A stretch of 64,000 nt of DNA from Candidatus Udaeobacter sp. (GTDB lineage Bacteria > Patescibacteriota > Patescibacteriia > Magasanikbacterales > GWA2-37-8): the NCBI GenBank assembly GCA_035473115.1, contig DATION010000003.1, positions 3,264 to 67,263 on the forward strand, in the 5' to 3' direction. The position numbers were made by a program, and so were the translations under genes. Shown here in pieces: positions 1 through 64,000 of the stretch. A model generated the notes under the pieces. It had not been told where the DNA came from. It saw only the letters and a program-made list of their open reading frames with translations, and searched no databases. Positions within the stretch are counted from its first letter, which is position 1, and every line of letters begins with the position of its first letter.

Positions 1-182
1 TTTTTAATAGTTTGATAGCCATACTCACTGCAAGTAGGATAAAACCGGCAATAGCCGCCTGGAAACAATGACCTAAACAATCCATGATCTGGAGAAATGG
101 TTTTTTGGTAAATTTTAATTAATCCCAGAGCTGGCAATCTTGGCAGAAATAAAAGAAAATCCCATATTTTCTTTAATTGCAT
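1..182 (-). CDS. yidD: Membrane protein insertion efficiency factor YidD; its C-terminal end runs past the window edge.
   Basis: Minus-strand ATG at 182 overlaps the rnpA stop. The translation is MQLKKIWDFLLFLPRLPALGLIKIYQKTISPDHGLFRSLFPGGYCRFYPTCSEYGYQTIK and carries the YidD signature CRFYPTCSEY. The order yidD-rnpA-rpmH is the canonical arrangement. Confidence 0.7.
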   Translation of the reverse strand, partial: MQLKKIWDFLLFLPRLPALGLIKIYQKTISPDHGLFRSLFPGGYCRFYPTCSEYGYQTIK

Positions 183-586
183 AAAACTTTGGTTCTGCTT
201 AGTAATAATTTCAATTCTGCGCTAATCTCTGCGTAATCTTTGGTTAAAACATCTTTCTTGGCCACTACCAGTATATAATAGCCAATCTTAATCTTTCCGT
301 CCTTAATTAACAGTCTAAGCACCTCACGAATCTGCCGCCGAACCCGATTACGCTTAACTGCGCTTTTGTGCACTTTTAAACCGGCAGCAATGGCTAATTT
401 TAGCTGTTTTTTAAAACTTTCTGGATCTTCTTTTTTTGGGAAAAAACTTTGATTTTTGGCTAATTCTAAAACTTTTAGATCCAAAAACCGGCCATTTATC
501 CATTGGCCATGTTTCATTACTAAGTTAAAGTCTCTTAATTTTCTTAAACGATTATCTGATTGCAACATAGCATTGACAAAAATCAA
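173..586 (-). CDS. rnpA: Ribonuclease P protein component.
   Basis: The 137 aa product is basic and carries the RnpA-like motif KSAVKRNRVRRQIRE. It lies downstream of rpmH and directly upstream of yidD. Confidence 0.85.
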   Translation of the reverse strand: MIFVNAMLQSDNRLRKLRDFNLVMKHGQWINGRFLDLKVLELAKNQSFFPKKEDPESFKKQLKLAIAAGLKVHKSAVKRNRVRRQIREVLRLLIKDGKIKIGYYILVVAKKDVLTKDYAEISAELKLLLSRTKVLCN

Positions 587-801
587 AAAAAGGAATAATT
601 TTAAGTTGGTGTTTAGGAGATTTCACCCATATACTGCCTGGGGTTGTAAGAGGTACAAGGGCGGTAGAGCAGTATACCGGTAGCAGATAGTTTTTGAAAA
701 ACCGGCAAGCTTTCCTGAAGGAGAGGGTACTGTTAGGGAAGGAGAACCTTCCTTGGATTCCTGCACTCTTAAACACCACCATTTTATTATATTACCATAA
801 C

Positions 802-829
802 AAAACCCGCCTTAGAAGCGGGTTTTGGT
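802..829. terminator. Hairpin with flanking A/T runs between rpmH and rnpA; a possible partial terminator.
   Basis: Stem aaaacccgc / gcgggtttt with loop cttagaa, read directly from the sequence. Confidence 0.35.
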
Positions 830-833
830 TTTA

Positions 834-944
834 TTAACGTGTTTTTCTAGTTCTCTTGCCTTTCTTTTCATCAGAAACAGTCAATTTCTTTCTCCCCTTA
901 GCTCGGCGTCGGCTTAAAACTCCGCGTCCGCCTTTAGTACTCAT
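834..944 (-). CDS. rpmH: 50S ribosomal protein L34.
   Basis: Hand translation of the minus strand gives [36 protein letters not shown], 36 aa. It is too short to appear in the ORF track. It has the L34 core [11 protein letters not shown] and sits in the canonical position diverging from dnaA. Confidence 0.85.
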
Positions 945-1115
945 TCTGGAAAGAAAGCCATGGGATTTGGAGCGCTTTCTTTTCTTCGGTTGATAGGTTC
1001 TTTTGGTTGACATATTTTTAAAAGGTGATTATATTTACAGATAGATTATACGCTAAATTTTTAAACTTGTCAAACTTTTGCCGCTGAAACTGAGAAGATT
1101 TTGCTATTTTTACAA

Positions 1116-1200
1116 CTATCCACAGTTCATCCACATTCTAATCTCTCTAAAATTTTGCGCGCTATTGGTCAATGTTTATTCCTATGATAGGATAAACATC
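1116..1200 (+). promoter_or_regulatory. DnaA-box-like motifs in the rpmH-dnaA spacer, marking the dnaA promoter and a possible left half of oriC.
   Basis: cTATCCACA at 1116-1124 and TCATCCACA at 1127-1135 each match 8 of 9 positions of TTATCCACA. A near-palindrome aatgtttattcctatgataggataaacat at 1171-1200 contains TTATCC-type half-sites. Confidence 0.45.
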
Positions 1201-1226
1201 ATTATTCTTACTTCCTCTAATCTAAT

Positions 1227-2627
1227 ATGTCCAACCACGAAATATGGCAAGCTGTTTTGGCCGAACTTGAATTGTCTATTTCCAAACCAAACTTTGTGAC
1301 TTGGTTTAAAAATACCGACATAATCTCATACCAAGACAGTTGCGTGGTTTTGTGCGTGCCCAATGAATTCAATCGCGCTTGGATGGAAAAAAAATATAAC
1401 CAAATGATCGTTACTTCTCTGGAAAGAGTAACTGGCAAACCAATCAAAAAACTAGAATATAAAATCTGCAGTATCAAAAATATCCCCGCTCAATCTGCAG
1501 TCAGTGAAGCAGAGAGCAAGGCTCAAGAATTTTCTTCAAATCCGGTTATGGCTTCAGGCGCTCCTGCAGAAACAATTTCTCCGCCACGAGTGGGTGAGTT
1601 TGGTTTAAACCCAAAATATGTTTTTGAAACTTTTGTCGTTGGCGGCGGCTCTGAACTGGCTTATGCGGCTGCTCAAGCAGTGGTCAACAAACCGGGCGAA
1701 GCTTACAATCCATTATTTATTTATGGCGGCGTAGGACTGGGCAAAACCCATTTGATCCAAGCTATTGGCAACCACCTGCTTAAACTTAGACCGGAAACAA
1801 ACATCATGTACGCCAGCGCTGAAAAATTCACCAACGACTACATCTCCTCAATGAGAGAAGGCAGTGCCAAAAGTTTTCAAAATAGATACCGCAATATAGA
1901 TGTACTTTTAATTGATGATATTCAATTTATTTCCGGCAAAGAAAAAAGCCAGGAATCATTTTTTCATACTTTTAATGAATTGCACCAGCAAAACAAACAG
2001 GTGGTCATGACTTCGGATCGGCCACCAAAAGCGATTCCAGCCCTCGAAGACCGCTTAAAATCACGCTTTGAATGGGGAATGATTGTGGATGTGGCTCCGC
2101 CAGATCTGGAAACTAGAATTGCTATTTTGCAAAAAAAATGTCTAGAAAAAAACTTTCCGCTGGCGCAAAATATTTTGCAGGTGGTAGCCACAACTTTTCA
2201 ACGAAATATCCGTGAACTAGAAGGCGCGCTTAATAAAATTATCGCTTTTCATCAGCTAAAAGGCATGGAACCGACTCTGGAATCAGTTAAATCCCTGCTT
2301 TCCAGCTTAGAGGTTCGCTCTATGCAGCGCTCCGTTACTCCACAGCAAATAATCGAAGCTGCCAGCCAGTTCTACTCTATAAATATCTCCGACTTAACGG
2401 GTCAGAGCCGAGAAAAAAAGTTTTCTTTCCCGCGCCAAATTATTATGCACTTGATGCGCAAAGAACTAAATATGTCGTATCCGTCTATTGGCAATGAACT
2501 GGGCGGCCGAGATCATACTACCGCTATGCACGCCGATAACAAGATAAGCGCGGAAGCAGAAAATGATTTGAAGTTAAAACAGGAAATAGAAATGATAAAA
2601 CAAAAACTTTATATCAATATGATGTAG
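1227..2627 (+). CDS. dnaA: Chromosomal replication initiator DnaA.
   Basis: 466 aa with the AAA+ Walker A motif GGVGLGKTHL and a C-terminal DNA-binding domain. It sits at the classical rpmH | dnaA-dnaN locus. Confidence 0.97.
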   Translation: MSNHEIWQAVLAELELSISKPNFVTWFKNTDIISYQDSCVVLCVPNEFNRAWMEKKYNQMIVTSLERVTGKPIKKLEYKICSIKNIPAQSAVSEAESKAQEFSSNPVMASGAPAETISPPRVGEFGLNPKYVFETFVVGGGSELAYAAAQAVVNKPGEAYNPLFIYGGVGLGKTHLIQAIGNHLLKLRPETNIMYASAEKFTNDYISSMREGSAKSFQNRYRNIDVLLIDDIQFISGKEKSQESFFHTFNELHQQNKQVVMTSDRPPKAIPALEDRLKSRFEWGMIVDVAPPDLETRIAILQKKCLEKNFPLAQNILQVVATTFQRNIRELEGALNKIIAFHQLKGMEPTLESVKSLLSSLEVRSMQRSVTPQQIIEAASQFYSINISDLTGQSREKKFSFPRQIIMHLMRKELNMSYPSIGNELGGRDHTTAMHADNKISAEAENDLKLKQEIEMIKQKLYINMM

Positions 2628-2739
2628 CGCTTCGCCTACGGCTACGCACTATAAATGATCCGGATATAATTGAATACGATTATAGTTTACAGGGTGCAGC
2701 GAAGCGAAATCCTGTTAATAAGAGCTGTATAAGTAGAAA

Positions 2740-2960
2740 ATTTTATCCACTTTCAACACACCGAAAGATAAAGTTATAAACAGACATTGAAAAAATAAAA
2801 TTTTACACGCACACTTTGTCAGTTTATCCTCAACAGTTTTCCACTGATTAAAGATTTAAAAATCGTTTAAACTACAGTAAAAAAAGTTTTTCCCACCTTA
2901 TCCACCGCCTTATAGTTACGATTACAATTTATATATAAATATATACGTACAATATAGACA
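2740..2960 (+). promoter_or_regulatory. Candidate oriC core in the dnaA-dnaN spacer: a DnaA-box cluster plus an AT-rich unwinding element.
   Basis: TTATCCACt at 2743-2751, TTATCCtCA at 2824-2832, TTtTCCACt at 2838-2846 and TTATCCACc at 2898-2906 all lie in the same orientation. An AT-rich run atttatatataaatatatacgtacaatatag follows at 2925-2957. Confidence 0.5.
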
Positions 2961-2985
2961 ACTGAAAAAGTTAATAAAAAAACAA

Positions 2986-3004
2986 AGCCCACCGGTTGGT
3001 GGGG
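2986..3004 (-). terminator. Intrinsic terminator for the small minus-strand ORF in the dnaA-dnaN spacer.
   Basis: Stem cccacc / ggtggg with loop ggtt. On the minus strand it is followed by ctttgttttttt. Confidence 0.4.
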
Positions 3005-3028
3005 TAAAGGAAAGAGCGAAGACATGAC

Positions 3029-3190
3029 CTACCGTCTAGTCTTGGAACGAAGATGTCTGTTCCAAGGAAGAAGAGATCGTTGCATTAACGCAGCTAGATG
3101 CTCATAGTAGTTGTAAGCATCGGCCGGCTGGTTGTTGGTTGGGACATCAGTGAGATTGAGTTTAGTAAATTCGTCCACGGTGTATGCCAT
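3029..3190 (-). CDS. Hypothetical 53 aa small protein encoded inside the dnaA-dnaN spacer.
   Basis: It has a strong Shine-Dalgarno sequence AAAAGGAGAAACAG before the ATG and a downstream intrinsic terminator. The translation is MAYTVDEFTKLNLTDVPTNNQPADAYNYYEHLAALMQRSLLPWNRHLRSKTRR. It is absent from the ORF track because it is under 60 aa. Confidence 0.3.
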   Translation of the reverse strand: MAYTVDEFTKLNLTDVPTNNQPADAYNYYEHLAALMQRSLLPWNRHLRSKTRR

Positions 3191-3290
3191 CTGTTTCTCC
3201 TTTTAATAAATTGTATAATAACTAAGAGTTAAATTTATATCAATAGTCTTTAATAAGGTTTTGCTAATAAATTAAATAAGCTATTCATGT

Positions 3291-4412
3291 ATGAAATTTA
3301 TTTGTACCAGAGAAAATTTATCTAAAGCTTTGGCTTTGGTAATCGGCGTCGCTGGCAAAAGTGTTAACTTGCCAATACTAAGTAATGTCTTAATCCGTGC
3401 CAGCGAACAGAAAGTTGAATTTGTGGCTACCAACCTGGAGTTAGCTATAGTTTCCAGCCTAAGAGCCAAAATTGAAGAACCGGGGGTATTTACCGTTCCA
3501 GCCAGGACATTGAATGACTTTGTGAATTTACTATCTGATGAAAAAGTTGAAGTTAATTTGAAGGATAATGAGCTGGAAGTTGTCTCTGGCAAGTCTTCTA
3601 CCAGGATCAAAGGCACCCCAGGTGATGAATTTCCGGTCGTACCGACTGTTGGTGAGGGTAAAGGCTATGTAGTTGATTCTGAGGCCTTTAAAAAAGGTTT
3701 GGGGCAAGTGTTTGGCGCAGCTGCCAAAAATGAAATCCGCCCGGAACTGGCCGGGGTGTTGTTTGTTTTTAATGACGAACCAAATACTTTAACTATGGCT
3801 GCCACCGACAGTTATCGTTTAGCAGAGAAGAAAGTCAAACTTAGTCAGGGCGAAGAAAAGGCTAGAATAATTATCCCAGCTCGCACCGCTCAGGAAATCG
3901 GTCATATTTTGTCTTTGTCCAGAGGATTAAATGATGAAAAAAATGTTCGGTTGCTGGTAACAGAGAATCAGATTGTCTTGCGCTGCAATGAGGTAGAATT
4001 AGTTTCTCGCTTGGTAGAAGGCCAATACCCGGATTATACCCAAATTATTCCAAAAGAATTTAAGACTGTGGCCGAGTTTTCGACCAACCAAATTACCAAA
4101 GAAATAAAAGCTGCCAGTTTGTTTACCACAACAGGGGTAAACGCAGTTAATTTTGATTTTGATACAGCTGGCGGAGCCATTGCCATTTCTTCAACTTCTA
4201 CTCAGACCGGTGAGCACAAATCCGAAGTGGCAGCCGACATTAAAGGCGATAAAAATAATATTTTGCTCAATCATCGGTATGTGCTCGATGGCTTAGCCAA
4301 CATTGATACGGAAAATAGTTTGCTTAAAGTAATTAGTGCTGAGAGTCCATGTGTTTTGGCGCCAAAAGAAGATACAAGCTTTGTTTATATTGTGATGCCT
4401 ATACGGCAGTAA
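3291..4412 (+). CDS. dnaN: DNA polymerase III beta sliding clamp.
   Basis: 373 aa with a DnaN-like N-terminus MKFICTRENLSKAL, located immediately downstream of dnaA. Confidence 0.95.
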   Translation: MKFICTRENLSKALALVIGVAGKSVNLPILSNVLIRASEQKVEFVATNLELAIVSSLRAKIEEPGVFTVPARTLNDFVNLLSDEKVEVNLKDNELEVVSGKSSTRIKGTPGDEFPVVPTVGEGKGYVVDSEAFKKGLGQVFGAAAKNEIRPELAGVLFVFNDEPNTLTMAATDSYRLAEKKVKLSQGEEKARIIIPARTAQEIGHILSLSRGLNDEKNVRLLVTENQIVLRCNEVELVSRLVEGQYPDYTQIIPKEFKTVAEFSTNQITKEIKAASLFTTTGVNAVNFDFDTAGGAIAISSTSTQTGEHKSEVAADIKGDKNNILLNHRYVLDGLANIDTENSLLKVISAESPCVLAPKEDTSFVYIVMPIRQ

Positions 4413-4492
4413 AAATTTGTTGGAAGCTAACAATTTGCATCTCAAAAAAAAGTGTGGTATATTTGTCGTATATTAAAGCTTAATTTTATTAA

Positions 4493-5524
4493 ATGAAATT
4501 TTCTAGACCTAAAAAATTGGTATTTTGCAATAATAAAGGCGGTGTTGGAAAAACAACCTTGGCTTTTCATTGTGCGGTCGACTTTGCAAATAAGGGCTAC
4601 AAAACCGCAATGATAGATTTAGACCCACAATGCAATTTAACCCTTCAAACACTAGGACATACTTTTTATGAAAATAACCTTAATCTTTTTGCAGATACAA
4701 CAAAAACTATTTATGATGTTTTAAAGCCAAAAATAGAAGGTAGTGGTGATATCGATACTACAGTTAAGCTTTATAAAGTTCCCGGTCGTGAAAACTTGTT
4801 TATTTTGCCTGGTGATATACAGCTTTCGGTATTTGAAAGTTTGCTTATAAATGGCTTTTCTGATGCTGCAGCTGGAAATTTGAGAGGTTACTCCGATACG
4901 AGTGCTATTGATAGGTATTTAAACAAAATTGGATCCGAAAATGAGATTGATATTTTTGTTATTGATACTTCACCAAGTTTGGGGGTTTTAAATAGAATTA
5001 TATTTTTAGGTTCAGAATATTTTATAGTTCCACTTACTCCTGACAGTTACAGTGTTCAAGGTATAAAAAATTTGGGTGTTGTTTTTGAAGGTTGGAAAAA
5101 ACAATGGAGTAATACCGCAAAGGCCGTATCGGTTTCTGGTAAAACTCCAAGCGACCATGTGCTTAGCGGGAATTCTTTATTTATTGGTTATATAAATAAT
5201 GATTTTAGTATTTATAGTCAAAGAATGGTAAGAAGGCAGAGGGATTGGACCGAGATTCTTCCTCAAGAAGTTAAAAAATACTTATCTGAAAAACATGGCA
5301 GGAATGGTTTGGTGGAAAAAAGCTGGAGAACTCCAATCGGTTCAACGCAGAATTATGGACAGCTACCAGCTATTTCTATGGAAAACCATTTGGCGATTCA
5401 AGAATTTGACAGATCTAAAGTAAATGAGCTTAATCTTGATGGAACTAAGCAGTTACAAGAAAAAGCAAAACAGGAAATCAGTACTTTAACTGATAATATT
5501 TTGAATGTTCTTAATAACTATTAA
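4493..5524 (+). CDS. ParA/MinD-family P-loop ATPase with a C-terminal extension of roughly 90 aa; no parB gene lies nearby.
   Basis: Deviant Walker A motif CNNKGGVGKTT near the N-terminus. 343 aa. Confidence 0.8.
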   Translation: MKFSRPKKLVFCNNKGGVGKTTLAFHCAVDFANKGYKTAMIDLDPQCNLTLQTLGHTFYENNLNLFADTTKTIYDVLKPKIEGSGDIDTTVKLYKVPGRENLFILPGDIQLSVFESLLINGFSDAAAGNLRGYSDTSAIDRYLNKIGSENEIDIFVIDTSPSLGVLNRIIFLGSEYFIVPLTPDSYSVQGIKNLGVVFEGWKKQWSNTAKAVSVSGKTPSDHVLSGNSLFIGYINNDFSIYSQRMVRRQRDWTEILPQEVKKYLSEKHGRNGLVEKSWRTPIGSTQNYGQLPAISMENHLAIQEFDRSKVNELNLDGTKQLQEKAKQEISTLTDNILNVLNNY

Positions 5525-5536
5525 GCAAGATATTTT

Positions 5537-8380
5537 TTACTCCACCACCACACCCAAACTCTTCTCCACGGTCTTCCCAGTATTATCAGTTAGCAAAGCC
5601 TTCAAAGTATATTCACCAGGGCCCGGAGCATGCTTCCAAGTAAACATTAATTGATTATTGAAAAGCTTATCTTCTTTGTGGTTAAAACTATAAATTAATT
5701 TTGGCGTGCCGTTTCCTGCTGAAAGGTAAATGTCTATTTTATTGGTATCATCCCAGCGAAAAGGAACCAAATTCATGGCGCGAGGAAACTCGTCTGCTTT
5801 TATATTTATTGATTCACCATCAAACCAACTAAAATTTGGCGGATCAAAATCAGCCTGCAAAGCAAAGTTAATATTTTTTTGCGTGCTGTTGCCGGCATCA
5901 TCTTGAGCCACAGCGCTAAGCGTATGTGGGCCTTTGAGTAAGTTTTGCGCGTAGTAGCCAAAGTTAAACGGTGGCTGAGTTGTTTCACCAATAGTGTGCC
6001 CATCTATTTGATAAATAACTTTGGTCACTCCGCGGGGCGCAGCAGCATTAATTTTAATATCAATTTGTCGGGAATTTAATTCTGTGCCATTAGTCGGAGA
6101 AATAAAATCTATAGTTGGTGAAAATTCCGAAGATTGAATATTGTCGTATTCAGTCGGTGGTTCTTCAAAAGTCATATTTATACCCGCAGCTTGCTGTCTT
6201 TCCATCCAAGCATGCAAGCCATCTTCCCAAGCCTGATACTGCGGATCATCGGCCGGGTTGGTTGGAGCTGGTCCGCGCGGATCATCTTTATTTACATATT
6301 GCAAAATATCATGCGGTGGCAAATATGTACGCTCCGTAATCAAAACTTCGGGAGTAGAAGAGTTGGCAATTTTTCCAGTTTGCGAATTTATATTGAGGAT
6401 AATACCGTCATCATGGCCGCGCAGAACCGGTTTTTGAGCATCGTTTTCTGGCGGAGGGACGAAAGCTTCTGGCGTAGTGCTGGCCAGCGCTAATCTCATA
6501 AATTTATTCCAAATTGTACCAGCCAAAGCATTACCACCAGCTTTCATTGGGGTAGGGATAGTATTGCCCACCCAAACGCCAGCTGCCAGTGATGGCACAT
6601 AACCCATTGTCCAGGCATCTTTGTTATCATTAGTTGTACCGGTTTTGGCGGCCACCGGACGATCTGGCAGAGTTAAGTTGCCGTGCAGCGAGAATACAAA
6701 CGCTCGGGCTTGATCGTCGCTAAGAACATCGGTAATGGTGGCTGCAATTTCCGGAGCAACTGCTTCTTGGCCTTCGGTTGGCTGCCATTCATACAGATTG
6801 GCTCCGGAAGTATCAGTTACCTTTAGAATACTGACTGGTTCATTGTAGACGCCGTTATTGGCTAAAGTGGCATAAGCATTGGTATGTTCTAATAAATTTA
6901 CTTCCGCGCCACCAAGAACCAAACTCAAGCCATAATCGCCATTAAGAGTGGTGTAGCCAAAACGTTTGGCAAAATCGATGGCGTTTTTTGAACCAACCAA
7001 ATAAAGAGCTTTTACAGCTGGAATATTTAGAGATCCTTGCAGAGCTTTACGAATAGTTACTAGTCCATGATCTTTGCCATCATAATTTTTGGGAGTGTAA
7101 TCTTGGCCGCTGCGGGCGTCAAAGTTGGTGCTGACATCATAGAGAACTGTGTCTGGAGTATAGCCTTTTTCGAAAGCGGCGGTATAAACAAAAGGTTTAA
7201 AAGATGAGCCTGGTTGGCGTTTGCCCAAAGTGGCAACATCAAACTGACCATTGATTTCATCATTGTTATAATCGCGAGAACCAACCAGCGCCAAAATTTG
7301 CGCAGTCTTTGGGTCTATAGCTACCAGAGCGGCATTGTTGGCTTTGGCATCTTTAGCATTTTTATCTCCCAGTTCTTTAACAGTTTTTTCGGCCATTTTT
7401 TGTTTGTCATAGTCAAGAGTAGTAATTACTTTAAGACCATCTTCATCAACTGCTCGTTCGCCAAATTTGTCGGCCAAAAGTTGTTTTACATAAAGCACAA
7501 AGTGCGGCGCATCCATTAATCCACCACTTCTAAAAATTCGTAGCGCAATTCCTTGAGCTTCCTTTTTTTCTGTTTCAGTTATATAGCCTTGATTGTACAT
7601 TAAAGATAAAACCAGATCGCGGCGGTCGCGCAAGGCATCCAAGTTTTTTAAATAGGTGCTAGGAGCTTTTGGGATAGCTGCCAAAGTGGCTGCTTCGGCC
7701 AAAGTTAAATCTTTGGCATTTTTGTGGAAATAAGCCTGACTGGCAGACTCAATACCGTAATTGGTTGAGCCATAAGGAATTTCGTTTAAGTATAATTTCA
7801 AGATTTGATCTTTGCTATATTTTTTTTCTAAACGAATAGCCAAAATTGCTTCCTTGATTTTTCTAAAAACAGAATGCTCATTGCCGACGATGGTATTTTT
7901 TATTAATTGTTGGGTAAGCGTGGAAGCTCCGCCCGAACCAGCTTTGCGGCCGATAAGGTTGCTTAAGCCAGCGCGAATAATACTAGTAACTTGAATACCG
8001 CCATGCTGGTAGAAGCCTTTGTCTTCAACCGCAATAGTCGCCTTTTGGGCAAAAGAGCTGATTTGATCTAATTCAACCAGAGTTCTTTTTTGGTTTTGAT
8101 AAATTTCGTAGAGCAGGTGGGTGCCAGTGCGGTCGTAGATTTTAGTACTTTGCGAGATTTGGCGCTCGTTTAGTTTGTTTGGGTCGGGCAAGTCACGGCT
8201 AACCCAAGCTACCACTATTGTGCCAACAACAAAAAGAACGGTTAGTCCAACCGCTGCTAGCAAAATTAAGATTTTTAGCAAACTTTTCTTTTGGCGAGGA
8301 GAGTTTTCTCGATATGACACCGGTTTGCTGTCCGGAATGCGTCCATATTGGCGCGATCCATGCAGTTGAGGTATTGGCAT
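5537..8380 (-). CDS. Class A penicillin-binding protein (PBP1A-type) combining a glycosyltransferase and a transpeptidase, with C-terminal Ig-like repeats.
   Basis: N-terminal transmembrane segment. The GT51 motif is AVEDKGFYQHGG. The transpeptidase motifs are SGSSFKP (SxxK) and KTGTT. A long beta-rich C-terminal extension follows. Confidence 0.9.
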   Translation of the reverse strand: MPIPQLHGSRQYGRIPDSKPVSYRENSPRQKKSLLKILILLAAVGLTVLFVVGTIVVAWVSRDLPDPNKLNERQISQSTKIYDRTGTHLLYEIYQNQKRTLVELDQISSFAQKATIAVEDKGFYQHGGIQVTSIIRAGLSNLIGRKAGSGGASTLTQQLIKNTIVGNEHSVFRKIKEAILAIRLEKKYSKDQILKLYLNEIPYGSTNYGIESASQAYFHKNAKDLTLAEAATLAAIPKAPSTYLKNLDALRDRRDLVLSLMYNQGYITETEKKEAQGIALRIFRSGGLMDAPHFVLYVKQLLADKFGERAVDEDGLKVITTLDYDKQKMAEKTVKELGDKNAKDAKANNAALVAIDPKTAQILALVGSRDYNNDEINGQFDVATLGKRQPGSSFKPFVYTAAFEKGYTPDTVLYDVSTNFDARSGQDYTPKNYDGKDHGLVTIRKALQGSLNIPAVKALYLVGSKNAIDFAKRFGYTTLNGDYGLSLVLGGAEVNLLEHTNAYATLANNGVYNEPVSILKVTDTSGANLYEWQPTEGQEAVAPEIAATITDVLSDDQARAFVFSLHGNLTLPDRPVAAKTGTTNDNKDAWTMGYVPSLAAGVWVGNTIPTPMKAGGNALAGTIWNKFMRLALASTTPEAFVPPPENDAQKPVLRGHDDGIILNINSQTGKIANSSTPEVLITERTYLPPHDILQYVNKDDPRGPAPTNPADDPQYQAWEDGLHAWMERQQAAGINMTFEEPPTEYDNIQSSEFSPTIDFISPTNGTELNSRQIDIKINAAAPRGVTKVIYQIDGHTIGETTQPPFNFGYYAQNLLKGPHTLSAVAQDDAGNSTQKNINFALQADFDPPNFSWFDGESINIKADEFPRAMNLVPFRWDDTNKIDIYLSAGNGTPKLIYSFNHKEDKLFNNQLMFTWKHAPGPGEYTLKALLTDNTGKTVEKSLGVVVE

Positions 8381-8450
8381 AGTTGTTTAAGCACAATTAT
8401 TCTATACCATTCACTCATATTTTACCAGTCTGCAGTTCAAGCTCGAGGTA

Positions 8451-8479
8451 TTGACAAAAACCCAAAATTATGGTATATT
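8451..8479 (+). promoter_or_regulatory. Sigma-70-like promoter for the 3D-domain gene.
   Basis: TTGACA, a 17 nt spacer, then TATATT. Confidence 0.4.
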
Positions 8480-8535
8480 TCTCCGTTAATTCATTTTGGG
8501 TGGCCACAGGGGACGCCTGATATAAATAACGAATT

Positions 8536-9105
8536 ATGAGCATGGTTAAGAGAAAATTTACCGTTTCGGCTTTACGACTGACTGTTAGTTTGGCTATGCT
8601 GGGAGCTATTTTAGCTCAAACTATCATGCCGTTAGCTGTAAAAGCTGATGTTTCTGATGAAATGGCTAATTTAAGCCAAAATCAGATAGCTGAGAACCAA
8701 GTTAGCCTAAAACAAGCCAAAAGCCTAATGGCTTCAACCAATCTGTTTGTTATGCCAGTAGACAGAGAGATGCCGGATAAGGTGATTACCAAGGCTGTTA
8801 TTACCGCTTATACCAGTACTCCTGGCCAAACCGATGATTCTCCTTTTATAGCTGCTTCTGGCAAAAGAGTGCATGATGGTATGATTGCAGCCAATGGTTT
8901 ACCATTTGGTACCAGAGTCAAAATTCCGGCTGTTTATGGAGAAAAGATCTTCGTAGTTGAAGATCGGATGAATTCTCGTTATGGTTATGGACGCTTTGAT
9001 GTTTGGTTGGATATGAGCCGAGATGAAGCTAGAAAATTTGGTGTTAAGAGGGTTGATGTGGAAATCTTTTATCCTGATACCAATTTGGCTAAAGCTGGAA
9101 AATAA
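8536..9105 (+). CDS. Secreted 3D-domain protein (MltA/YuiC-like double-psi beta-barrel), a putative cell-wall-binding or hydrolase protein.
   Basis: Signal peptide at the N-terminus. The C-terminus, TAYTSTPGQTDDSPFIAASGKRVHDGMIAANGLPFGTRVKIPAVYGEKIFVVEDR with the conserved Asp residues, fits the 3D domain. Confidence 0.75.
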   Translation: MSMVKRKFTVSALRLTVSLAMLGAILAQTIMPLAVKADVSDEMANLSQNQIAENQVSLKQAKSLMASTNLFVMPVDREMPDKVITKAVITAYTSTPGQTDDSPFIAASGKRVHDGMIAANGLPFGTRVKIPAVYGEKIFVVEDRMNSRYGYGRFDVWLDMSRDEARKFGVKRVDVEIFYPDTNLAKAGK

Positions 9106-9111
9106 AATTTA

Positions 9112-9136
9112 AAAAGACCCGCAAGGGTCTTTTTAA
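9112..9136. terminator. Bidirectional intrinsic terminator between convergently transcribed genes.
   Basis: aaaaagaccc gcaa gggtctttttaaa, a perfect hairpin flanked by A and T runs. Confidence 0.6.
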
Positions 9137-9141
9137 ATAGC

Positions 9142-9336
9142 TTAGTTTAATTTCCCCAATTCTTCCTCAAGTCTTTCTATCTCATCCTCTGTATTTTTTT
9201 TGTCTTCCGCAGATAAAGTTCTTGTGCCTTCCGCATCATCCGCCAAGTCCCTATTATACATAGCTAAAAGCCTCTGGATTTCTTCTGTTCTGCTTGTCTT
9301 TTTTTCGTCCGGATTAAATGTTGGTACTTCTCTCAT
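9142..9336 (-). CDS. Hypothetical small acidic coiled-coil protein; last gene of the comM-ppi operon.
   Basis: 64 aa ORF lying between the PPIase gene and a strong terminator. No recognisable domain. Confidence 0.35.
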   Translation of the reverse strand: MREVPTFNPDEKKTSRTEEIQRLLAMYNRDLADDAEGTRTLSAEDKKNTEDEIERLEEELGKLN

Positions 9337-9374
9337 ATATTTTTAGATTAATTAGATTAAAAATTAAATTAAAA

Positions 9375-10106
9375 TTATTTTTCAATAATATCTATAGATA
9401 AGATTTTGATTGGAGTAACTGGTTTAGATGTCTCTCCCATGCCGTTATCTGTTACTGGCGCTGCGGCAATTTTATCAACCACATCTAGGCCTTTAGTTAC
9501 TTTTCCAAAAATTACATAATTTGGTTGCAAAGTATTATCTTCATGCATAATAAAGAATTGGCTACCATTGGTGTTTGGACCATAATTAGCCATAGCTACA
9601 GTGCCGCGAGTATATTCGCCGGTAAATGTTTCATCGTCAAACTGGTAACCTGGGCCGCCATTACCTCTGCCGGTTGGGTCGCCGCTTTGGATCATAAAGC
9701 CTTTGATAACTCGGTGGAAAATAACATTATCATAAAACTTTTTCTTGGCTAGGAAAACAAAATTATTGGCAGTTACCGGAGTGGCAGCGGCATTTAAAGC
9801 AATATCAATTTCTCCGGCCGTTGTTTTCATTTTGGCAGTGTAAGTTTTCTTTTGGTCGATAATCATGATTGGGCTGGTGTATGTAGATAAATCCATATTT
9901 AGTTTACTTATATTTTTAATAGGTTTAGTGGCGGTAGAAGTTGTGCTGGTTGGGCTGACTGCCGGACTTTCAATGATAATGTTTGGGTTGTCAGAAGTTT
10001 GGGTATTAGTAGTTTTATTGGCTGGCTGATTTTGTTGGGTTTGTGAACAGCCGGCGCCGGTTAGAATTATTATAGCTGGAAATATGAAAAGGAGCAGTTT
10101 TTTCAT
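9375..10106 (-). CDS. Cyclophilin-type peptidyl-prolyl cis-trans isomerase, predicted to be a lipoprotein.
   Basis: Lipobox LTGAGC. Cyclophilin motifs FHRVIKGFMIQSGDP and GTVAMANYGPNTNGSQFFI. Confidence 0.9.
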   Translation of the reverse strand: MKKLLLFIFPAIIILTGAGCSQTQQNQPANKTTNTQTSDNPNIIIESPAVSPTSTTSTATKPIKNISKLNMDLSTYTSPIMIIDQKKTYTAKMKTTAGEIDIALNAAATPVTANNFVFLAKKKFYDNVIFHRVIKGFMIQSGDPTGRGNGGPGYQFDDETFTGEYTRGTVAMANYGPNTNGSQFFIMHEDNTLQPNYVIFGKVTKGLDVVDKIAAAPVTDNGMGETSKPVTPIKILSIDIIEK

Positions 10107-10243
10107 AATTGAAATGAGTGAGCGGAATGATTAAATGTATTTAATCATTTCCGAGTGAATGAGATTATATGTGAAACTATATAGAAAATTAAGTTAAATT
10201 TTATTGGTTAGAATTGTAGCAGAACTATAAATTTAGAGCAAAT

Positions 10244-11758
10244 TTATTCCACCTTCGCCCTAAACTGTAAAGCCTCCGCCACATGGTCTAATTTTATATC
10301 CTCACTTTTTCCCAAATCAGCAATTGTCCGAGCCAGTTTGAGAATACGATTATAAGCTCGAGCTGATAAATGCATTTGCGTAACCGCGGCGCGCAGCAAA
10401 TCTATAGATTGATCGTCGAGTTTACAGAACTCTTTAATTTCCGCGTTGCGCATTTCGCTATTGCAATGGATATTTTTATTCCAAAAACGTTTGGTTTGAA
10501 TATTTCTAGCTTCTTCCACTCGTTGGCGAATACTTTCTGACGATTCACCAAGAGTATCACTGGCAAGTTTATCAAATTTTACCCGCGGCACTTCAACATG
10601 CAAATCAATTCGGTCTAGTAATGGTCCGCTAATTTTTTTCTGGTAGCGAATTACCTGGCTGGGGCCACAGACACATTGTCTATCTGGGTCGCTGCTAAAT
10701 CCGCACGGACACGGGTTTTGGCTGGCCATGAGAATAAATCGGGCCGGAAAAGTTAAAACTCCTTGAGCCCGGGAAATAGTAATCAGTCCGTCTTCCAGTG
10801 GTTGGCGTAAGCTTTCCAAAACTGTGCGAGGAAATTCGGGAAATTCATCTAAGAATAAAACCCCACGATGGGCCAGAGAGATTTCTCCCGGGCGCGGATG
10901 TTTGCCGCCCCCGACTAATGATACGTTAGAAGCGGTATGGTGTGGTGCGCGAAATGGTCTTTCTTTTATAAATCCGTTTTGTAATAATCCGGCCACGGAA
11001 TAAATTTTTGTAACCTCTAAGGCTTCATCGGCAGTTAATCTGGGCAGAATAGAAGGAAAGCTGCGAGCTAATAAAGTTTTGCCAGATCCCGGCGGCCCGC
11101 TCATAAGAATGTTGTGCGCGCCGCTGGCTGCAATTTCTAAAGCGCGTTTAACAAATTCTTGGCCTTTAATTAAAGCCATATCTAATTCGTATTGGGGTGT
11201 GGTAAATTCATTCCAGTTTTGCGGTCGAACGTAGGGAGTAATTAGTTTTGTTTCTGTGAGGTGTTCCACTAACTGTTTTAAATTTTTTACTGGATAAATA
11301 TCTATGCCGCCAACTAATCCGGCTTCGGGCGCGTCAGTTTCTGGCAAGAATATTCTTTTTAAGCCATTTTGTTTGGCAAAAATTGTGATTGGCAAAATGC
11401 CATTGGTGTGGCGCAGAGATCCGTCTAGCGCCAGCTCGCCGACAAATAAAGCGTCATCCAGATCTATCTGTAAATCGTTACTAATCATTATGATTCCCAG
11501 AGCCATAGGCAAGTCATAAGCCGGGCCTTCTTTGTGTAAATCCGCCGGCGCCAGGTTTACGAGAATACGAAAATTAAATGGATAGTTGAAATCAGAGTTT
11601 TTTAAAGCCGAATGAATTCGGTCTTTGGCTTCAAAGATAGAAGTGTCGGGCAAACCGACAATATTAAACGCGCTTTGCCCTTTGTTAATATCAACTTCCA
11701 CATCGACCGGCAGACAGTCTAAGCCGACTGCCGCAGCCGAATTAAGTTTTAGAAACAT
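10244..11758 (-). CDS. comM: Mg-chelatase-like AAA+ ATPase of the YifB/ComM family.
   Basis: 504 aa with Walker A GPPGSGKT, a Lon-like N-terminal domain and a Cys cluster CPCG...C.C typical of ComM. Confidence 0.9.
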   Translation of the reverse strand: MFLKLNSAAAVGLDCLPVDVEVDINKGQSAFNIVGLPDTSIFEAKDRIHSALKNSDFNYPFNFRILVNLAPADLHKEGPAYDLPMALGIIMISNDLQIDLDDALFVGELALDGSLRHTNGILPITIFAKQNGLKRIFLPETDAPEAGLVGGIDIYPVKNLKQLVEHLTETKLITPYVRPQNWNEFTTPQYELDMALIKGQEFVKRALEIAASGAHNILMSGPPGSGKTLLARSFPSILPRLTADEALEVTKIYSVAGLLQNGFIKERPFRAPHHTASNVSLVGGGKHPRPGEISLAHRGVLFLDEFPEFPRTVLESLRQPLEDGLITISRAQGVLTFPARFILMASQNPCPCGFSSDPDRQCVCGPSQVIRYQKKISGPLLDRIDLHVEVPRVKFDKLASDTLGESSESIRQRVEEARNIQTKRFWNKNIHCNSEMRNAEIKEFCKLDDQSIDLLRAAVTQMHLSARAYNRILKLARTIADLGKSEDIKLDHVAEALQFRAKVE

Positions 11759-11775
11759 AGTGGGTATATTTGTGT

Positions 11776-12234
11776 TTACGGCGCAGCTTGTGTTTTATTT
11801 TTCAAATCTAGTAAATAAATTATTAATCCGCTTACTATTAGTATATCACCAATATTTATTATGGCAGTTCCAATAATAAAATAATCGATTACTAAATGAT
11901 AAAATATTCGGTCAAGTAAATTGGAAGTTGCTCCAGCCAGCAGTATAGACCATGCCAAGAGCAATTTTGGCGTAGCAGCATTTTTTTTATTTAATTCTTT
12001 AAAAAAAAGATAGCCGATTAGTCCAATCATTGGCAAGGTTAAAAATATAGTGGCAGAGTTCGAGAGCGGCAGCCCGAAAGCCAGGCCACTATTAAGAAAC
12101 AGCTGCCAGCCAAAATAGGGGAAAATTAATTTTGAATCTGTCCAGTTATGAAAAGCTTGCCATTTTAAAAATTGGTCAAGCAATAAAAAAAGCCCGCTAA
12201 TCAAAATTATTAGAAGGGCTTTTTTATTTTTCAT
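11776..12234 (-). CDS. lspA: Lipoprotein signal peptidase II.
   Basis: 152 aa with four transmembrane segments and the LspA motifs NSGLAFGL and FNIGD-like IINIGD. Confidence 0.85.
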   Translation of the reverse strand: MKNKKALLIILISGLFLLLDQFLKWQAFHNWTDSKLIFPYFGWQLFLNSGLAFGLPLSNSATIFLTLPMIGLIGYLFFKELNKKNAATPKLLLAWSILLAGATSNLLDRIFYHLVIDYFIIGTAIINIGDILIVSGLIIYLLDLKNKTQAAP

Positions 12235-12236
12235 AC

Positions 12237-12629
12237 CTAAACTTCCTGAGTAATAGTTTTTTTGCAGCTCATGCAGGAGCTGGAAGTGAGTCTGGCCAAT
12301 AATCTTTTTTCTTCAATAGGTTTATGGCAGTATTTGCAGATCCCGTAATCGCCTTTTTCCAGTCTCTTTAAGGATTGGTCAGTGTCCCGGAGGGATTTTT
12401 CTAGGTTTTCTTCTATAGAGCGGTTAACAGTATAATCAGCTACTTCAGCCGCATTTTCATCCTCTTTGTCTCCGTAATCAGGAAAAGTGGTCTCTGAGTC
12501 ATTCTCAGCACCAGGTTTTTTATTAAATTTGGCTAATTCTCGCTCTATTTTGGCCTTTTCTTCTAAAAGCAGAGCCTTTACCTTTTTTAGGAATTCTGCA
12601 GAAAATGGTGTTTTTGTTTTAGTTGTCAT
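12237..12629 (-). CDS. DksA/TraR-family C4 zinc-finger protein.
   Basis: An N-terminal coiled coil is followed by CKYCHKPI...CMSCK, a CxxC-N17-CxxC arrangement. A dksA/traR-like gene directly upstream of lspA is a conserved pairing. Confidence 0.75.
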   Translation of the reverse strand: MTTKTKTPFSAEFLKKVKALLLEEKAKIERELAKFNKKPGAENDSETTFPDYGDKEDENAAEVADYTVNRSIEENLEKSLRDTDQSLKRLEKGDYGICKYCHKPIEEKRLLARLTSSSCMSCKKTITQEV

Positions 12630-12699
12630 ATGTTTATGAATAGTCCCCTCTAATTAAATAAAGCAGTCGAATTGACTGTTTATTACTATTAATAGATTT

Positions 12700-12728
12700 A
12701 CTTTATCAACAAGAAAGTGCCCTGTCAA
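12700..12728 (-). promoter_or_regulatory. Sigma-70-like promoter for the dksA-like/lspA operon.
   Basis: On the minus strand: TTGACA, a 17 nt spacer, then TAAAGT, about 70 nt upstream of the ORF start. Confidence 0.35.
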
Positions 12729-12743
12729 CAAGGTTAATAGGTA

Positions 12744-12974
12744 TTAACCTTGATTATTGTCACTATCATTGTCCTGATTTTGTCCTCTTTCTATATTGTC
12801 TAGTCCAGGTCTGGCTGTTGTTCTGTTAGAGAAAGGCATTCCTGAAATAATATCAAAACCTCTAGCCATTCCAGGTTCAAGCTTTTTCACTTCCTTTTTT
12901 GGAAATTGCTCCGGCTTGCCTGTTTTTGGGTTGGTAACATTTATGAATTCTTCTGGTTTAGGAAATTCAGACAT
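12744..12974 (-). CDS. Hypothetical 76 aa hydrophilic protein.
   Basis: ORF only; there is no Shine-Dalgarno sequence. A hairpin overlaps its stop codon. Confidence 0.3.
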   Translation of the reverse strand: MSEFPKPEEFINVTNPKTGKPEQFPKKEVKKLEPGMARGFDIISGMPFSNRTTARPGLDNIERGQNQDNDSDNNQG

Positions 12975-13437
12975 ATTTTTAATTTAAAGTTAATAACCTT
13001 GCTTATTTAAACTACCATTTCAGCTAGGAGTAGTCAATTTTTTGAGTAAAATTAAAAAAGGCGATCACCCTCTAGATCAATCGTGAAATTGGTACAGAGG
13101 CGGATCGCCTTTTGGTAGACACTATTAAGGAGAAATGCTTTCCCCTCTCGGGGAAATGGGCATGTTACGTCTTTAATAGTATAAAATTTCTGACCCTAAC
13201 CGCTTGTGGGTAGAGCCCTAGGTCAAAGGAACCCGTGAGGGTATTTGACAAAATTAGAGTTGCCCGGGAAGAAGTTGGGCGTACCATTGCCGTTCTGTCT
13301 TATGTTGACAGATAGCAGTTGCTCGCCCGCTTTCTTGCTTTTACAGTTGAAAGGTCTTCAGTCACTTGTAAGTGACTAGTTGTTTCGTAGATTTAACTAC
13401 ATAGATAGTATATCAGTTTTTAGTCAGTTTGTCAATT

Positions 13438-13565
13438 ATTTGTATAGACTAATCTATACAAATAAGATTTTGTCTATAATTAGCAAAAAATCCTCAATGT
13501 TATCCTCAAAAGCTGGCACTTATACCCCGAGTTATCCACAGTTGTATAGACTAGTGTATACAAAT
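13438..13565. promoter_or_regulatory. Twin ~22 bp palindromes flanking a cluster of DnaA boxes, upstream of the LTD gene.
   Basis: Palindrome tgtatagaCTAAtctataca at 13441-13460 and palindrome ttgtatagactagtgtatacaa at 13541-13565. Between them lie TTATCCtCA at 13500-13508 and a perfect TTATCCACA at 13532-13540. Confidence 0.4.
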
Positions 13566-13783
13566 TTGTTAAATAAATTTGGTTTTGACTTTAAAAGCTA
13601 TAGTTTGCACAAGCTTTCTTCAATCATTAGTGTTTTTAGTTGCACGGCTTAATAAATTGTAATAAGCAACCTTTAAGAAGGCAGGTTATTTATAGGTATT
13701 TGTGAGTAGTAATCTATTTTGTTATAATAAATTTCAATTTTATAATAAATGGAGGGTTAGTTTCTAAGTAATTTTTATAATTT

Positions 13784-16360
13784 ATGAAAAAACTAAATAT
13801 TATTTTTATCTCTTTTCTGCTTCTAGGCAGTTTTTTTGTTTCTAAAAGAGTTTTGAGCGCTAATACTGATATAGTTATTAATGAGATTGGAGCTTATCCT
13901 ACAGCTGATCATCAATGGATTGAGATTTGGAATAAAGGCACTAGTCCGATAAATCTCTCAGGCTGGAAGTTGTGGGATCCAACTGTTACCAATGGACATG
14001 GTTTAACTGTTAGTACCACTACAGATCCAGTTGTGGCCAGTGGAGAGTATGCTGTAATAGTCAAAGATGTAAGCAGTTTTCTATCTGATTATCCTAATTT
14101 TTTAGGATCTATTTTTGATTCGTCATTTATATTAAGCAAGAGAGATGGAGGAATACTTGGTTTAAAAGATAATAATGGTGTTTTTGTAGAAACATCAACA
14201 TATCCGGGTGGATTGGATCATTCATGGGAGCGTAAGAATCCCTATTTAGCTGACTACAGCAGTTCTAACTGGCAAGAACATACAAGCGGCAATACCGTAG
14301 GAACAGTGAATAGTAATTTTTTTAGCGGGAATATAACAACTTCCTCGACTGGAAATAATAATTCTTTCAGTTCAGCTCTTGTTTCTTCGCCTGCCTTGTT
14401 AGCTATTTGGTCAAATTTAAAAATTAATGAATTTGTGTCTGATCCAGATTCTGGGAACGAGTGGGTAGAACTATTTAATCCTACAACTAGCAGTTTGGAT
14501 TTGGTCAGCGGTTATATTTGCGATTCTCGCAACACTACCTCAACTTGCAAAGTCATTAGCGGAATGATTTCTGCCAGTAGTTGGTTAAAAATAGATTTAC
14601 TAACTAACAGTTATTTAAATAATACCGGTGACTCGGTAATTTTAAAAAATTCGGATGGTGATACTATTGATCAGATTAATTATTCTGATAGCAATGCTCC
14701 GGTCAAAGGTCAGTCTTTAGCACGCATAGACGATGGTGTTGATTCTGATAATAATAGTGATTGGTCTATAACTACCGAGCCTACTCCAGGCGCAGAAAAT
14801 ATTATAATCGCGCCAACGGCCAGCGAAATTCAATCCGGATCTGGCAGTGGCGGCTATTATTATAATTCTAATGATTCTGTTTCTGTCACTGCAACTTCCT
14901 CGAAAAAGATTTCTATCAGTAAAACTTCTGTAAGCAAAGAAAAAGTAATTGGTTTAAAATGGAAAATAAAATACGATTTGCGTTTGCGCCAAGGTGAAGA
15001 AGCGGTTTTTGATGCTACAAAAAGTTTGGATCCGCGTGGCGGTCGAATAGAATATAGTTGGAATTTTGGCGATAAAATTATGGCTGGAGCTATTGTAAAT
15101 TATTCTTTTACTACTTCGGGAGTCCACGAAGTTATTATTCATACTACCAGCACTGCCGGCACAGTTGATGAGAAGAAAATAACTATCATGGTTTATCCTT
15201 TTGCGGAAACTGCTGGGTCAGGCATAATTTTTAGCGAGTTACTACCTAGAGCTAGTTCTGCTGAAGATGAGTATGTTCGTTTAAAAAATATTTCTGATCG
15301 AACAATTGATTTATCAAATTGGAAAATAGCTTACAAAAATGATGTATTTGAGATTCCAGTCAGCACTACTTTGGCAGCTAGTGATTATTTAACTTTTTAT
15401 CAAACTATTACTGGATTTTCTCTGAATAATTCGGGCGGTCAATTATTGTTGTTAAATCAAAATAATATTCTACTAGATGAAATTGAATACGGAAAATCTG
15501 ATGAGGGTATGGTTTATAAATTTATTGATGATAAATGGAATTGGGTAATGCCGACAACATCGGATAAAAATTTAATTGTAAAAATAAATAGCTCGGCTAC
15601 TAAATTTTCTGGAAGATTTTTTACCGACATTGCCAGTGCTCGCGCCGGACAAAAAGGCGATTGGGCCAGAGTCAAAGGCGCGGTGTCTGTTTTGCCTGGA
15701 GTTTTTGGCAGTCAATATTTTTATATAACAGATGGAATTGGCGGTATTGAAGTTTATCAAAATAAAAAAGACTTTCCGCCACTCGAGCCAGGAGATTTTG
15801 TGGAAGTATACGGATCAATCTTCGAAGCTAATGGCATAAAAAGAATTAATTTAAAAAGTAAAGATAATGTAGATATTTTGTCTATGGATAATTTCGTGAG
15901 CAGTACGGAATTAAATTTAGATGAGATCGATGAAAGTTTGGCTGGCGGGATGGTGCAAATAATAGGAGAAATTACAGATTTAAAAAGCAGCTACATGTAT
16001 GTTGATAGCGGTGTTGGCGAAATTATGGTTTATTTTAAACAAGGCGCCAATATAGATAAAACTAAATTTAAAAAAGGAGAGAATGTTAGAGTAAACGGAA
16101 TTTTGGAACAGACAAAAACTGGCTGGCAGATTTGGCCGCACTCCAGCAATGATATTGAATCCTTGGGTCTATCGGCTGATTTAATTAATGAAGAAAAATT
16201 GAATAATACTAATGAAACGAAATCGAAATATATGACTGTTACAGTTGGCGGAGTGGCCACATTAATTTTAGGGTTTTTGTTTAGGGGCAGGGGTGTATTT
16301 TTGAAAAGAGCTATTGGTGTGGTTGTAGGGTTTATCAGGAAAGATAAGGATATTGGCTAG
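13784..16360 (+). CDS. Large surface protein with three lamin-tail (LTD) domains, a PKD-like domain and an OB-fold-like domain, anchored by a C-terminal transmembrane segment.
   Basis: Signal peptide. Three copies of the LTD pattern: VINEI..HQWIEIWNKGTSPINLSGW, INEFVSDPDSGNEWVELFNPTTSSLDL and IIFSELLP..EDEYVRLKNISDRTIDLSNW. PKD motif YSWNFGD. The tail TVGGVATLILGFLF forms the C-terminal transmembrane anchor. Confidence 0.75.
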   Translation: MKKLNIIFISFLLLGSFFVSKRVLSANTDIVINEIGAYPTADHQWIEIWNKGTSPINLSGWKLWDPTVTNGHGLTVSTTTDPVVASGEYAVIVKDVSSFLSDYPNFLGSIFDSSFILSKRDGGILGLKDNNGVFVETSTYPGGLDHSWERKNPYLADYSSSNWQEHTSGNTVGTVNSNFFSGNITTSSTGNNNSFSSALVSSPALLAIWSNLKINEFVSDPDSGNEWVELFNPTTSSLDLVSGYICDSRNTTSTCKVISGMISASSWLKIDLLTNSYLNNTGDSVILKNSDGDTIDQINYSDSNAPVKGQSLARIDDGVDSDNNSDWSITTEPTPGAENIIIAPTASEIQSGSGSGGYYYNSNDSVSVTATSSKKISISKTSVSKEKVIGLKWKIKYDLRLRQGEEAVFDATKSLDPRGGRIEYSWNFGDKIMAGAIVNYSFTTSGVHEVIIHTTSTAGTVDEKKITIMVYPFAETAGSGIIFSELLPRASSAEDEYVRLKNISDRTIDLSNWKIAYKNDVFEIPVSTTLAASDYLTFYQTITGFSLNNSGGQLLLLNQNNILLDEIEYGKSDEGMVYKFIDDKWNWVMPTTSDKNLIVKINSSATKFSGRFFTDIASARAGQKGDWARVKGAVSVLPGVFGSQYFYITDGIGGIEVYQNKKDFPPLEPGDFVEVYGSIFEANGIKRINLKSKDNVDILSMDNFVSSTELNLDEIDESLAGGMVQIIGEITDLKSSYMYVDSGVGEIMVYFKQGANIDKTKFKKGENVRVNGILEQTKTGWQIWPHSSNDIESLGLSADLINEEKLNNTNETKSKYMTVTVGGVATLILGFLFRGRGVFLKRAIGVVVGFIRKDKDIG

Positions 16361-16439
16361 TCTTGAAAATTTTTGCGGCTTATGATAAAATTGCGTACGA
16401 GCAGCTTACTTAAAATTTAAATCATTAATTAAATATTAT

Positions 16440-17081
16440 ATGACAAATCTCGACACTGTCATTGATCAGCTCAACTGGCGCGGAGCTACTAAAAGTTTTG
16501 ATACTAGTAAGAAAGTATCAGATGCAGATTTTGATAAATTGATGGAAGCGGCTCGATTGGCTCCATCATCATTTGGATTGCAGCCGTGGAAAGTCGTAGT
16601 AGTAAAAAATCCAGAATTACGCGCTAAACTGCGCGCTGCTGGTTATAATCAAGCGCAGATTACTGACGCTTCGCACTTTGTAGTTTTTTGTTCTCGAACT
16701 AATTTTAATGAACAGGATGTAGAGCATTTTGTTAAATCAATCGCCGAGGAACGCGGTGCTACGCTAGAATCACTAGAAGAGTATAAGAAAATGATGGTTG
16801 GTTCAGTTAAATCTAGAAAATTGGAAGATATTAATGAGTGGTGCGCTCGCCAAACATACATTATGGTTGGTTTCTTGCTTGAAGCTTGCGCTATGGTAGG
16901 GATTGATGCCTGCCCAATGGAAGGTTTTGATAACGCCGCCTTTGATGAAATACTTGGTTTGAAAGATAAGAATTTAGCGTCTCGAGTGATGTGCGCCATT
17001 GGTTACCGTGCCGACGATGATTGGGTCAGTAAAGTGAAAAAAGTTCGTTTTCCAAAAGAGGAAGTAATTATTGAAATGTAA
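16440..17081 (+). CDS. NAD(P)H nitroreductase-family oxidoreductase.
   Basis: 213 aa with the nitroreductase fold signature RGATKSFD...SSFGLQPWK and a C-terminal GY motif. Confidence 0.9.
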   Translation: MTNLDTVIDQLNWRGATKSFDTSKKVSDADFDKLMEAARLAPSSFGLQPWKVVVVKNPELRAKLRAAGYNQAQITDASHFVVFCSRTNFNEQDVEHFVKSIAEERGATLESLEEYKKMMVGSVKSRKLEDINEWCARQTYIMVGFLLEACAMVGIDACPMEGFDNAAFDEILGLKDKNLASRVMCAIGYRADDDWVSKVKKVRFPKEEVIIEM

Positions 17082-17111
17082 AATTAACTCCCCATTAAAT
17101 TGGGGAGAACT

Positions 17112-17201
17112 GGAAGGGTAGCCAAGTGGTTTACGGCAACAGTCTTGAAAACTGTCGCCCATGCAAGTGGGCCGTGAGTTCGAATCTCACCCCTTCCGCC
17201 A
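17112..17201 (+). tRNA. tRNA-Ser with anticodon TGA; a type II tRNA with a long variable arm and an encoded CCA tail.
   Basis: Acceptor stem GGAAGGG / CCCTTCC. Anticodon loop cttgaaa. T-arm gtgag ttcgaat ctcac. Ends with gCCA. Confidence 0.9.
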
Positions 17202-17212
17202 AATTTGAAAAT

Positions 17213-17791
17213 ATGAAATTAGGGAAAACATTATATGTTTCCGACAGAAAATCATGGAGAGAATGGCTTTCTAAAAACTATAATAAGGAAAGTGAAATTT
17301 GGTTAATTTATTATCGTAAAGACAGCGGTAAACCCAGAATTTCTTATAATGATGCTGTAGAAGAGGCGCTCTGCTATGGCTGGATTGATAGTACGATTAA
17401 ATCTATTGATAAAGAAAGTTTTGCACAACGATTCTCTGTCAGAAAGAAGACAAGCAATCTTTCGCAAATGAACAAGGAACGGATCTATAAACTCATTGCT
17501 CAAAAACAGATGACAAAGGCCGGGCTGGCTGCAATCTCTCATGTATTTGATGTGGCTAAAGATAAAGAAAAATCAGTAACCATATCTCCAGATATTCTCA
17601 AACCGCTCAAAGCAAATAAAGAAGCTTGGGAAAATTTTCAAAGCTTTCCTGAAAGCTATAAACGGATTCGTATTGCCTACATCGAAAGCCGTAAACGCCA
17701 CGGTGATGATCAATTTATTAAATCACTTACTCATTTCATTAATATGACAGCCAAAAATAAACGGATTGGTTTTGTCAAAGAAATGAAATAA
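17213..17791 (+). CDS. YdeI/OmpD-associated family protein (DUF1801-like).
   Basis: Pattern SWREWL...IWLIYYRK...ISYNDAVEEALCYGWIDS. The start is moved to the internal Met because the upstream part of the track ORF overlaps tRNA-Ser. Confidence 0.6.
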   Translation: MKLGKTLYVSDRKSWREWLSKNYNKESEIWLIYYRKDSGKPRISYNDAVEEALCYGWIDSTIKSIDKESFAQRFSVRKKTSNLSQMNKERIYKLIAQKQMTKAGLAAISHVFDVAKDKEKSVTISPDILKPLKANKEAWENFQSFPESYKRIRIAYIESRKRHGDDQFIKSLTHFINMTAKNKRIGFVKEMK

Positions 17792-17803
17792 TTTTATAAA
17801 TAT

Positions 17804-18214
17804 ATGGAGGCAGTAATTTTCAACTATCTAGCCGTTATTTCTGCGGCTGTGGCCAGTTTTATTCTCGGAGGCATCTATGTAGCTTTATTTAGCAAACAGT
17901 CAGCTAAGCTAAATGGCTTTACTGAAGCTGAAGCAAAAGAAAAACAAAAGGCAAATCCAAAAGGACTTGTGGGAATTTTTTTGGCTAATCTTGCCATGGC
18001 TTTTGGTGTTAGCTATCTTATTTTTGCGCTAGATGTTCATAGTATTGTTAGAGTGTTATCTCTTGAGTTTTGGTTGTTCGTCGGGTTTGTCGGTCCGATG
18101 AGCATTGGACCTGTTTTGTGGGAAGGAAAATCCATTAAGTTATGGATTTTTAATAATATAATCAATGTTATCGCTCTTTTTGCGATGATGTTAATTCTAA
18201 CTTTTTGGAGATAA
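17804..18214 (+). CDS. DUF1761-like small membrane protein, paralog A.
   Basis: Four transmembrane segments and the motif GPVLWEGKSIKLWIFNN, which is shared with the ORF at 41919. Confidence 0.55.
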   Translation: MEAVIFNYLAVISAAVASFILGGIYVALFSKQSAKLNGFTEAEAKEKQKANPKGLVGIFLANLAMAFGVSYLIFALDVHSIVRVLSLEFWLFVGFVGPMSIGPVLWEGKSIKLWIFNNIINVIALFAMMLILTFWR

Positions 18215-18245
18215 ATGATTTTTTAGTAAATTTATTTTAAGATAT

Positions 18246-18617
18246 ATGAAAAATATTATAACTTGGTTTGAAGTTCCTTCAGAAGATTTTGATCGGGCAG
18301 TAAATTTTTATAATACTATTCTGGGGATTGAAATCCAGAAAATGACAATTGAAAATCATACTATGGGCATGTTTCCTTCGGCTGAAGGGCAAGTAGCCGG
18401 AGCAATCGTAAATAGTATGGATTTTGCCAAACCAAGCGACCAGGGCGTTAATGTTTATTTTAACGCTGGTGATGATTTAGATGGAATTTTATCGCGCGTT
18501 GAATCAGCCGGCGGAAAAATTGTAGTTCCTAAAACAGATATTGGTGATTTTGGTTGTATGGCTTGGATTAAAGATAGCGAAGGCAATCGAGTTGGTTTAC
18601 AACAGCTTAAAAAATAG
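18246..18617 (+). CDS. VOC/glyoxalase-family protein.
   Basis: 123 aa with a glyoxalase/bleomycin-resistance fold pattern, including the segment GKIVVPKTDIGDFGCMAWIKDSEGNRVGL. Confidence 0.85.
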   Translation: MKNIITWFEVPSEDFDRAVNFYNTILGIEIQKMTIENHTMGMFPSAEGQVAGAIVNSMDFAKPSDQGVNVYFNAGDDLDGILSRVESAGGKIVVPKTDIGDFGCMAWIKDSEGNRVGLQQLKK

Positions 18618-18624
18618 ATTTCAA

Positions 18625-18659
18625 GTAACAAAAAATGAGCTAGGCGCTCATTTTTTGTT
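18625..18659. repeat. Palindromic terminator element, copy 1, with a 15 bp stem.
   Basis: taacaaaaaatgagc taggc gctcattttttgtta. It lies between the convergent VOC and RidA genes. Confidence 0.6.
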
Positions 18660-18701
18660 ACATTACATTTGAAACTGAGAATTGATTCAGTTCGCCTACG
18701 C

Positions 18702-19202
18702 TCAACGAGGGTCATCAGTCCCAATTTCTAAAACAAGCTCAATTTCAATCGACATGCCGAGGGGCAGGCTTGCTACACCTAGTACAGCGCGAGTTGGAAG
18801 CTTGTCAGTTCCAAATATTTTCTCCAACAATTCGGACGCCCCGTCAGCGACTTTGGGGTGTTCCTTGAAGTCACCTTCGGTGGCAATGTAGACACCAAGC
18901 TTGAGAATACGAGTTACGGAGTTGAGTGAGCCCAGATGTGCCTTCACTGTGGAGAGACCATTTAATGTGGCGGCTGCTGCCGCATTTCGGCCATCTTCAA
19001 CAGTTAACTCTCTGCCAATTCGTCCAATAAATTTTGGTTTGCCAGCCACTATCGGCAACATTCCGCTCAAAAAGAGTATGTTGCCGCTCTGATTCGCTTC
19101 GACGTAGGAACCAAGAGGAGTTGGCGGTGGAGGTAGTATAATTGCGAGCTCTTTCAGCTTCTGTTCTGCATTATTAGGGAGCATTGTATCAAGCTTTACC
19201 AT
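18702..19202 (-). CDS. RidA/YjgF-family (Rid) protein.
   Basis: 166 aa with the YjgF fold pattern RAVLGVASLPLGMSIEIE. Confidence 0.85.
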   Translation of the reverse strand: MVKLDTMLPNNAEQKLKELAIILPPPPTPLGSYVEANQSGNILFLSGMLPIVAGKPKFIGRIGRELTVEDGRNAAAAATLNGLSTVKAHLGSLNSVTRILKLGVYIATEGDFKEHPKVADGASELLEKIFGTDKLPTRAVLGVASLPLGMSIEIELVLEIGTDDPR

Positions 19203-19924
19203 TTTCCTAAATGTGCGCCGCCATTAACATGCAGCACTTCTCCAGTTATGTTTGGAGATTCAGTTAAAAAGAGTACGGCCTCGGCAATCTCCTTTACATC
19301 GGAAATACTGGCCATTGGCGACAGAGTCTTTAGGAAATCTTTTGGATTGTCCTTGTGTAATGGGGTATCGACAATGCCTGGAGCTACTGTGTTTACCCGG
19401 ATTCCATTAGGAGCGTATTCCATCGCTAGACTTTTTGAGATCGCATCAATTCCGCCTTTGGTGATCATTGGCACTGATGCTGTAAAGCCGGCAATAGGAT
19501 GATCAACCAGCGACGTTGTAATACTGACAACACTGCCGCCGGTTTTTTGTACCAACATTTGTCGGATCGCCAGCTGTGTCAGATGAATAAAGCCTTCCAG
19601 GTTTGTTGATGATAGTTTTCTGAAGTCTTCCATGGTGTAGTCGATGAATGGTTTAACAATGAAAATACCAGCATTGTTGACCACTGCATCTATGGTGCCG
19701 AAAGTTTTGATAGCTGCGTCCACCACTTTTTGTGCAGTTGTCGGGTCGCCGATATCGCCATCGACCAAAACAATGTTACTGGATGCGTGTACCTCTGTTG
19801 ACTGGCTTACGTTGCGCGAGGTAGCAACAACGTTATATCCTTTCTCTGAAAAAGTTTTTACAAGTCCAGCGCCAATTCCTTGTGAGGCGCCGGTAATTAT
19901 GATGGTTTTATTTTGCGTTTTCAT
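19196..19924 (-). CDS. Short-chain dehydrogenase/reductase.
   Basis: Cofactor motif TGASQGIG, NNAG, and a catalytic Tyr/Lys region. 242 aa. Confidence 0.9.
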   Translation of the reverse strand: MKTQNKTIIITGASQGIGAGLVKTFSEKGYNVVATSRNVSQSTEVHASSNIVLVDGDIGDPTTAQKVVDAAIKTFGTIDAVVNNAGIFIVKPFIDYTMEDFRKLSSTNLEGFIHLTQLAIRQMLVQKTGGSVVSITTSLVDHPIAGFTASVPMITKGGIDAISKSLAMEYAPNGIRVNTVAPGIVDTPLHKDNPKDFLKTLSPMASISDVKEIAEAVLFLTESPNITGEVLHVNGGAHLGKW

Positions 19925-19971
19925 TTTGTTTATTTATTAGTTTAATAATTTATTGGTTTTTACTATGGGTT

Positions 19972-20586
19972 TTACTGCAATGGCGATAACTCACCGGCAT
20001 AATAAATATCAGCTTGTTGTTCGGTCAAGTACAATCCTGCATTAGGAGGCGGCCAAACACCATCAGCAACTGCCTTGGCCCGCAGATGTGCGCGCTCATC
20101 AAGGCTTTGGTAAGGCCAGATTTGTATGAAGCAAGGTTCGGCCTCATCAATGTTGTAGAGTCCGGCAAGTAGTGGTGATATCTTGATTCTGTCGGGTATA
20201 GCTTTGCGCCACAACTCAATAGTAGGATCCATCCCGCCCGGTTTAATTTTATAAGTGCGTACTTCAAACACCGGTCCAACATTTCCAGTCTTGATTGGTC
20301 CAAGGAATGGTAATGACTGAAAGGTGTTGGTAGCAAATGCAGTCGTGAACTCCTTGCAACCAAACGGGTCGATACTGAGAGATAGGGTATTTCGGTCTGA
20401 AATAGCCTGTTCGTAGCTAATAGCACGATGGATTAACAATATCCGGTTTAAGGCTCCAATATCAGATAGGAAGTAGCCTACTAACTCGCCTGGTATATCA
20501 GCCAGATGATCTTTTATGCGTGTCATTGCTTGCGCGCCCGTACCAGGCTTAAGATCAATGGTAGTGATATTATAAGTGTAAGTCAT
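19972..20586 (-). CDS. NIPSNAP-like protein with two dimeric alpha-beta-barrel domains.
   Basis: 204 aa with two repeated halves, each carrying a W.....P motif. The assignment is tentative. Confidence 0.5.
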   Translation of the reverse strand: MTYTYNITTIDLKPGTGAQAMTRIKDHLADIPGELVGYFLSDIGALNRILLIHRAISYEQAISDRNTLSLSIDPFGCKEFTTAFATNTFQSLPFLGPIKTGNVGPVFEVRTYKIKPGGMDPTIELWRKAIPDRIKISPLLAGLYNIDEAEPCFIQIWPYQSLDERAHLRAKAVADGVWPPPNAGLYLTEQQADIYYAGELSPLQ

Positions 20587-20852
20587 GGTGGTTGTTTTTT
20601 AAGCGTGGTTTTGGAGCAATACACTCTGGCATATGTTGCTTACCTGTGCTATGTTTATTGGTATCAACTTGTATTCCAGGTCTGGTCCTTTGAGTACTAG
20701 GGGTCTTTAAGAATGTTTGACGTTTTGAATACGTAGAATTTAAGCATACATAAAGTAACTATTTTATTAAAAAAGCTATTACCATTACGACCAGGATGTC
20801 AGTATAGCAGTATTGCTTGTATTATGCAAGTATATTATACTGTGGATAACTT

Positions 20853-21284
20853 ATGAAAAGAAAAGCAGGAAAATCTAATTGCGCAATTAATTATTCTCTG
20901 GAGACATTTGGGGATATGTGGTCGTTGCTGATTATTCGCGATATTATCCTTTTCGGAAAACATACTTACGGAGAATTTCTAGATTCAGATGAGCGCATAG
21001 CGACCAATATTCTCGCAAGCAAACTTTCGTGCTTGGTGAGCGCGGAGATACTTCACAAGTCCTCTAATCCGGCTGACAAACGAAAAGATATATATACAAT
21101 TACAGAAAAGGGGTTGGCTTTGATCCCTATGTTTTTTGAGATGATGGAATGGGGTGTTAAGTATAATGATTTAAAGACGCCTAAGGAAGCGGTGGATTTT
21201 ATTAAAAAATTTAAAAAAAATAAAATTAAAGTAGCACAAGAGGTTATGGAAAAAGTCCGCGCTGGAGGATCTGTTTTTTCTTGA
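20853..21284 (+). CDS. HxlR-family winged-helix transcriptional regulator.
   Basis: CAINYSLETFGDMWSLLIIRDI matches the HxlR signature. It is transcribed divergently from the NIPSNAP-SDR-RidA operon. Confidence 0.85.
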   Translation: MKRKAGKSNCAINYSLETFGDMWSLLIIRDIILFGKHTYGEFLDSDERIATNILASKLSCLVSAEILHKSSNPADKRKDIYTITEKGLALIPMFFEMMEWGVKYNDLKTPKEAVDFIKKFKKNKIKVAQEVMEKVRAGGSVFS

Positions 21285-21348
21285 GTCTAGCTGAAAGGTT
21301 GCTATTACTCGGTCTGTAATCTCCTAAAAATTATCAAAGATTAAATTA

Positions 21349-21383
21349 ATACAAAAAATGAGCTAAGCGCTCATTTTTGTTAA
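21349..21383. repeat. Palindromic terminator element, copy 2; nearly identical to copy 1.
   Basis: acaaaaaatgagc taagc gctcatttttgtta. It lies between the HxlR gene on the plus strand and the MFS gene on the minus strand. Confidence 0.6.
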
Positions 21384-21384
21384 T

Positions 21385-22635
21385 TCACATTTTGTGTCTT
21401 GGTCGATGTGGTTTATTTGGTATTGATAGTTTAGATACTGCTTTATGAGGATGTTGCTTGATCATTATTTGGTAAATTATCCAGGTGATAAATATTGGCA
21501 GCGCGCCAATAGTGATTGTCCAGGATGGTCCGACAAAACCATATAATATTCCAGACAGCGCCGGCCCTAATGTCCAACCAATATCTTCAGATAGATTTAT
21601 GACTCCCGCAACGGCCCCGTCATTGGCATGTTCGCGGTCAAGTTTTTGCAGCCAAGTCCAAAGTGAAATACCGGATATTTCGTCTCCGGAAGTAGATAAA
21701 AAACCAAAGAGTAAGAATAGCCAGCCAAAATTAAACCCAAGCAGCATGCCAGAGATGGCGAAAAGAAGCAAACCAACAAAAATTAAAGTTCGTTTATTGA
21801 CGCTATCGGCTAATTTGCCAAATAAAAATCCAAGCACAACTACTGCAAAATCAAACATGCCTAGCCCGATGCTAAGAACTCCGGAGTGGGCTTGATGGGA
21901 AATTACTAGCGGTACGACAAACCAGATAGCTGCATAAAACATTGATCCGGCAAAATTGTGCAAGAGCAAGATCATGCTGGCTGGATTTAATTTTTTGATC
22001 ATTTTTATTGTTGTGCCTAAAAACTGGCGATTTATATAATGATGCTGGGTTTCAAGTTTTATTTCTTTGTGTACTGATTGGCGATCTTTTGGGCTAAAGA
22101 AAAGCGCCAGAAGAGCGATAAAAAATAAGACAAATAAACCATAACCAACGGATCTGGTCATTAAGATGAGAGCGAGAGGCATGGTGGTGCTGGCCAAAAG
22201 ACTGCCAGTTGAGCAAAATATATCTCGTAAAGAAATAAATTTACCGGCATTTTCTTTGGGCGCGTGGGATAAGATATAAGCATTGATGCCTGGGCCGAAA
22301 AATAGCCAGCCAAATACACTAAAAAACAGGCTGAGCAAAAAAGTGGCGCGGGTAAGCGGAAAGGTTAGGCAGAAAGCTGCGGCCAGAAAAGCAACGGTCG
22401 TAACTTTTAAAAATGTTTTATAGCCATAACGATCAAGCAGATTTCCGGCCGGAACATCTAGTATTAGCTGTATCAAACCGCTTCCGCCCATTAGCAGGCC
22501 AACTACCCATAAAGGAAAAAGTTTTTCGCCAAAAGGAGAAATAAGAGTGTAATAAAGGCCGCCGCTGAATTTAAATAGAGTCAAAAAAATCCAAAAAGGA
22601 GTAAATTTTAAAAATAGTTTTATTTTCGATTTCAT
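21385..22635 (-). CDS. MFS transporter.
   Basis: 416 aa with about 12 transmembrane segments and an MFS-like loop motif between TM2 and TM3. Confidence 0.8.
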   Translation of the reverse strand: MKSKIKLFLKFTPFWIFLTLFKFSGGLYYTLISPFGEKLFPLWVVGLLMGGSGLIQLILDVPAGNLLDRYGYKTFLKVTTVAFLAAAFCLTFPLTRATFLLSLFFSVFGWLFFGPGINAYILSHAPKENAGKFISLRDIFCSTGSLLASTTMPLALILMTRSVGYGLFVLFFIALLALFFSPKDRQSVHKEIKLETQHHYINRQFLGTTIKMIKKLNPASMILLLHNFAGSMFYAAIWFVVPLVISHQAHSGVLSIGLGMFDFAVVVLGFLFGKLADSVNKRTLIFVGLLLFAISGMLLGFNFGWLFLLFGFLSTSGDEISGISLWTWLQKLDREHANDGAVAGVINLSEDIGWTLGPALSGILYGFVGPSWTITIGALPIFITWIIYQIMIKQHPHKAVSKLSIPNKPHRPRHKM

Positions 22636-22758
22636 AAATCAGTCTGTGCCATATTATTATCATATTTTATTGTAAATTAGATAAAAAAGCAACCTTATAC
22701 TCTAGTTGACGGTTAAGCTGTAAAAGCCTATTATACAGGGGAATAAAATGGTTTTTTT

Positions 22759-23784
22759 ATGTCTAAAAAAATAAAAAAATTAACTCCTTTTCTTGGACAG
22801 ATTCTGCAAAAAATCGCTCCGCAAATTGGTGCAAAAGTTATTTTGGAACCAAAATGGAAATTTGTCGGACAGATTATTTTCAAAAATGGCCGTAAGCAGT
22901 ATTTTCGCAATTTAGGTTTTGGTTTTAATTCTTTAGCTGCTTCAGAAATTGCTCAGGATAAAGATTATTCTAATTTTTTTATGGAGAGCATGGGGTATTC
23001 GGTTGTGCCAAGCAGTCAAGCTTTTTTTAGAAATGATTGGGCAAAAACAATCGGTCAGCCTGCACGCAATATAGACGCGGCTTATCGTTACGCTCAAAAA
23101 ATCGGCTTTCCAGTTTTTGTTAAACCAAATAGCGGCAGCCAAGGGTTGGATGTTTCTTTAGTATATAATAAACAAGAATTTCAACGAGCTATTTTGGCAG
23201 TATTTAAGCATGATCGGATTGCTTTGGTTCAGCACCAGGTAAAAGGAAAAGAATATCGGCTGGTTGTTTTAGGAGAAAAAGTAATTTGGGCTTATCAGTG
23301 TCAGCCATTTAATGTTGTGGGTGACGGTAAGCTTAATGTTTTTCAGCTTCTAAACGAGAAAAGAAAACAGTTCATGCTTTCTAATCGTAAGATAAAAATT
23401 AGTTTTAGTGATCCTAGAATTAAAGAAAAACTCGGTCATTATAAAATGAATTTTAAATCCGTGCCGGCCAAAGGCCAAAAAATCTATTTGTTAGATAATG
23501 CCAATCTTTCCACTGGCGGCGATTCACAAGATGTGACCAAAGCTATTCATCCGGGGTTTAAAAAATTAGCTGTTAAACTTGCTGCGGATATGGGGTTACA
23601 ATTTTGCGGGATAGATTTGGTTGTCCAAGGCAGTATTTCAGAAAAACCAGGAAAATATTGGGTTTTGGAAGTTAATCATTCTCCAGGATTAGATCATTAT
23701 CCGCAAACTGGCTTGGCACAACCAAAGGCGGCTGAGAGTTTGTATTTAGGAATTATTAAATATATGGAAAAAAATAATAATTAA
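22759..23784 (+). CDS. ATP-grasp ligase resembling the RimK/cyanophycin-synthetase family.
   Basis: Motifs GFPVFVKPNSGSQG, NLSTGG and a C-terminal WVLEVNHSPGL. Confidence 0.7.
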   Translation: MSKKIKKLTPFLGQILQKIAPQIGAKVILEPKWKFVGQIIFKNGRKQYFRNLGFGFNSLAASEIAQDKDYSNFFMESMGYSVVPSSQAFFRNDWAKTIGQPARNIDAAYRYAQKIGFPVFVKPNSGSQGLDVSLVYNKQEFQRAILAVFKHDRIALVQHQVKGKEYRLVVLGEKVIWAYQCQPFNVVGDGKLNVFQLLNEKRKQFMLSNRKIKISFSDPRIKEKLGHYKMNFKSVPAKGQKIYLLDNANLSTGGDSQDVTKAIHPGFKKLAVKLAADMGLQFCGIDLVVQGSISEKPGKYWVLEVNHSPGLDHYPQTGLAQPKAAESLYLGIIKYMEKNNN

Positions 23785-23786
23785 AT

Positions 23787-24119
23787 ATGGCTACCAAACA
23801 ATCAACTGTTGATTTTATTCTTGATCAATTAATTTCCATAGATAATATTAACACTCGAAAAATGTTTGGTGAGTATGCTTTGTATTGCGATGGCAAGGTG
23901 GTAGGTTTGATTTGTGATGATATTTTATTTATCAAAATTACTGAGTTGGGAAAGAATTTTGTTGGGGAGTATTATAAAGAAGGTCTGCCATATCCTGGAG
24001 CTAAGCCGTGGATGAAGATAAACGAAGAAAGAATTGATGACAATGATTGGTTGGCAGAATTAATTCATATCACTGCAGATAATTTACCGGCGCCAAAACC
24101 AAAGAAGTCTAAAAAGTAA
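23787..24119 (+). CDS. TfoX N-terminal domain protein.
   Basis: MFGEYALYCDGKVVGLICDDILFIK matches the TfoX_N pattern. Confidence 0.6.
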   Translation: MATKQSTVDFILDQLISIDNINTRKMFGEYALYCDGKVVGLICDDILFIKITELGKNFVGEYYKEGLPYPGAKPWMKINEERIDDNDWLAELIHITADNLPAPKPKKSKK

Positions 24120-24133
24120 TCGGATAAAATTAT

Positions 24134-24580
24134 ATGTCTGTTATAAATTCAGAGATTAAGATATTTGCTGCCACCAAAGCTTTTGTTATTCATAATGGGA
24201 AAGTTTTATTGTTGAGGGAATCTGGTAAGTATGTAGATGGAGCTAATGTGGGGCGGCATGATGTAGTGGGCGGACGAGTTGAGCCAGAACAAAGATTTGA
24301 TGCCAGTTTACTTAGAGAAATTAAAGAAGAGACTGGTTTGGAGATAAAAATAGGCCGGCCGTTTTTCGTAAATGAGTGGCGGCCAGTGGTAAGAGGTGAA
24401 CAGTGGCAGATCGTTGGAACATTTTTTGAATGTTTTGCCGATAGTGAAAATGTAGTTTTAAGCAGTGATCATGATGAATATGTTTGGATTGATCCAAAAG
24501 ATTATAAGCAATTTAATATTATTGAAAATCTGCAAGCGGCTTTTGAAAGTTATTTAGATTTAAAAAAATTATATGTCTGA
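24134..24580 (+). CDS. NUDIX hydrolase.
   Basis: Nudix box GGRVEPEQRFDASLLREIKEETGLEI. Confidence 0.85.
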   Translation: MSVINSEIKIFAATKAFVIHNGKVLLLRESGKYVDGANVGRHDVVGGRVEPEQRFDASLLREIKEETGLEIKIGRPFFVNEWRPVVRGEQWQIVGTFFECFADSENVVLSSDHDEYVWIDPKDYKQFNIIENLQAAFESYLDLKKLYV

Positions 24581-25337
24581 AATGCCAAGAACAGAAACTA
24601 GTATGGTAGCTTGGGGAAGAGGATTAGAAAAAGCTGGTGTAGCTGATGTTGGTATGGTTGAAGCCCTAAAAGCTGATAGATTTAAGGGTTGGAAACGAGT
24701 TGAGCAGTTGGGTTTACCCAGGTATGAATTGAAAACTTCATCATTGGATAGCTTTTTAGAAAATTTTGCAGAGATTATTCCAAAAGATGAAAAACGAGAT
24801 TGGTTTGTATTGTTGGAGCCAAGAAAAGGTGGAATGAGATATAGGAAAACTTTGCTTAAGAGTTCGGAGATAGTTGATTTTGTAGAAACAACTGTTAGTG
24901 ATAATAATTTGGACGCAAGTAATTATGATATAGCAATTTCTGAGTCATTGCCCCAAGAGTATGGCGGTAATATTATTATAGACAAAAACGGAAAAATTTT
25001 GGCAGAAATCAGTAAGGGTGGGCAGGGTGTAGTGGCTGAAGGTACGCATGACCAAGAAAAACATGGCAATTTATTTACCGTTAGAAGAGATCAATTTCTT
25101 GGCTCCTTTAAATATTCATGGGAAGATGGAGAAGAAACTAATGGAGTGGCTTTGCGAGCAGCAGTAAATAAAACCATTATGTCTATTCCTCATGAGGGTG
25201 AAGATAGGGAAATTAAGTTCACTCCCGGATATTATGAATTTCATCTAGTAAGAAAAGATGGTGAAGAAGGTTTGCAGCCAGTTTTTGTTGATTGCCGTCA
25301 GGATGAGGTTTTAACGAAGTTGCCATCAGATTTTTAG
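24573..25337 (+). CDS. Hypothetical 254 aa protein.
   Basis: Overlaps the NUDIX stop by 8 nt, consistent with operon membership. No recognisable motif. Confidence 0.5.
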   Translation: MSEMPRTETSMVAWGRGLEKAGVADVGMVEALKADRFKGWKRVEQLGLPRYELKTSSLDSFLENFAEIIPKDEKRDWFVLLEPRKGGMRYRKTLLKSSEIVDFVETTVSDNNLDASNYDIAISESLPQEYGGNIIIDKNGKILAEISKGGQGVVAEGTHDQEKHGNLFTVRRDQFLGSFKYSWEDGEETNGVALRAAVNKTIMSIPHEGEDREIKFTPGYYEFHLVRKDGEEGLQPVFVDCRQDEVLTKLPSDF

Positions 25338-25487
25338 TTTTTAAAATTTGATACATAAATTATACCTTGACAGGAGGTATTTTTTGTGATAACTTAATCT
25401 GTCTTCTCGATCCGCATGGTCGGTCGGGAGTGATACAGAAAATTGGGGAAAGACCATGAAATCAAAATTCAACATGAGGAGTCAGAG

Positions 25488-26087
25488 ATGACCACGCAAC
25501 AGACCATTCTCTTCCTGGCGGCCAACCCGAATGGAGTTAATCAGCGAGCGTTCGATCGAGAGATGCGCTCCATGAAGGATGAGCTCAAGCGCAGCGGCTC
25601 TCGGGATTTCAAAATCGAGATCGGTTGGGCGGCTGGGCCTTTGGATCTGCTCAGGGACCTACGAGAGCACAGGCCAACTGTCGTGCATTTCAACGGTCAC
25701 GGTGGCGATGGTGGCTTGTATCTTCAGGACAATGATGGTGACGCCAAGTTCGTTTCTACCCACGCCATCCAGCAGACGTTTGGCGCAGCGGGAGATTCAG
25801 TGAAGGTGGTAGTGCTCAATTCCTGCTATAGTGACGAACAGGCCGAGGCCTTGATTGCACACGTCGATTGCGTTGTGGGTATGAGTGGAGCTATCAGCGA
25901 TGCCGTGACCCGACAGTTCGCGATCGGCTTCTACGGAGGCTTGGGAGAGCGTGAGTCCGTTGCGGCGGCGTATGCTCAGGGTAAGGCGTCAGTCAGTTTG
26001 GCTGGCTTGCACTGGAACAGTCCTCCGCAGCTCAAGGTTCGGCACGGAGTCGATGCTAATCGACTGATCTTAGCCAGGCGCAGTTGA
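25488..26087 (+). CDS. Minimal caspase-like peptidase domain protein of the CHAT type, clan CD.
   Basis: His motif VVHFNGHGG and Cys motif VKVVVLNSCYS at the canonical spacing. N-terminal ILFLAANP pattern. The Shine-Dalgarno GAGGAG lies 6 nt before the ATG. The coding sequence has about 58% GC against about 37% in the surrounding DNA. Confidence 0.6.
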   Translation: MTTQQTILFLAANPNGVNQRAFDREMRSMKDELKRSGSRDFKIEIGWAAGPLDLLRDLREHRPTVVHFNGHGGDGGLYLQDNDGDAKFVSTHAIQQTFGAAGDSVKVVVLNSCYSDEQAEALIAHVDCVVGMSGAISDAVTRQFAIGFYGGLGERESVAAAYAQGKASVSLAGLHWNSPPQLKVRHGVDANRLILARRS

Positions 26088-26181
26088 CCTTAAGCACTTA
26101 GTAATCTGAATGCCGAGGGGAAGTGCTCCTAAATTCCACCGGGTGGCACCGGTTTAACGACAGGGCAAGGAAGAAATCATC

Positions 26182-27075
26182 ATGGCGAAACCGATCAATA
26201 GTCTGAGTGATGCGATTAGGGCGTTTAACAAGGATCCGAAGAACAAGGAGGCCAGTTCTTACATCAGAAATGCCTTTGATGGGCGTTCTGGTATTTTCGT
26301 TAAGGATGATGGCAAGATTGACCTCGACGCAACTCTTGAGGCCTATGATACGCTGGAGGAGGCCAAAATTCAGAAGTTGCCAGATGCCGTATCATTTGAT
26401 GAACTTCTGGCTCAGTCCAGGCCGGAGCGTAGAGCAGATCCAGTCGTCCGTCGTATGCTTTTCAACGGCAAGACCGTGGATGCTGATCCGGAGATCGACT
26501 GGAGTTCTGTGTCAGATGATGGGCGCAAGGCGGCTGCATTTGCTGTCGAGATGGGGATGATCCAGGAGACCGATGATGCATCGCGTCTGGCTGCGTATCA
26601 TTTTGGGCAGGATAATCCTCCACCTCCATATTCAACTGCGATTGCTGGTTACAGGAAGCTGATGGACAAGACTCGTAAGAGTGCTGAGGATTTGGTTCGG
26701 ATCGCTCAGATCGAGAGCCGTCTCGTGTTTGATCCAACCAACAAGGTTTCTACGGATCCTGATCTACAGAAGCTGCTGGTTTTGGGTCTGCCCAAGGCAC
26801 CGATTATCAGTAGTGATGATCGTAGACTTCAGCCGAGTGGTGGAAACCAGAGGAAAGAGTTTCTACAAGTTCATGAGTGGGCTCCTTTGCTCTCTCGTGA
26901 GCAGTGTATTGCAGTCGCTACGTATCTGGTTGGTCCTGGTTGTAGGCTTCCAGATGCTGTTTATCACGCAGTGCGGTCAGCATACGCAGGCGTATTGTGG
27001 AGTATCGTGGGGGATGCTGGTAATGGACCCAAACCCACGGAGCGTTTTCAGAACCTGCTTAGCGTTCTGAAGTAG
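26182..27075 (+). CDS. Hypothetical 297 aa protein, encoded on the GC-rich segment together with the CHAT-like peptidase.
   Basis: Shine-Dalgarno AAGGAAG. High GC. No recognisable domain and no N-terminal Cys. It carries a PPPPY motif. Confidence 0.5.
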   Translation: MAKPINSLSDAIRAFNKDPKNKEASSYIRNAFDGRSGIFVKDDGKIDLDATLEAYDTLEEAKIQKLPDAVSFDELLAQSRPERRADPVVRRMLFNGKTVDADPEIDWSSVSDDGRKAAAFAVEMGMIQETDDASRLAAYHFGQDNPPPPYSTAIAGYRKLMDKTRKSAEDLVRIAQIESRLVFDPTNKVSTDPDLQKLLVLGLPKAPIISSDDRRLQPSGGNQRKEFLQVHEWAPLLSREQCIAVATYLVGPGCRLPDAVYHAVRSAYAGVLWSIVGDAGNGPKPTERFQNLLSVLK

Positions 27076-27198
27076 AGCGCAAGAAGGTAGAGAGTGGGCA
27101 ATAGATACCTTGGTTCACAACCATGGCCGCCTGATCTCACGGTGATCGCAATAAAATTGTTGTTACCGTGAGGGTGGTCATCAAAAATTTAATAATAA

Positions 27199-27228
27199 AA
27201 AGTTTCCTTAATTTAAGGAAACTTTTTA
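27199..27228. terminator. Bidirectional intrinsic terminator.
   Basis: aaaagtttcctta attt aaggaaacttttt. Confidence 0.6.
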
Positions 27229-27247
27229 TTATACAGAAAATTTATAT

Positions 27248-28969
27248 TTAATATTTATCGACAATTATATCTTGTTTATTATTAGTATTTTCTATCCGAA
27301 GATTGCGAAAATTTCCTTCATCACTTCGCCATTCATTGGAAAATCCCCATCCATTCCATTTCCAAACCGCCACATAGTTTCCGGAACAGCTTGATTTTTG
27401 AGAATAGTCTCCTTCCAGTACAACTAGATCTTGTTTATTATCACCATCTATATCCGCAATTTTAAATTCACAATTTGGCGCAGCCAGATTTGAAGATTGC
27501 CAAATAGGTTTCATTATTCCGCTCATAATATCAAAAACAAAAAAATGATTTTTTATACTCGGATCATTTTCTTTGATCCAAAAAGGTTTTGAATTACCAA
27601 AATTACCGGATTTCCAAACTGCCAGATTTATATCGATTATACCGTCATTGTTGGAATCTGCAACAGAAAAATCATCTACCCACCAACCATTGGAGGATTC
27701 CCAAATAGTTTTTCCTTCTTGGGAAATTTTTAGTTTTCCATCCTGCAAAGTAAGTTCTTCCAGTTTACCATCATTGTCTATATCACCTTTTTCTAGTTTT
27801 GGCAGATTATCTTTGTTTGAGGAAGTACTTGTTGTTAATTTTTTAACAGTTTTATCAAACTGGTCCGCTTTTTTATTCCACTCAAAAATTAAACTGTCTG
27901 TGAAGGGAAAATTTATTTTTTCTATAATTTTGGCCGCCTCGTTGTTTTCTAAAAGTTTTGGCTGAGAAAGGTCTTCTATCGAAATTGGAAAAGGCAAGAT
28001 TAGACTGACTCCGGTTTTATCAAAAAATATTTTGACAGCCAAACCCTGCTTGGTTTCGGCAGGTTGAGTTTGATCAAAAACAAAATTTCCTAAACTATAT
28101 AAAATATATTTTCCCTTATATTTTTCTATAGATTGAATAACGTGGGGATGATGGCCAATAATTAATTCTGCTCCGGCATCAATAGCTTTATGGGCAAAAT
28201 TGGTTTGTGACTTATTTGGTTTAGTGGTGTATTCTTTGCCGGCATGCATAGAAATAATTACAAAATCAGCTTTTTGTTTGGCTTGTTTTATGGCTTCCAC
28301 CATTTTTTCGCTGCGCATAAAAGCTGTTCCGGCTCTATTTTTAGCTGCTTCGTAGTATGGAGGCACAACATCTGTGTCGTTATAAGCAAGAAAAGCAAAT
28401 GTGATTCCTTGGCGGGTTATATAAACAGGTTGGTTAGCTTCAATTGAATTTTGTCCGGCGCCTATATGTAGAATTCCTGCGCTATCTAAATAGCTTATAG
28501 TGTCAATAATCCCTTGTTCGCCAAAATTTGGCGTGTGGTTATTGGCTAGAGATACAATATCAAAACCAGAATTTTTGAGAGCGTTTTCTACTCCCGGATT
28601 GGCACGAAGCGTCATTTCGTATGGCATGATGATTGGTCCGGATGTAATAGGATTTTCCAAGTTACCAAAAGTTATATCCGCTTCCTTGAGGAAATTACTA
28701 ATTTTCAAAAATGGATAATTAATATCATTACGATACTTTATTTTACTAGCCACAGTTCTGGAAAGCATAATATCACCCACCGCAATTAAAGAAACTTCCC
28801 CAGTTGTTTGCGGAAGCTTCTTTTTTTCTGAGATAAAATCTGAAAAATTTTCAACTGTTTGTAGTTGATTCTTTACAGATTTTTTCTTAGTTACGGGAAA
28901 GTAATTAAGAGTAATGGCCGCCGCCAAAGAAAGAAAAAATAATGTTGGCCAAATAATTCTCTTGTGCAT
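27248..28969 (-). CDS. CapA/PgsA-family metallophosphatase with a C-terminal FG-GAP/VCBS-like repeat region.
   Basis: CapA motifs GDIMLSR, GNLENP and GHHPHV. The C-terminus carries DIDNDGKLEEL, DSNNDGIIDI and DIDGDNKQDLVV repeats. Confidence 0.8.
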   Translation of the reverse strand: MHKRIIWPTLFFLSLAAAITLNYFPVTKKKSVKNQLQTVENFSDFISEKKKLPQTTGEVSLIAVGDIMLSRTVASKIKYRNDINYPFLKISNFLKEADITFGNLENPITSGPIIMPYEMTLRANPGVENALKNSGFDIVSLANNHTPNFGEQGIIDTISYLDSAGILHIGAGQNSIEANQPVYITRQGITFAFLAYNDTDVVPPYYEAAKNRAGTAFMRSEKMVEAIKQAKQKADFVIISMHAGKEYTTKPNKSQTNFAHKAIDAGAELIIGHHPHVIQSIEKYKGKYILYSLGNFVFDQTQPAETKQGLAVKIFFDKTGVSLILPFPISIEDLSQPKLLENNEAAKIIEKINFPFTDSLIFEWNKKADQFDKTVKKLTTSTSSNKDNLPKLEKGDIDNDGKLEELTLQDGKLKISQEGKTIWESSNGWWVDDFSVADSNNDGIIDINLAVWKSGNFGNSKPFWIKENDPSIKNHFFVFDIMSGIMKPIWQSSNLAAPNCEFKIADIDGDNKQDLVVLEGDYSQKSSCSGNYVAVWKWNGWGFSNEWRSDEGNFRNLRIENTNNKQDIIVDKY

Positions 28970-31186
28970 TTATTTTGTTATAAATGTATTCGTCCAGTCT
29001 GGCATTTCCGGAGTTGGGCGAGAGTTAAGAATTTCTCGCCATTTTTTGTCGGTTAATCTGTCTGACATTGGCCAGGTAAATTCATAATATGAGTAAACTC
29101 CACCTTTTGCAATTCGTAATTTTCCATCAATTGGAACCACTACATAAATTTCAGCGATATTGCCAGTAGCTTCTTCCAAAACTTTTCCATTAGGATCAGT
29201 CGCCACATCAGCTATTAAAGCGGCCGGATTTTTATCTAAATAATCCCTTTGGCTGGTTGATTCTTTAAAAGCCGGTTCGTCTTTGTTGACTTCAAGCCAA
29301 AAATGTTCCAACTGACCGCCGTAGGAACGAATAAGTTCGTATTCCTGGTCGGTTAGTTTTTTATTATCTAATTCTTTTTCAGAGATTGTTTTAAGAGACA
29401 TGGCCAGCTCTTCCATTTTGTTGAGACTTTCTTTCATTGTAGGAGTGAGCAAGTTTCTTGTTTGTAAAATTTGATTGGTCATTTTAAGCAGCGAAGCAAG
29501 GCGGGCATAAACGTTCGGGTTTGGTTCCACATATCCGCGATCATCTTTTTGTTCCGGACCGCCGCCGCCTAATTCAGCATATACCTGTTTTGCATACAGG
29601 ATCGTATCATGTTTTAATTCTGTCCAGCTTCCCAAAAAAGTGTTAATTTCTTTTCTGGCCCAAGCGGTATTTTGCATGAAAGTCGGGTAGCCAGATGTTT
29701 TTATAGTTATTAATGGCTGCAATGAATAAAGCCAGCCCCAATAAAGATTTTGTGTCCAAGTTGTTGTTGGCAGGTTGGAAAAGTAGGCTTGTATTTTAGA
29801 CATGTTTTCCGGATAGCAAGCATACTCGGTTTCTCCTTGATCTTGTAAAATGTTAAAAGCTTCTTTTGATCCCATGGCTGCTGGGATATCTAGGCTTTTT
29901 GGCAGCATTCTTCCTTTGTCAAATGGAGCTTTTGAGCAAGAATCGCCTTTAGGGCCAACTTCTCTGGTAACTAATCTTTGGAAAATAGCAGCGTCAATGG
30001 TAAATCTTTGGCCCATAAACCGGAAGCCTTTAATTTCTTTTTCTCGGTCTGGTTGGATTGATGCGTTAAAAATTGGCATGGAGTTTATTTGCGGCGGCTC
30101 TAAGGTTTTTGTTTCGGCAACAAACAAATTAAATTTATTTTTATCATTTGATACTAATTGAACGGTGGCATTTTGGCCATAAATTTTTTCAACCAGATCC
30201 TTAAATTGGTAGTAAGTTATATCATCGCTTTTACCAACAAAAAAGTTGATTGGTTCATAAAGTTTATTCCAGCTAATTTGATCATTGCTTTTATTTAAAG
30301 CTAGAGTAATTAAAATTCCAGATTTAATTTCGTCTTCATTTTTTAATCGAAAAGTTAATCGGCCGTACCACATCATTGATTTGAAATAAGCCTTTAATTG
30401 TTCGGTTTTATCATAATGTCCTCTGGCTACATATTGTGAATAATCTTCTTTGAATGCATCGGTCCCCAACATTCCTTGAGGAGTATCCAGAACTACACCT
30501 CGTGTTCCGCCAATATTCATAACCGGAGATTCTTTAATTCCTGCATGAGCTTCGATCAGACTCAGCTCTTGCGCAACTTCGTCTTTGACAGGTGAAGGAA
30601 TTTTAATTGATGAATCAAGAAGTTTACTGCCTACAGCAAAAAATCCCAGATTTCTTTTGGCGGCATTTTCCCATTGCGTTCCTTTTAAGTCATTGTATTG
30701 TTTGGCAGCTTCGGTCAACATATTGGCATTAAGCTTTTTTAATTCGGCAGTTAGCTTTTCTTCTTCCAGTTTTTTTAATAAATAATCAAACATCAAATGG
30801 TAATTGTGCAGCATTGAATCGGTTGTGATAAAACTTGGTATGTAAGAATAACGATTTGATTCGTATAGAGGGTAAAATTCTTTCTGGTATCCAGGATTAA
30901 CCACAAAATTGTTTTTTACAAGCAAATTTTTGGATTCGTCAGATAAATTATTAAAGTCGGCTGCGTTTACTATATTGGTCAGATCTGGGTGCGCAGAAGA
31001 TGTTGGTATTTTAGAGTTAATTTCTTCCACAGCCCCTTGATTATTAGCAGTAGTTGAAGCGGGAAAATTAGTTGCAGGATAAGTATCGCCCGCAATTTTT
31101 AGAAGTTTGTTTTGGGAAAAAATCAGATAACTTGCAAAGCCAATAATTAAAATAGGAAACAGTACTAGAAAAAAATATTTTTTCAT
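28970..31186 (-). CDS. Large exported protein of unknown function, possibly DUF3160-like.
   Basis: 738 aa with a signal anchor. It is co-directional with and immediately adjacent to the capA-like gene. Confidence 0.45.
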   Translation of the reverse strand: MKKYFFLVLFPILIIGFASYLIFSQNKLLKIAGDTYPATNFPASTTANNQGAVEEINSKIPTSSAHPDLTNIVNAADFNNLSDESKNLLVKNNFVVNPGYQKEFYPLYESNRYSYIPSFITTDSMLHNYHLMFDYLLKKLEEEKLTAELKKLNANMLTEAAKQYNDLKGTQWENAAKRNLGFFAVGSKLLDSSIKIPSPVKDEVAQELSLIEAHAGIKESPVMNIGGTRGVVLDTPQGMLGTDAFKEDYSQYVARGHYDKTEQLKAYFKSMMWYGRLTFRLKNEDEIKSGILITLALNKSNDQISWNKLYEPINFFVGKSDDITYYQFKDLVEKIYGQNATVQLVSNDKNKFNLFVAETKTLEPPQINSMPIFNASIQPDREKEIKGFRFMGQRFTIDAAIFQRLVTREVGPKGDSCSKAPFDKGRMLPKSLDIPAAMGSKEAFNILQDQGETEYACYPENMSKIQAYFSNLPTTTWTQNLYWGWLYSLQPLITIKTSGYPTFMQNTAWARKEINTFLGSWTELKHDTILYAKQVYAELGGGGPEQKDDRGYVEPNPNVYARLASLLKMTNQILQTRNLLTPTMKESLNKMEELAMSLKTISEKELDNKKLTDQEYELIRSYGGQLEHFWLEVNKDEPAFKESTSQRDYLDKNPAALIADVATDPNGKVLEEATGNIAEIYVVVPIDGKLRIAKGGVYSYYEFTWPMSDRLTDKKWREILNSRPTPEMPDWTNTFITK

Positions 31187-31199
31187 ATTTTAGGTTAAT

Positions 31200-31997
31200 T
31201 TATTTTATTAAAAAATAAGATAGAATTAAAATTCCTAGTATTATTCGGTAATAACCAAACGGAATGAAATTTTTGCTTTGAATATATTTTATAAAAATAG
31301 CAATTACCGCCCAGGCAACCAAAAATGATGTTAAAAATCCTGTCAGCAAAACTAAGCCCTGGGTAATATTTATATCTAACCCGCTTTTCAGTAACGCATA
31401 TCCGGAAGCGGCAAACATTGTTGGTATAGCCAGAAAAAAAGAAAATTCAGTTGCCACGACTCGGGAAGCGCCCAGCAGCATGGCGCCAATAATAGTGGCT
31501 CCGGAGCGGGACATGCCTGGGATCATGGCTAAACATTGAATTAAGCCAATAGTAAAAGCCGTTTTATAACTTAATTGGCTCAAAGAGTTTATTTTAAAAT
31601 TCAGTTTTCTTCTTTCTATAATAACAAAAGCGATGCCGCCAGCTATTAAAGTTATGGCTACTACAATAGGATTAAATAATTTGGCTTCGATTATTTTACC
31701 CAGAAAAAAACCAATTACAATCGCCGGTAAAACCCCAACGATCGCTCTTGTCCAAATATCAAATACTTCTTTTTTATTTTCGTCTTTGCCAAACGGCCAG
31801 ATGCGATGCCAAAAATAAACTACCACAGCCAAAATAGATCCAAGTTGAATTACGACATCAAACAGTTCGGTAAAATGCTTGTCAAAGGCCAGCCACTGGT
31901 TTACTATTATCAAATGACCTGTAGAAGAAATAGGTAGGAATTCGGTAATCCCTTCGACTGCTCCCAAAACGATAGCTTTGATAAATTCAAATAGCAT
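31200..31997 (-). CDS. uppP: Undecaprenyl-diphosphatase.
   Basis: AVEGITEFLPISSTGHL and the BacA/UppP pattern PGMSRSGATI. Confidence 0.9.
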   Translation of the reverse strand: MLFEFIKAIVLGAVEGITEFLPISSTGHLIIVNQWLAFDKHFTELFDVVIQLGSILAVVVYFWHRIWPFGKDENKKEVFDIWTRAIVGVLPAIVIGFFLGKIIEAKLFNPIVVAITLIAGGIAFVIIERRKLNFKINSLSQLSYKTAFTIGLIQCLAMIPGMSRSGATIIGAMLLGASRVVATEFSFFLAIPTMFAASGYALLKSGLDINITQGLVLLTGFLTSFLVAWAVIAIFIKYIQSKNFIPFGYYRIILGILILSYFLIK

Positions 31998-32055
31998 AAT
32001 AAACTTAGTAAATTACAGGCTTATTATAACCTAAGCTAATACTTTAATCCATTGT

Positions 32056-32676
32056 ATGTCCTCAAAAAAAGCAATCATTCATTTAAAGTCGGTTGATCCG
32101 GTTTTGGGAAAGTTATTTGATAAGTTGCCGTTAAGAAAATTACATCCCCACACCAATTATTTTCAGTCTTTAACCGAAGCGATTATTGGTCAGCAGCTTT
32201 CTGTTAAGGCGGCGGATACCATTATTGGCCGGTTTCGTAGTTTATTTAAGAGCGAAGAATTTCCTTCCCCTAAACAGATTTTGGCTAAAAGTGATAGGCA
32301 TTTGCGTTCAGCTGGTATGTCCTGGTCCAAAGCCAGTTATGTTAAAAATTTAGCCAAAGCAACGCAAGAGAGGGTAGTTAATTTTAAAGATTTGGAAAAA
32401 TTAAAAGATGAAGAAATTATTGAAATGCTGGTTAAGGTAAAAGGTGTTGGCCGCTGGACAGCGGAAATGTTTTTGATTTTTTCTTTGGGTCGGCCGGATA
32501 TATTTTCTCCAGGTGATTTGGGCTTGCGCAATGCAATTAAAAAATTATATGGCTTACGACAAGATCCTTCGCCAAAGAAATTACATAAAATATCTTCACG
32601 CTGGCAGCCGTACCGAACTTACGCTTCATTGTACTTATGGGCGAGTCTGGATAATACTAATAGACAAAAGAGTTAG
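32056..32676 (+). CDS. HhH-GPD DNA glycosylase (AlkA-like 3-methyladenine glycosylase II).
   Basis: HhH motif VKGVGRWTAEMFLIF plus a catalytic Asp within PGDLGLRNA. Confidence 0.85.
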   Translation: MSSKKAIIHLKSVDPVLGKLFDKLPLRKLHPHTNYFQSLTEAIIGQQLSVKAADTIIGRFRSLFKSEEFPSPKQILAKSDRHLRSAGMSWSKASYVKNLAKATQERVVNFKDLEKLKDEEIIEMLVKVKGVGRWTAEMFLIFSLGRPDIFSPGDLGLRNAIKKLYGLRQDPSPKKLHKISSRWQPYRTYASLYLWASLDNTNRQKS

Positions 32677-32718
32677 TTTTCGTTAGAATTAGCTTGTTAA
32701 TCCATTAATTAAATTTTT

Positions 32719-33315
32719 ATGAATAAAAAATATTTGGCCGAGTTTATCGGAACTTTTGCTCTGTCTCTTGTTGTCTTAATGGCTGTGGTTTCTACAAAAA
32801 GTTTACCGTTGGCTGTGCCACTGATTGCTGGACTAACTCTAAGTTTATTTGTTTATTCTATTGGCTCAATTTCCGGCTGTCATATTAATCCGTCAGTTAC
32901 TTTGGCGCAATTGTCAGTTAAGAAAATTTCTTTAAAAGAGGCGGTTATTTATATAGTTATTCAATTTTTGGGAGCTTTACTGGCTATGGCTGTAGCCAAG
33001 ATTTTTGTGATTGTAAATCCGATGACTGGAACGATGTTTAGCGGCAAAGTTTTTTTGGCTGAAATGTTGGGAGCATTTTTCTTTAATTTTGGCATTGCTT
33101 CGGTGGTTTATGGCAAAGCCAAAGAACAGATGTCTGGACTTGTGGTCGGCGGTTCGTTGGTTTTAGGAGTTTTAATTGCATCACTAGCTGGCGCAGCCGG
33201 AATACTTAATCCAGCAGTAGCCTTGGTTTTAAATTCGTTTAACTTTGTTTATCTTTTTGCGCCAATTGTTGGCGCAGTGCTTGGATTTCAGGTTTATAGG
33301 TTTATTGCCGAATAG
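32719..33315 (+). CDS. MIP/aquaporin-family channel; the protein is short for the family.
   Basis: First motif GCHINPSVT, an NPS variant; second motif GILNPAVA. Six transmembrane segments. Confidence 0.7.
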   Translation: MNKKYLAEFIGTFALSLVVLMAVVSTKSLPLAVPLIAGLTLSLFVYSIGSISGCHINPSVTLAQLSVKKISLKEAVIYIVIQFLGALLAMAVAKIFVIVNPMTGTMFSGKVFLAEMLGAFFFNFGIASVVYGKAKEQMSGLVVGGSLVLGVLIASLAGAAGILNPAVALVLNSFNFVYLFAPIVGAVLGFQVYRFIAE

Positions 33316-33328
33316 ATTGATTATATAT

Positions 33329-33414
33329 GGAGAGGTGTCTGAGTGGTCGAAAGTGCCGCTCTCGAAAAGCGGTAGGGTTTATAGCCCTCGTGGGTTCGAC
33401 TCCCACCCTCTCCG
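33329..33414 (+). tRNA. tRNA-Ser with anticodon CGA; type II, with no encoded CCA tail.
   Basis: Acceptor stem GGAGAGG / CCTCTCC. Anticodon arm ccgct CTCGAAA agcgg. Long variable arm. T-arm gtggg ttcgact cccac. Confidence 0.85.
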
Positions 33415-33487
33415 CAGCGTAATAAAATAAAGCGAGGAAGAAGAATGACCAAACTGCTTGAATAGACTATTTACAATGGTTAAATTT

Positions 33488-34447
33488 ATGAAAAAACTCC
33501 TATTATTTTTCCCAATCATTTTTTTAAGCGGTTGTTCTATAGTTAATCAGTCGCCAGCTTCAATTTCTGTAATATCTGCTGTGTCCAGTAGTAGCCCGAA
33601 AATTTATCAGAATACAACTTTAGGTTTTAAGCTTACTTTCCCTAATCAATCTTGGCATACAGAACAGGGAAACGATCCGCATTTTTATGAGAGTGAAACC
33701 TGTTTGCAAACGGAGCAGTCTGACTGTGCCGCTTTGGAAGTACAAAATCATGATAGTGAATTTGGGCAAGGGGCGGAAGCAGCTTTTAAAGTTTTGCAGA
33801 TCGATGGCAAGGAGCCTGTTAAGTTAAATTCTTTAATACCGACAGCTGTTGTGATAAAATCAATCGCTCCTGAAGGGGCCAAAGCTTGGGGTTGGGAGTA
33901 TGATATATTTTTTTCTGCAGCCAAAAAAAGATTTTTGATATTTACCAATGATGCTGCTTTGGAGCAAAGTGTGCTACCGACTTTCTCAATAACTTCCACC
34001 CAGTCAGCAGGAGTTATTGTTCAAGATTCAATTCGCGCTTACGAAAAAGGTATTACCAGTCAAACATATATAGATGCTAAGGAAGATTTGGAATATAATG
34101 ATACCGTGAAAAATTTTGGATTAGATATTATGTATGCGGATGTAACTCAAGATGGCAAAGAAGAAGCTTTAGTTTCTATTCCTTCAGGCGGAACAAACGG
34201 AATTATTGCTGTTTTGGTCTATGGTTTAGATGGTAATAAAGTAAAACTTTTGCAGCGAATTGATGGCTACAAAATGGTAGTTAAGCCTGCTGGCGGAAAA
34301 TTACGAATTTATGAGTCTGACAGAGATCGGCAAGATTCCTCTAATATTTTTATGCTGGATTATAGCTGGAATGGAAAATCTTTTGATTTAAAATCAAGAA
34401 CTCAAGTGCCTAACCCGGTTGACAATAAAAGTCTGTTAATGAATTAA
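33488..34447 (+). CDS. Hypothetical lipoprotein.
   Basis: Lipobox FLSGC; the start was set at the internal Met MKKLLLFF. No recognisable domain. Confidence 0.5.
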   Translation: MKKLLLFFPIIFLSGCSIVNQSPASISVISAVSSSSPKIYQNTTLGFKLTFPNQSWHTEQGNDPHFYESETCLQTEQSDCAALEVQNHDSEFGQGAEAAFKVLQIDGKEPVKLNSLIPTAVVIKSIAPEGAKAWGWEYDIFFSAAKKRFLIFTNDAALEQSVLPTFSITSTQSAGVIVQDSIRAYEKGITSQTYIDAKEDLEYNDTVKNFGLDIMYADVTQDGKEEALVSIPSGGTNGIIAVLVYGLDGNKVKLLQRIDGYKMVVKPAGGKLRIYESDRDRQDSSNIFMLDYSWNGKSFDLKSRTQVPNPVDNKSLLMN

Positions 34448-34524
34448 TAATTTTATCTCCACAAAAGCTTTTTAATCTGTTATACTTAAATTATATAGCT
34501 TTTATTAACTTAATTCATTTAACT

Positions 34525-34962
34525 ATGAAAAAAGCCTTTATTACGCTTGCCGTTCTTCTCACACTAGCAGTTGCAGCTCCGGTTTTAGCTGCCGACACTA
34601 TGACTCCGGCTGCAACCACAAATGGAACTGGAATGGGAGAAACACCTAGCGCCAGCGCAGTTATCAAAAAACAGCAGGCTGTTGTAAACAAGAAAGCGCC
34701 AGCAATGACCAAACAAGAAAAGGCGAATAAAGATGCCATGCTCAAGAAACAGGAAGCTCAAAAGAGAACTATGGAAAAGCAGGCTATGGCAGCAAAAAAA
34801 CAAGAGAAAGCAAAAAGTAATACAGCGGTAAAAGCACCAAAACAAACAGTAGAGCCGATAGCGAAGAAAAAACCAGTAGTTATAAGAAAGAAAACGATGA
34901 TAAGTATTGAAAAAAAGGAATCTTTAAAACAAGACGGAAAAACTCCAGTAGAGATTAGGTAG
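34525..34962 (+). CDS. Secreted Lys/Ala/Gln-rich low-complexity protein.
   Basis: Signal peptide with a VLAAD cleavage site, followed by a highly basic K-rich repetitive region. Confidence 0.45.
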   Translation: MKKAFITLAVLLTLAVAAPVLAADTMTPAATTNGTGMGETPSASAVIKKQQAVVNKKAPAMTKQEKANKDAMLKKQEAQKRTMEKQAMAAKKQEKAKSNTAVKAPKQTVEPIAKKKPVVIRKKTMISIEKKESLKQDGKTPVEIR

Positions 34963-34974
34963 TAAATTTAACGT

Positions 34975-36747
34975 ATGTTAGTTTTAGCCGGCTTTGCTTT
35001 TTTGTCTGGTTTGGTTACGATTTTAGCGCCATGTATTTGGCCTTTATTACCAATTGTTTTATCTTCAGCCGTGGCTGGCGGCGGGAAACGTCGTCCGCTT
35101 GGCATTACTCTAGGTTTGGTAATTAGTTTCAGTATTGCCACTCTGGCTTTATCCGCTTTGGTAAAATTATTTAATTTTGATCCAAATTATTTGCGTTTAG
35201 TGGCCGTAATTATATTGGCTATTCTTGGATTAGTGATGATCTTTCCATTTTTATCTCGTTATTTGGAATTAGGTATTAGCCGCTTGAGCAGCTATTGGGG
35301 TCGGCGAGGGCAAAATGTTAGCAGTGGTTTTTGGGCTGGGTTTATTACCGGACTTTCTTTGGGTATTGTTTGGGCGCCTTGCGCGGGGCCAATTTTGGCA
35401 GCCGTAGCGACTCTGAGTATTACGGGCAAAGTAAGCTGGTCAGTGGCCGTGGTAACAATTGCCTATGCCTTAGGGACTGGCTTGCCGCTTTTTGTGATTG
35501 CTACTGGCGGACAAAAAATAATCGGCAGTGTCAGATTTTTTTCAAAGTATACCGGACGAATTCAGCAGATTTTTGGAGTTATTTTAATTCTTTCTGCTTT
35601 GGCTATTTATTCAAATTATGACAAATTAATCGAGCTTAGTCTGCTGGATCGTTTTCCGGCTTTATCTCAATCAATTAGAGGTTTTGAAGATAATCAAGCT
35701 GTCACCGATGCTTTAAATAAACTTAGGCAACCAAATTCAAATAGTAATACATCAGCTGGTTCAACCTCTTCTTTGTCGGCAATTCCTACGGAAATGTCTT
35801 ATCTATTTAATGTAAATTATCCTGCTCCAGAAATTGCCGGAATTTCTAATTGGCTCAATCCAAACAGCCCGGTCACCATTAAAAGTTTGCGCGGCAAAGT
35901 AGTGCTGGTAGATTTTTGGACTTATTCTTGCATAAATTGTATTCGTACTTTGCCTTTTGTTACCAGTTGGTATGATAAATACAAAGATCAAGGATTGGTA
36001 GTTTTGGGAATCCATACTCCTGAATTTGAGTTTGAAAAAGATGCAGGCAATGTAGCCAAAGCTATCAGGCAATTCAAGATTCACTATCCTGTTGCTCAGG
36101 ATAATACCTATGGAACTTGGGAAGCTTTTAATAATCAGTATTGGCCAGCAGAGTATTTGATTGATGCCGAAGGCAATGTACGGCGGACTCATTTTGGCGA
36201 GGGTGAATATGATCAAATGGAAAAAGCAATCCAAGTGCTTTTGGTTCAAACTGGCAAAACAGTTAGTGATTCACTGGCTAGTATGCCAGATCAGACGCCG
36301 ACCGAAGCAACTTCTCCGGAGAGCTATTTGGGAGCAGAGCGGGCTCAATATTTTTATCCGGATCGAGTGTTATATGTAGGCAGCAAGGTTTTTTCACTGC
36401 CCGATAGTCAACCAGTTAATTCGTTTAGTTTTGGCGGTAGTTGGAAAATTGAGCCAACTAGTGCGGTTGCCAGTGCTGGCGCCAGTTTGGTTTATCATTT
36501 TCAAGCTGATAAAGTTTATTTAGTTTTAAACCCTCCTCGAGGCGGAAGCGGCAAAGTCAAAGTTTATTTAGATGGAAAATTAGTAGATAGTAAAAATGCC
36601 GGCGTAGATGTAAAAAATGGCGTAATGATGATTGATTCAGATCGTTTATATAACTTAGTTGATTTACATGGGTTTAATGGAGAGCATGTTTTAAGATTAG
36701 AATTTGAAACTCCGGGTATTGAGGCCTTTGCCTTTACCTTTGGTTGA
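34975..36747 (+). CDS. Fusion of a CcdA/DsbD-family thiol-disulfide transporter with a TlpA-like thioredoxin domain.
   Basis: Transmembrane Cys pair in LAPCIWP and WAPCAGP. The thioredoxin domain carries WTYSCINC (CxxC). A C-terminal beta-rich domain follows. Confidence 0.8.
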   Translation: MLVLAGFAFLSGLVTILAPCIWPLLPIVLSSAVAGGGKRRPLGITLGLVISFSIATLALSALVKLFNFDPNYLRLVAVIILAILGLVMIFPFLSRYLELGISRLSSYWGRRGQNVSSGFWAGFITGLSLGIVWAPCAGPILAAVATLSITGKVSWSVAVVTIAYALGTGLPLFVIATGGQKIIGSVRFFSKYTGRIQQIFGVILILSALAIYSNYDKLIELSLLDRFPALSQSIRGFEDNQAVTDALNKLRQPNSNSNTSAGSTSSLSAIPTEMSYLFNVNYPAPEIAGISNWLNPNSPVTIKSLRGKVVLVDFWTYSCINCIRTLPFVTSWYDKYKDQGLVVLGIHTPEFEFEKDAGNVAKAIRQFKIHYPVAQDNTYGTWEAFNNQYWPAEYLIDAEGNVRRTHFGEGEYDQMEKAIQVLLVQTGKTVSDSLASMPDQTPTEATSPESYLGAERAQYFYPDRVLYVGSKVFSLPDSQPVNSFSFGGSWKIEPTSAVASAGASLVYHFQADKVYLVLNPPRGGSGKVKVYLDGKLVDSKNAGVDVKNGVMMIDSDRLYNLVDLHGFNGEHVLRLEFETPGIEAFAFTFG

Positions 36748-36759
36748 TTTTTACCACCC

Positions 36760-37305
36760 TTGACAAATGTCTTAAAATTAGTTAAGCTGCTTAAGCAATT
36801 TGTCTGGTTTATGATGCAAAAAAATATTTCAGAAAAAACGTTTAAACGGCTTATCATCCAAGGCTACGGCCGTTATGCCGCGAGTGAGCTCGCTGGTTTT
36901 TGGTTGGGTTTACGTTTTCCTTACGTTGCTTGTGGTTTACTAGCAGCCGTAGGGGTTTATTTAATTAATATTCCAACTCTTTTTGTCCTCATGGTAGTTG
37001 CTTTTTTAGGTATTTTTCTTAGTTACCACCCGTTTGATTATGGGTATAATTACTTTTTAAGATACTTGTTTAAGTCGCCAAAGTTACCGCCTCGTTCAGC
37101 GCAAATTAAATTTGCTTGCGGTATAGCTACTGGTTTGTTGGGAGCAACTATATTTTTATTTTGGCAAGGTTTTATCGCTACGGGGATTATCTTAGGGAGC
37201 GTGATGATTTTTTCTGCCATTTTAGTGACTATTACTGATATCTGTATTCCCTCAATGATTTATAATTGGTTGCATAGGAACAAATTGTCTGAACAGATTT
37301 GTTAA
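36760..37305 (+). CDS. Hypothetical membrane protein.
   Basis: 181 aa with four or five transmembrane segments. Confidence 0.45.
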   Translation: MTNVLKLVKLLKQFVWFMMQKNISEKTFKRLIIQGYGRYAASELAGFWLGLRFPYVACGLLAAVGVYLINIPTLFVLMVVAFLGIFLSYHPFDYGYNYFLRYLFKSPKLPPRSAQIKFACGIATGLLGATIFLFWQGFIATGIILGSVMIFSAILVTITDICIPSMIYNWLHRNKLSEQIC

Positions 37306-37345
37306 GTTTAGGATCCTGTTTTGCTTTGAATAAAATAAGTTTTAT

Positions 37346-37789
37346 ATGAAAATAAGCAGAGAAAATTTAATTACAGAGATTATGGAAAATTTACATGCCA
37401 TAAAAAACAGAATGCATGTAAATTTTAATCGACAAGGCTTTGATGACTGCATGACTCACTCTCAGCTTTTTGTTTTATCAATTATTAAACAAAATCCAAG
37501 TATAGGAATCAAGGAATTGGCAAAAAAAATGAATATTTCTCCAAGCGCAATAACTCAGTTGGTAGATAGTTTGGCAGACAGTGGTTATGCCATTCGTCAG
37601 GCTGACCCCAAAGATCGCCGCGCTCTGCTCTTGGGTATTTCGGAGAAAGGTTTAAAATATCTAAGTTTATTTAAAAATAAATATACAAAAGTTGTAGCGG
37701 TATTATTTAATAGTTTAAATGACGAAGAATTAAAAAATTATTTACAGCTTAATAAAAAAATATTAACTAATGTTTTAGAAAAAAAATAA
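37346..37789 (+). CDS. MarR-family transcriptional regulator.
   Basis: Winged-helix region ELAKKMNISPSAITQLVDSLADSGYAIRQADPKDRR. Confidence 0.85.
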   Translation: MKISRENLITEIMENLHAIKNRMHVNFNRQGFDDCMTHSQLFVLSIIKQNPSIGIKELAKKMNISPSAITQLVDSLADSGYAIRQADPKDRRALLLGISEKGLKYLSLFKNKYTKVVAVLFNSLNDEELKNYLQLNKKILTNVLEKK

Positions 37790-37872
37790 ATATATACTTT
37801 ATATGGGCATTACCCGTATAAACTCATTCACTCAAAAATATTTTAGCAAGCTAAATATTTTATTCATTCATT

Positions 37873-39429
37873 TTGTTTATGAAAAAATTCGTAATATATG
37901 GTTTGGTTGGAGTTGTGGTTATTGGCATAGCTTTTTCTGTGTTTAGAAAAGGAAAAGCCAAAGAAGAGACAACGGTGGTTCATCCGGCCGATTTTGTTCA
38001 GCAAGTTTCGGTGTCCGGTAAAGTGGTAGCGGCTCAAGATGTAGATCTTGGTTTTTCTCAGGGCGGCCGCATCTCAAAAGTTTATGCTAAGGTTGGCGAT
38101 GTAGTTCCGGCCGGAAAGTTATTGGCAGAAATTGAGAATGGAGATTTGCGAGCTACGGTTTTACAAAAACAAGCTGCTTTGGAAACACAACAGGCCAAAT
38201 TAGAATCTATTAAACAAGGTACACGACCCGAAGAATTAGCTATAGCGCAAACAACGGTTGATAATGCTCAATCTGCTTTGACCCAAGCTGATCAGGTGGT
38301 GGCTGACGCTATTAAAGACGCCTATACAAAATCTGATGACGCGATCAGGCACAAGGTGGATCAGTTTATGACCAACCCAAGTTTGGATCCGCAATTAATT
38401 TTTTTGACCAAAAATATTCAAACAGCTAGAAATGTTGAATTTGAGCGTTTGACGATTCAGAAAATACTGACAGATTGGCAAATTGATAATGCCAGTATCA
38501 TTGGTAATGACGGAGTTTTAGTATATGCGGAAAAAGCGCAAAAAAATTTAGCTTCGGTGTCTTCTCTGCTGGCTGATGCCGGTTCGGTTTTAAACGAAGC
38601 CACTATTTCTCCAACCATAACTCAGACCGCTGTTAGCGGTTATATTGCCGATATTGCTGCTGCTCGTACGGCGGTAAACACAGCAATTGTCAATTTGAGC
38701 GCCGCAGTTGGGGCGCAAAAAAACGCGTCCGCCAGTTTAAGCAGCGCTCAGAAAAATTTATTATTAAAAAAAGCCGGATCAACTCAGGCTGATATTGATG
38801 CTCAGTCAGCTCAAGTTAAAGCTGCCCAAGCAGATTTGGCTAATGCGCAAGCTCAGTTGGCTAAAACGCTTATCTTTTCTCCTTTTGCTGGTGTAGTTAC
38901 AAAGATGGAGGCTAAAGTCGGGCAGATTGTTTCTTTAAATACTACCGAAGCTTCAATGATTGGCAACGGATCGTTCCAAGTAGAAAGTTTTGTGCCGGAA
39001 GTAAATGTTTCTTTGATAAAAGTAGGCGATCCGGCCAAAGTGACTTTGGATGCTTATGGTGAAGATGTAAATTTTTCCGTAAAAATAGTTTCTATTGATC
39101 CGGCAGAAACTCTGCAGGATGGTGTTTCTACCTATAAAGCTGTGCTGCAATTTGATTCTCAAGATCCGCGAGTTAAGTCCGGCATGACTGCTAATGCTTT
39201 GATTACTACAGAAAAGAGAGAAAATGTCATCGCTGTACCGCAAAAGATTGTGGTGACAAAAGATGGTCAAAAATTTGTTAAAGTTAAAGAGGGCGAAACT
39301 GTAACTGAAAGAAAAGTTGAAACCGGCAGCGTTTCCTCTTTGGGGCAGATAGAAATTACTTCAGGACTTAAAGACGGTGATGTAGTAGTTTTGGAAGAAA
39401 CTTCAGCTTCTAATAAGCAAGCAAAATAA
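37873..39429 (+). CDS. HlyD/MacA-type periplasmic adaptor (membrane fusion protein).
   Basis: N-terminal transmembrane segment, a long coiled coil and a beta-barrel/MP domain. It immediately precedes the FtsX-like permease and the ABC ATPase. Confidence 0.85.
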   Translation: MFMKKFVIYGLVGVVVIGIAFSVFRKGKAKEETTVVHPADFVQQVSVSGKVVAAQDVDLGFSQGGRISKVYAKVGDVVPAGKLLAEIENGDLRATVLQKQAALETQQAKLESIKQGTRPEELAIAQTTVDNAQSALTQADQVVADAIKDAYTKSDDAIRHKVDQFMTNPSLDPQLIFLTKNIQTARNVEFERLTIQKILTDWQIDNASIIGNDGVLVYAEKAQKNLASVSSLLADAGSVLNEATISPTITQTAVSGYIADIAAARTAVNTAIVNLSAAVGAQKNASASLSSAQKNLLLKKAGSTQADIDAQSAQVKAAQADLANAQAQLAKTLIFSPFAGVVTKMEAKVGQIVSLNTTEASMIGNGSFQVESFVPEVNVSLIKVGDPAKVTLDAYGEDVNFSVKIVSIDPAETLQDGVSTYKAVLQFDSQDPRVKSGMTANALITTEKRENVIAVPQKIVVTKDGQKFVKVKEGETVTERKVETGSVSSLGQIEITSGLKDGDVVVLEETSASNKQAK

Positions 39430-39435
39430 GATAAT

Positions 39436-40689
39436 ATGTTTTCTTTTTTAGATATTCGCATTGGTTTTTTCTTGGCCTTGCGGCAAATTAGACGAGCCAG
39501 TTTTTGGACGACCAGTCTGATTGTTTTTGTGATGATTTTAACTTTTCTTAATTTAGTGGTGGTTAGCGGGGTACTGGTTGGTTTAGTACAAGCGGCTATA
39601 GACGGTCAAAGAGCCAAGAGCACCGGTGATGTGATTATTTCCACTTTGAAAGATAAAAATTATATAGAAAATAGTTCAGAAGTGATCAGTATCATAAATT
39701 CTTTGCCCGAAGTTGATTTTTTTACGGCCCGCTATCGTTTGGGCGGAACCTTGGAAGCTAACTATAAAACTAAAAAAGAGAATGAAAAACCAAATATTGC
39801 CAATGGTTTTTTTGTGGGCATTGATCCGCAAGCCGAAGACGCGGTTACTCATATTTCCAAGGATATTATTGAAGGAGAATATTTGTCTCCCACAGATTAT
39901 GATCAAGTAGTGGTCGGATCTTTTTTGATCAAGCGTTATTTAAATGTTAACGCTCCCGGTCTAACTGCGCTAGACAATGTTTATGTAGGCACAAAAATAC
40001 GCCTTAAACTAAATGGGGTTGAGCGCGAAGTAACTGTGAAGGGAATTTTAAAAAGTAAAGTAGATGAAATAACCCAAAATGTTTATATGGTTGATTCTCA
40101 GTTGCGCAGCTTGATTGGCAGAAATGACGGCAATGTGGCTGCAATAGCTATAAAATTAAAACCGGGAGCTGATCCGGTTGCCGTACGTGACGCTTTGATT
40201 TTACGAGGAGTAGATAATTTAGCCAAAGTACAAACCTATATAGACGCGCAGCCGCAATTTTTAAAAGATATAGTGACTACTTTCGCAATGTTGGGCAATG
40301 TATTGAGTTCAATCGGTCTGGTAGTGGCTTCAATTACAATTTTCATTGTTATATTTATTAACGCCATTACTCGCCGGAAATTTATTGGTATTTTAAAAGG
40401 TATTGGTGTCAGCGGTCAGGCGATTGAGGTGTCTTATATTTTTCAATCAATTTTTTATGCGGTCTGCGGATCGGTAGTTGGTTTCTTTTTGGTGTATGGT
40501 TTTTTGGTGCCATTCTTTATCTCTCATCCAATAGATTTTCCGTTCAGTGATGGAATTTTGGTTGCACCTCTTGATCAAACTCTGTTGCGCATGGGGCTTT
40601 TGGTTTTGGCAACCTTGATTGCCGGTTATATTCCGGCCAGAATGATTGTCCGTAAAAATACGCTTGATTCAATTTTAGGTAGAAATTAA
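39436..40689 (+). CDS. ABC transporter permease of the FtsX/MacB type.
   Basis: 417 aa with TM1, a large periplasmic loop, then three C-terminal transmembrane segments. Confidence 0.85.
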   Translation: MFSFLDIRIGFFLALRQIRRASFWTTSLIVFVMILTFLNLVVVSGVLVGLVQAAIDGQRAKSTGDVIISTLKDKNYIENSSEVISIINSLPEVDFFTARYRLGGTLEANYKTKKENEKPNIANGFFVGIDPQAEDAVTHISKDIIEGEYLSPTDYDQVVVGSFLIKRYLNVNAPGLTALDNVYVGTKIRLKLNGVEREVTVKGILKSKVDEITQNVYMVDSQLRSLIGRNDGNVAAIAIKLKPGADPVAVRDALILRGVDNLAKVQTYIDAQPQFLKDIVTTFAMLGNVLSSIGLVVASITIFIVIFINAITRRKFIGILKGIGVSGQAIEVSYIFQSIFYAVCGSVVGFFLVYGFLVPFFISHPIDFPFSDGILVAPLDQTLLRMGLLVLATLIAGYIPARMIVRKNTLDSILGRN

Positions 40690-40761
40690 TGAATATATAG
40701 GCTTAGCCGCATATAAACTCATTCGTTCGTCCCGCTTAGCGGGATCTAAATCAATTTAATT

Positions 40762-41436
40762 ATGATTGAAGTAAAAAATCTTACAAAAACTTTTCATGAT
40801 GGCGATAAGGAAACCCGAGTATTGAAAGGGATTGATTTTAAGGCGGAAAGCGGAGAGTTTATTGCTATTATGGGTCGTTCGGGCGCCGGCAAAAGCACAT
40901 TTCTTTATCAGATCAGTCTTTTGGATGAGCCAACTAGCGGAGAAATTATTATTGATGGTCGTCAAGCTGGAGCGATGACTTTAGAGGAAAAAGGGCCATT
41001 TCGTCTAACTAATTTGGGCTTTGTCTTTCAAGACTATGCTTTGTTGCCAGAATTAACAGCGGTCGAAAATGTGGCTCTGCCGCTACTGATGCAAAATATG
41101 GATTCTGCTCAAGCTTATGCCAAAGCCACCGAAGCTTTGTTAAAAGTAAAACTTGGTCATCGTCTAAAAAATATTCCTAGCCACATGTCGGGCGGTGAGC
41201 AGCAAAGAGTTAGTATTGCTCGCGCAATTTCTCATCATCCAAAAATATTGTTTGCCGATGAGCCAACTGCCAATTTGGACAATGAATCTTCCCATGCAGT
41301 ATTGGAGATTTTTAAAGAACTTCATCGTGAAGGTCAGACAATTATTATGGTTACCCATGAAGAGCAGTATGCCAAAATGTCTCAGAAAATAGTTAAGTTT
41401 GATGATGGACGGATAGTTTCGATTGATAAAAATTAA
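40762..41436 (+). CDS. ABC transporter ATP-binding protein (MacB/LolD-like).
   Basis: Walker A GRSGAGKST, signature LSGGEQQRVSIARA and Walker B ILFADEPT. Confidence 0.9.
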   Translation: MIEVKNLTKTFHDGDKETRVLKGIDFKAESGEFIAIMGRSGAGKSTFLYQISLLDEPTSGEIIIDGRQAGAMTLEEKGPFRLTNLGFVFQDYALLPELTAVENVALPLLMQNMDSAQAYAKATEALLKVKLGHRLKNIPSHMSGGEQQRVSIARAISHHPKILFADEPTANLDNESSHAVLEIFKELHREGQTIIMVTHEEQYAKMSQKIVKFDDGRIVSIDKN

Positions 41437-41500
41437 TAAAAAATTACTTCAATAATAATCAGCCCTGTTCGTCAGGGCTGATTTGTTATATCATATTTAT

Positions 41501-41866
41501 ATGAAACTAAACCCTTTAACACCTGAAGAAGAACAAATAGTAGTGCATAAAGGCACAGAAGCTCCCTTTACCGGCGAGTATGATGATTTTTTTGTACCTG
41601 GAACTTATGTTTGTCGCCGCTGCAATACTCCGCTTTATACTTCTGATTCTAAGTTTCATTCAGGCTGCGGCTGGCCAAGTTTTGATCAGGAGATTCCGGG
41701 CGCAGTAAAAAAGTCAGTTGATGCCGACGGTTCGCGCACCGAAATTACCTGTAATGTTTGCGGCGCTCATTTGGGGCATGTATTTATGGGCGAAGGTTTT
41801 ACCGAAAAAAATACCCGTCATTGTGTAAATTCATTATCATTAAAGTTTATTCCAAAATCAGAATAA
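41501..41866 (+). CDS. msrB: Peptide-methionine (R)-S-oxide reductase.
   Basis: Zn-binding CRRC...CNVC, a GCGWPSF motif and the catalytic RHCVNS. Confidence 0.9.
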
Positions 41867-41918
41867 AAGGTCGAAGAACGGAGTGTTGTTTATAATTAAC
41901 TCATTTTAATATTAAAAT

Positions 41919-42347
41919 ATGTTTCAAGTCCCGATTAATTATTTGGCAATTTTAGTATGTGGTATTGTTAGTATGGTGATAGGCTATTTGTGGTATGGTC
42001 CTCTTTTTGGCAAAGTCTGGATGGGTTTAATGGGCATGAGGATGGAAAATATGACTGAAGAAAAGAAAAAAGGTATGGCTAAGTCGTATTTTATGATGTT
42101 TGTCGGCTCTTTATTTATGGCTTATGTATTATCTTTTAATTTAATTTTCGCGGCAACTTATCTAAAAATGACAGGCTTATCCGCCGGCGCAGTGTGCGCG
42201 TTTTGGAATTGGCTTGGTTTCATTGCGCCCGTAACTTTAGGAAGTGTGTTATGGGAGGGGAAGTCATGGAAGTTATGGCTTCTTAATAATGGCTATCAGT
42301 TAGTTACTTTGGTAGTCATGGGCACAATTTTAATGGCTTGGAGATAA
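41919..42347 (+). CDS. DUF1761-like small membrane protein, paralog B.
   Basis: LWYGPLFGKVW and GSVLWEGKSWKLWLLNN match the ORF at 17804. Confidence 0.55.
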   Translation: MFQVPINYLAILVCGIVSMVIGYLWYGPLFGKVWMGLMGMRMENMTEEKKKGMAKSYFMMFVGSLFMAYVLSFNLIFAATYLKMTGLSAGAVCAFWNWLGFIAPVTLGSVLWEGKSWKLWLLNNGYQLVTLVVMGTILMAWR

Positions 42348-42361
42348 AATTATTTAAACAA

Positions 42362-42395
42362 AATAACCCCGCCTCTCGTGAGAGGCGGGGTTATT
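42362..42395. terminator. Bidirectional intrinsic terminator.
   Basis: aaataaccccgcctctc gtga gaggcggggttatttt, with a 13 bp stem. Confidence 0.65.
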
Positions 42396-42401
42396 TTTAA
42401 T

Positions 42402-43727
42402 TTAATTGGTTAATTCTTTTATATCCTGTTCGTATTTGGCCGTAAGAGTGAGTACATTATCTCCATAAAAACGGTATTTGGTATTTGTGCCTCCGGAAAA
42501 ATAACGCATAGCTGCTTTCCATTGGCCGTCCCTGGTATCGTCAGCCCCATTATTTTTTAGCAGTAGTCCTGCAGCCATAAATGCGTCACGAATATCCCAA
42601 GGATCAGCTGAGGCTTTTCCGGTCAAAGCAGTTACTTTGTTTCGGTATCCCATCCAGGTGGAAGGGATAAACTGGGCCGGCCCCATAGCTCCTCCCCAGC
42701 CCAGCTGACTGCCGTCCTTGTTGTGTAAAGGACAGGAAACCGGTGTAACATCAGGATCGCGGCCCAGCTCGCTGGTGATAGTCATAAATGGTTCTTGATC
42801 GCGATTAGGTTTCATAATTACTTTCCAGCTTTTTTCCGGAGGATCTCCGGGCCGGTTGCAGGTGCCGACATTTTTTCCTAAGTTTGATTCCTGAGTAAGT
42901 ATAGCCAAGAGAAAGGCAGCGGGCACACCAGTTTGAGTATTGACCGATTGAGCAATAGATACGGCTTGGCCGAAATTAATTTGCGTGCCTCCGCCTAGTA
43001 ATTCATAGATACGGTTTCTGATCTCGGCTGCTTGTTTTTTACTATCTTTTAAAAGGTTTTGGTAAGTGGATTCCAGGTTTTGAGTAGCTTGTAATAGCTG
43101 TGTTTGTTCTTGTAATTTTCCGTTAAGAGCACTTTGTTGAATGTTGGCTAAATTAAGAAGCTGGCGATTGTCATCTTGCTGGTCTTCGTATATGTTTTGT
43201 TGATTGCTAAGCTGTTGTTGAGTGTCTTTATATTTTTGAGTTAAATCAGCGACTGACGAGGATAATTTTTGATAATTGGTCAATTCGGTAAATGCTTCGT
43301 TTATTCCGCCGTCGACTAAAAGTTTAAGTAAAAATAATTCATTACTTTTTTGATTTAAAAGACGCAACAGTTTGGCCAAATCTGCCTGCAAAATTTTTAT
43401 TTTAGCCTTGGCAGCATCAATTGACTTTACAGTAGTTGATATTTTTTTATTCAGATCGCCGAGTTTGATATTAGTTGCTTTGATTTGCAGGCGCAGGCTA
43501 TCTTGTTGGTTTTTAAGCTGTTTAATTTTGTTGGCCAAAGTATTTTTTTCTCCCTTGGTGGTTGCCAGTTGTTGTTCCAAAGCAGTTATCTGAGCTTCGA
43601 TGTCTTGCAGCTGTTTTTCCAGCTGTTGGCGAGTATCAGCATCATCAGCTCTGACTGTCAGTGATGGAAAAATCAAAAAAATAATTAGCAAAGCTACTAT
43701 ATATTTTTTCCAGGAAATTTTTGGCAT
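42402..43727 (-). CDS. Secreted coiled-coil protein with a C-terminal MltB-type lytic transglycosylase domain.
   Basis: Signal peptide. About 230 aa of heptad-rich Q/L/K coiled coil. The C-terminus carries LTQESNLG and GAMGPAQFIPSTW. Confidence 0.7.
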   Translation of the reverse strand: MPKISWKKYIVALLIIFLIFPSLTVRADDADTRQQLEKQLQDIEAQITALEQQLATTKGEKNTLANKIKQLKNQQDSLRLQIKATNIKLGDLNKKISTTVKSIDAAKAKIKILQADLAKLLRLLNQKSNELFLLKLLVDGGINEAFTELTNYQKLSSSVADLTQKYKDTQQQLSNQQNIYEDQQDDNRQLLNLANIQQSALNGKLQEQTQLLQATQNLESTYQNLLKDSKKQAAEIRNRIYELLGGGTQINFGQAVSIAQSVNTQTGVPAAFLLAILTQESNLGKNVGTCNRPGDPPEKSWKVIMKPNRDQEPFMTITSELGRDPDVTPVSCPLHNKDGSQLGWGGAMGPAQFIPSTWMGYRNKVTALTGKASADPWDIRDAFMAAGLLLKNNGADDTRDGQWKAAMRYFSGGTNTKYRFYGDNVLTLTAKYEQDIKELTN

Positions 43728-43843
43728 ATTTAGCTAGATTAGAGAAGGGTAGAATAGCAATTTTTGGCTTATTTTTCAAGTTTAATTTTTATAGACAAGG
43801 CAGGCTGATTTTGGTATAGTAAGGCCATTATTTACAGTTTTTT

Positions 43844-44389
43844 ATGAAAAAAGAACGCTTAGGGCCAATGAAGCAGATTTTTAAAGGAAGTATTTTTAGT
43901 ATTTTGCAGAGGGATGTAATTTTTCCTAATGGCCAGAAAAAAATTTTTGAATATTGCGCCAGACCTGGTTCTGTTGATGTTCTGCCCTTTGATAATAAAG
44001 GCAATCTTCTCTTGATAAGAGAGTATCGTCATGGCGCTAGGAAAAATGTTTGGTTTTTGCCGGCTGGCCGGGTAGATAAAGGCGAAACGCCGTTACAGGC
44101 TGCCAAAAGAGAATTACGCGAAGAAACAGGGTTGGGTGCTAAGACTTTTAAAAAAATTTACCAAAAATCACCTAGTAATACTTTGCTTTGGGATATAAAT
44201 GTTTATGCAGCCAAGGATTTATTTCCAGCGCCATTATCGGGTGATGAAGATTTTCCAATTAAAGTAGTTCCAACCCCGTTTGCTAAAGCCTTAAAGATGG
44301 CACTAGATGGCACCATTGAAAATGAATTCATTGCTTTCCATATAATTAAATTTGATTATATGATTAAGCATGGGCAGTTTAAGTGGTAA
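43844..44389 (+). CDS. NUDIX hydrolase (ADP-ribose pyrophosphatase-like).
   Basis: Nudix box GRVDKGETPLQAAKRELREETGL. Confidence 0.85.
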   Translation: MKKERLGPMKQIFKGSIFSILQRDVIFPNGQKKIFEYCARPGSVDVLPFDNKGNLLLIREYRHGARKNVWFLPAGRVDKGETPLQAAKRELREETGLGAKTFKKIYQKSPSNTLLWDINVYAAKDLFPAPLSGDEDFPIKVVPTPFAKALKMALDGTIENEFIAFHIIKFDYMIKHGQFKW

Positions 44390-44441
44390 ACATTAGTAAT
44401 AATATCTGTTTTTCTGGCGGCAAAACACCCTCCTGCGGAGG

Positions 44442-45794
44442 GTGCCCTCCCGAGGGTTTTTGATTGCCGCTGCTAAAAACAGGTATTATTACTTGAGTGT
44501 ATTTATGTTATATATATTACTAGTAATTTATATTTTACTTTTTTCAATATTAGCCTGGAAGAATTTTCGCTGGGCCGTTATTTTGTTTATAGTTTTTCTA
44601 CCAACTTATCTCGTTCGGTTTGATGTTTTTCATTTTAAAAATTTAACCGTTCCTTCTACCGTATTAGAATTATCTTTTGGAGTTTTATTTTTGGTTTGGT
44701 TTCTAAAGTATAGCCGTTATGATATTAAAAATATTTTAGCCGCAATTAAAAAGTACAAAATATTTTTTATCGCTTTTGGTTTATTTTTCCTCTCTTCAAT
44801 CGTCAGCGTTTTAATAAGCGATCTGTTTTTTTTGTCTTTAGGTTTGTGGCGCGCTTATTTTTTGGAACCGATGGTTTTGTTTTTAATTTTAATTGGCCGC
44901 AAAAATTATATAAAAACAAAAGATTTGATTTTGGGATTAGCACTTTCTAGTTTGAGTATCAGTATTTATTGTATAGTTCAAAAATTCACCGGCTGGGGAA
45001 TAGCTACTCCGGAATGGACCAATGAGGCAACTCGTAGAGTAACCGCTTTCTTTAGTTCTCCTAACGCGGTTGGGCTATATCTGGCTCCGGTTTTGATGTT
45101 GGTAAGCCTTGTAGCTATTAGCAAAAAGGAAAAATATAGAAGTTCAGGATTTTTGGTATTGCTGGCAGCAGCCATTTTGTCATTATTAGCTGTTGTTTTC
45201 ACCAAATCTCAAGGTACTTGGATTGGTTTGGGTGCAGGCTTGTTGGTGGTTTTATTTTTATTAGATTACAAAAAAACAGCAGTAACTATTGCTATTTTAG
45301 GTATAATATTTTCTTTGCTCGGGCCGTCAATGCGCCGAGCTGTTTTGTGGCAAGATCAAGCCGGGCAGAACCGCCTGCGGCTTTTGGGTTATACCCAGAT
45401 ATTTTTAACTAAGTCTCCGACTAACTTTATTTTTGGCACTGGCTTAGGCGAATTTTTTAGGAAAGTTCAAAAACCATATTACAACGATAAAATTATGGAG
45501 AGATTAATTTTCCCTCATAATATTTTTATTAATTTTTGGACTGAGACGGGGTTAGTGGGCATGTTGGTAATAATAATAATGCTGGGGAATATTTTTTATT
45601 TAGCTAATAAAATTAGACAGAATAATAAATTAGTCGGCGCCGGTATTTTGGGGATGCTAACTGTTTTAGTTGTGCATGGGTTGGTGGACGTGCCGTACTT
45701 TAAAAATGATTTATCTTTTTTGTTCTGGATTTTAATAGTTATTGTTTTTGTCACCTATGAAAATATTTGTCAAAGCCAAACCGTTGGCTTATGA
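44442..45794 (+). CDS. Polytopic membrane protein, putatively O-antigen ligase/Wzy-like.
   Basis: About 12 transmembrane segments with a periplasmic loop, an arrangement typical of Wzy_C. The assignment is tentative. Confidence 0.5.
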   Translation: MPSRGFLIAAAKNRYYYLSVFMLYILLVIYILLFSILAWKNFRWAVILFIVFLPTYLVRFDVFHFKNLTVPSTVLELSFGVLFLVWFLKYSRYDIKNILAAIKKYKIFFIAFGLFFLSSIVSVLISDLFFLSLGLWRAYFLEPMVLFLILIGRKNYIKTKDLILGLALSSLSISIYCIVQKFTGWGIATPEWTNEATRRVTAFFSSPNAVGLYLAPVLMLVSLVAISKKEKYRSSGFLVLLAAAILSLLAVVFTKSQGTWIGLGAGLLVVLFLLDYKKTAVTIAILGIIFSLLGPSMRRAVLWQDQAGQNRLRLLGYTQIFLTKSPTNFIFGTGLGEFFRKVQKPYYNDKIMERLIFPHNIFINFWTETGLVGMLVIIIMLGNIFYLANKIRQNNKLVGAGILGMLTVLVVHGLVDVPYFKNDLSFLFWILIVIVFVTYENICQSQTVGL

Positions 45795-45975
45795 AGAAAA
45801 AGTTGAAAAAATAGATGCCAATCATTTTTTGGTTTCCGTAAAGGAGCCGCCGCAAAATGGTTTGGCTAACAAAGCAATTATTAGAGCAGTTGCAAATTAT
45901 TTTAAAATAGGGCAGTCTAGAGTGGTAGTAAAAAAAGGATTTACTAATAAGAATAAAATTATTGAAATTATATAA
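45757..45975 (+). CDS. DUF167/YggU-family small protein.
   Basis: MKIFVKAKP...VSVKEPPQNGLANKAIIRAVANYFKI...VVVKKG matches the YggU pattern. Confidence 0.55.
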   Translation: MKIFVKAKPLAYEEKVEKIDANHFLVSVKEPPQNGLANKAIIRAVANYFKIGQSRVVVKKGFTNKNKIIEII

Positions 45976-47116
45976 TATGGACAAAGTATATTCAGATGCT
46001 CTGAAACTTCATAAGAAGTTTCATGGCAAATTGGAAGTAAAAAGCAAAGTGTCAATTAAAAATAAAAAAGATCTGTCTTTGGCTTATACCCCTGGTGTGG
46101 CTGAGGTCTGTCGAGTGATTGCTGCAGATAAAAACTTAGCCCGTGAGTACACGATAAAAAGAAATACTGTGGCCGTGGTGACGGATGGTTCGGCTATTTT
46201 GGGTTTGGGAAATTTGGGACCGGAAGCAGCGATGCCGGTAATGGAAGGCAAGGCAGCTTTGTTTAAAGAGTTTGCCGGTGTGGATGCTTTTCCAATCTGT
46301 TTGGCTACTCAAGACACAGAAGAAATAATTAAAACCGTAAAATATCTGGCGCCAGTTTTTGGCGGGATAAACTTGGAAGATATTGCCGCGCCCAGATGTT
46401 TTGAGATAGAGGAAAGGTTAAAAAAAGAATTATCTATTCCGGTGATGCATGATGATCAGCATGGCACAGCCACCGTAGTTTTGGCAGCGATGATCAATGC
46501 TTTAAAATTAAAAAAATTAGACAAAACTTTGGCGAAAGTTGTCATTAGCGGAGCTGGAGCGGCCGGCACAGCTGTAGCCAAAATTTTGGTTAAATATGGC
46601 TTTAAAAATGTGGCTGTTTGCGACAGAAAAGGTTTGCTCTATAAACAAAGAGGAGATTTGGATAAAGATAAACTGGCTTTGGCAGAGTTGACTAACCCGC
46701 AAGCGCCGGGCGATTTTACTTTAAAAGGCGTATTAAAAAAAGCTGATGTATTTATCGGTGTCAGTGGTCCAAATATTATTAGCCGAGAAGAAGTAAAAAG
46801 CATGAATGCCAAGCCAATTATTTTGGCGCTGGCCAACCCAGTGCCGGAAATTATGCCGGCTGAAGCCAAAGCTGGCGGTGCGTACATTATAGCTACCGGC
46901 CGGTCAGATTTTGCTAATCAAATAAATAATGTTTTGGTATTTCCGGGAATTTTTCGAGGCGCTTTAGACAACAATGTGACTCAAATTACCGAGGATATGT
47001 TGGTTAAAGCGGCTGAAAATTTGGCTAAATGTGTCAAAAAAATAAATCCAGAAAATATAATTCCTAAGCCGTTTGATAAAGGCGTAGTAAAGGCAGTGGC
47101 CAAAGCAATTAAATAA
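45962..47116 (+). CDS. NAD(P)-dependent malic enzyme, short form.
   Basis: LSLAYTPGVAEVC, the VVTDGSAILGLGNLGP motif and the Rossmann motif GAGAAGTA. Confidence 0.9.
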   Translation: MKLYNMDKVYSDALKLHKKFHGKLEVKSKVSIKNKKDLSLAYTPGVAEVCRVIAADKNLAREYTIKRNTVAVVTDGSAILGLGNLGPEAAMPVMEGKAALFKEFAGVDAFPICLATQDTEEIIKTVKYLAPVFGGINLEDIAAPRCFEIEERLKKELSIPVMHDDQHGTATVVLAAMINALKLKKLDKTLAKVVISGAGAAGTAVAKILVKYGFKNVAVCDRKGLLYKQRGDLDKDKLALAELTNPQAPGDFTLKGVLKKADVFIGVSGPNIISREEVKSMNAKPIILALANPVPEIMPAEAKAGGAYIIATGRSDFANQINNVLVFPGIFRGALDNNVTQITEDMLVKAAENLAKCVKKINPENIIPKPFDKGVVKAVAKAIK

Positions 47117-47119
47117 ATT

Positions 47120-47150
47120 AAAAAATCCTTGCCACGGCAAGGATTTTTTA
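47120..47150. terminator. Bidirectional intrinsic terminator.
   Basis: aaaaaatccttgcc acgg caaggatttttt. Confidence 0.65.
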
Positions 47151-47624
47151 ATTGGGAAACTCTGATTTTTTTCTGTTTTTTATTAAGTAGGTCATGCCGA
47201 TAATAAAAAGCAGAGTAGACGTAGCTGCCGAAGTCATGCAGTAAAGACAGATGGCTTTGATAATAAAAATTTGCAGATAAACAAACCAGAGCGAAGCCAG
47301 AAAACCAAAAGGAGTAAGGCAGGCAAGTAGTTTTAAAACAGCTGGTTTGCGAGAATCAAAGTATATAGCAGCCAAGACTAAAATAGTTAAGTAATAAATT
47401 GATCCAAGCAGTGCTACCGGTATGCCAAATAGACTGGAGTACTGACTGGTGGTAACTTGTTCACAGCCTTTGAGAATAGAGCAGGGAATAGGAGTGCCCA
47501 AAAAATGTTTGGCAGCTAAATAAGTAGCGTCAATAAATCCGGCCGCGCTAAATACAGGAAAGAAGGCGGGTAGAAAGTTAGATGGCGCCGCCGGCTTGTT
47601 GGATAATGTTTCTAAATTCGTCAT
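47148..47624 (-). CDS. Vitamin K epoxide reductase (VKOR) homolog.
   Basis: Four or five transmembrane segments and a CxxC motif (CLYC). Its 5' end overlaps the dsbA-like gene; the true start is uncertain. Confidence 0.7.
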   Translation of the reverse strand: MTNLETLSNKPAAPSNFLPAFFPVFSAAGFIDATYLAAKHFLGTPIPCSILKGCEQVTTSQYSSLFGIPVALLGSIYYLTILVLAAIYFDSRKPAVLKLLACLTPFGFLASLWFVYLQIFIIKAICLYCMTSAATSTLLFIIGMTYLIKNRKKSEFPN

Positions 47625-48360
47625 AGCTTTGCGGGTTTTGAATTTTTTTATCATTTAAGAAGAAAGTAGGCGTGCCATCAACCTCGCTGGCACCACTCTG
47701 ATAGGATGCTTGAATTTTTGCTTTGGTCGCGGTAGAACCAAAATCTGTTTTAAATTTATTTATATCCAATTTAAGTGTCTGCGCGTAGGCGGTAAATATA
47801 TTTTCCGGAGCAGTAGATCCTTCCCAGCTGGTTTGATTATCAAATAGCAGATTGTGCATTTCCCAGAATTTGCCTTGTTGGCCGGCAGCTTCGGCTGCTT
47901 GCGCTGCTGGCCAGGCGTTGACGTGTTGGGACAGAGGGAAATATCTATAAACTATAGCCAGGTTTTTAAATTCTTGACCAAGCTGTTTGACCATTGGGTA
48001 ATAAGCGAGACAAGCCGGACATTGAAAGTCGCTGTATTCTATCAAAGTTACTTTGGCGTCTTTTAAAGGCGCGCCTTTGACCCAATCGTTTTGATCGGCT
48101 GATTTTACACTGCCGCCTACAAATTCGGCAGCAGGATTTTTTGAGTTTAACCAGATCATCAAAGCTATAGTTCCGGCAATAAAAATAATTATTGCCGACC
48201 AGAGTATTATTCGGGTTGTTTTTGTTTTTTTCTCATTTGATTCACGCTTGGCGAGCTTTTCTTGTCGGCGCAGTTCGTGACGTTCTTTTTTGCTCAAGTT
48301 TTGGTCAGTTGATTCCATAGTGGAAAATATATAAGTAATATATACAAAATTATAGTACAA
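47578..48360 (-). CDS. DsbA-like thioredoxin-fold oxidoreductase with a membrane anchor.
   Basis: N-terminal transmembrane segment. CPAC active site within IEYSDFQCPACLAY. Confidence 0.8.
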   Translation of the reverse strand: MYYNFVYITYIFSTMESTDQNLSKKERHELRRQEKLAKRESNEKKTKTTRIILWSAIIIFIAGTIALMIWLNSKNPAAEFVGGSVKSADQNDWVKGAPLKDAKVTLIEYSDFQCPACLAYYPMVKQLGQEFKNLAIVYRYFPLSQHVNAWPAAQAAEAAGQQGKFWEMHNLLFDNQTSWEGSTAPENIFTAYAQTLKLDINKFKTDFGSTATKAKIQASYQSGASEVDGTPTFFLNDKKIQNPQSYDEFRNIIQQAGGAI

Positions 48361-48448
48361 ATTGAGGAAAAGTCAATTAACAAATAATTAAGTAAATATT
48401 TGCGCAATAGTTAGTATAGGCATTGTTTTTTTACTTAAAACTAGCTTT

Positions 48449-49510
48449 TTGTTATACTTATTAAATATGTCAGTAATCTTATTTAAAAAACTGAATGTTT
48501 TAGTTTTGGCAGCAGTAGCCGTAGCCTTTTTTATTGGCGGATGGACAGTAAATAACAAATACTTTAGCAGTAGAAAAGAGGAAAATGAAAAACCTATGGC
48601 TTTGCGGCTGGGCGGGTACAAGTACACTTCGCCGTTATTGCTCTGCGATGCCAATTCTAACAAACAGTCAGTCAGTTTAAATAGTTTAAAAAATAGGCTG
48701 CAAAATGTGGTGAATAATGAAATAAAGAATAAGAACATTACCACCGCCTCTATATATTTTCGTGATTTAAAGAGTGGAGGGCAAGTCGATATAAATAGCG
48801 ATGAGAAGTTTTATCCATCGAGCTTGCGCAAAGTGCCCTTGATGATCGCAGTATTTAAAGCTGCCGAGGCAAATCCGGGGCAGCTTGATAAATTAACTGT
48901 TATTTTTAAAGACCCGGATCAGAATATTGGACAAGAAATAAAACCAGCAGATTTTGCTAAAAAAGATAAAACTTATACTCTAAGCAATTTGCTAGAAAAA
49001 ATGGTTAAGTATTCGGATAATAACGCCACTTTTGTTTTTACAAATTTACTTGGCATTGATTCTATCAAAACAATTTATAATGATTTACAGGTGCCATTTC
49101 TTGTCCCTAGTTCAAATTCTTCCAGCAGCGCGGAGATTGATTTTATGACCACAAATAAATTCGCTTTCTTCTTTAGGATTTTGTACAACTCAACTTATCT
49201 AAATGGAGATCTTTCAGAAAAGGCGTTAAAGTTGCTAACCGACACAGATTTTAAGGATGGTTTGGTGGCAGGTGTGCCTCAAGGTACGGTTGTGGCTCAT
49301 AAATTCGGCCTTACTTCTCTGGGAGATAAGCATGGCAATATTGCTAGTCGTGAACTACATGATTGTGGCATAGTTTATTATCCGGATAATCCCTATCTTG
49401 TATGTGTCATGACAAAAAGTACGGCCGATATTCCGCATGTAGAAAAAACCATCAGTAATATTTCCGCAGCCGCTTATCAAGAGTTTACAAATATTTTAAA
49501 AAATAGATAA
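48449..49510 (+). CDS. Class A beta-lactamase-like serine hydrolase.
   Basis: SLRK (SxxK), YSDNN (SDN) and a degenerate KFG triad in place of KTG. Signal anchor. Confidence 0.55.
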   Translation: MLYLLNMSVILFKKLNVLVLAAVAVAFFIGGWTVNNKYFSSRKEENEKPMALRLGGYKYTSPLLLCDANSNKQSVSLNSLKNRLQNVVNNEIKNKNITTASIYFRDLKSGGQVDINSDEKFYPSSLRKVPLMIAVFKAAEANPGQLDKLTVIFKDPDQNIGQEIKPADFAKKDKTYTLSNLLEKMVKYSDNNATFVFTNLLGIDSIKTIYNDLQVPFLVPSSNSSSSAEIDFMTTNKFAFFFRILYNSTYLNGDLSEKALKLLTDTDFKDGLVAGVPQGTVVAHKFGLTSLGDKHGNIASRELHDCGIVYYPDNPYLVCVMTKSTADIPHVEKTISNISAAAYQEFTNILKNR

Positions 49511-49527
49511 AGAAAAATTTAATTTAA

Positions 49528-49560
49528 AAAATCTACCTGATCCAGAGGTAGATTTTTTAT
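49528..49560. terminator. Bidirectional intrinsic terminator.
   Basis: aaaaaatctacctg atcc agaggtagatttttt. Confidence 0.65.
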
Positions 49561-49792
49561 TTGGATTATAGGGTAAGGCTGTAAATTATCTGGTTAATTT
49601 AATATCTCATAGTGGTTGACAATTATTGCTTTTGAGTGTATCCTGTAGCAGTTGTTCGGCGGGCATGATGCTTGTCGAATTTGATAATAAATAAGGAGGT
49701 GTTTGGTTACTAGGTACTTACCCGATAGTTCGGATGTTTGGTAGGATTATCACGACGCAAGAAACTCGTAGAATCACAGAAAAGGAAAGACA

Positions 49793-50656
49793 GTGCAAAA
49801 ACTACGTAACGGTTTCTCTCTCGGACATGTGGGGCAATTCGTAATCGCTCTCATGCTCCTCGTGCTTCCACTGGGCGCGCTCTCCTCGTGCGCCGTCAAC
49901 GGTTCGCAAACTGATACCGCAACCCAAGCGGTCACCGCCACTCTACCGCCTGCGTTGGCGGCTTATGAGTTTGGTGAGGGCAGTGGCAGGTTGGTCGCTG
50001 ACAGCTCGTGCAACGGACATAATGGAGTAATCAATGGCGCGAGGTGGGTCACGCCTTCGCCGTTCACGACTCCGGATCTGGACTTTGGATTCGCGCTGAA
50101 TTTTCGAACCGGCCGTAAGGATTCGGTCGAAATCGACAACTTCGGCTTGAACGGAGCGACCCAGGCGACTTGGTCGGCTTGGGTACTGCCCGTTTTCAAT
50201 CCGCCCGGCGGCCAGCACGGCCACATTATTTCCAAGAGTGGCTCATTCAATTTGAAGACGAGTACGGCTGTTGGAGGCGATCCAACTCAGCCGCACTTCG
50301 CTTGTGAGCTCTTGTTGGATAACGGTGGTTCGATCCAACAGAATAGTGTGTCATTCCGTCACTTGGGCGAGATGGTACACGTGGCCTGTGTGTACAATGG
50401 GGAACTGGGAGTGTTGGATATCTATGTCAACGGGCAAAAAGACAACGGAGTCTTGACTGGTACGACTACCGATATTCCAACGCAACTCAGGTCGTCTTGT
50501 ACGCCAACCAACGTCGGGAGGGCGGACGAAGGCTATGAGTTCTGGGGCGTGATCGACAATGTCCGCCTCTACCTGTATGACCTGGCGCTGGAACAGGTCC
50601 AGCTCGACATGCTCACACCGGTCGGACCGCCCGACTGCACCGTAACTACGAACTAG
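49793..50656 (+). CDS. LamG/concanavalin-A-like lectin-fold lipoprotein (LamG_3-type), encoded on a GC-rich segment.
   Basis: GTG start with Shine-Dalgarno AAGGAAAG. Lipobox LGALSSC. C-terminal FWGVIDNVRLYLYDLALEQV matches the LamG_3 signature. About 58% GC. Confidence 0.6.
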   Translation: MQKLRNGFSLGHVGQFVIALMLLVLPLGALSSCAVNGSQTDTATQAVTATLPPALAAYEFGEGSGRLVADSSCNGHNGVINGARWVTPSPFTTPDLDFGFALNFRTGRKDSVEIDNFGLNGATQATWSAWVLPVFNPPGGQHGHIISKSGSFNLKTSTAVGGDPTQPHFACELLLDNGGSIQQNSVSFRHLGEMVHVACVYNGELGVLDIYVNGQKDNGVLTGTTTDIPTQLRSSCTPTNVGRADEGYEFWGVIDNVRLYLYDLALEQVQLDMLTPVGPPDCTVTTN

Positions 50657-50748
50657 TTCTTTCCGCCAGGGACTACAATGTCCCGACCCGTGCCACTGAG
50701 GTGGTGCGGGCTTTGTTTTTTTATTTAAAATAAGAATTTTTGAAAAAT

Positions 50749-50779
50749 AAAAAACCGTCTTAAATTTAAGATGGTTTTT
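50749..50779. terminator. Terminator-like hairpin with one mismatch, lying between the LamG gene and tRNA-Pro.
   Basis: aaaaaccgtctta aattt aagatggtttttt. Confidence 0.45.
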
Positions 50780-50785
50780 TATTTG

Positions 50786-50859
50786 TCGGGGTAGTGGGAC
50801 TTGAACCCACAATCCCCTGGTCCCAAACCAGGTGCTCTAGCCAATTGAGCCATACCCCG
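50786..50859 (-). tRNA. tRNA-Pro with anticodon TGG.
   Basis: The reverse complement folds with acceptor CGGGGTA / TACCCCG, anticodon loop TTTGGGA and T-arm GTGGG TTCAAGT CCCAC. Confidence 0.85.
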
Positions 50860-50924
50860 TATTTAAGTTGTAATTTTAATTTGTCGTGGGACGCTTAGCG
50901 TCCCAAGCACAACGCTTAGCGTTG

Positions 50925-50996
50925 TGCCGCGGGTCAGAGTCGAACTGACCACGCCAGCCTCTTCAGGGCTGCGCTCTACCGATGAGCTACCGCGGC
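50925..50996 (-). tRNA. tRNA-Phe with anticodon GAA.
   Basis: Acceptor GCCGCGG / CCGCGGC, anticodon loop CTGAAGA and T-arm GTCAG TTCGACT CTGAC. Confidence 0.85.
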
Positions 50997-51052
50997 TCCT
51001 GCTCTTGATTGTTGTGGGACGCTTAGCGTTCCAATTACAACGCTGAGCGTTG

Positions 51053-51125
51053 TGGACCCTATCGGGCTTGAACCGATCACCCCCGCGTTGCAAACGCGGT
51101 GCTCTACCAAATGAGCTAAGGGCCC
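51053..51125 (-). tRNA. tRNA-Ala with anticodon TGC.
   Basis: Acceptor GGGCCCT / AGGGTCC with the G3:U70 identity pair. Anticodon loop TTTGCAA. T-arm ATCGG TTCAAGC CCGAT. Confidence 0.85.
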
Positions 51126-51302
51126 TAAAAAGTAAAAATATTCTACCAGTAAGTGTTTATAAAGTCAACAATTTATAATGGTTTATGGCAATGGTGATAA
51201 ATTCGCCCATTTTTTGTGAAGGCAAAAGCTGGCAAACGTACTCTTAAAATGATATACTTAATACAATATAAAAGAAAATTATTTTATTAAATAATACATT
51301 GT

Positions 51303-51716
51303 ATGTCAGAAGTTTATATGGTTTTGCGTGTGTTGTTAGCTCTGTTTTTAGGCGGAATGTTGGGTTGGCAAAGAGAGCGCTGGGGAAAATGGGCTGGTCC
51401 AAGAACTTACGCTTTGGTGGCTGGCGGCTCGGCTCTTTTTACAATTTTATCTGTTATTGCTTTTGGCACAGATATCTCTCATATTGCTTCTCAAGTAGTG
51501 GCGGGAATCGGGTTTTTGGGCGCAGGCACAATTTTACATAAAGAAAACAGAGTTGAAGGCTTAACTACGGCTGCCGGAATGTGGATGGCAGCGGCCATTG
51601 GTATGGCAGTGGGGGTAGAGTATTATATTTTGGCAATAGCGGTGAGCTTGTTGGTACTTTGTATTTTTATGTTTGATGATAGAAAATATCAAACCAGATC
51701 TGAGAATAAAGATTAA
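51303..51716 (+). CDS. mgtC: MgtC/SapB-family membrane protein.
   Basis: WQRERW...GIGFLGAGTIL...TTAAGMWMAAAIGMAVG matches the MgtC signature. Confidence 0.85.
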   Translation: MSEVYMVLRVLLALFLGGMLGWQRERWGKWAGPRTYALVAGGSALFTILSVIAFGTDISHIASQVVAGIGFLGAGTILHKENRVEGLTTAAGMWMAAAIGMAVGVEYYILAIAVSLLVLCIFMFDDRKYQTRSENKD

Positions 51717-51732
51717 TTTATTCGTTTTTTTT

Positions 51733-54168
51733 ATGCAAAAAGGATTGACTAATGCAGAGGTAAAAGAACGCTGTCTTCGTTTTGGCTTAAATCAACTGAC
51801 CTCCAAAGAGATACGCTGGTATCATATAGCTCTTAGTCAATTTAAAAATCCTTTCATTTTTCTTTTGGCTGCGGCAGCCGGAGCCTCCTTTGTTTTAGGC
51901 GAAGAAATTGATGGTGTTTTTATAATTATTTTTATTTTAACCAATGCCATACTTGGTTTTTGGCAGGAAAATCATTCTGCCCACGCGTTGCGTGATTTAA
52001 AAAAATATATCACCGAAAAAACTCATGTAATCAGAGAAGGTAAAGAAGTCTTTATTGATGTGATAGATTTGGTAGTTGATGATATTGTGATGCTGCAAGC
52101 CGGAGACAAAATTCCGGCTGATATTAAATTTTTGGAAAGCCGGGGATTGCTAGTGGATGAATCTATTTTAACCGGTGAATCCGCACCAGCAGCCAAAAGC
52201 ACTGAAGGAGAAAATAATCTAGGTTTTTCCGGTACACTGTTAGTTTCCGGCAATGCTACAGCTATAGTTTTGGCAACCGGCAATAATACCGAAATAGGAA
52301 AGATTGCTAAACTTACTTTAGAAACGGTGAGTGACAGCGCTTTTCAGCGAGAAATGAAATCTTTCAGTTCTTTTATTTTGCGGTTGGTAGTTATTTCTAT
52401 TTTGGCTTTATTTTTATTTAAATTTTTTACTCGTGGCGCCGGGTTTAATTTTGTAGAATTTATAATTTTTGCTATTGCTTTGTCTGTGGGAGTTATACCG
52501 GAGGCTTTGCCGCTAGTGATTACCACTGCTTTATCGAGAGGCGCTTTGCAACTAGCTAAAAAACATGTGGTGCCAAAAAGACTTTCGGCCATTGAAGATT
52601 TGGGAAATATTGATATTTTGTGCACCGATAAAACCGGCACTATTACAGAAAACGAAATGAAAATGGATGATATTTTGGAAACTAAAAAAGACGGAACTTT
52701 GCGTTACGCGCTATTAGCATCTAACTATGAAGAGAAAAAAGAGACCGGTCAGAATTCTTTTGATACAGCTCTTTGGGATCATGCTACTCATAACTTGCAG
52801 ACAGAAGTTAAGCGGATAAAAAAAATAGCGGAAATGCCTTTTGATCCGGAGCGCCGCCGTAATTCTGTATTAGTGCAAGATGGTGAGCAAGGTAAATTGG
52901 TGGTGCGAGGCGCGCCAGAAGAGCTGATTAATCTATGTTCAGAGTTTGAAGATTATAATAAAAAAGAAATTTTGGAGAAAATAAAAGCCTATGGCTTAGA
53001 AGGCAAACGGGTTTTGGCTATTGCCTTTAAAGAGATTGCAGGTAGTTTGGCAGATTTAGAAAAAATTGATTTAAAGAAAGAAGAAAACAAACTTACTTTT
53101 GTCGGTTTGGCAGTATTCGCCGATCCGCTGAAATCTTCGGCTATGAAAGCGATAAAAGAGGCTGGGCATTTGGGAGTACAGGTAAAAATCATTTCCGGAG
53201 ACAGCAAAGAAGTTACGGGCAGTGTAGCTTATAAAATTGGCTTAATAAGTTCTCCAGAAAAAGTAATTACCGGTTCGGAATTGGAACAGATGGGAGAAGA
53301 GGCTCATCAAGCAGTTTTGGAGTATCATGCGTTTGCTCGAGTTTCGCCCGTACAAAAATTTAATATTATAAATTTATTAAAAGGCAAACATTTTGTAGGG
53401 TTTTTGGGTGAAGGCTTTAATGATTTGCCGGCTCTTAAAACTGCCAGTGTGGCGCTAGTGGTAAATAACGCTTCTGATATTGCTAAAGATACAGCTGATA
53501 TTATTTTGTTGAATAAAAGTTTAATGGTAATTATAGACGGCATAAAAGAAGGCCGAAGAATTTTTGTTAACAGTTTTAAGTATATTAAAACTACTTTGGC
53601 CGGTAATTTTGGCAATTTTTATGCCTTAGTTTTTGCTTCTTTACTAGTTCCTTTTTTGCCGATGCTGCCCCTGCAAATTTTGCTTTTAAATTTTCTAACT
53701 GATTTTCCAATGATTGCTATTGGTACGGATAATGTTGATTTAAAGGAACTGCGCAAGCCCAAAGGTTTTCAGATCAAAGAAGTGGTTTTGCTCTGCACTA
53801 TTTTGGGATTAGTAAGCACTGGTTTTGACTTTGCTTTTTTTGGCTATTTTTATCGGTTTGGCGAACAAAATTTGCAAACCATGTGGTTTATTGGCAGTGT
53901 GTTAACAGAATTTCTGCTTATTTTTTCTATGCGTCGCCAGGGTTTCTTTCTTAAAGGCGCTCGCCCGGGTAAATGGATATTGGGACTGACAGTTTTTTTG
54001 GTGCCGTTTAGTTTGGCTTTGCCCTACATAAGAATAGCGAGAGAAATTTTTTCTTTTAAAGTTCAGCCGCTTTCTTCGATGGTAGTAGGACTTATTTTGG
54101 TTGTTGCCTATTTGGCAGTCAATGAAATAGTAAAATTACTTTATTATCGCCGTTTTGCTAAGCGGTAA
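51733..54168 (+). CDS. P-type ATPase, MgtA/MgtB-like cation transporter.
   Basis: DKTGTIT phosphorylation motif and the TGES-like TGESAP. It follows mgtC, as in mgtCB operons. The start was set at the internal Met to avoid overlap with mgtC. Confidence 0.85.
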   Translation: MQKGLTNAEVKERCLRFGLNQLTSKEIRWYHIALSQFKNPFIFLLAAAAGASFVLGEEIDGVFIIIFILTNAILGFWQENHSAHALRDLKKYITEKTHVIREGKEVFIDVIDLVVDDIVMLQAGDKIPADIKFLESRGLLVDESILTGESAPAAKSTEGENNLGFSGTLLVSGNATAIVLATGNNTEIGKIAKLTLETVSDSAFQREMKSFSSFILRLVVISILALFLFKFFTRGAGFNFVEFIIFAIALSVGVIPEALPLVITTALSRGALQLAKKHVVPKRLSAIEDLGNIDILCTDKTGTITENEMKMDDILETKKDGTLRYALLASNYEEKKETGQNSFDTALWDHATHNLQTEVKRIKKIAEMPFDPERRRNSVLVQDGEQGKLVVRGAPEELINLCSEFEDYNKKEILEKIKAYGLEGKRVLAIAFKEIAGSLADLEKIDLKKEENKLTFVGLAVFADPLKSSAMKAIKEAGHLGVQVKIISGDSKEVTGSVAYKIGLISSPEKVITGSELEQMGEEAHQAVLEYHAFARVSPVQKFNIINLLKGKHFVGFLGEGFNDLPALKTASVALVVNNASDIAKDTADIILLNKSLMVIIDGIKEGRRIFVNSFKYIKTTLAGNFGNFYALVFASLLVPFLPMLPLQILLLNFLTDFPMIAIGTDNVDLKELRKPKGFQIKEVVLLCTILGLVSTGFDFAFFGYFYRFGEQNLQTMWFIGSVLTEFLLIFSMRRQGFFLKGARPGKWILGLTVFLVPFSLALPYIRIAREIFSFKVQPLSSMVVGLILVVAYLAVNEIVKLLYYRRFAKR

Positions 54169-54247
54169 TAAGAAGTAAAAGTATTTTTTTGATTTGTTTG
54201 TAGTATAAAATAAGATTGTAATTTTAATTATTAATACTTAAAAAATT

Positions 54248-54556
54248 ATGGCCTGGTATAATTTCGTCGCCTGTTTTTTCTTGGGTGTATTTTTGATAAA
54301 TTCACTGCCGCATTTAGTTCACGGTGTTTCTGGTGATAGATTTCCTACTCCTTTTGCCAAACCACCAGGCAAGGGCTTATCATCGCCAATACTAAATGTA
54401 GTTTGGGCTTTGATTAATATTGTAGTCTGTTTTCTTTTATACAAAGCAGCCAAGATTTCCATGTCCAATATTTGGACAGTAATCCTGTTTGCAGCCGGAT
54501 TTATTATAATGAGTTTTAGGTTGAGCTCTGTACTGACAAATAAATTAAATTCTTAA
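54248..54556 (+). CDS. Hypothetical small membrane protein.
   Basis: 102 aa with three transmembrane segments. Confidence 0.4.
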   Translation: MAWYNFVACFFLGVFLINSLPHLVHGVSGDRFPTPFAKPPGKGLSSPILNVVWALINIVVCFLLYKAAKISMSNIWTVILFAAGFIIMSFRLSSVLTNKLNS

Positions 54557-54559
54557 AAA

Positions 54560-54592
54560 TAAAATACGTCCGATTAAGGACGTATTTTATTT
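54560..54592. terminator. Bidirectional intrinsic terminator.
   Basis: aaataaaatacgtcc gattaa ggacgtattttatttt. Confidence 0.6.
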
Positions 54593-54604
54593 TGAAATTA
54601 TTTT

Positions 54605-55672
54605 TTATTCTTCAGTTGGTGGCGGTACTTCGCCTTCGTCGGCAGATTCTTCGTCAAGAGTTTCGCCTCTTTCCACTGCTTCCCAAATTGCTTTGGAAAC
54701 AGCTTTGAGAACTTTTGGATTATCTTTTAAGAATCTTTTGGCTGTTTCTCTGCCTACACCCAGTTTTTCTTCACCGTAAGAATAAGAGTTACCGGACTTG
54801 TTAATTACTTTGTAAATTACGCCATTGTCCAAGATGTCTCCGGAAACGGAAATACCTTCGTTATACATGATATCAAATTCACAAGTTCGGAAAGGAGCAG
54901 CTACTTTATTTTTTACTACTTTAACTTTAACTCGGTTGCCGATAATTTTATCACCTTGTTTAATTTGGGCCGCGCGTCTGACTTCAATTCTAACGGAAGA
55001 GTAAAACTTCAGAGCCATACCGCCGGTAGTTGTTTCCGGATTGCCGAAAACAATGCCGATTTTCATTCTGATCTGATTGATAAAGATAACAACTGTTTTT
55101 GACTTACTAATTATACCAGTTAATTTACGAAGTGCTTGACTCATCAGTCTGGCTTGCAGGCCCATATGAGAATCACCCATGTCGCCTTCAATTTCGGCTT
55201 TTGGCACCAAAGCGGCCACTGAGTCCACGACAATTACGTCTACTGCATTGGAGCGCACCAAAGTTTCAACTATTTCTAAAGCTTGTTCGCCAGTATCAGG
55301 TTGAGAAATCAAAAGTTCGTCTACCTTTACACCGATTTTTTTGGCATAATCTGGATCTAAAGCATGTTCAGCATCCACAAAAGCGGCAATGCCGCCCAGT
55401 TTTTGCACCTCAGAAACGATATGTTGAGCCAGAGTAGTTTTACCACTGGCTTCCGGGCCATAAATTTCAATGATACGGCCGCGTGGTACTCCGCCAACTC
55501 CCAAAGCGATATCAAGTGATAAACAGCCGGTAGGTACGGCATCCACATCGCTGGTTTTGGCCTCGCCAAATTTCATTATTGCTCCATCGCCGAATTTACT
55601 TTTGATCTGTTCGATCGCGCTTTCCGCGGCCTTGAGTTTCTCCTTTACCTCGTCGGATATTTGTTTCGGCAT
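54605..55672 (-). CDS. recA: Recombinase RecA.
   Basis: Walker [12 protein letters not shown] and canonical RecA sequence throughout. Confidence 0.97.
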
Positions 55673-55691
55673 ATCTCTATAAATATATGTT

Positions 55692-56399
55692 TTAATTATT
55701 AAAATTTGTTTTTAAACCTTCGGCAGTCAGAGCGCTAGATTTAACAATTATGTTACGGGTGATAGTGGTTACTTTTCCATGTTTTTTGATTGCTGATATG
55801 GTAATAGTATTTACGCCGTTTGACAAGTCTAGTGGAATTTCGAATTTGCCATCATCATTGGCCATCACATCTTTGCCATTAACAGTTAAACGAACTTCTT
55901 TTTCTGTCTCACCTTGTACTAGCGTAGTAGGTTTGCTGGAAATATAGCCATCAGTCGGAGTATAGACAATTAATTTTGGTAATTGCAGAACGCCGTTTAC
56001 TTGCCAAGCTAAATAACCAATAAATCCGGCTAGTAAAATAACTGCGCCAATGTTTTTAAATATATTTGTTAAGGAGCTGAGCGAGCCAAAAGCCAGAGCG
56101 CGGCGCGGATGAGAAGGAATATCATCGGTTAAATCTGATTCTTGAGAAAATTGGTAGAGCAGGCTGGCCGGGTTTAAATTTAAATCCTCGGCATATTCTC
56201 TGATGTAGGCGAGGCGATGAGCTTTGGTTTGCGGCAGTTCTTTAAAGTGCCCTAGCTCAATAGCTTCCAAATACTTTAAAGGTATTCGGCTTTTTTGGCA
56301 AATATCATCTAAACTTAAACCTTGTTTTTCACGCTCTTTTTTTAAGCGTTCGCCTACTCGAGTTAAAGATTCTAATTTTTTGAGACAGAAGATAGGCAT
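55692..56399 (-). CDS. RodZ/YmfM-like membrane protein with an XRE-type HTH, a transmembrane segment and a beta-rich C-terminal domain.
   Basis: N-terminal [25 protein letters not shown], then a transmembrane segment, then a C-terminal domain. Its position just upstream of recA is a conserved context for YmfM/RodZ-like genes. Confidence 0.6.
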
Positions 56400-56408
56400 A
56401 ATTTATTC

Positions 56409-58727
56409 TTAGGAGTTGACGGAGTCTTTTACTTCGTCTTCAAATATTGGCGCGCCGCCGGCATCCATAGACTGTTCGCGTTCGGACAAGTCTTCATTTT
56501 CGGTTGGCCGCATATGTTCCATAAAGACCTCGCGCGGTTTGGCGCCATCAGCTGGACCTACTATACCAGCTTCTTCCATTTCATCCAACAGTCTGGCAGC
56601 TCGAGCATAACCGACTTTCATACGGCGCTGCAAAAGTGAAGCGCTGGCCTTGCCAGATTCCATCACTATTTTTTTGGCTTCATCAAATAATGGGTCATTA
56701 TCACTGCTGGCTCCGCCAAACATGTTGATTGTGCCACTTGATCCAGTATTATTATTTCGAGAAACAATTGATTCATCATAAGCCGGAGGTTCATCTCCTT
56801 TTAATTTATCAACTACTCGTTTCATTTCTTCTTCAGAAACAAACGCGCCTTGCAAACGTTTTGGTTGAGAAAGATCAGCAGTTAAAAATAACATATCGCC
56901 GCGGCCCAATAATTTTTCCGCGCCGGCTGAATCTAAAATAGTACGTGAATCAACTAGTGATGCTACCGAAAAAGCAATACGAGCCGGAATGTTAGCTTTC
57001 ATTAGGCCGGTAATTACTTCCACACTCGGACGTTGAGTAGCCACAATTAAATGAATACCAACAGCGCGCGCCATCTGTGCCAAGCGAATAATTCCAGCTT
57101 CAACTTCGCTTGCTGCCATTGCCATTAAGTCAGCCAACTCATCAATCACAAAAACTATATAAGGCAAAGGTTCGGCAGCAGTTTTATTGTAAGAACCAAT
57201 ATCTCTTTTGCCGGCATCAGCCAGAATGGTAAAACGTCGATCCATTTCACCGATTGTCCATTTGAGAGCGTTTACAGTTTTGGCGGCATCGGTGATTACC
57301 GGAGTAAGTAAATGAGGAATGCCATTATACATTGTCAGTTCAACTCGTTTGGGATCCACCATAATCATACGCAAAGTGGCGGCAGTATTTTGGTAGAGCA
57401 AACTTAATAAAATAGTATTGATACAGACAGTTTTTCCGGAGCCGGTAGAACCAGCTACCAGCAAATGAGGCATCTTAAGGAGATCGCCAAACCAAACTTT
57501 ACCGGCAACGTCTTTACCCAAAGCCATCATCATATTGTGTCTTTCTGGGTTTTTAAATTCCGGACTTTCTAAAAGTTCACGCAAAGTGACCATAGCCACT
57601 TTTTGATTTGGCACTTCTATACCAACTAAAGATTGGCCGGGAATCGGCGCTTCTATACGAATTGGGTGAGCTGCTAAAGCCAAGGCTAAGTCATTGCTTA
57701 GGTTGGTGATTTTGGTAAGTTTTACGCCTTTAGCCGGTTTAAGAGAGTATTGAGTAACTGTTGGACCAACTCGCACTTCGCCCATATCTACTTCAATGCC
57801 AAAATTTTTCAAAGTGTCTTGAATAATAGCGGCATTGCCTTTGATGTCTCCGGAAGTTGGTTTGCTTTTCGAAGTATATAATAAATCAACCGGCGGCAGA
57901 TCGCGGATAATTGGTTTTGGTATGCCTTTTTCTTCAGGTTCATTTATTTCAACTGCTTCTATCGGAGCTGTTTCAACATCTTCCTGTTTTTCAAAATTTT
58001 CTTTTTTGTTTAAGTTTCGTTGTTGGAAGATTCTTCTTTCTTCCTCTTCTTCAGTTTCGGTATTTTCTTCTGTTTCCGATTCGGAATCTTTTGTTTGGTA
58101 GTCGCCTTTTATTTTGAAAGTAACTTTTTCGATTTGATTTGGATCTGTTTTAAATGAAGAAAAGAAAGAAACAATTTTTTGTCCAAACCAGCCTAGGAGT
58201 AAAAAGAATTTTTTATGCAGATCAACAATTTGCGCCAGAGAAGTATTGAATAAAAATATAATACTGGTTAAAAGCAAGCCGATTAGCAGCATGGTTGCGC
58301 CCCAATAGCCAAGGTATTTGTTTAATGGCCAGGCCAAAGCAAAGCCGATCAATCCGCCGCCATAGCCTTGGGTGGCCAGACTAAACATTTCATCTACCGG
58401 TTTTTGCAGATGCACCAAGCCGTTAAAGCCGGCAATAAACAAAATTGATCCCAGCCAGTGAGTGGGTCGGTATTCATAGTCCATGTCTTTTACCATTAAT
58501 ATCGCCACCAAAATCAAAATAATCGGAAAAACATATCGAGCCTGGCCAAATATAATGGCTAAAAGAGAATCAATAAATTGTCCGGCGACTCCAGCTAAAT
58601 TAAAAAAACTTAAGGCTGATAGTCCGCCCATGATAAACAACAAGAGAGCCAGAAGCCCTCGACTAATATCCGGGTTTAAATTGATTTGCTCCGAAAGAGT
58701 CGGTTTGCGCGCTCGGTTTCTTGGCAT
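56409..58727 (-). CDS. ftsK: DNA translocase FtsK/SpoIIIE.
   Basis: N-terminal transmembrane domain, an acidic linker, the motor Walker A GSTGSGKT and a C-terminal gamma winged helix LLQRRMKVGYARAARLLDEME. Confidence 0.95.
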   Translation of the reverse strand: MPRNRARKPTLSEQINLNPDISRGLLALLLFIMGGLSALSFFNLAGVAGQFIDSLLAIIFGQARYVFPIILILVAILMVKDMDYEYRPTHWLGSILFIAGFNGLVHLQKPVDEMFSLATQGYGGGLIGFALAWPLNKYLGYWGATMLLIGLLLTSIIFLFNTSLAQIVDLHKKFFLLLGWFGQKIVSFFSSFKTDPNQIEKVTFKIKGDYQTKDSESETEENTETEEEEERRIFQQRNLNKKENFEKQEDVETAPIEAVEINEPEEKGIPKPIIRDLPPVDLLYTSKSKPTSGDIKGNAAIIQDTLKNFGIEVDMGEVRVGPTVTQYSLKPAKGVKLTKITNLSNDLALALAAHPIRIEAPIPGQSLVGIEVPNQKVAMVTLRELLESPEFKNPERHNMMMALGKDVAGKVWFGDLLKMPHLLVAGSTGSGKTVCINTILLSLLYQNTAATLRMIMVDPKRVELTMYNGIPHLLTPVITDAAKTVNALKWTIGEMDRRFTILADAGKRDIGSYNKTAAEPLPYIVFVIDELADLMAMAASEVEAGIIRLAQMARAVGIHLIVATQRPSVEVITGLMKANIPARIAFSVASLVDSRTILDSAGAEKLLGRGDMLFLTADLSQPKRLQGAFVSEEEMKRVVDKLKGDEPPAYDESIVSRNNNTGSSGTINMFGGASSDNDPLFDEAKKIVMESGKASASLLQRRMKVGYARAARLLDEMEEAGIVGPADGAKPREVFMEHMRPTENEDLSEREQSMDAGGAPIFEDEVKDSVNS

Positions 58728-59000
58728 AATAAGCCTATTATATCACAAGTCGCGTTTTTCTTCATTAAGCTGCGGCAAGAGATGCATGTTTTAACTAACG
58801 AATCAAATTTAGAAAACTTTTTCTGAACAAAATAATGTTCGAGAAAAAAGAGAGAGATTTGTTTAATAAATCCGATCCGGTTGAGACATCAACTTTTGCG
58901 CAGCTTGATAAAGAAAAAATATTCTGGCTATATTTTATAGTGGTTAAATTATTTGTCAAGACTAAAAAGTTATGCACCGTTTTTATTTTTGATAAAAAAT

Positions 59001-59035
59001 AAAAGCAGCCATTTATGCTAATGGCTGCTTTTAAA
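59001..59035. terminator. Bidirectional intrinsic terminator.
   Basis: aaaagcagccatt tatgct aatggctgctttt. Confidence 0.6.
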
Positions 59036-59094
59036 TGGTAGCGATATTTTCCTCCTCGTTTGGCGCTTCGCTACGGAGAGCGCCGTATTTATTG

Positions 59095-59562
59095 TTAGGG
59101 TGTTTGGTTGCGGCGAGCACGACGAACGTTGATTACGTTCACTGCAATTGCGCAAGTGGCAGCAACCACGCAGCTGCTGACGACACTCGCTGTAAATAGT
59201 ATGAATCGGCATCTGACCGAGTAATCGTTTAGCAGGTCGTATCCTATGCACCCTAGCGGAAATAGCGCTAGTGTGAGAAAGCCTGCCAAGCCAACGCAGT
59301 TGATAACACTTTCCGAATGGTTGAGGTACGTTCCTTTATGGGTTCGGCGCTTCCTCAGAAAGTGTGCCAACCATACCGCCACCGTCCCGATACTCACGCT
59401 TCCCACGCTTCCTGCTACCATCACAGCAGAAGTAGTAAAAAAAGGGTCAGCCCCTTCTACTAGCAGTATTAGCGTTGAAACTACGCCAGCGGCCATAAAT
59501 ACCGCTCCCCAAATACTTACCAGATCTTCGCTAATAACGTAACTTTTGCTTGCATGCCTCAT
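59095..59562 (-). CDS. Hypothetical 155 aa membrane protein on a small GC-rich segment.
   Basis: Four transmembrane segments. The local GC is about 52% against about 37% around it. No recognisable motif. Confidence 0.4.
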   Translation of the reverse strand: MRHASKSYVISEDLVSIWGAVFMAAGVVSTLILLVEGADPFFTTSAVMVAGSVGSVSIGTVAVWLAHFLRKRRTHKGTYLNHSESVINCVGLAGFLTLALFPLGCIGYDLLNDYSVRCRFILFTASVVSSCVVAATCAIAVNVINVRRARRNQTP

Positions 59563-59785
59563 CAGAATGTCTCCCCTCTAGAGAGTTTGTAGAATTTATG
59601 AAAGAGCGAATAGATAAAGATAGCATAGAACAACTACATTGTCAATGGGTTAAATAGTAGAAATGTAGATTTGTGTACACCCTGTGGATAAATTTATTTA
59701 AAGTTTATTTTTTTAAGCTAATTTTTCTCTAAAATTAGCCAAAAATACTATTTATCTTGACAATCCACAGTCTTTTGTTTTTTGC

Positions 59786-59814
59786 TTGACATTAGTACAA
59801 AATTCAAGTAAGAT
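59786..59814 (+). promoter_or_regulatory. Sigma-70-like promoter for rpoB.
   Basis: TTGACA, a 17 nt spacer, then TAAGAT. It is followed by about 400 nt of structured leader. Confidence 0.4.
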
Positions 59815-60210
59815 GTATTTACTTTACACTTCTAAGAAGAGAGAGACAGTAATTTTGGCTTAGATTAGCAGAAAATTTGTGACTGTTCGTTTTTGAACAG
59901 TTGCAAAATCATGCAAGGATTAATTTAAGCCCGGCCATTCGGTACGCCGGTGGCAGACGGGCTATAATAATTATCATGTTGGCCTTGCTAAACATAGCGA
60001 AATTTTAAATAAAAATACTTTTGCGCCTTTCAAGCGTAAGTTTTTTGTTTTTAACTGCCAAAATTTACAAGCCGTAAGCGAAGTAAATTTTGTGCAAGTT
60101 AAAAATCCACCGAGTTTGTGGCTGCAGAGAGCCGAATGGGTGTGCGAAGGGCAGAGCGGTGGATATAATGACATTTATTATTAATAAAAATTATTTTTTA
60201 AAGAAAAGTT

Positions 60211-64000
<3,790 letters not shown>

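Follow-up and report, generated by a model that had tools for sequence, protein, structure and literature searches.

SAVED-CHAT from the type III-B CRISPR/CBASS-like cascade of Haliangium ochraceum (PDB 8tl0) is the closest solved relative of the protease described here (ORF1), and it is activated via oligomerisation on its sensor-domain filament (bioRxiv 10.1101/2023.06.23.546230). The CHAT subfamily to which ORF1 belongs, with 50-67% identity, also heads STAND/NLR-like proteins (Avs-like, nSTAND1, NB-ARC) of Kofleriaceae and cyanobacteria, in which CHAT is the effector module, N-terminal to the sensor or encoded directly upstream. The logic of the present locus, a TIR-family lineage combined with a caspase-like protease in two genes, resembles that of Type IV Thoeris, where a TIR protein is joined by a caspase-like protease that acts as the executioner. 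Protease-gasdermin pairs and EACC1-caspase likewise place a caspase-like protease beside a non-enzymatic partner. The relatives of the second protein described here (the partner, ORF2) share the arrangement of constant module and variable output with the EAD-coupled effectors and the TIR effectors found in NTP-dependent conflict systems, in which EAD1 and EAD7 are described as effector-recruiting adaptors (Kaur et al. 2020, PMC7159879).

The locus differs from each of these systems. Compared with SAVED-CHAT, ORF1 is the protease domain alone (199 aa) without the SAVED sensor; its PADLOC SAVED_CHAT match is confined to the CHAT part of the 498-position profile (340-449), and the flanking genes include no CD-NTase or Cas10 as a source of cyclic oligonucleotides, no PCaspase and no sigma or anti-sigma gene. 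In contrast to the CHAT-STAND systems, the locus in the window (the whole stretch of 64,000 nucleotides that was analysed) is without P-loop NTPase, WD40, TPR or Cache domains, and the downstream slot is occupied by an unrelated protein of 297 aa. Unlike Type IV Thoeris, TIR is found only in homologues of the partner, the ligand-binding domain at the C-terminus of the Thoeris caspase has no counterpart in ORF1, and the protease family differs. For the partner, the domain libraries gave no gasdermin-like family and the structure search nothing significant. The gene order is the reverse of that in EACC1-caspase (5' EACC1, 3' caspase), EACC1 is described as a single-TM protein, and ORF1 scored 17.1 bits against caspase_w_EACC1 (NF047832) for which the cut-off is 140. 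Finally, in contrast to the EAD and TIR effectors, the partner in the window matched neither TIR nor EAD in Pfam (EAD at E up to 1), and its N-terminal domain lies outside Pfam, NCBIfam and PADLOC.

A GC-rich island in a low-GC contig

The two genes form an island of ~1.8 kb in a low-GC chromosome, where it separates two host transcription units that converge (Table 1). The island is 52.4% GC compared with 38.7% for the rest of the window (z = 5.0 among 587 same-size windows), and its tetranucleotide distance is the maximum within the whole window. This profile confirms the GC shift reported in a first-pass annotation of the DNA, although the figures given there (55-60% against 37%) were slightly too high, the CHAT gene being 56.7% and the partner gene 50.8% GC; the pile-up of out-of-frame ORFs that it described across the segment is seen in the ORF list. 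The GC3 is 63% for the CHAT gene and 49% for the partner gene, compared with 26-34% for host genes, and the mismatch between the two leaves room for separate histories. Homologues of both genes are found in genomes or DNA of 61-70% GC. Composition, GC3, the GC content of the homologues and the reproduced junctions described below establish that the island originated from GC-rich foreign DNA, as the annotation had suggested.

Genes for ATP-grasp, TfoX, NUDIX, an uncharacterised 254-aa protein, CapA/PGA_cap and DUF3160 flank the island, and the ORF listing revealed no mobility gene within it. The source is labelled Candidatus Udaeobacter sp. by NCBI, a label contradicted by the composition (38.7% GC, whereas Ca. 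Udaeobacter copiosus has been reported at 54%). An empty-site test was conducted with relatives of the adjacent CapA/PGA_cap gene, in which 71 of 74 loci matched CapA/PGA_cap, 51 of them with DUF3160 upstream. All of the relatives were at most ~57% identical over the full-length protein, and synteny ended at the 3' end of CapA with the result that no informative empty site was obtained. The window also contains a second small GC-rich insert, which adjoins a tRNA cluster; this insert, and the intact state of both island ORFs with their Shine-Dalgarno motifs, are in keeping with a foreign origin.

Table 1. Features of the island and its edges, in window coordinates.
Feature	Position	Strand	Remarks
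GC-rich foreign island	25400..27182	.	Ends approximate, placed by composition change
ORF1, standalone CHAT (clan CD, caspase-like) protease gene, 199 aa	25488..26087	+	His71/Cys113
ORF2, partner gene, 297 aa	26182..27075	+	HSR89110.1, VLK22_01750, annotated hypothetical
Partner N-terminal domain, residues 1-185	26182..26736	+	Uncatalogued constant module
Partner C-terminal region, residues 186-297	26737..27072	+	Shared only with P0122 and P0123
8-bp direct repeat ATACCTTG, left copy	25362..25369	+	Chance level
8-bp direct repeat ATACCTTG, right copy	27105..27112	+	Chance level
12-nt exact direct repeat ATACAGAAAATT, left copy	25433..25444	+	Repeat search
12-nt exact direct repeat ATACAGAAAATT, right copy	27231..27242	+	Repeat search
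Long GC-rich hairpin, 3' edge of island	27123..27181	+	RNA fold, inverted repeat
Perfect 20-bp AT-rich hairpin	27192..27232	.	Fold z -6.98
Sigma-70-like promoter match TTGCCA-16-TAAAAT	25320..25347	+	Upstream of island, consensus match only
Shine-Dalgarno-like GAGGAG	25476..25481	+	6 nt before CHAT start codon
Shine-Dalgarno-like AAGGAAG	26167..26173	+	8 nt before partner start codon

The CHAT protease and its partner

The 199-aa ORF with His/Cys motifs reported previously is present, the motifs reading VVHFNGHGG and VVVLNSCYS, and the ATG start codon agrees with the family N-terminus. ORF1 matched Pfam PF12770 with an E value of 2.1e-8 and 34.4 bits, above the cut-off of 24. Among 38 homologues, H71 (GHGG) is nearly invariant and C113 (LNSCYS) is invariant. 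The AF2 model (pLDDT 85.8, pTM 0.85) produced a best Foldseek match to SAVED-CHAT (8tl0; E 5e-14, TMq 0.80, 26% identity), with further matches to C11, CED-3, separase, caspases, legumain and MALT1, every probability being 1.00. The family profile aligned with 8tl0_A (E 5e-18) over the GHG and NAC motifs, and H71 and C113 of ORF1 align to H375 and C422 of 8tl0. Judged by HMM, fold and dyad, ORF1 is an intact minimal CHAT/clan-CD peptidase with predicted activity, results in agreement with the CHAT or caspase-like identity first assigned.

The CHAT relatives of ORF1 are mostly from Kofleriaceae and also from Deltaproteobacteria; none was found in Verrucomicrobia. In these relatives the CHAT subfamily is either fused to a STAND NTPase that bears a WD40, TPR or Cache array or encoded directly upstream of one. 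The domain orders comprise a CHAT-nSTAND1-Cache fusion (locus L030), proteins that combine CHAT with a WD40 or TPR array (L022, L054), and separate genes downstream of CHAT encoding NB-ARC-TPR (L071) or AAA_16-WD40 (L017). The architectures indicate that elsewhere this CHAT subfamily is the effector head of STAND/NLR-like sensors. The partner matched neither a P-loop nor a STAND family at E values up to 1, and none was found adjacent to ORF1.

The partner gene begins 94 nt downstream of the CHAT gene and encodes 297 aa, both as described earlier. The protein had been considered to have no recognisable domain, consistent with the lack of a match to Pfam, NCBIfam or PADLOC at E values up to 1 and an insignificant match to PHROGs (E 0.38). 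A word-indexed protein search matched only the partner itself, and its relatives were obtained by a full HMMER scan, which identified 42 besides itself among 1.84 billion representatives (phmmer E 1e-20 to 1e-4). Family homology extends over residues 1-185 and includes the conserved P87, L93, G96, W107 and R115 (alignments A1 and A2), with the motif EADPxTGxPLRKGKT..VDWS in relatives. This N-terminal domain, an uncatalogued family defined by alignment A2, has a high-confidence predicted fold without a solved relative, and the family alignments revealed no invariant catalytic-type residues. The C-terminal region (BLASTP E 2e-13 to P0122 and 2e-10 to P0123) was modeled with low confidence (pLDDT 43-56). 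A 1104-aa candidate relative (P0125) with twelve tandem ~65-residue repeats was rejected as repeat-boosted (hhalign probability 1.1%). Three viral-contig scans for a phage origin of the N-terminal domain family were all negative. One partner-family gene (P0138) is cut by a contig end.

At least 13 of the 46 partner-family members carry TIR and five carry EAD1 or EAD7, in each case after a disordered linker. The fusions indicate that the N-terminal domain in relatives is a constant N-terminal module that precedes TIR domains or Death-like EAD1/EAD7 adaptors, and they support affiliation of the partner with conflict systems. Thus, the affiliation with conflict or defence proposed in the first-pass annotation is supported independently for the two genes, by identity and contexts for CHAT and by TIR and EAD fusions for the partner. 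A gasdermin-like, pore-forming or toxin partner was not borne out; domain libraries and structure search revealed no such fold or motif, no enzymatic one, and no significant structural match.

Recurrence of the pair, whose absence had been named beforehand as a refuting outcome, was not observed in the loci surveyed. The partner domain was found within about 6 kb of CHAT homologues at 0 of 78 loci. Conversely, no CHAT was found at partner-family loci L005-L010 by HMM or at L160 by gene-by-gene Pfam searches, the called genes of L162 contained no CHAT Pfam match, and no CHAT lies upstream of the full-length partner homologues P0122 and P0123. The partner-family contexts are few, and most are on short contigs. 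As far as tested, the CHAT plus partner pairing is seen nowhere else among the loci examined.

Possible function of the gene pair

The two genes of the island probably make up a small, one-off immune module. The reading that we prefer, with a probability of roughly 0.4, is that the CHAT effector is activated by proximity and that the partner serves it as sensor or scaffold, for which we infer sensing, contact, activation and substrates alike. The partner would replace the STAND sensor: with its N-terminal domain it would sense an invader-derived cue and self-associate, and with its C-terminal region it would concentrate the CHAT protease. The protease could then be switched on by induced proximity, as with other CHAT and caspase enzymes, and may cleave cellular or invader proteins to halt infection by an abortive-infection logic. 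The role of sensor is suggested by the relatives described above (L030, L022, L054, L071 and L017), in which the slot fused to or downstream of ORF1-type CHAT is occupied by sensors, and that of a constant module with variable output by the TIR and EAD1/EAD7 fusions in the family. Activation by proximity is common to TIR, Death-like and caspase modules. Weighing against the sensor reading are the failure to find the pairing at any other locus surveyed, the absence of CHAT upstream of P0122 and P0123, the unequal GC3 of the two genes, and the small number of partner-family contexts. A wider proposal, which we consider rather doubtful, is that the N-terminal domain represents a new NTPase-independent family of sensors or scaffolds driving fused TIR, EAD adaptors and CHAT in trans, and that the pair is a new two-gene defence system, which a small low-GC genome, maybe of CPR/Patescibacteria, acquired by horizontal transfer from a donor that was GC-rich and Myxococcota-like.

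If the pair works together, it would show that a bare CHAT can be driven by a sensor outside the STAND NTPase, SAVED and TPR types, and the known components of TIR, Death-like and caspase immune systems would gain a new constant domain. The locus also documents entry of small GC-rich genes of immune type into a genome that is low in GC and apparently streamlined. In practical terms its value is modest, given a rare family, a pairing seen once and a mechanism inferred at every step.

It is possible, if rather unlikely, that the island is a true horizontal acquisition stranded from a larger GC-rich conflict locus, with the STAND sensor or other parts lost and the two genes having no coupled function in this host, or none at all. 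The absence of the pairing elsewhere and of the STAND partners normally needed by the CHAT relatives would be expected of such a passenger, as would the unequal GC3 of the two genes, the absence of a mobility gene and the rarity of the partner family (42 other clusters among 1.84 billion representatives). However, both ORFs are full length for their families with dyad, conserved motifs and Shine-Dalgarno motifs intact, the GC3 well under the ~70% GC of homologue loci may reflect residence and amelioration without decay, and the island fits neatly between a host operon and a host terminator.

An unlikely alternative to the sensor reading, raised in the first-pass annotation, is that the partner is a substrate or pro-effector cleaved by CHAT, for example within the disordered residues 186-235, to free an active fragment, as modeled on protease-gasdermin, Craspase-Csx30 and SAVED-CHAT-PCaspase pairs. 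The two genes adjoin on one island, the low-confidence linker and C-terminal region of the partner would be within reach of the protease, and specific CHAT substrates encoded next door have precedent (bioRxiv 10.1101/2023.06.23.546230); more speculatively, the conserved basic loop PLRKGKT could suit caspase-like enzymes specific for Arg/Lys. Opposed to cleavage are the absence of a pore-forming, toxin or enzymatic fold or motif in the partner and of invariant catalytic-type residues in its N-terminal domain, and the finding that partner relatives bring their own TIR or EAD outputs without a protease neighbour. The substrate reading also leaves a 199-aa protease that lacks a regulatory domain with no upstream sensor.

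The remaining alternative is an assembly artefact in which a GC-rich segment of another organism in the sample was spliced into the low-GC contig, one of the refuting outcomes named in the first-pass annotation. Logan contig SRR9656165_387086, the product of a second assembler, is 100% identical over 18,163 nt that include both island junctions; although the same sequencing run is probably behind both assemblies, a chimera is unlikely since the second assembler reproduced both junctions. An artefact is very improbable in spite of the island GC (52.4%) near that of Ca. Udaeobacter copiosus (54%) and the Udaeobacter label of the bin, for an internal insert requires two false joins, the insert lies exactly within an intergenic gap with the host terminator preserved, the CHAT relatives are from Kofleriaceae and Deltaproteobacteria rather than Verrucomicrobia, and a 12-nt direct repeat (ATACAGAAAATT) flanks the region.

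Repeats and signals at the island edges

The 8-bp direct repeat ATACCTTG reported previously is present at both edges. Its interpretation as a target-site duplication was rejected on statistics, a shared word of at least 8 nt between the two 200-nt boundary windows occurring in 64% of shuffles; the repeat fits the edges of the GC shift poorly, with no clean bracketing. The 12-nt repeat ATACAGAAAATT is rarer: such a match arose in 0.4% of shuffles (P ~0.004) and in 4 of the 288 pairs of real windows taken as controls.

Upstream of the island, the sigma-70-like promoter match is one of 3 consensus sites found where 3.2 were expected. The Shine-Dalgarno sequences claimed for the two genes can be read ahead of both.

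The 3' edge is marked, as first described, by a long hairpin followed by a terminator. Folding of positions 27076-27190 (115 nt) yielded an MFE of -40.1 kcal/mol (z -4.15), with 0 of 200 shuffles equally stable. The GC-rich hairpin matched no Rfam family and showed no core-site motifs by eye, and an integron attC or known RNA was therefore rejected. The AT-rich hairpin that follows is a bidirectional terminator of host type, lying between the island and CapA/PGA_cap, the gene that converges on it.

Features of the CHAT protease

The 199-residue product of ORF1, the first gene of the GC-rich island, had been read in the first-pass annotation as a CHAT peptidase with a His/Cys dyad, an assignment borne out by the score against Pfam CHAT (34.4 bits, cut-off 24), by the predicted fold and by conservation of the dyad. 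Cys113 was invariant and His71 nearly invariant across a 38-sequence alignment. The AlphaFold model was confident (pLDDT 85.8, pTM 0.85) and superposed first on 8tl0 (E 5e-14, TMq 0.80), a filament of activated SAVED-CHAT and the closest solved relative, followed by C11 peptidases, CED-3, separase, caspases, legumain and MALT1. The family profile also matched 8tl0 (E 5e-18) with the dyad motifs aligned, and all testable features of the CHAT family were found in ORF1. Homologues numbered 577, many of them standalone proteins of 200-230 residues, with a top identity of 67%. In the genomes of relatives CHAT either makes up the N-terminus of a large sensor protein or lies directly upstream of one. 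Fused forms included CHAT-nSTAND1-Cache (locus L030) and CHAT with WD40 or TPR arrays (L022, L054), and in split forms the downstream gene encoded NB-ARC-TPR (L071), AAA_16-WD40 (L017) or a P-loop ATPase (AAA_22/AAA_16, weak NB-ARC) with TPR (L004). The matches in fold, dyad and profile, taken with the sensor-linked relatives, therefore indicate that ORF1 genuinely belongs to a known effector subfamily and lacks the usual sensor.

Genome matches of the subfamily were nearly all from Kofleriaceae and 'Deltaproteobacteria' MAGs, with a few from cyanobacteria and Bacteroidota (Flammeovirgaceae, Saprospiraceae). One Kofleriaceae MAG (SMAG_U13378; contigs DATMCI0100..., among L011-L059) holds 20 loci, several on a single 232-kb contig and many fused to, or preceding, STAND/WD40/TPR genes, a large lineage-specific expansion. 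In most homologues GHGG is directly followed by a variable insertion, 10-40 residues long and rich in Arg, Asp and Gly (columns ~99-141 of the CHAT alignment A3), which may serve as a loop for regulation or autoprocessing; ORF1 and its closest relatives are without it.

Coordinates of features in and around the island
Feature	Position	Strand	Remarks
Match to Logan contig	17175-35337		18,163 nt, 100% identical
ATP-grasp (cyanophycin-synthetase-like), TfoX_N, NUDIX, 254-aa protein	22759-25337	+	host genes, tightly packed
GC-rich island	25400-27182		52.4% GC
12-nt exact repeat ATACAGAAAATT	25433 and 27231
ORF1 (CHAT)	25488-26087	+	199 aa
ORF2 (partner)	26182-27075	+	297 aa
Long GC-rich hairpin	27123-27181		island 3' edge; z -4.2
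Perfect 20-bp AT-rich hairpin	27192-27232		just past the GC-rich hairpin; z -7.0
DUF3160, then CapA/PGA_cap with FG-GAP repeats	27248-31186	-	738 and 573 aa
Second GC-rich patch (LamG-type protein)	49793-50656	+	49-60% GC in 200-nt windows
tRNA-Pro/Phe/Ala	50785-51125

The partner domain family

The product of ORF2, described in the first-pass annotation as lacking any recognisable domain, indeed gave no match in Pfam, NCBIfam or PADLOC at E up to 1, and its PHROGs match (E 0.38) was insignificant. A word-indexed protein search returned only ORF2 itself; an exhaustive HMMER scan of 1.84 billion representatives revealed 42 other clusters. Similarity was confined to approximately residues 1-185 (the N-domain) in all relatives except P0122 and P0123, which share the C-terminal region too (pairwise E 2e-13 and 2e-10). 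Conserved positions of the N-domain, including P87, L93, G96, W107 and R115, are not catalytic-looking. In the relatives the N-domain is followed by a Pro/Ala-rich linker and then TIR, EAD7/EAD1 or both; by Pfam, at least 13 of 46 family members carry TIR and 5 of 46 EAD7 or EAD1. EAD1 and EAD7 have been described as Death-like adaptors through which effectors are brought to NTP-dependent conflict systems (PMC7159879). Because its N-domain relatives carry TIR or EAD, ORF2 is assigned on sequence grounds to the conflict-system domain network.

A further candidate relative, P0125 (E 2e-13), was rejected as a repeat-boosted false positive; this protein of 1104 residues contains twelve tandem copies of a ~65-residue repeat, and profile comparison gave a probability of 1.1%. 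Three scans of viral contigs detected no N-domain. Homologues lie beside ribonucleotide reductase, exonuclease, HD and RlaP-like genes in L005 (1-8259) and near a phage Mu Gp36-like gene in L007 (1-7835), neighbours that hint at mobile or phage-like contexts.

Possible coupling of the two genes

The only evidence for coupling consists of co-residence on the island, a common strand and the 94-nt spacing, and coupling is the weak point of the argument. Recurrence of the pair elsewhere, a check proposed with the first-pass annotation, was not found: the N-domain was present within ~6 kb of CHAT homologues in 0 of 78 loci (L001-L004, L011-L084). Nor was CHAT found by HMM search in partner-family loci L005-L010, by Pfam scans of genes flanking the N-domain homologue of L160, among the called genes listed for L162, or upstream of P0122 and P0123, the contigs here being mostly short. 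The pair was seen once, on horizontally acquired DNA.

The preferred reading, given a probability of roughly 0.4, is that the partner acts as sensor or scaffold and CHAT as effector. The partner would fill the slot held by STAND sensors beside the CHAT subfamily, with its N-domain as the constant module, and the outputs linked to the N-domain elsewhere (TIR, Death-like EAD) would be activated by induced proximity, like CHAT/caspase enzymes. SAVED-CHAT is switched on through filament formation by its sensor domain. The absence of recurrence is where a second reading enters, doubtful in our estimation, that the genes are a piece stranded from some larger GC-rich locus and have no functional coupling. 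The first-pass suggestion that the partner is a substrate or effector of the protease was weakened and is unlikely, since the partner has no toxin-like feature and its relatives have their own outputs without a protease.

The pair lacks a tested defining feature of SAVED-CHAT or CBASS, CHAT-STAND, protease-gasdermin, EACC1-caspase, type IV Thoeris (whose caspase-like executioners cut many proteins after Arg) and EAD-coupled systems, and therefore lies outside all six. The most fitting description is that of an already known effector protease whose neighbour belongs to a rare uncatalogued domain family within that functional network. The new N-domain and the unusual host are the points of value, the pairing being a single instance whose mechanism we infer.

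Origin of the island and its host

Re-reading of the sequence confirmed the first-pass coordinates of both ORFs, the spacer, the VVHFNGHGG and VVVLNSCYS motifs and the accumulation of out-of-frame ORFs across the island. Shine-Dalgarno-like motifs, also claimed for both genes, were found 6 nt before the ATG of ORF1 and 8 nt before that of ORF2, and the long hairpin, with a second, terminator-like one after it, was recovered at the 3' end. The island stood out in the proposed composition profile: its GC content compares with 38.7% for the remainder (window mean 39.1%) and lies 5 standard deviations above 587 windows of the same size, and tetranucleotide distance reaches its maximum within the window there. 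Third-position GC was 63% in ORF1 and 49% in ORF2; nine host genes, rpoB among them, gave 26-34%. The 8-bp direct repeat ATACCTTG exists, but as a target-site duplication it fared poorly, a shared word of at least 8 nt arising between the two boundary windows in 64% of shuffles. The 12-nt repeat ATACAGAAAATT is much rarer by chance (0.4% of shuffles, 4 of 288 real control pairs). Neither pair cleanly brackets the composition change, and for this reason the 12-mer is a lead rather than a proven target-site duplication.

Run SRR9656165, assembled independently by Logan, yields a 20.7-kb contig whose match takes in the island and both junctions, which rules out an assembler-specific misjoin, with both assemblies probably built from the same reads and their agreement no substitute for read mapping. 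An internal chimera is very improbable, as it requires two false joins placed exactly within an intergenic gap.

The sequence comes from a third-party MAG that carries the label Candidatus Udaeobacter sp., on a contig of 84,445 bp (NCBI proteins HSR89108-HSR89111 and HSR89142; VLK22_01740 is the 254-aa neighbour and VLK22_01750 the partner). The contig is chromosomal (rpoB, ftsK, PBP1A, P-type ATPase), and its GC content of 38.7%, where 54% has been reported for Ca. U. copiosus, makes the label doubtful; the contig is probably mis-binned, and a CPR-like host is plausible. Sludge, bioreactor and groundwater metagenomes of ~40% GC supplied the relatives of the DUF3160-CapA pair that flanks the island. 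That pair recurs in 51 of 74 metagenome loci retrieved with a CapA query (loci L086-L156; identities 41-78%), and the synteny stops at the CapA 3' end, the location of the island. The AT-rich hairpin looks like a bidirectional terminator of the host that also serves the convergent CapA/PGA_cap gene. Upstream, the NUDIX and 254-aa reading frames overlap by 8 nt, and the 254-aa protein gave no family match. The LamG-type product of the second GC-rich patch is 287 aa long, matches Laminin_G_3 (E 2.8e-13) and has the lipoprotein-like signal LGALSSCAV. Lying beside a cluster of tRNA genes, the patch has the appearance of a further small insert of foreign DNA, consistent with repeated uptake of GC-rich DNA by this genome.
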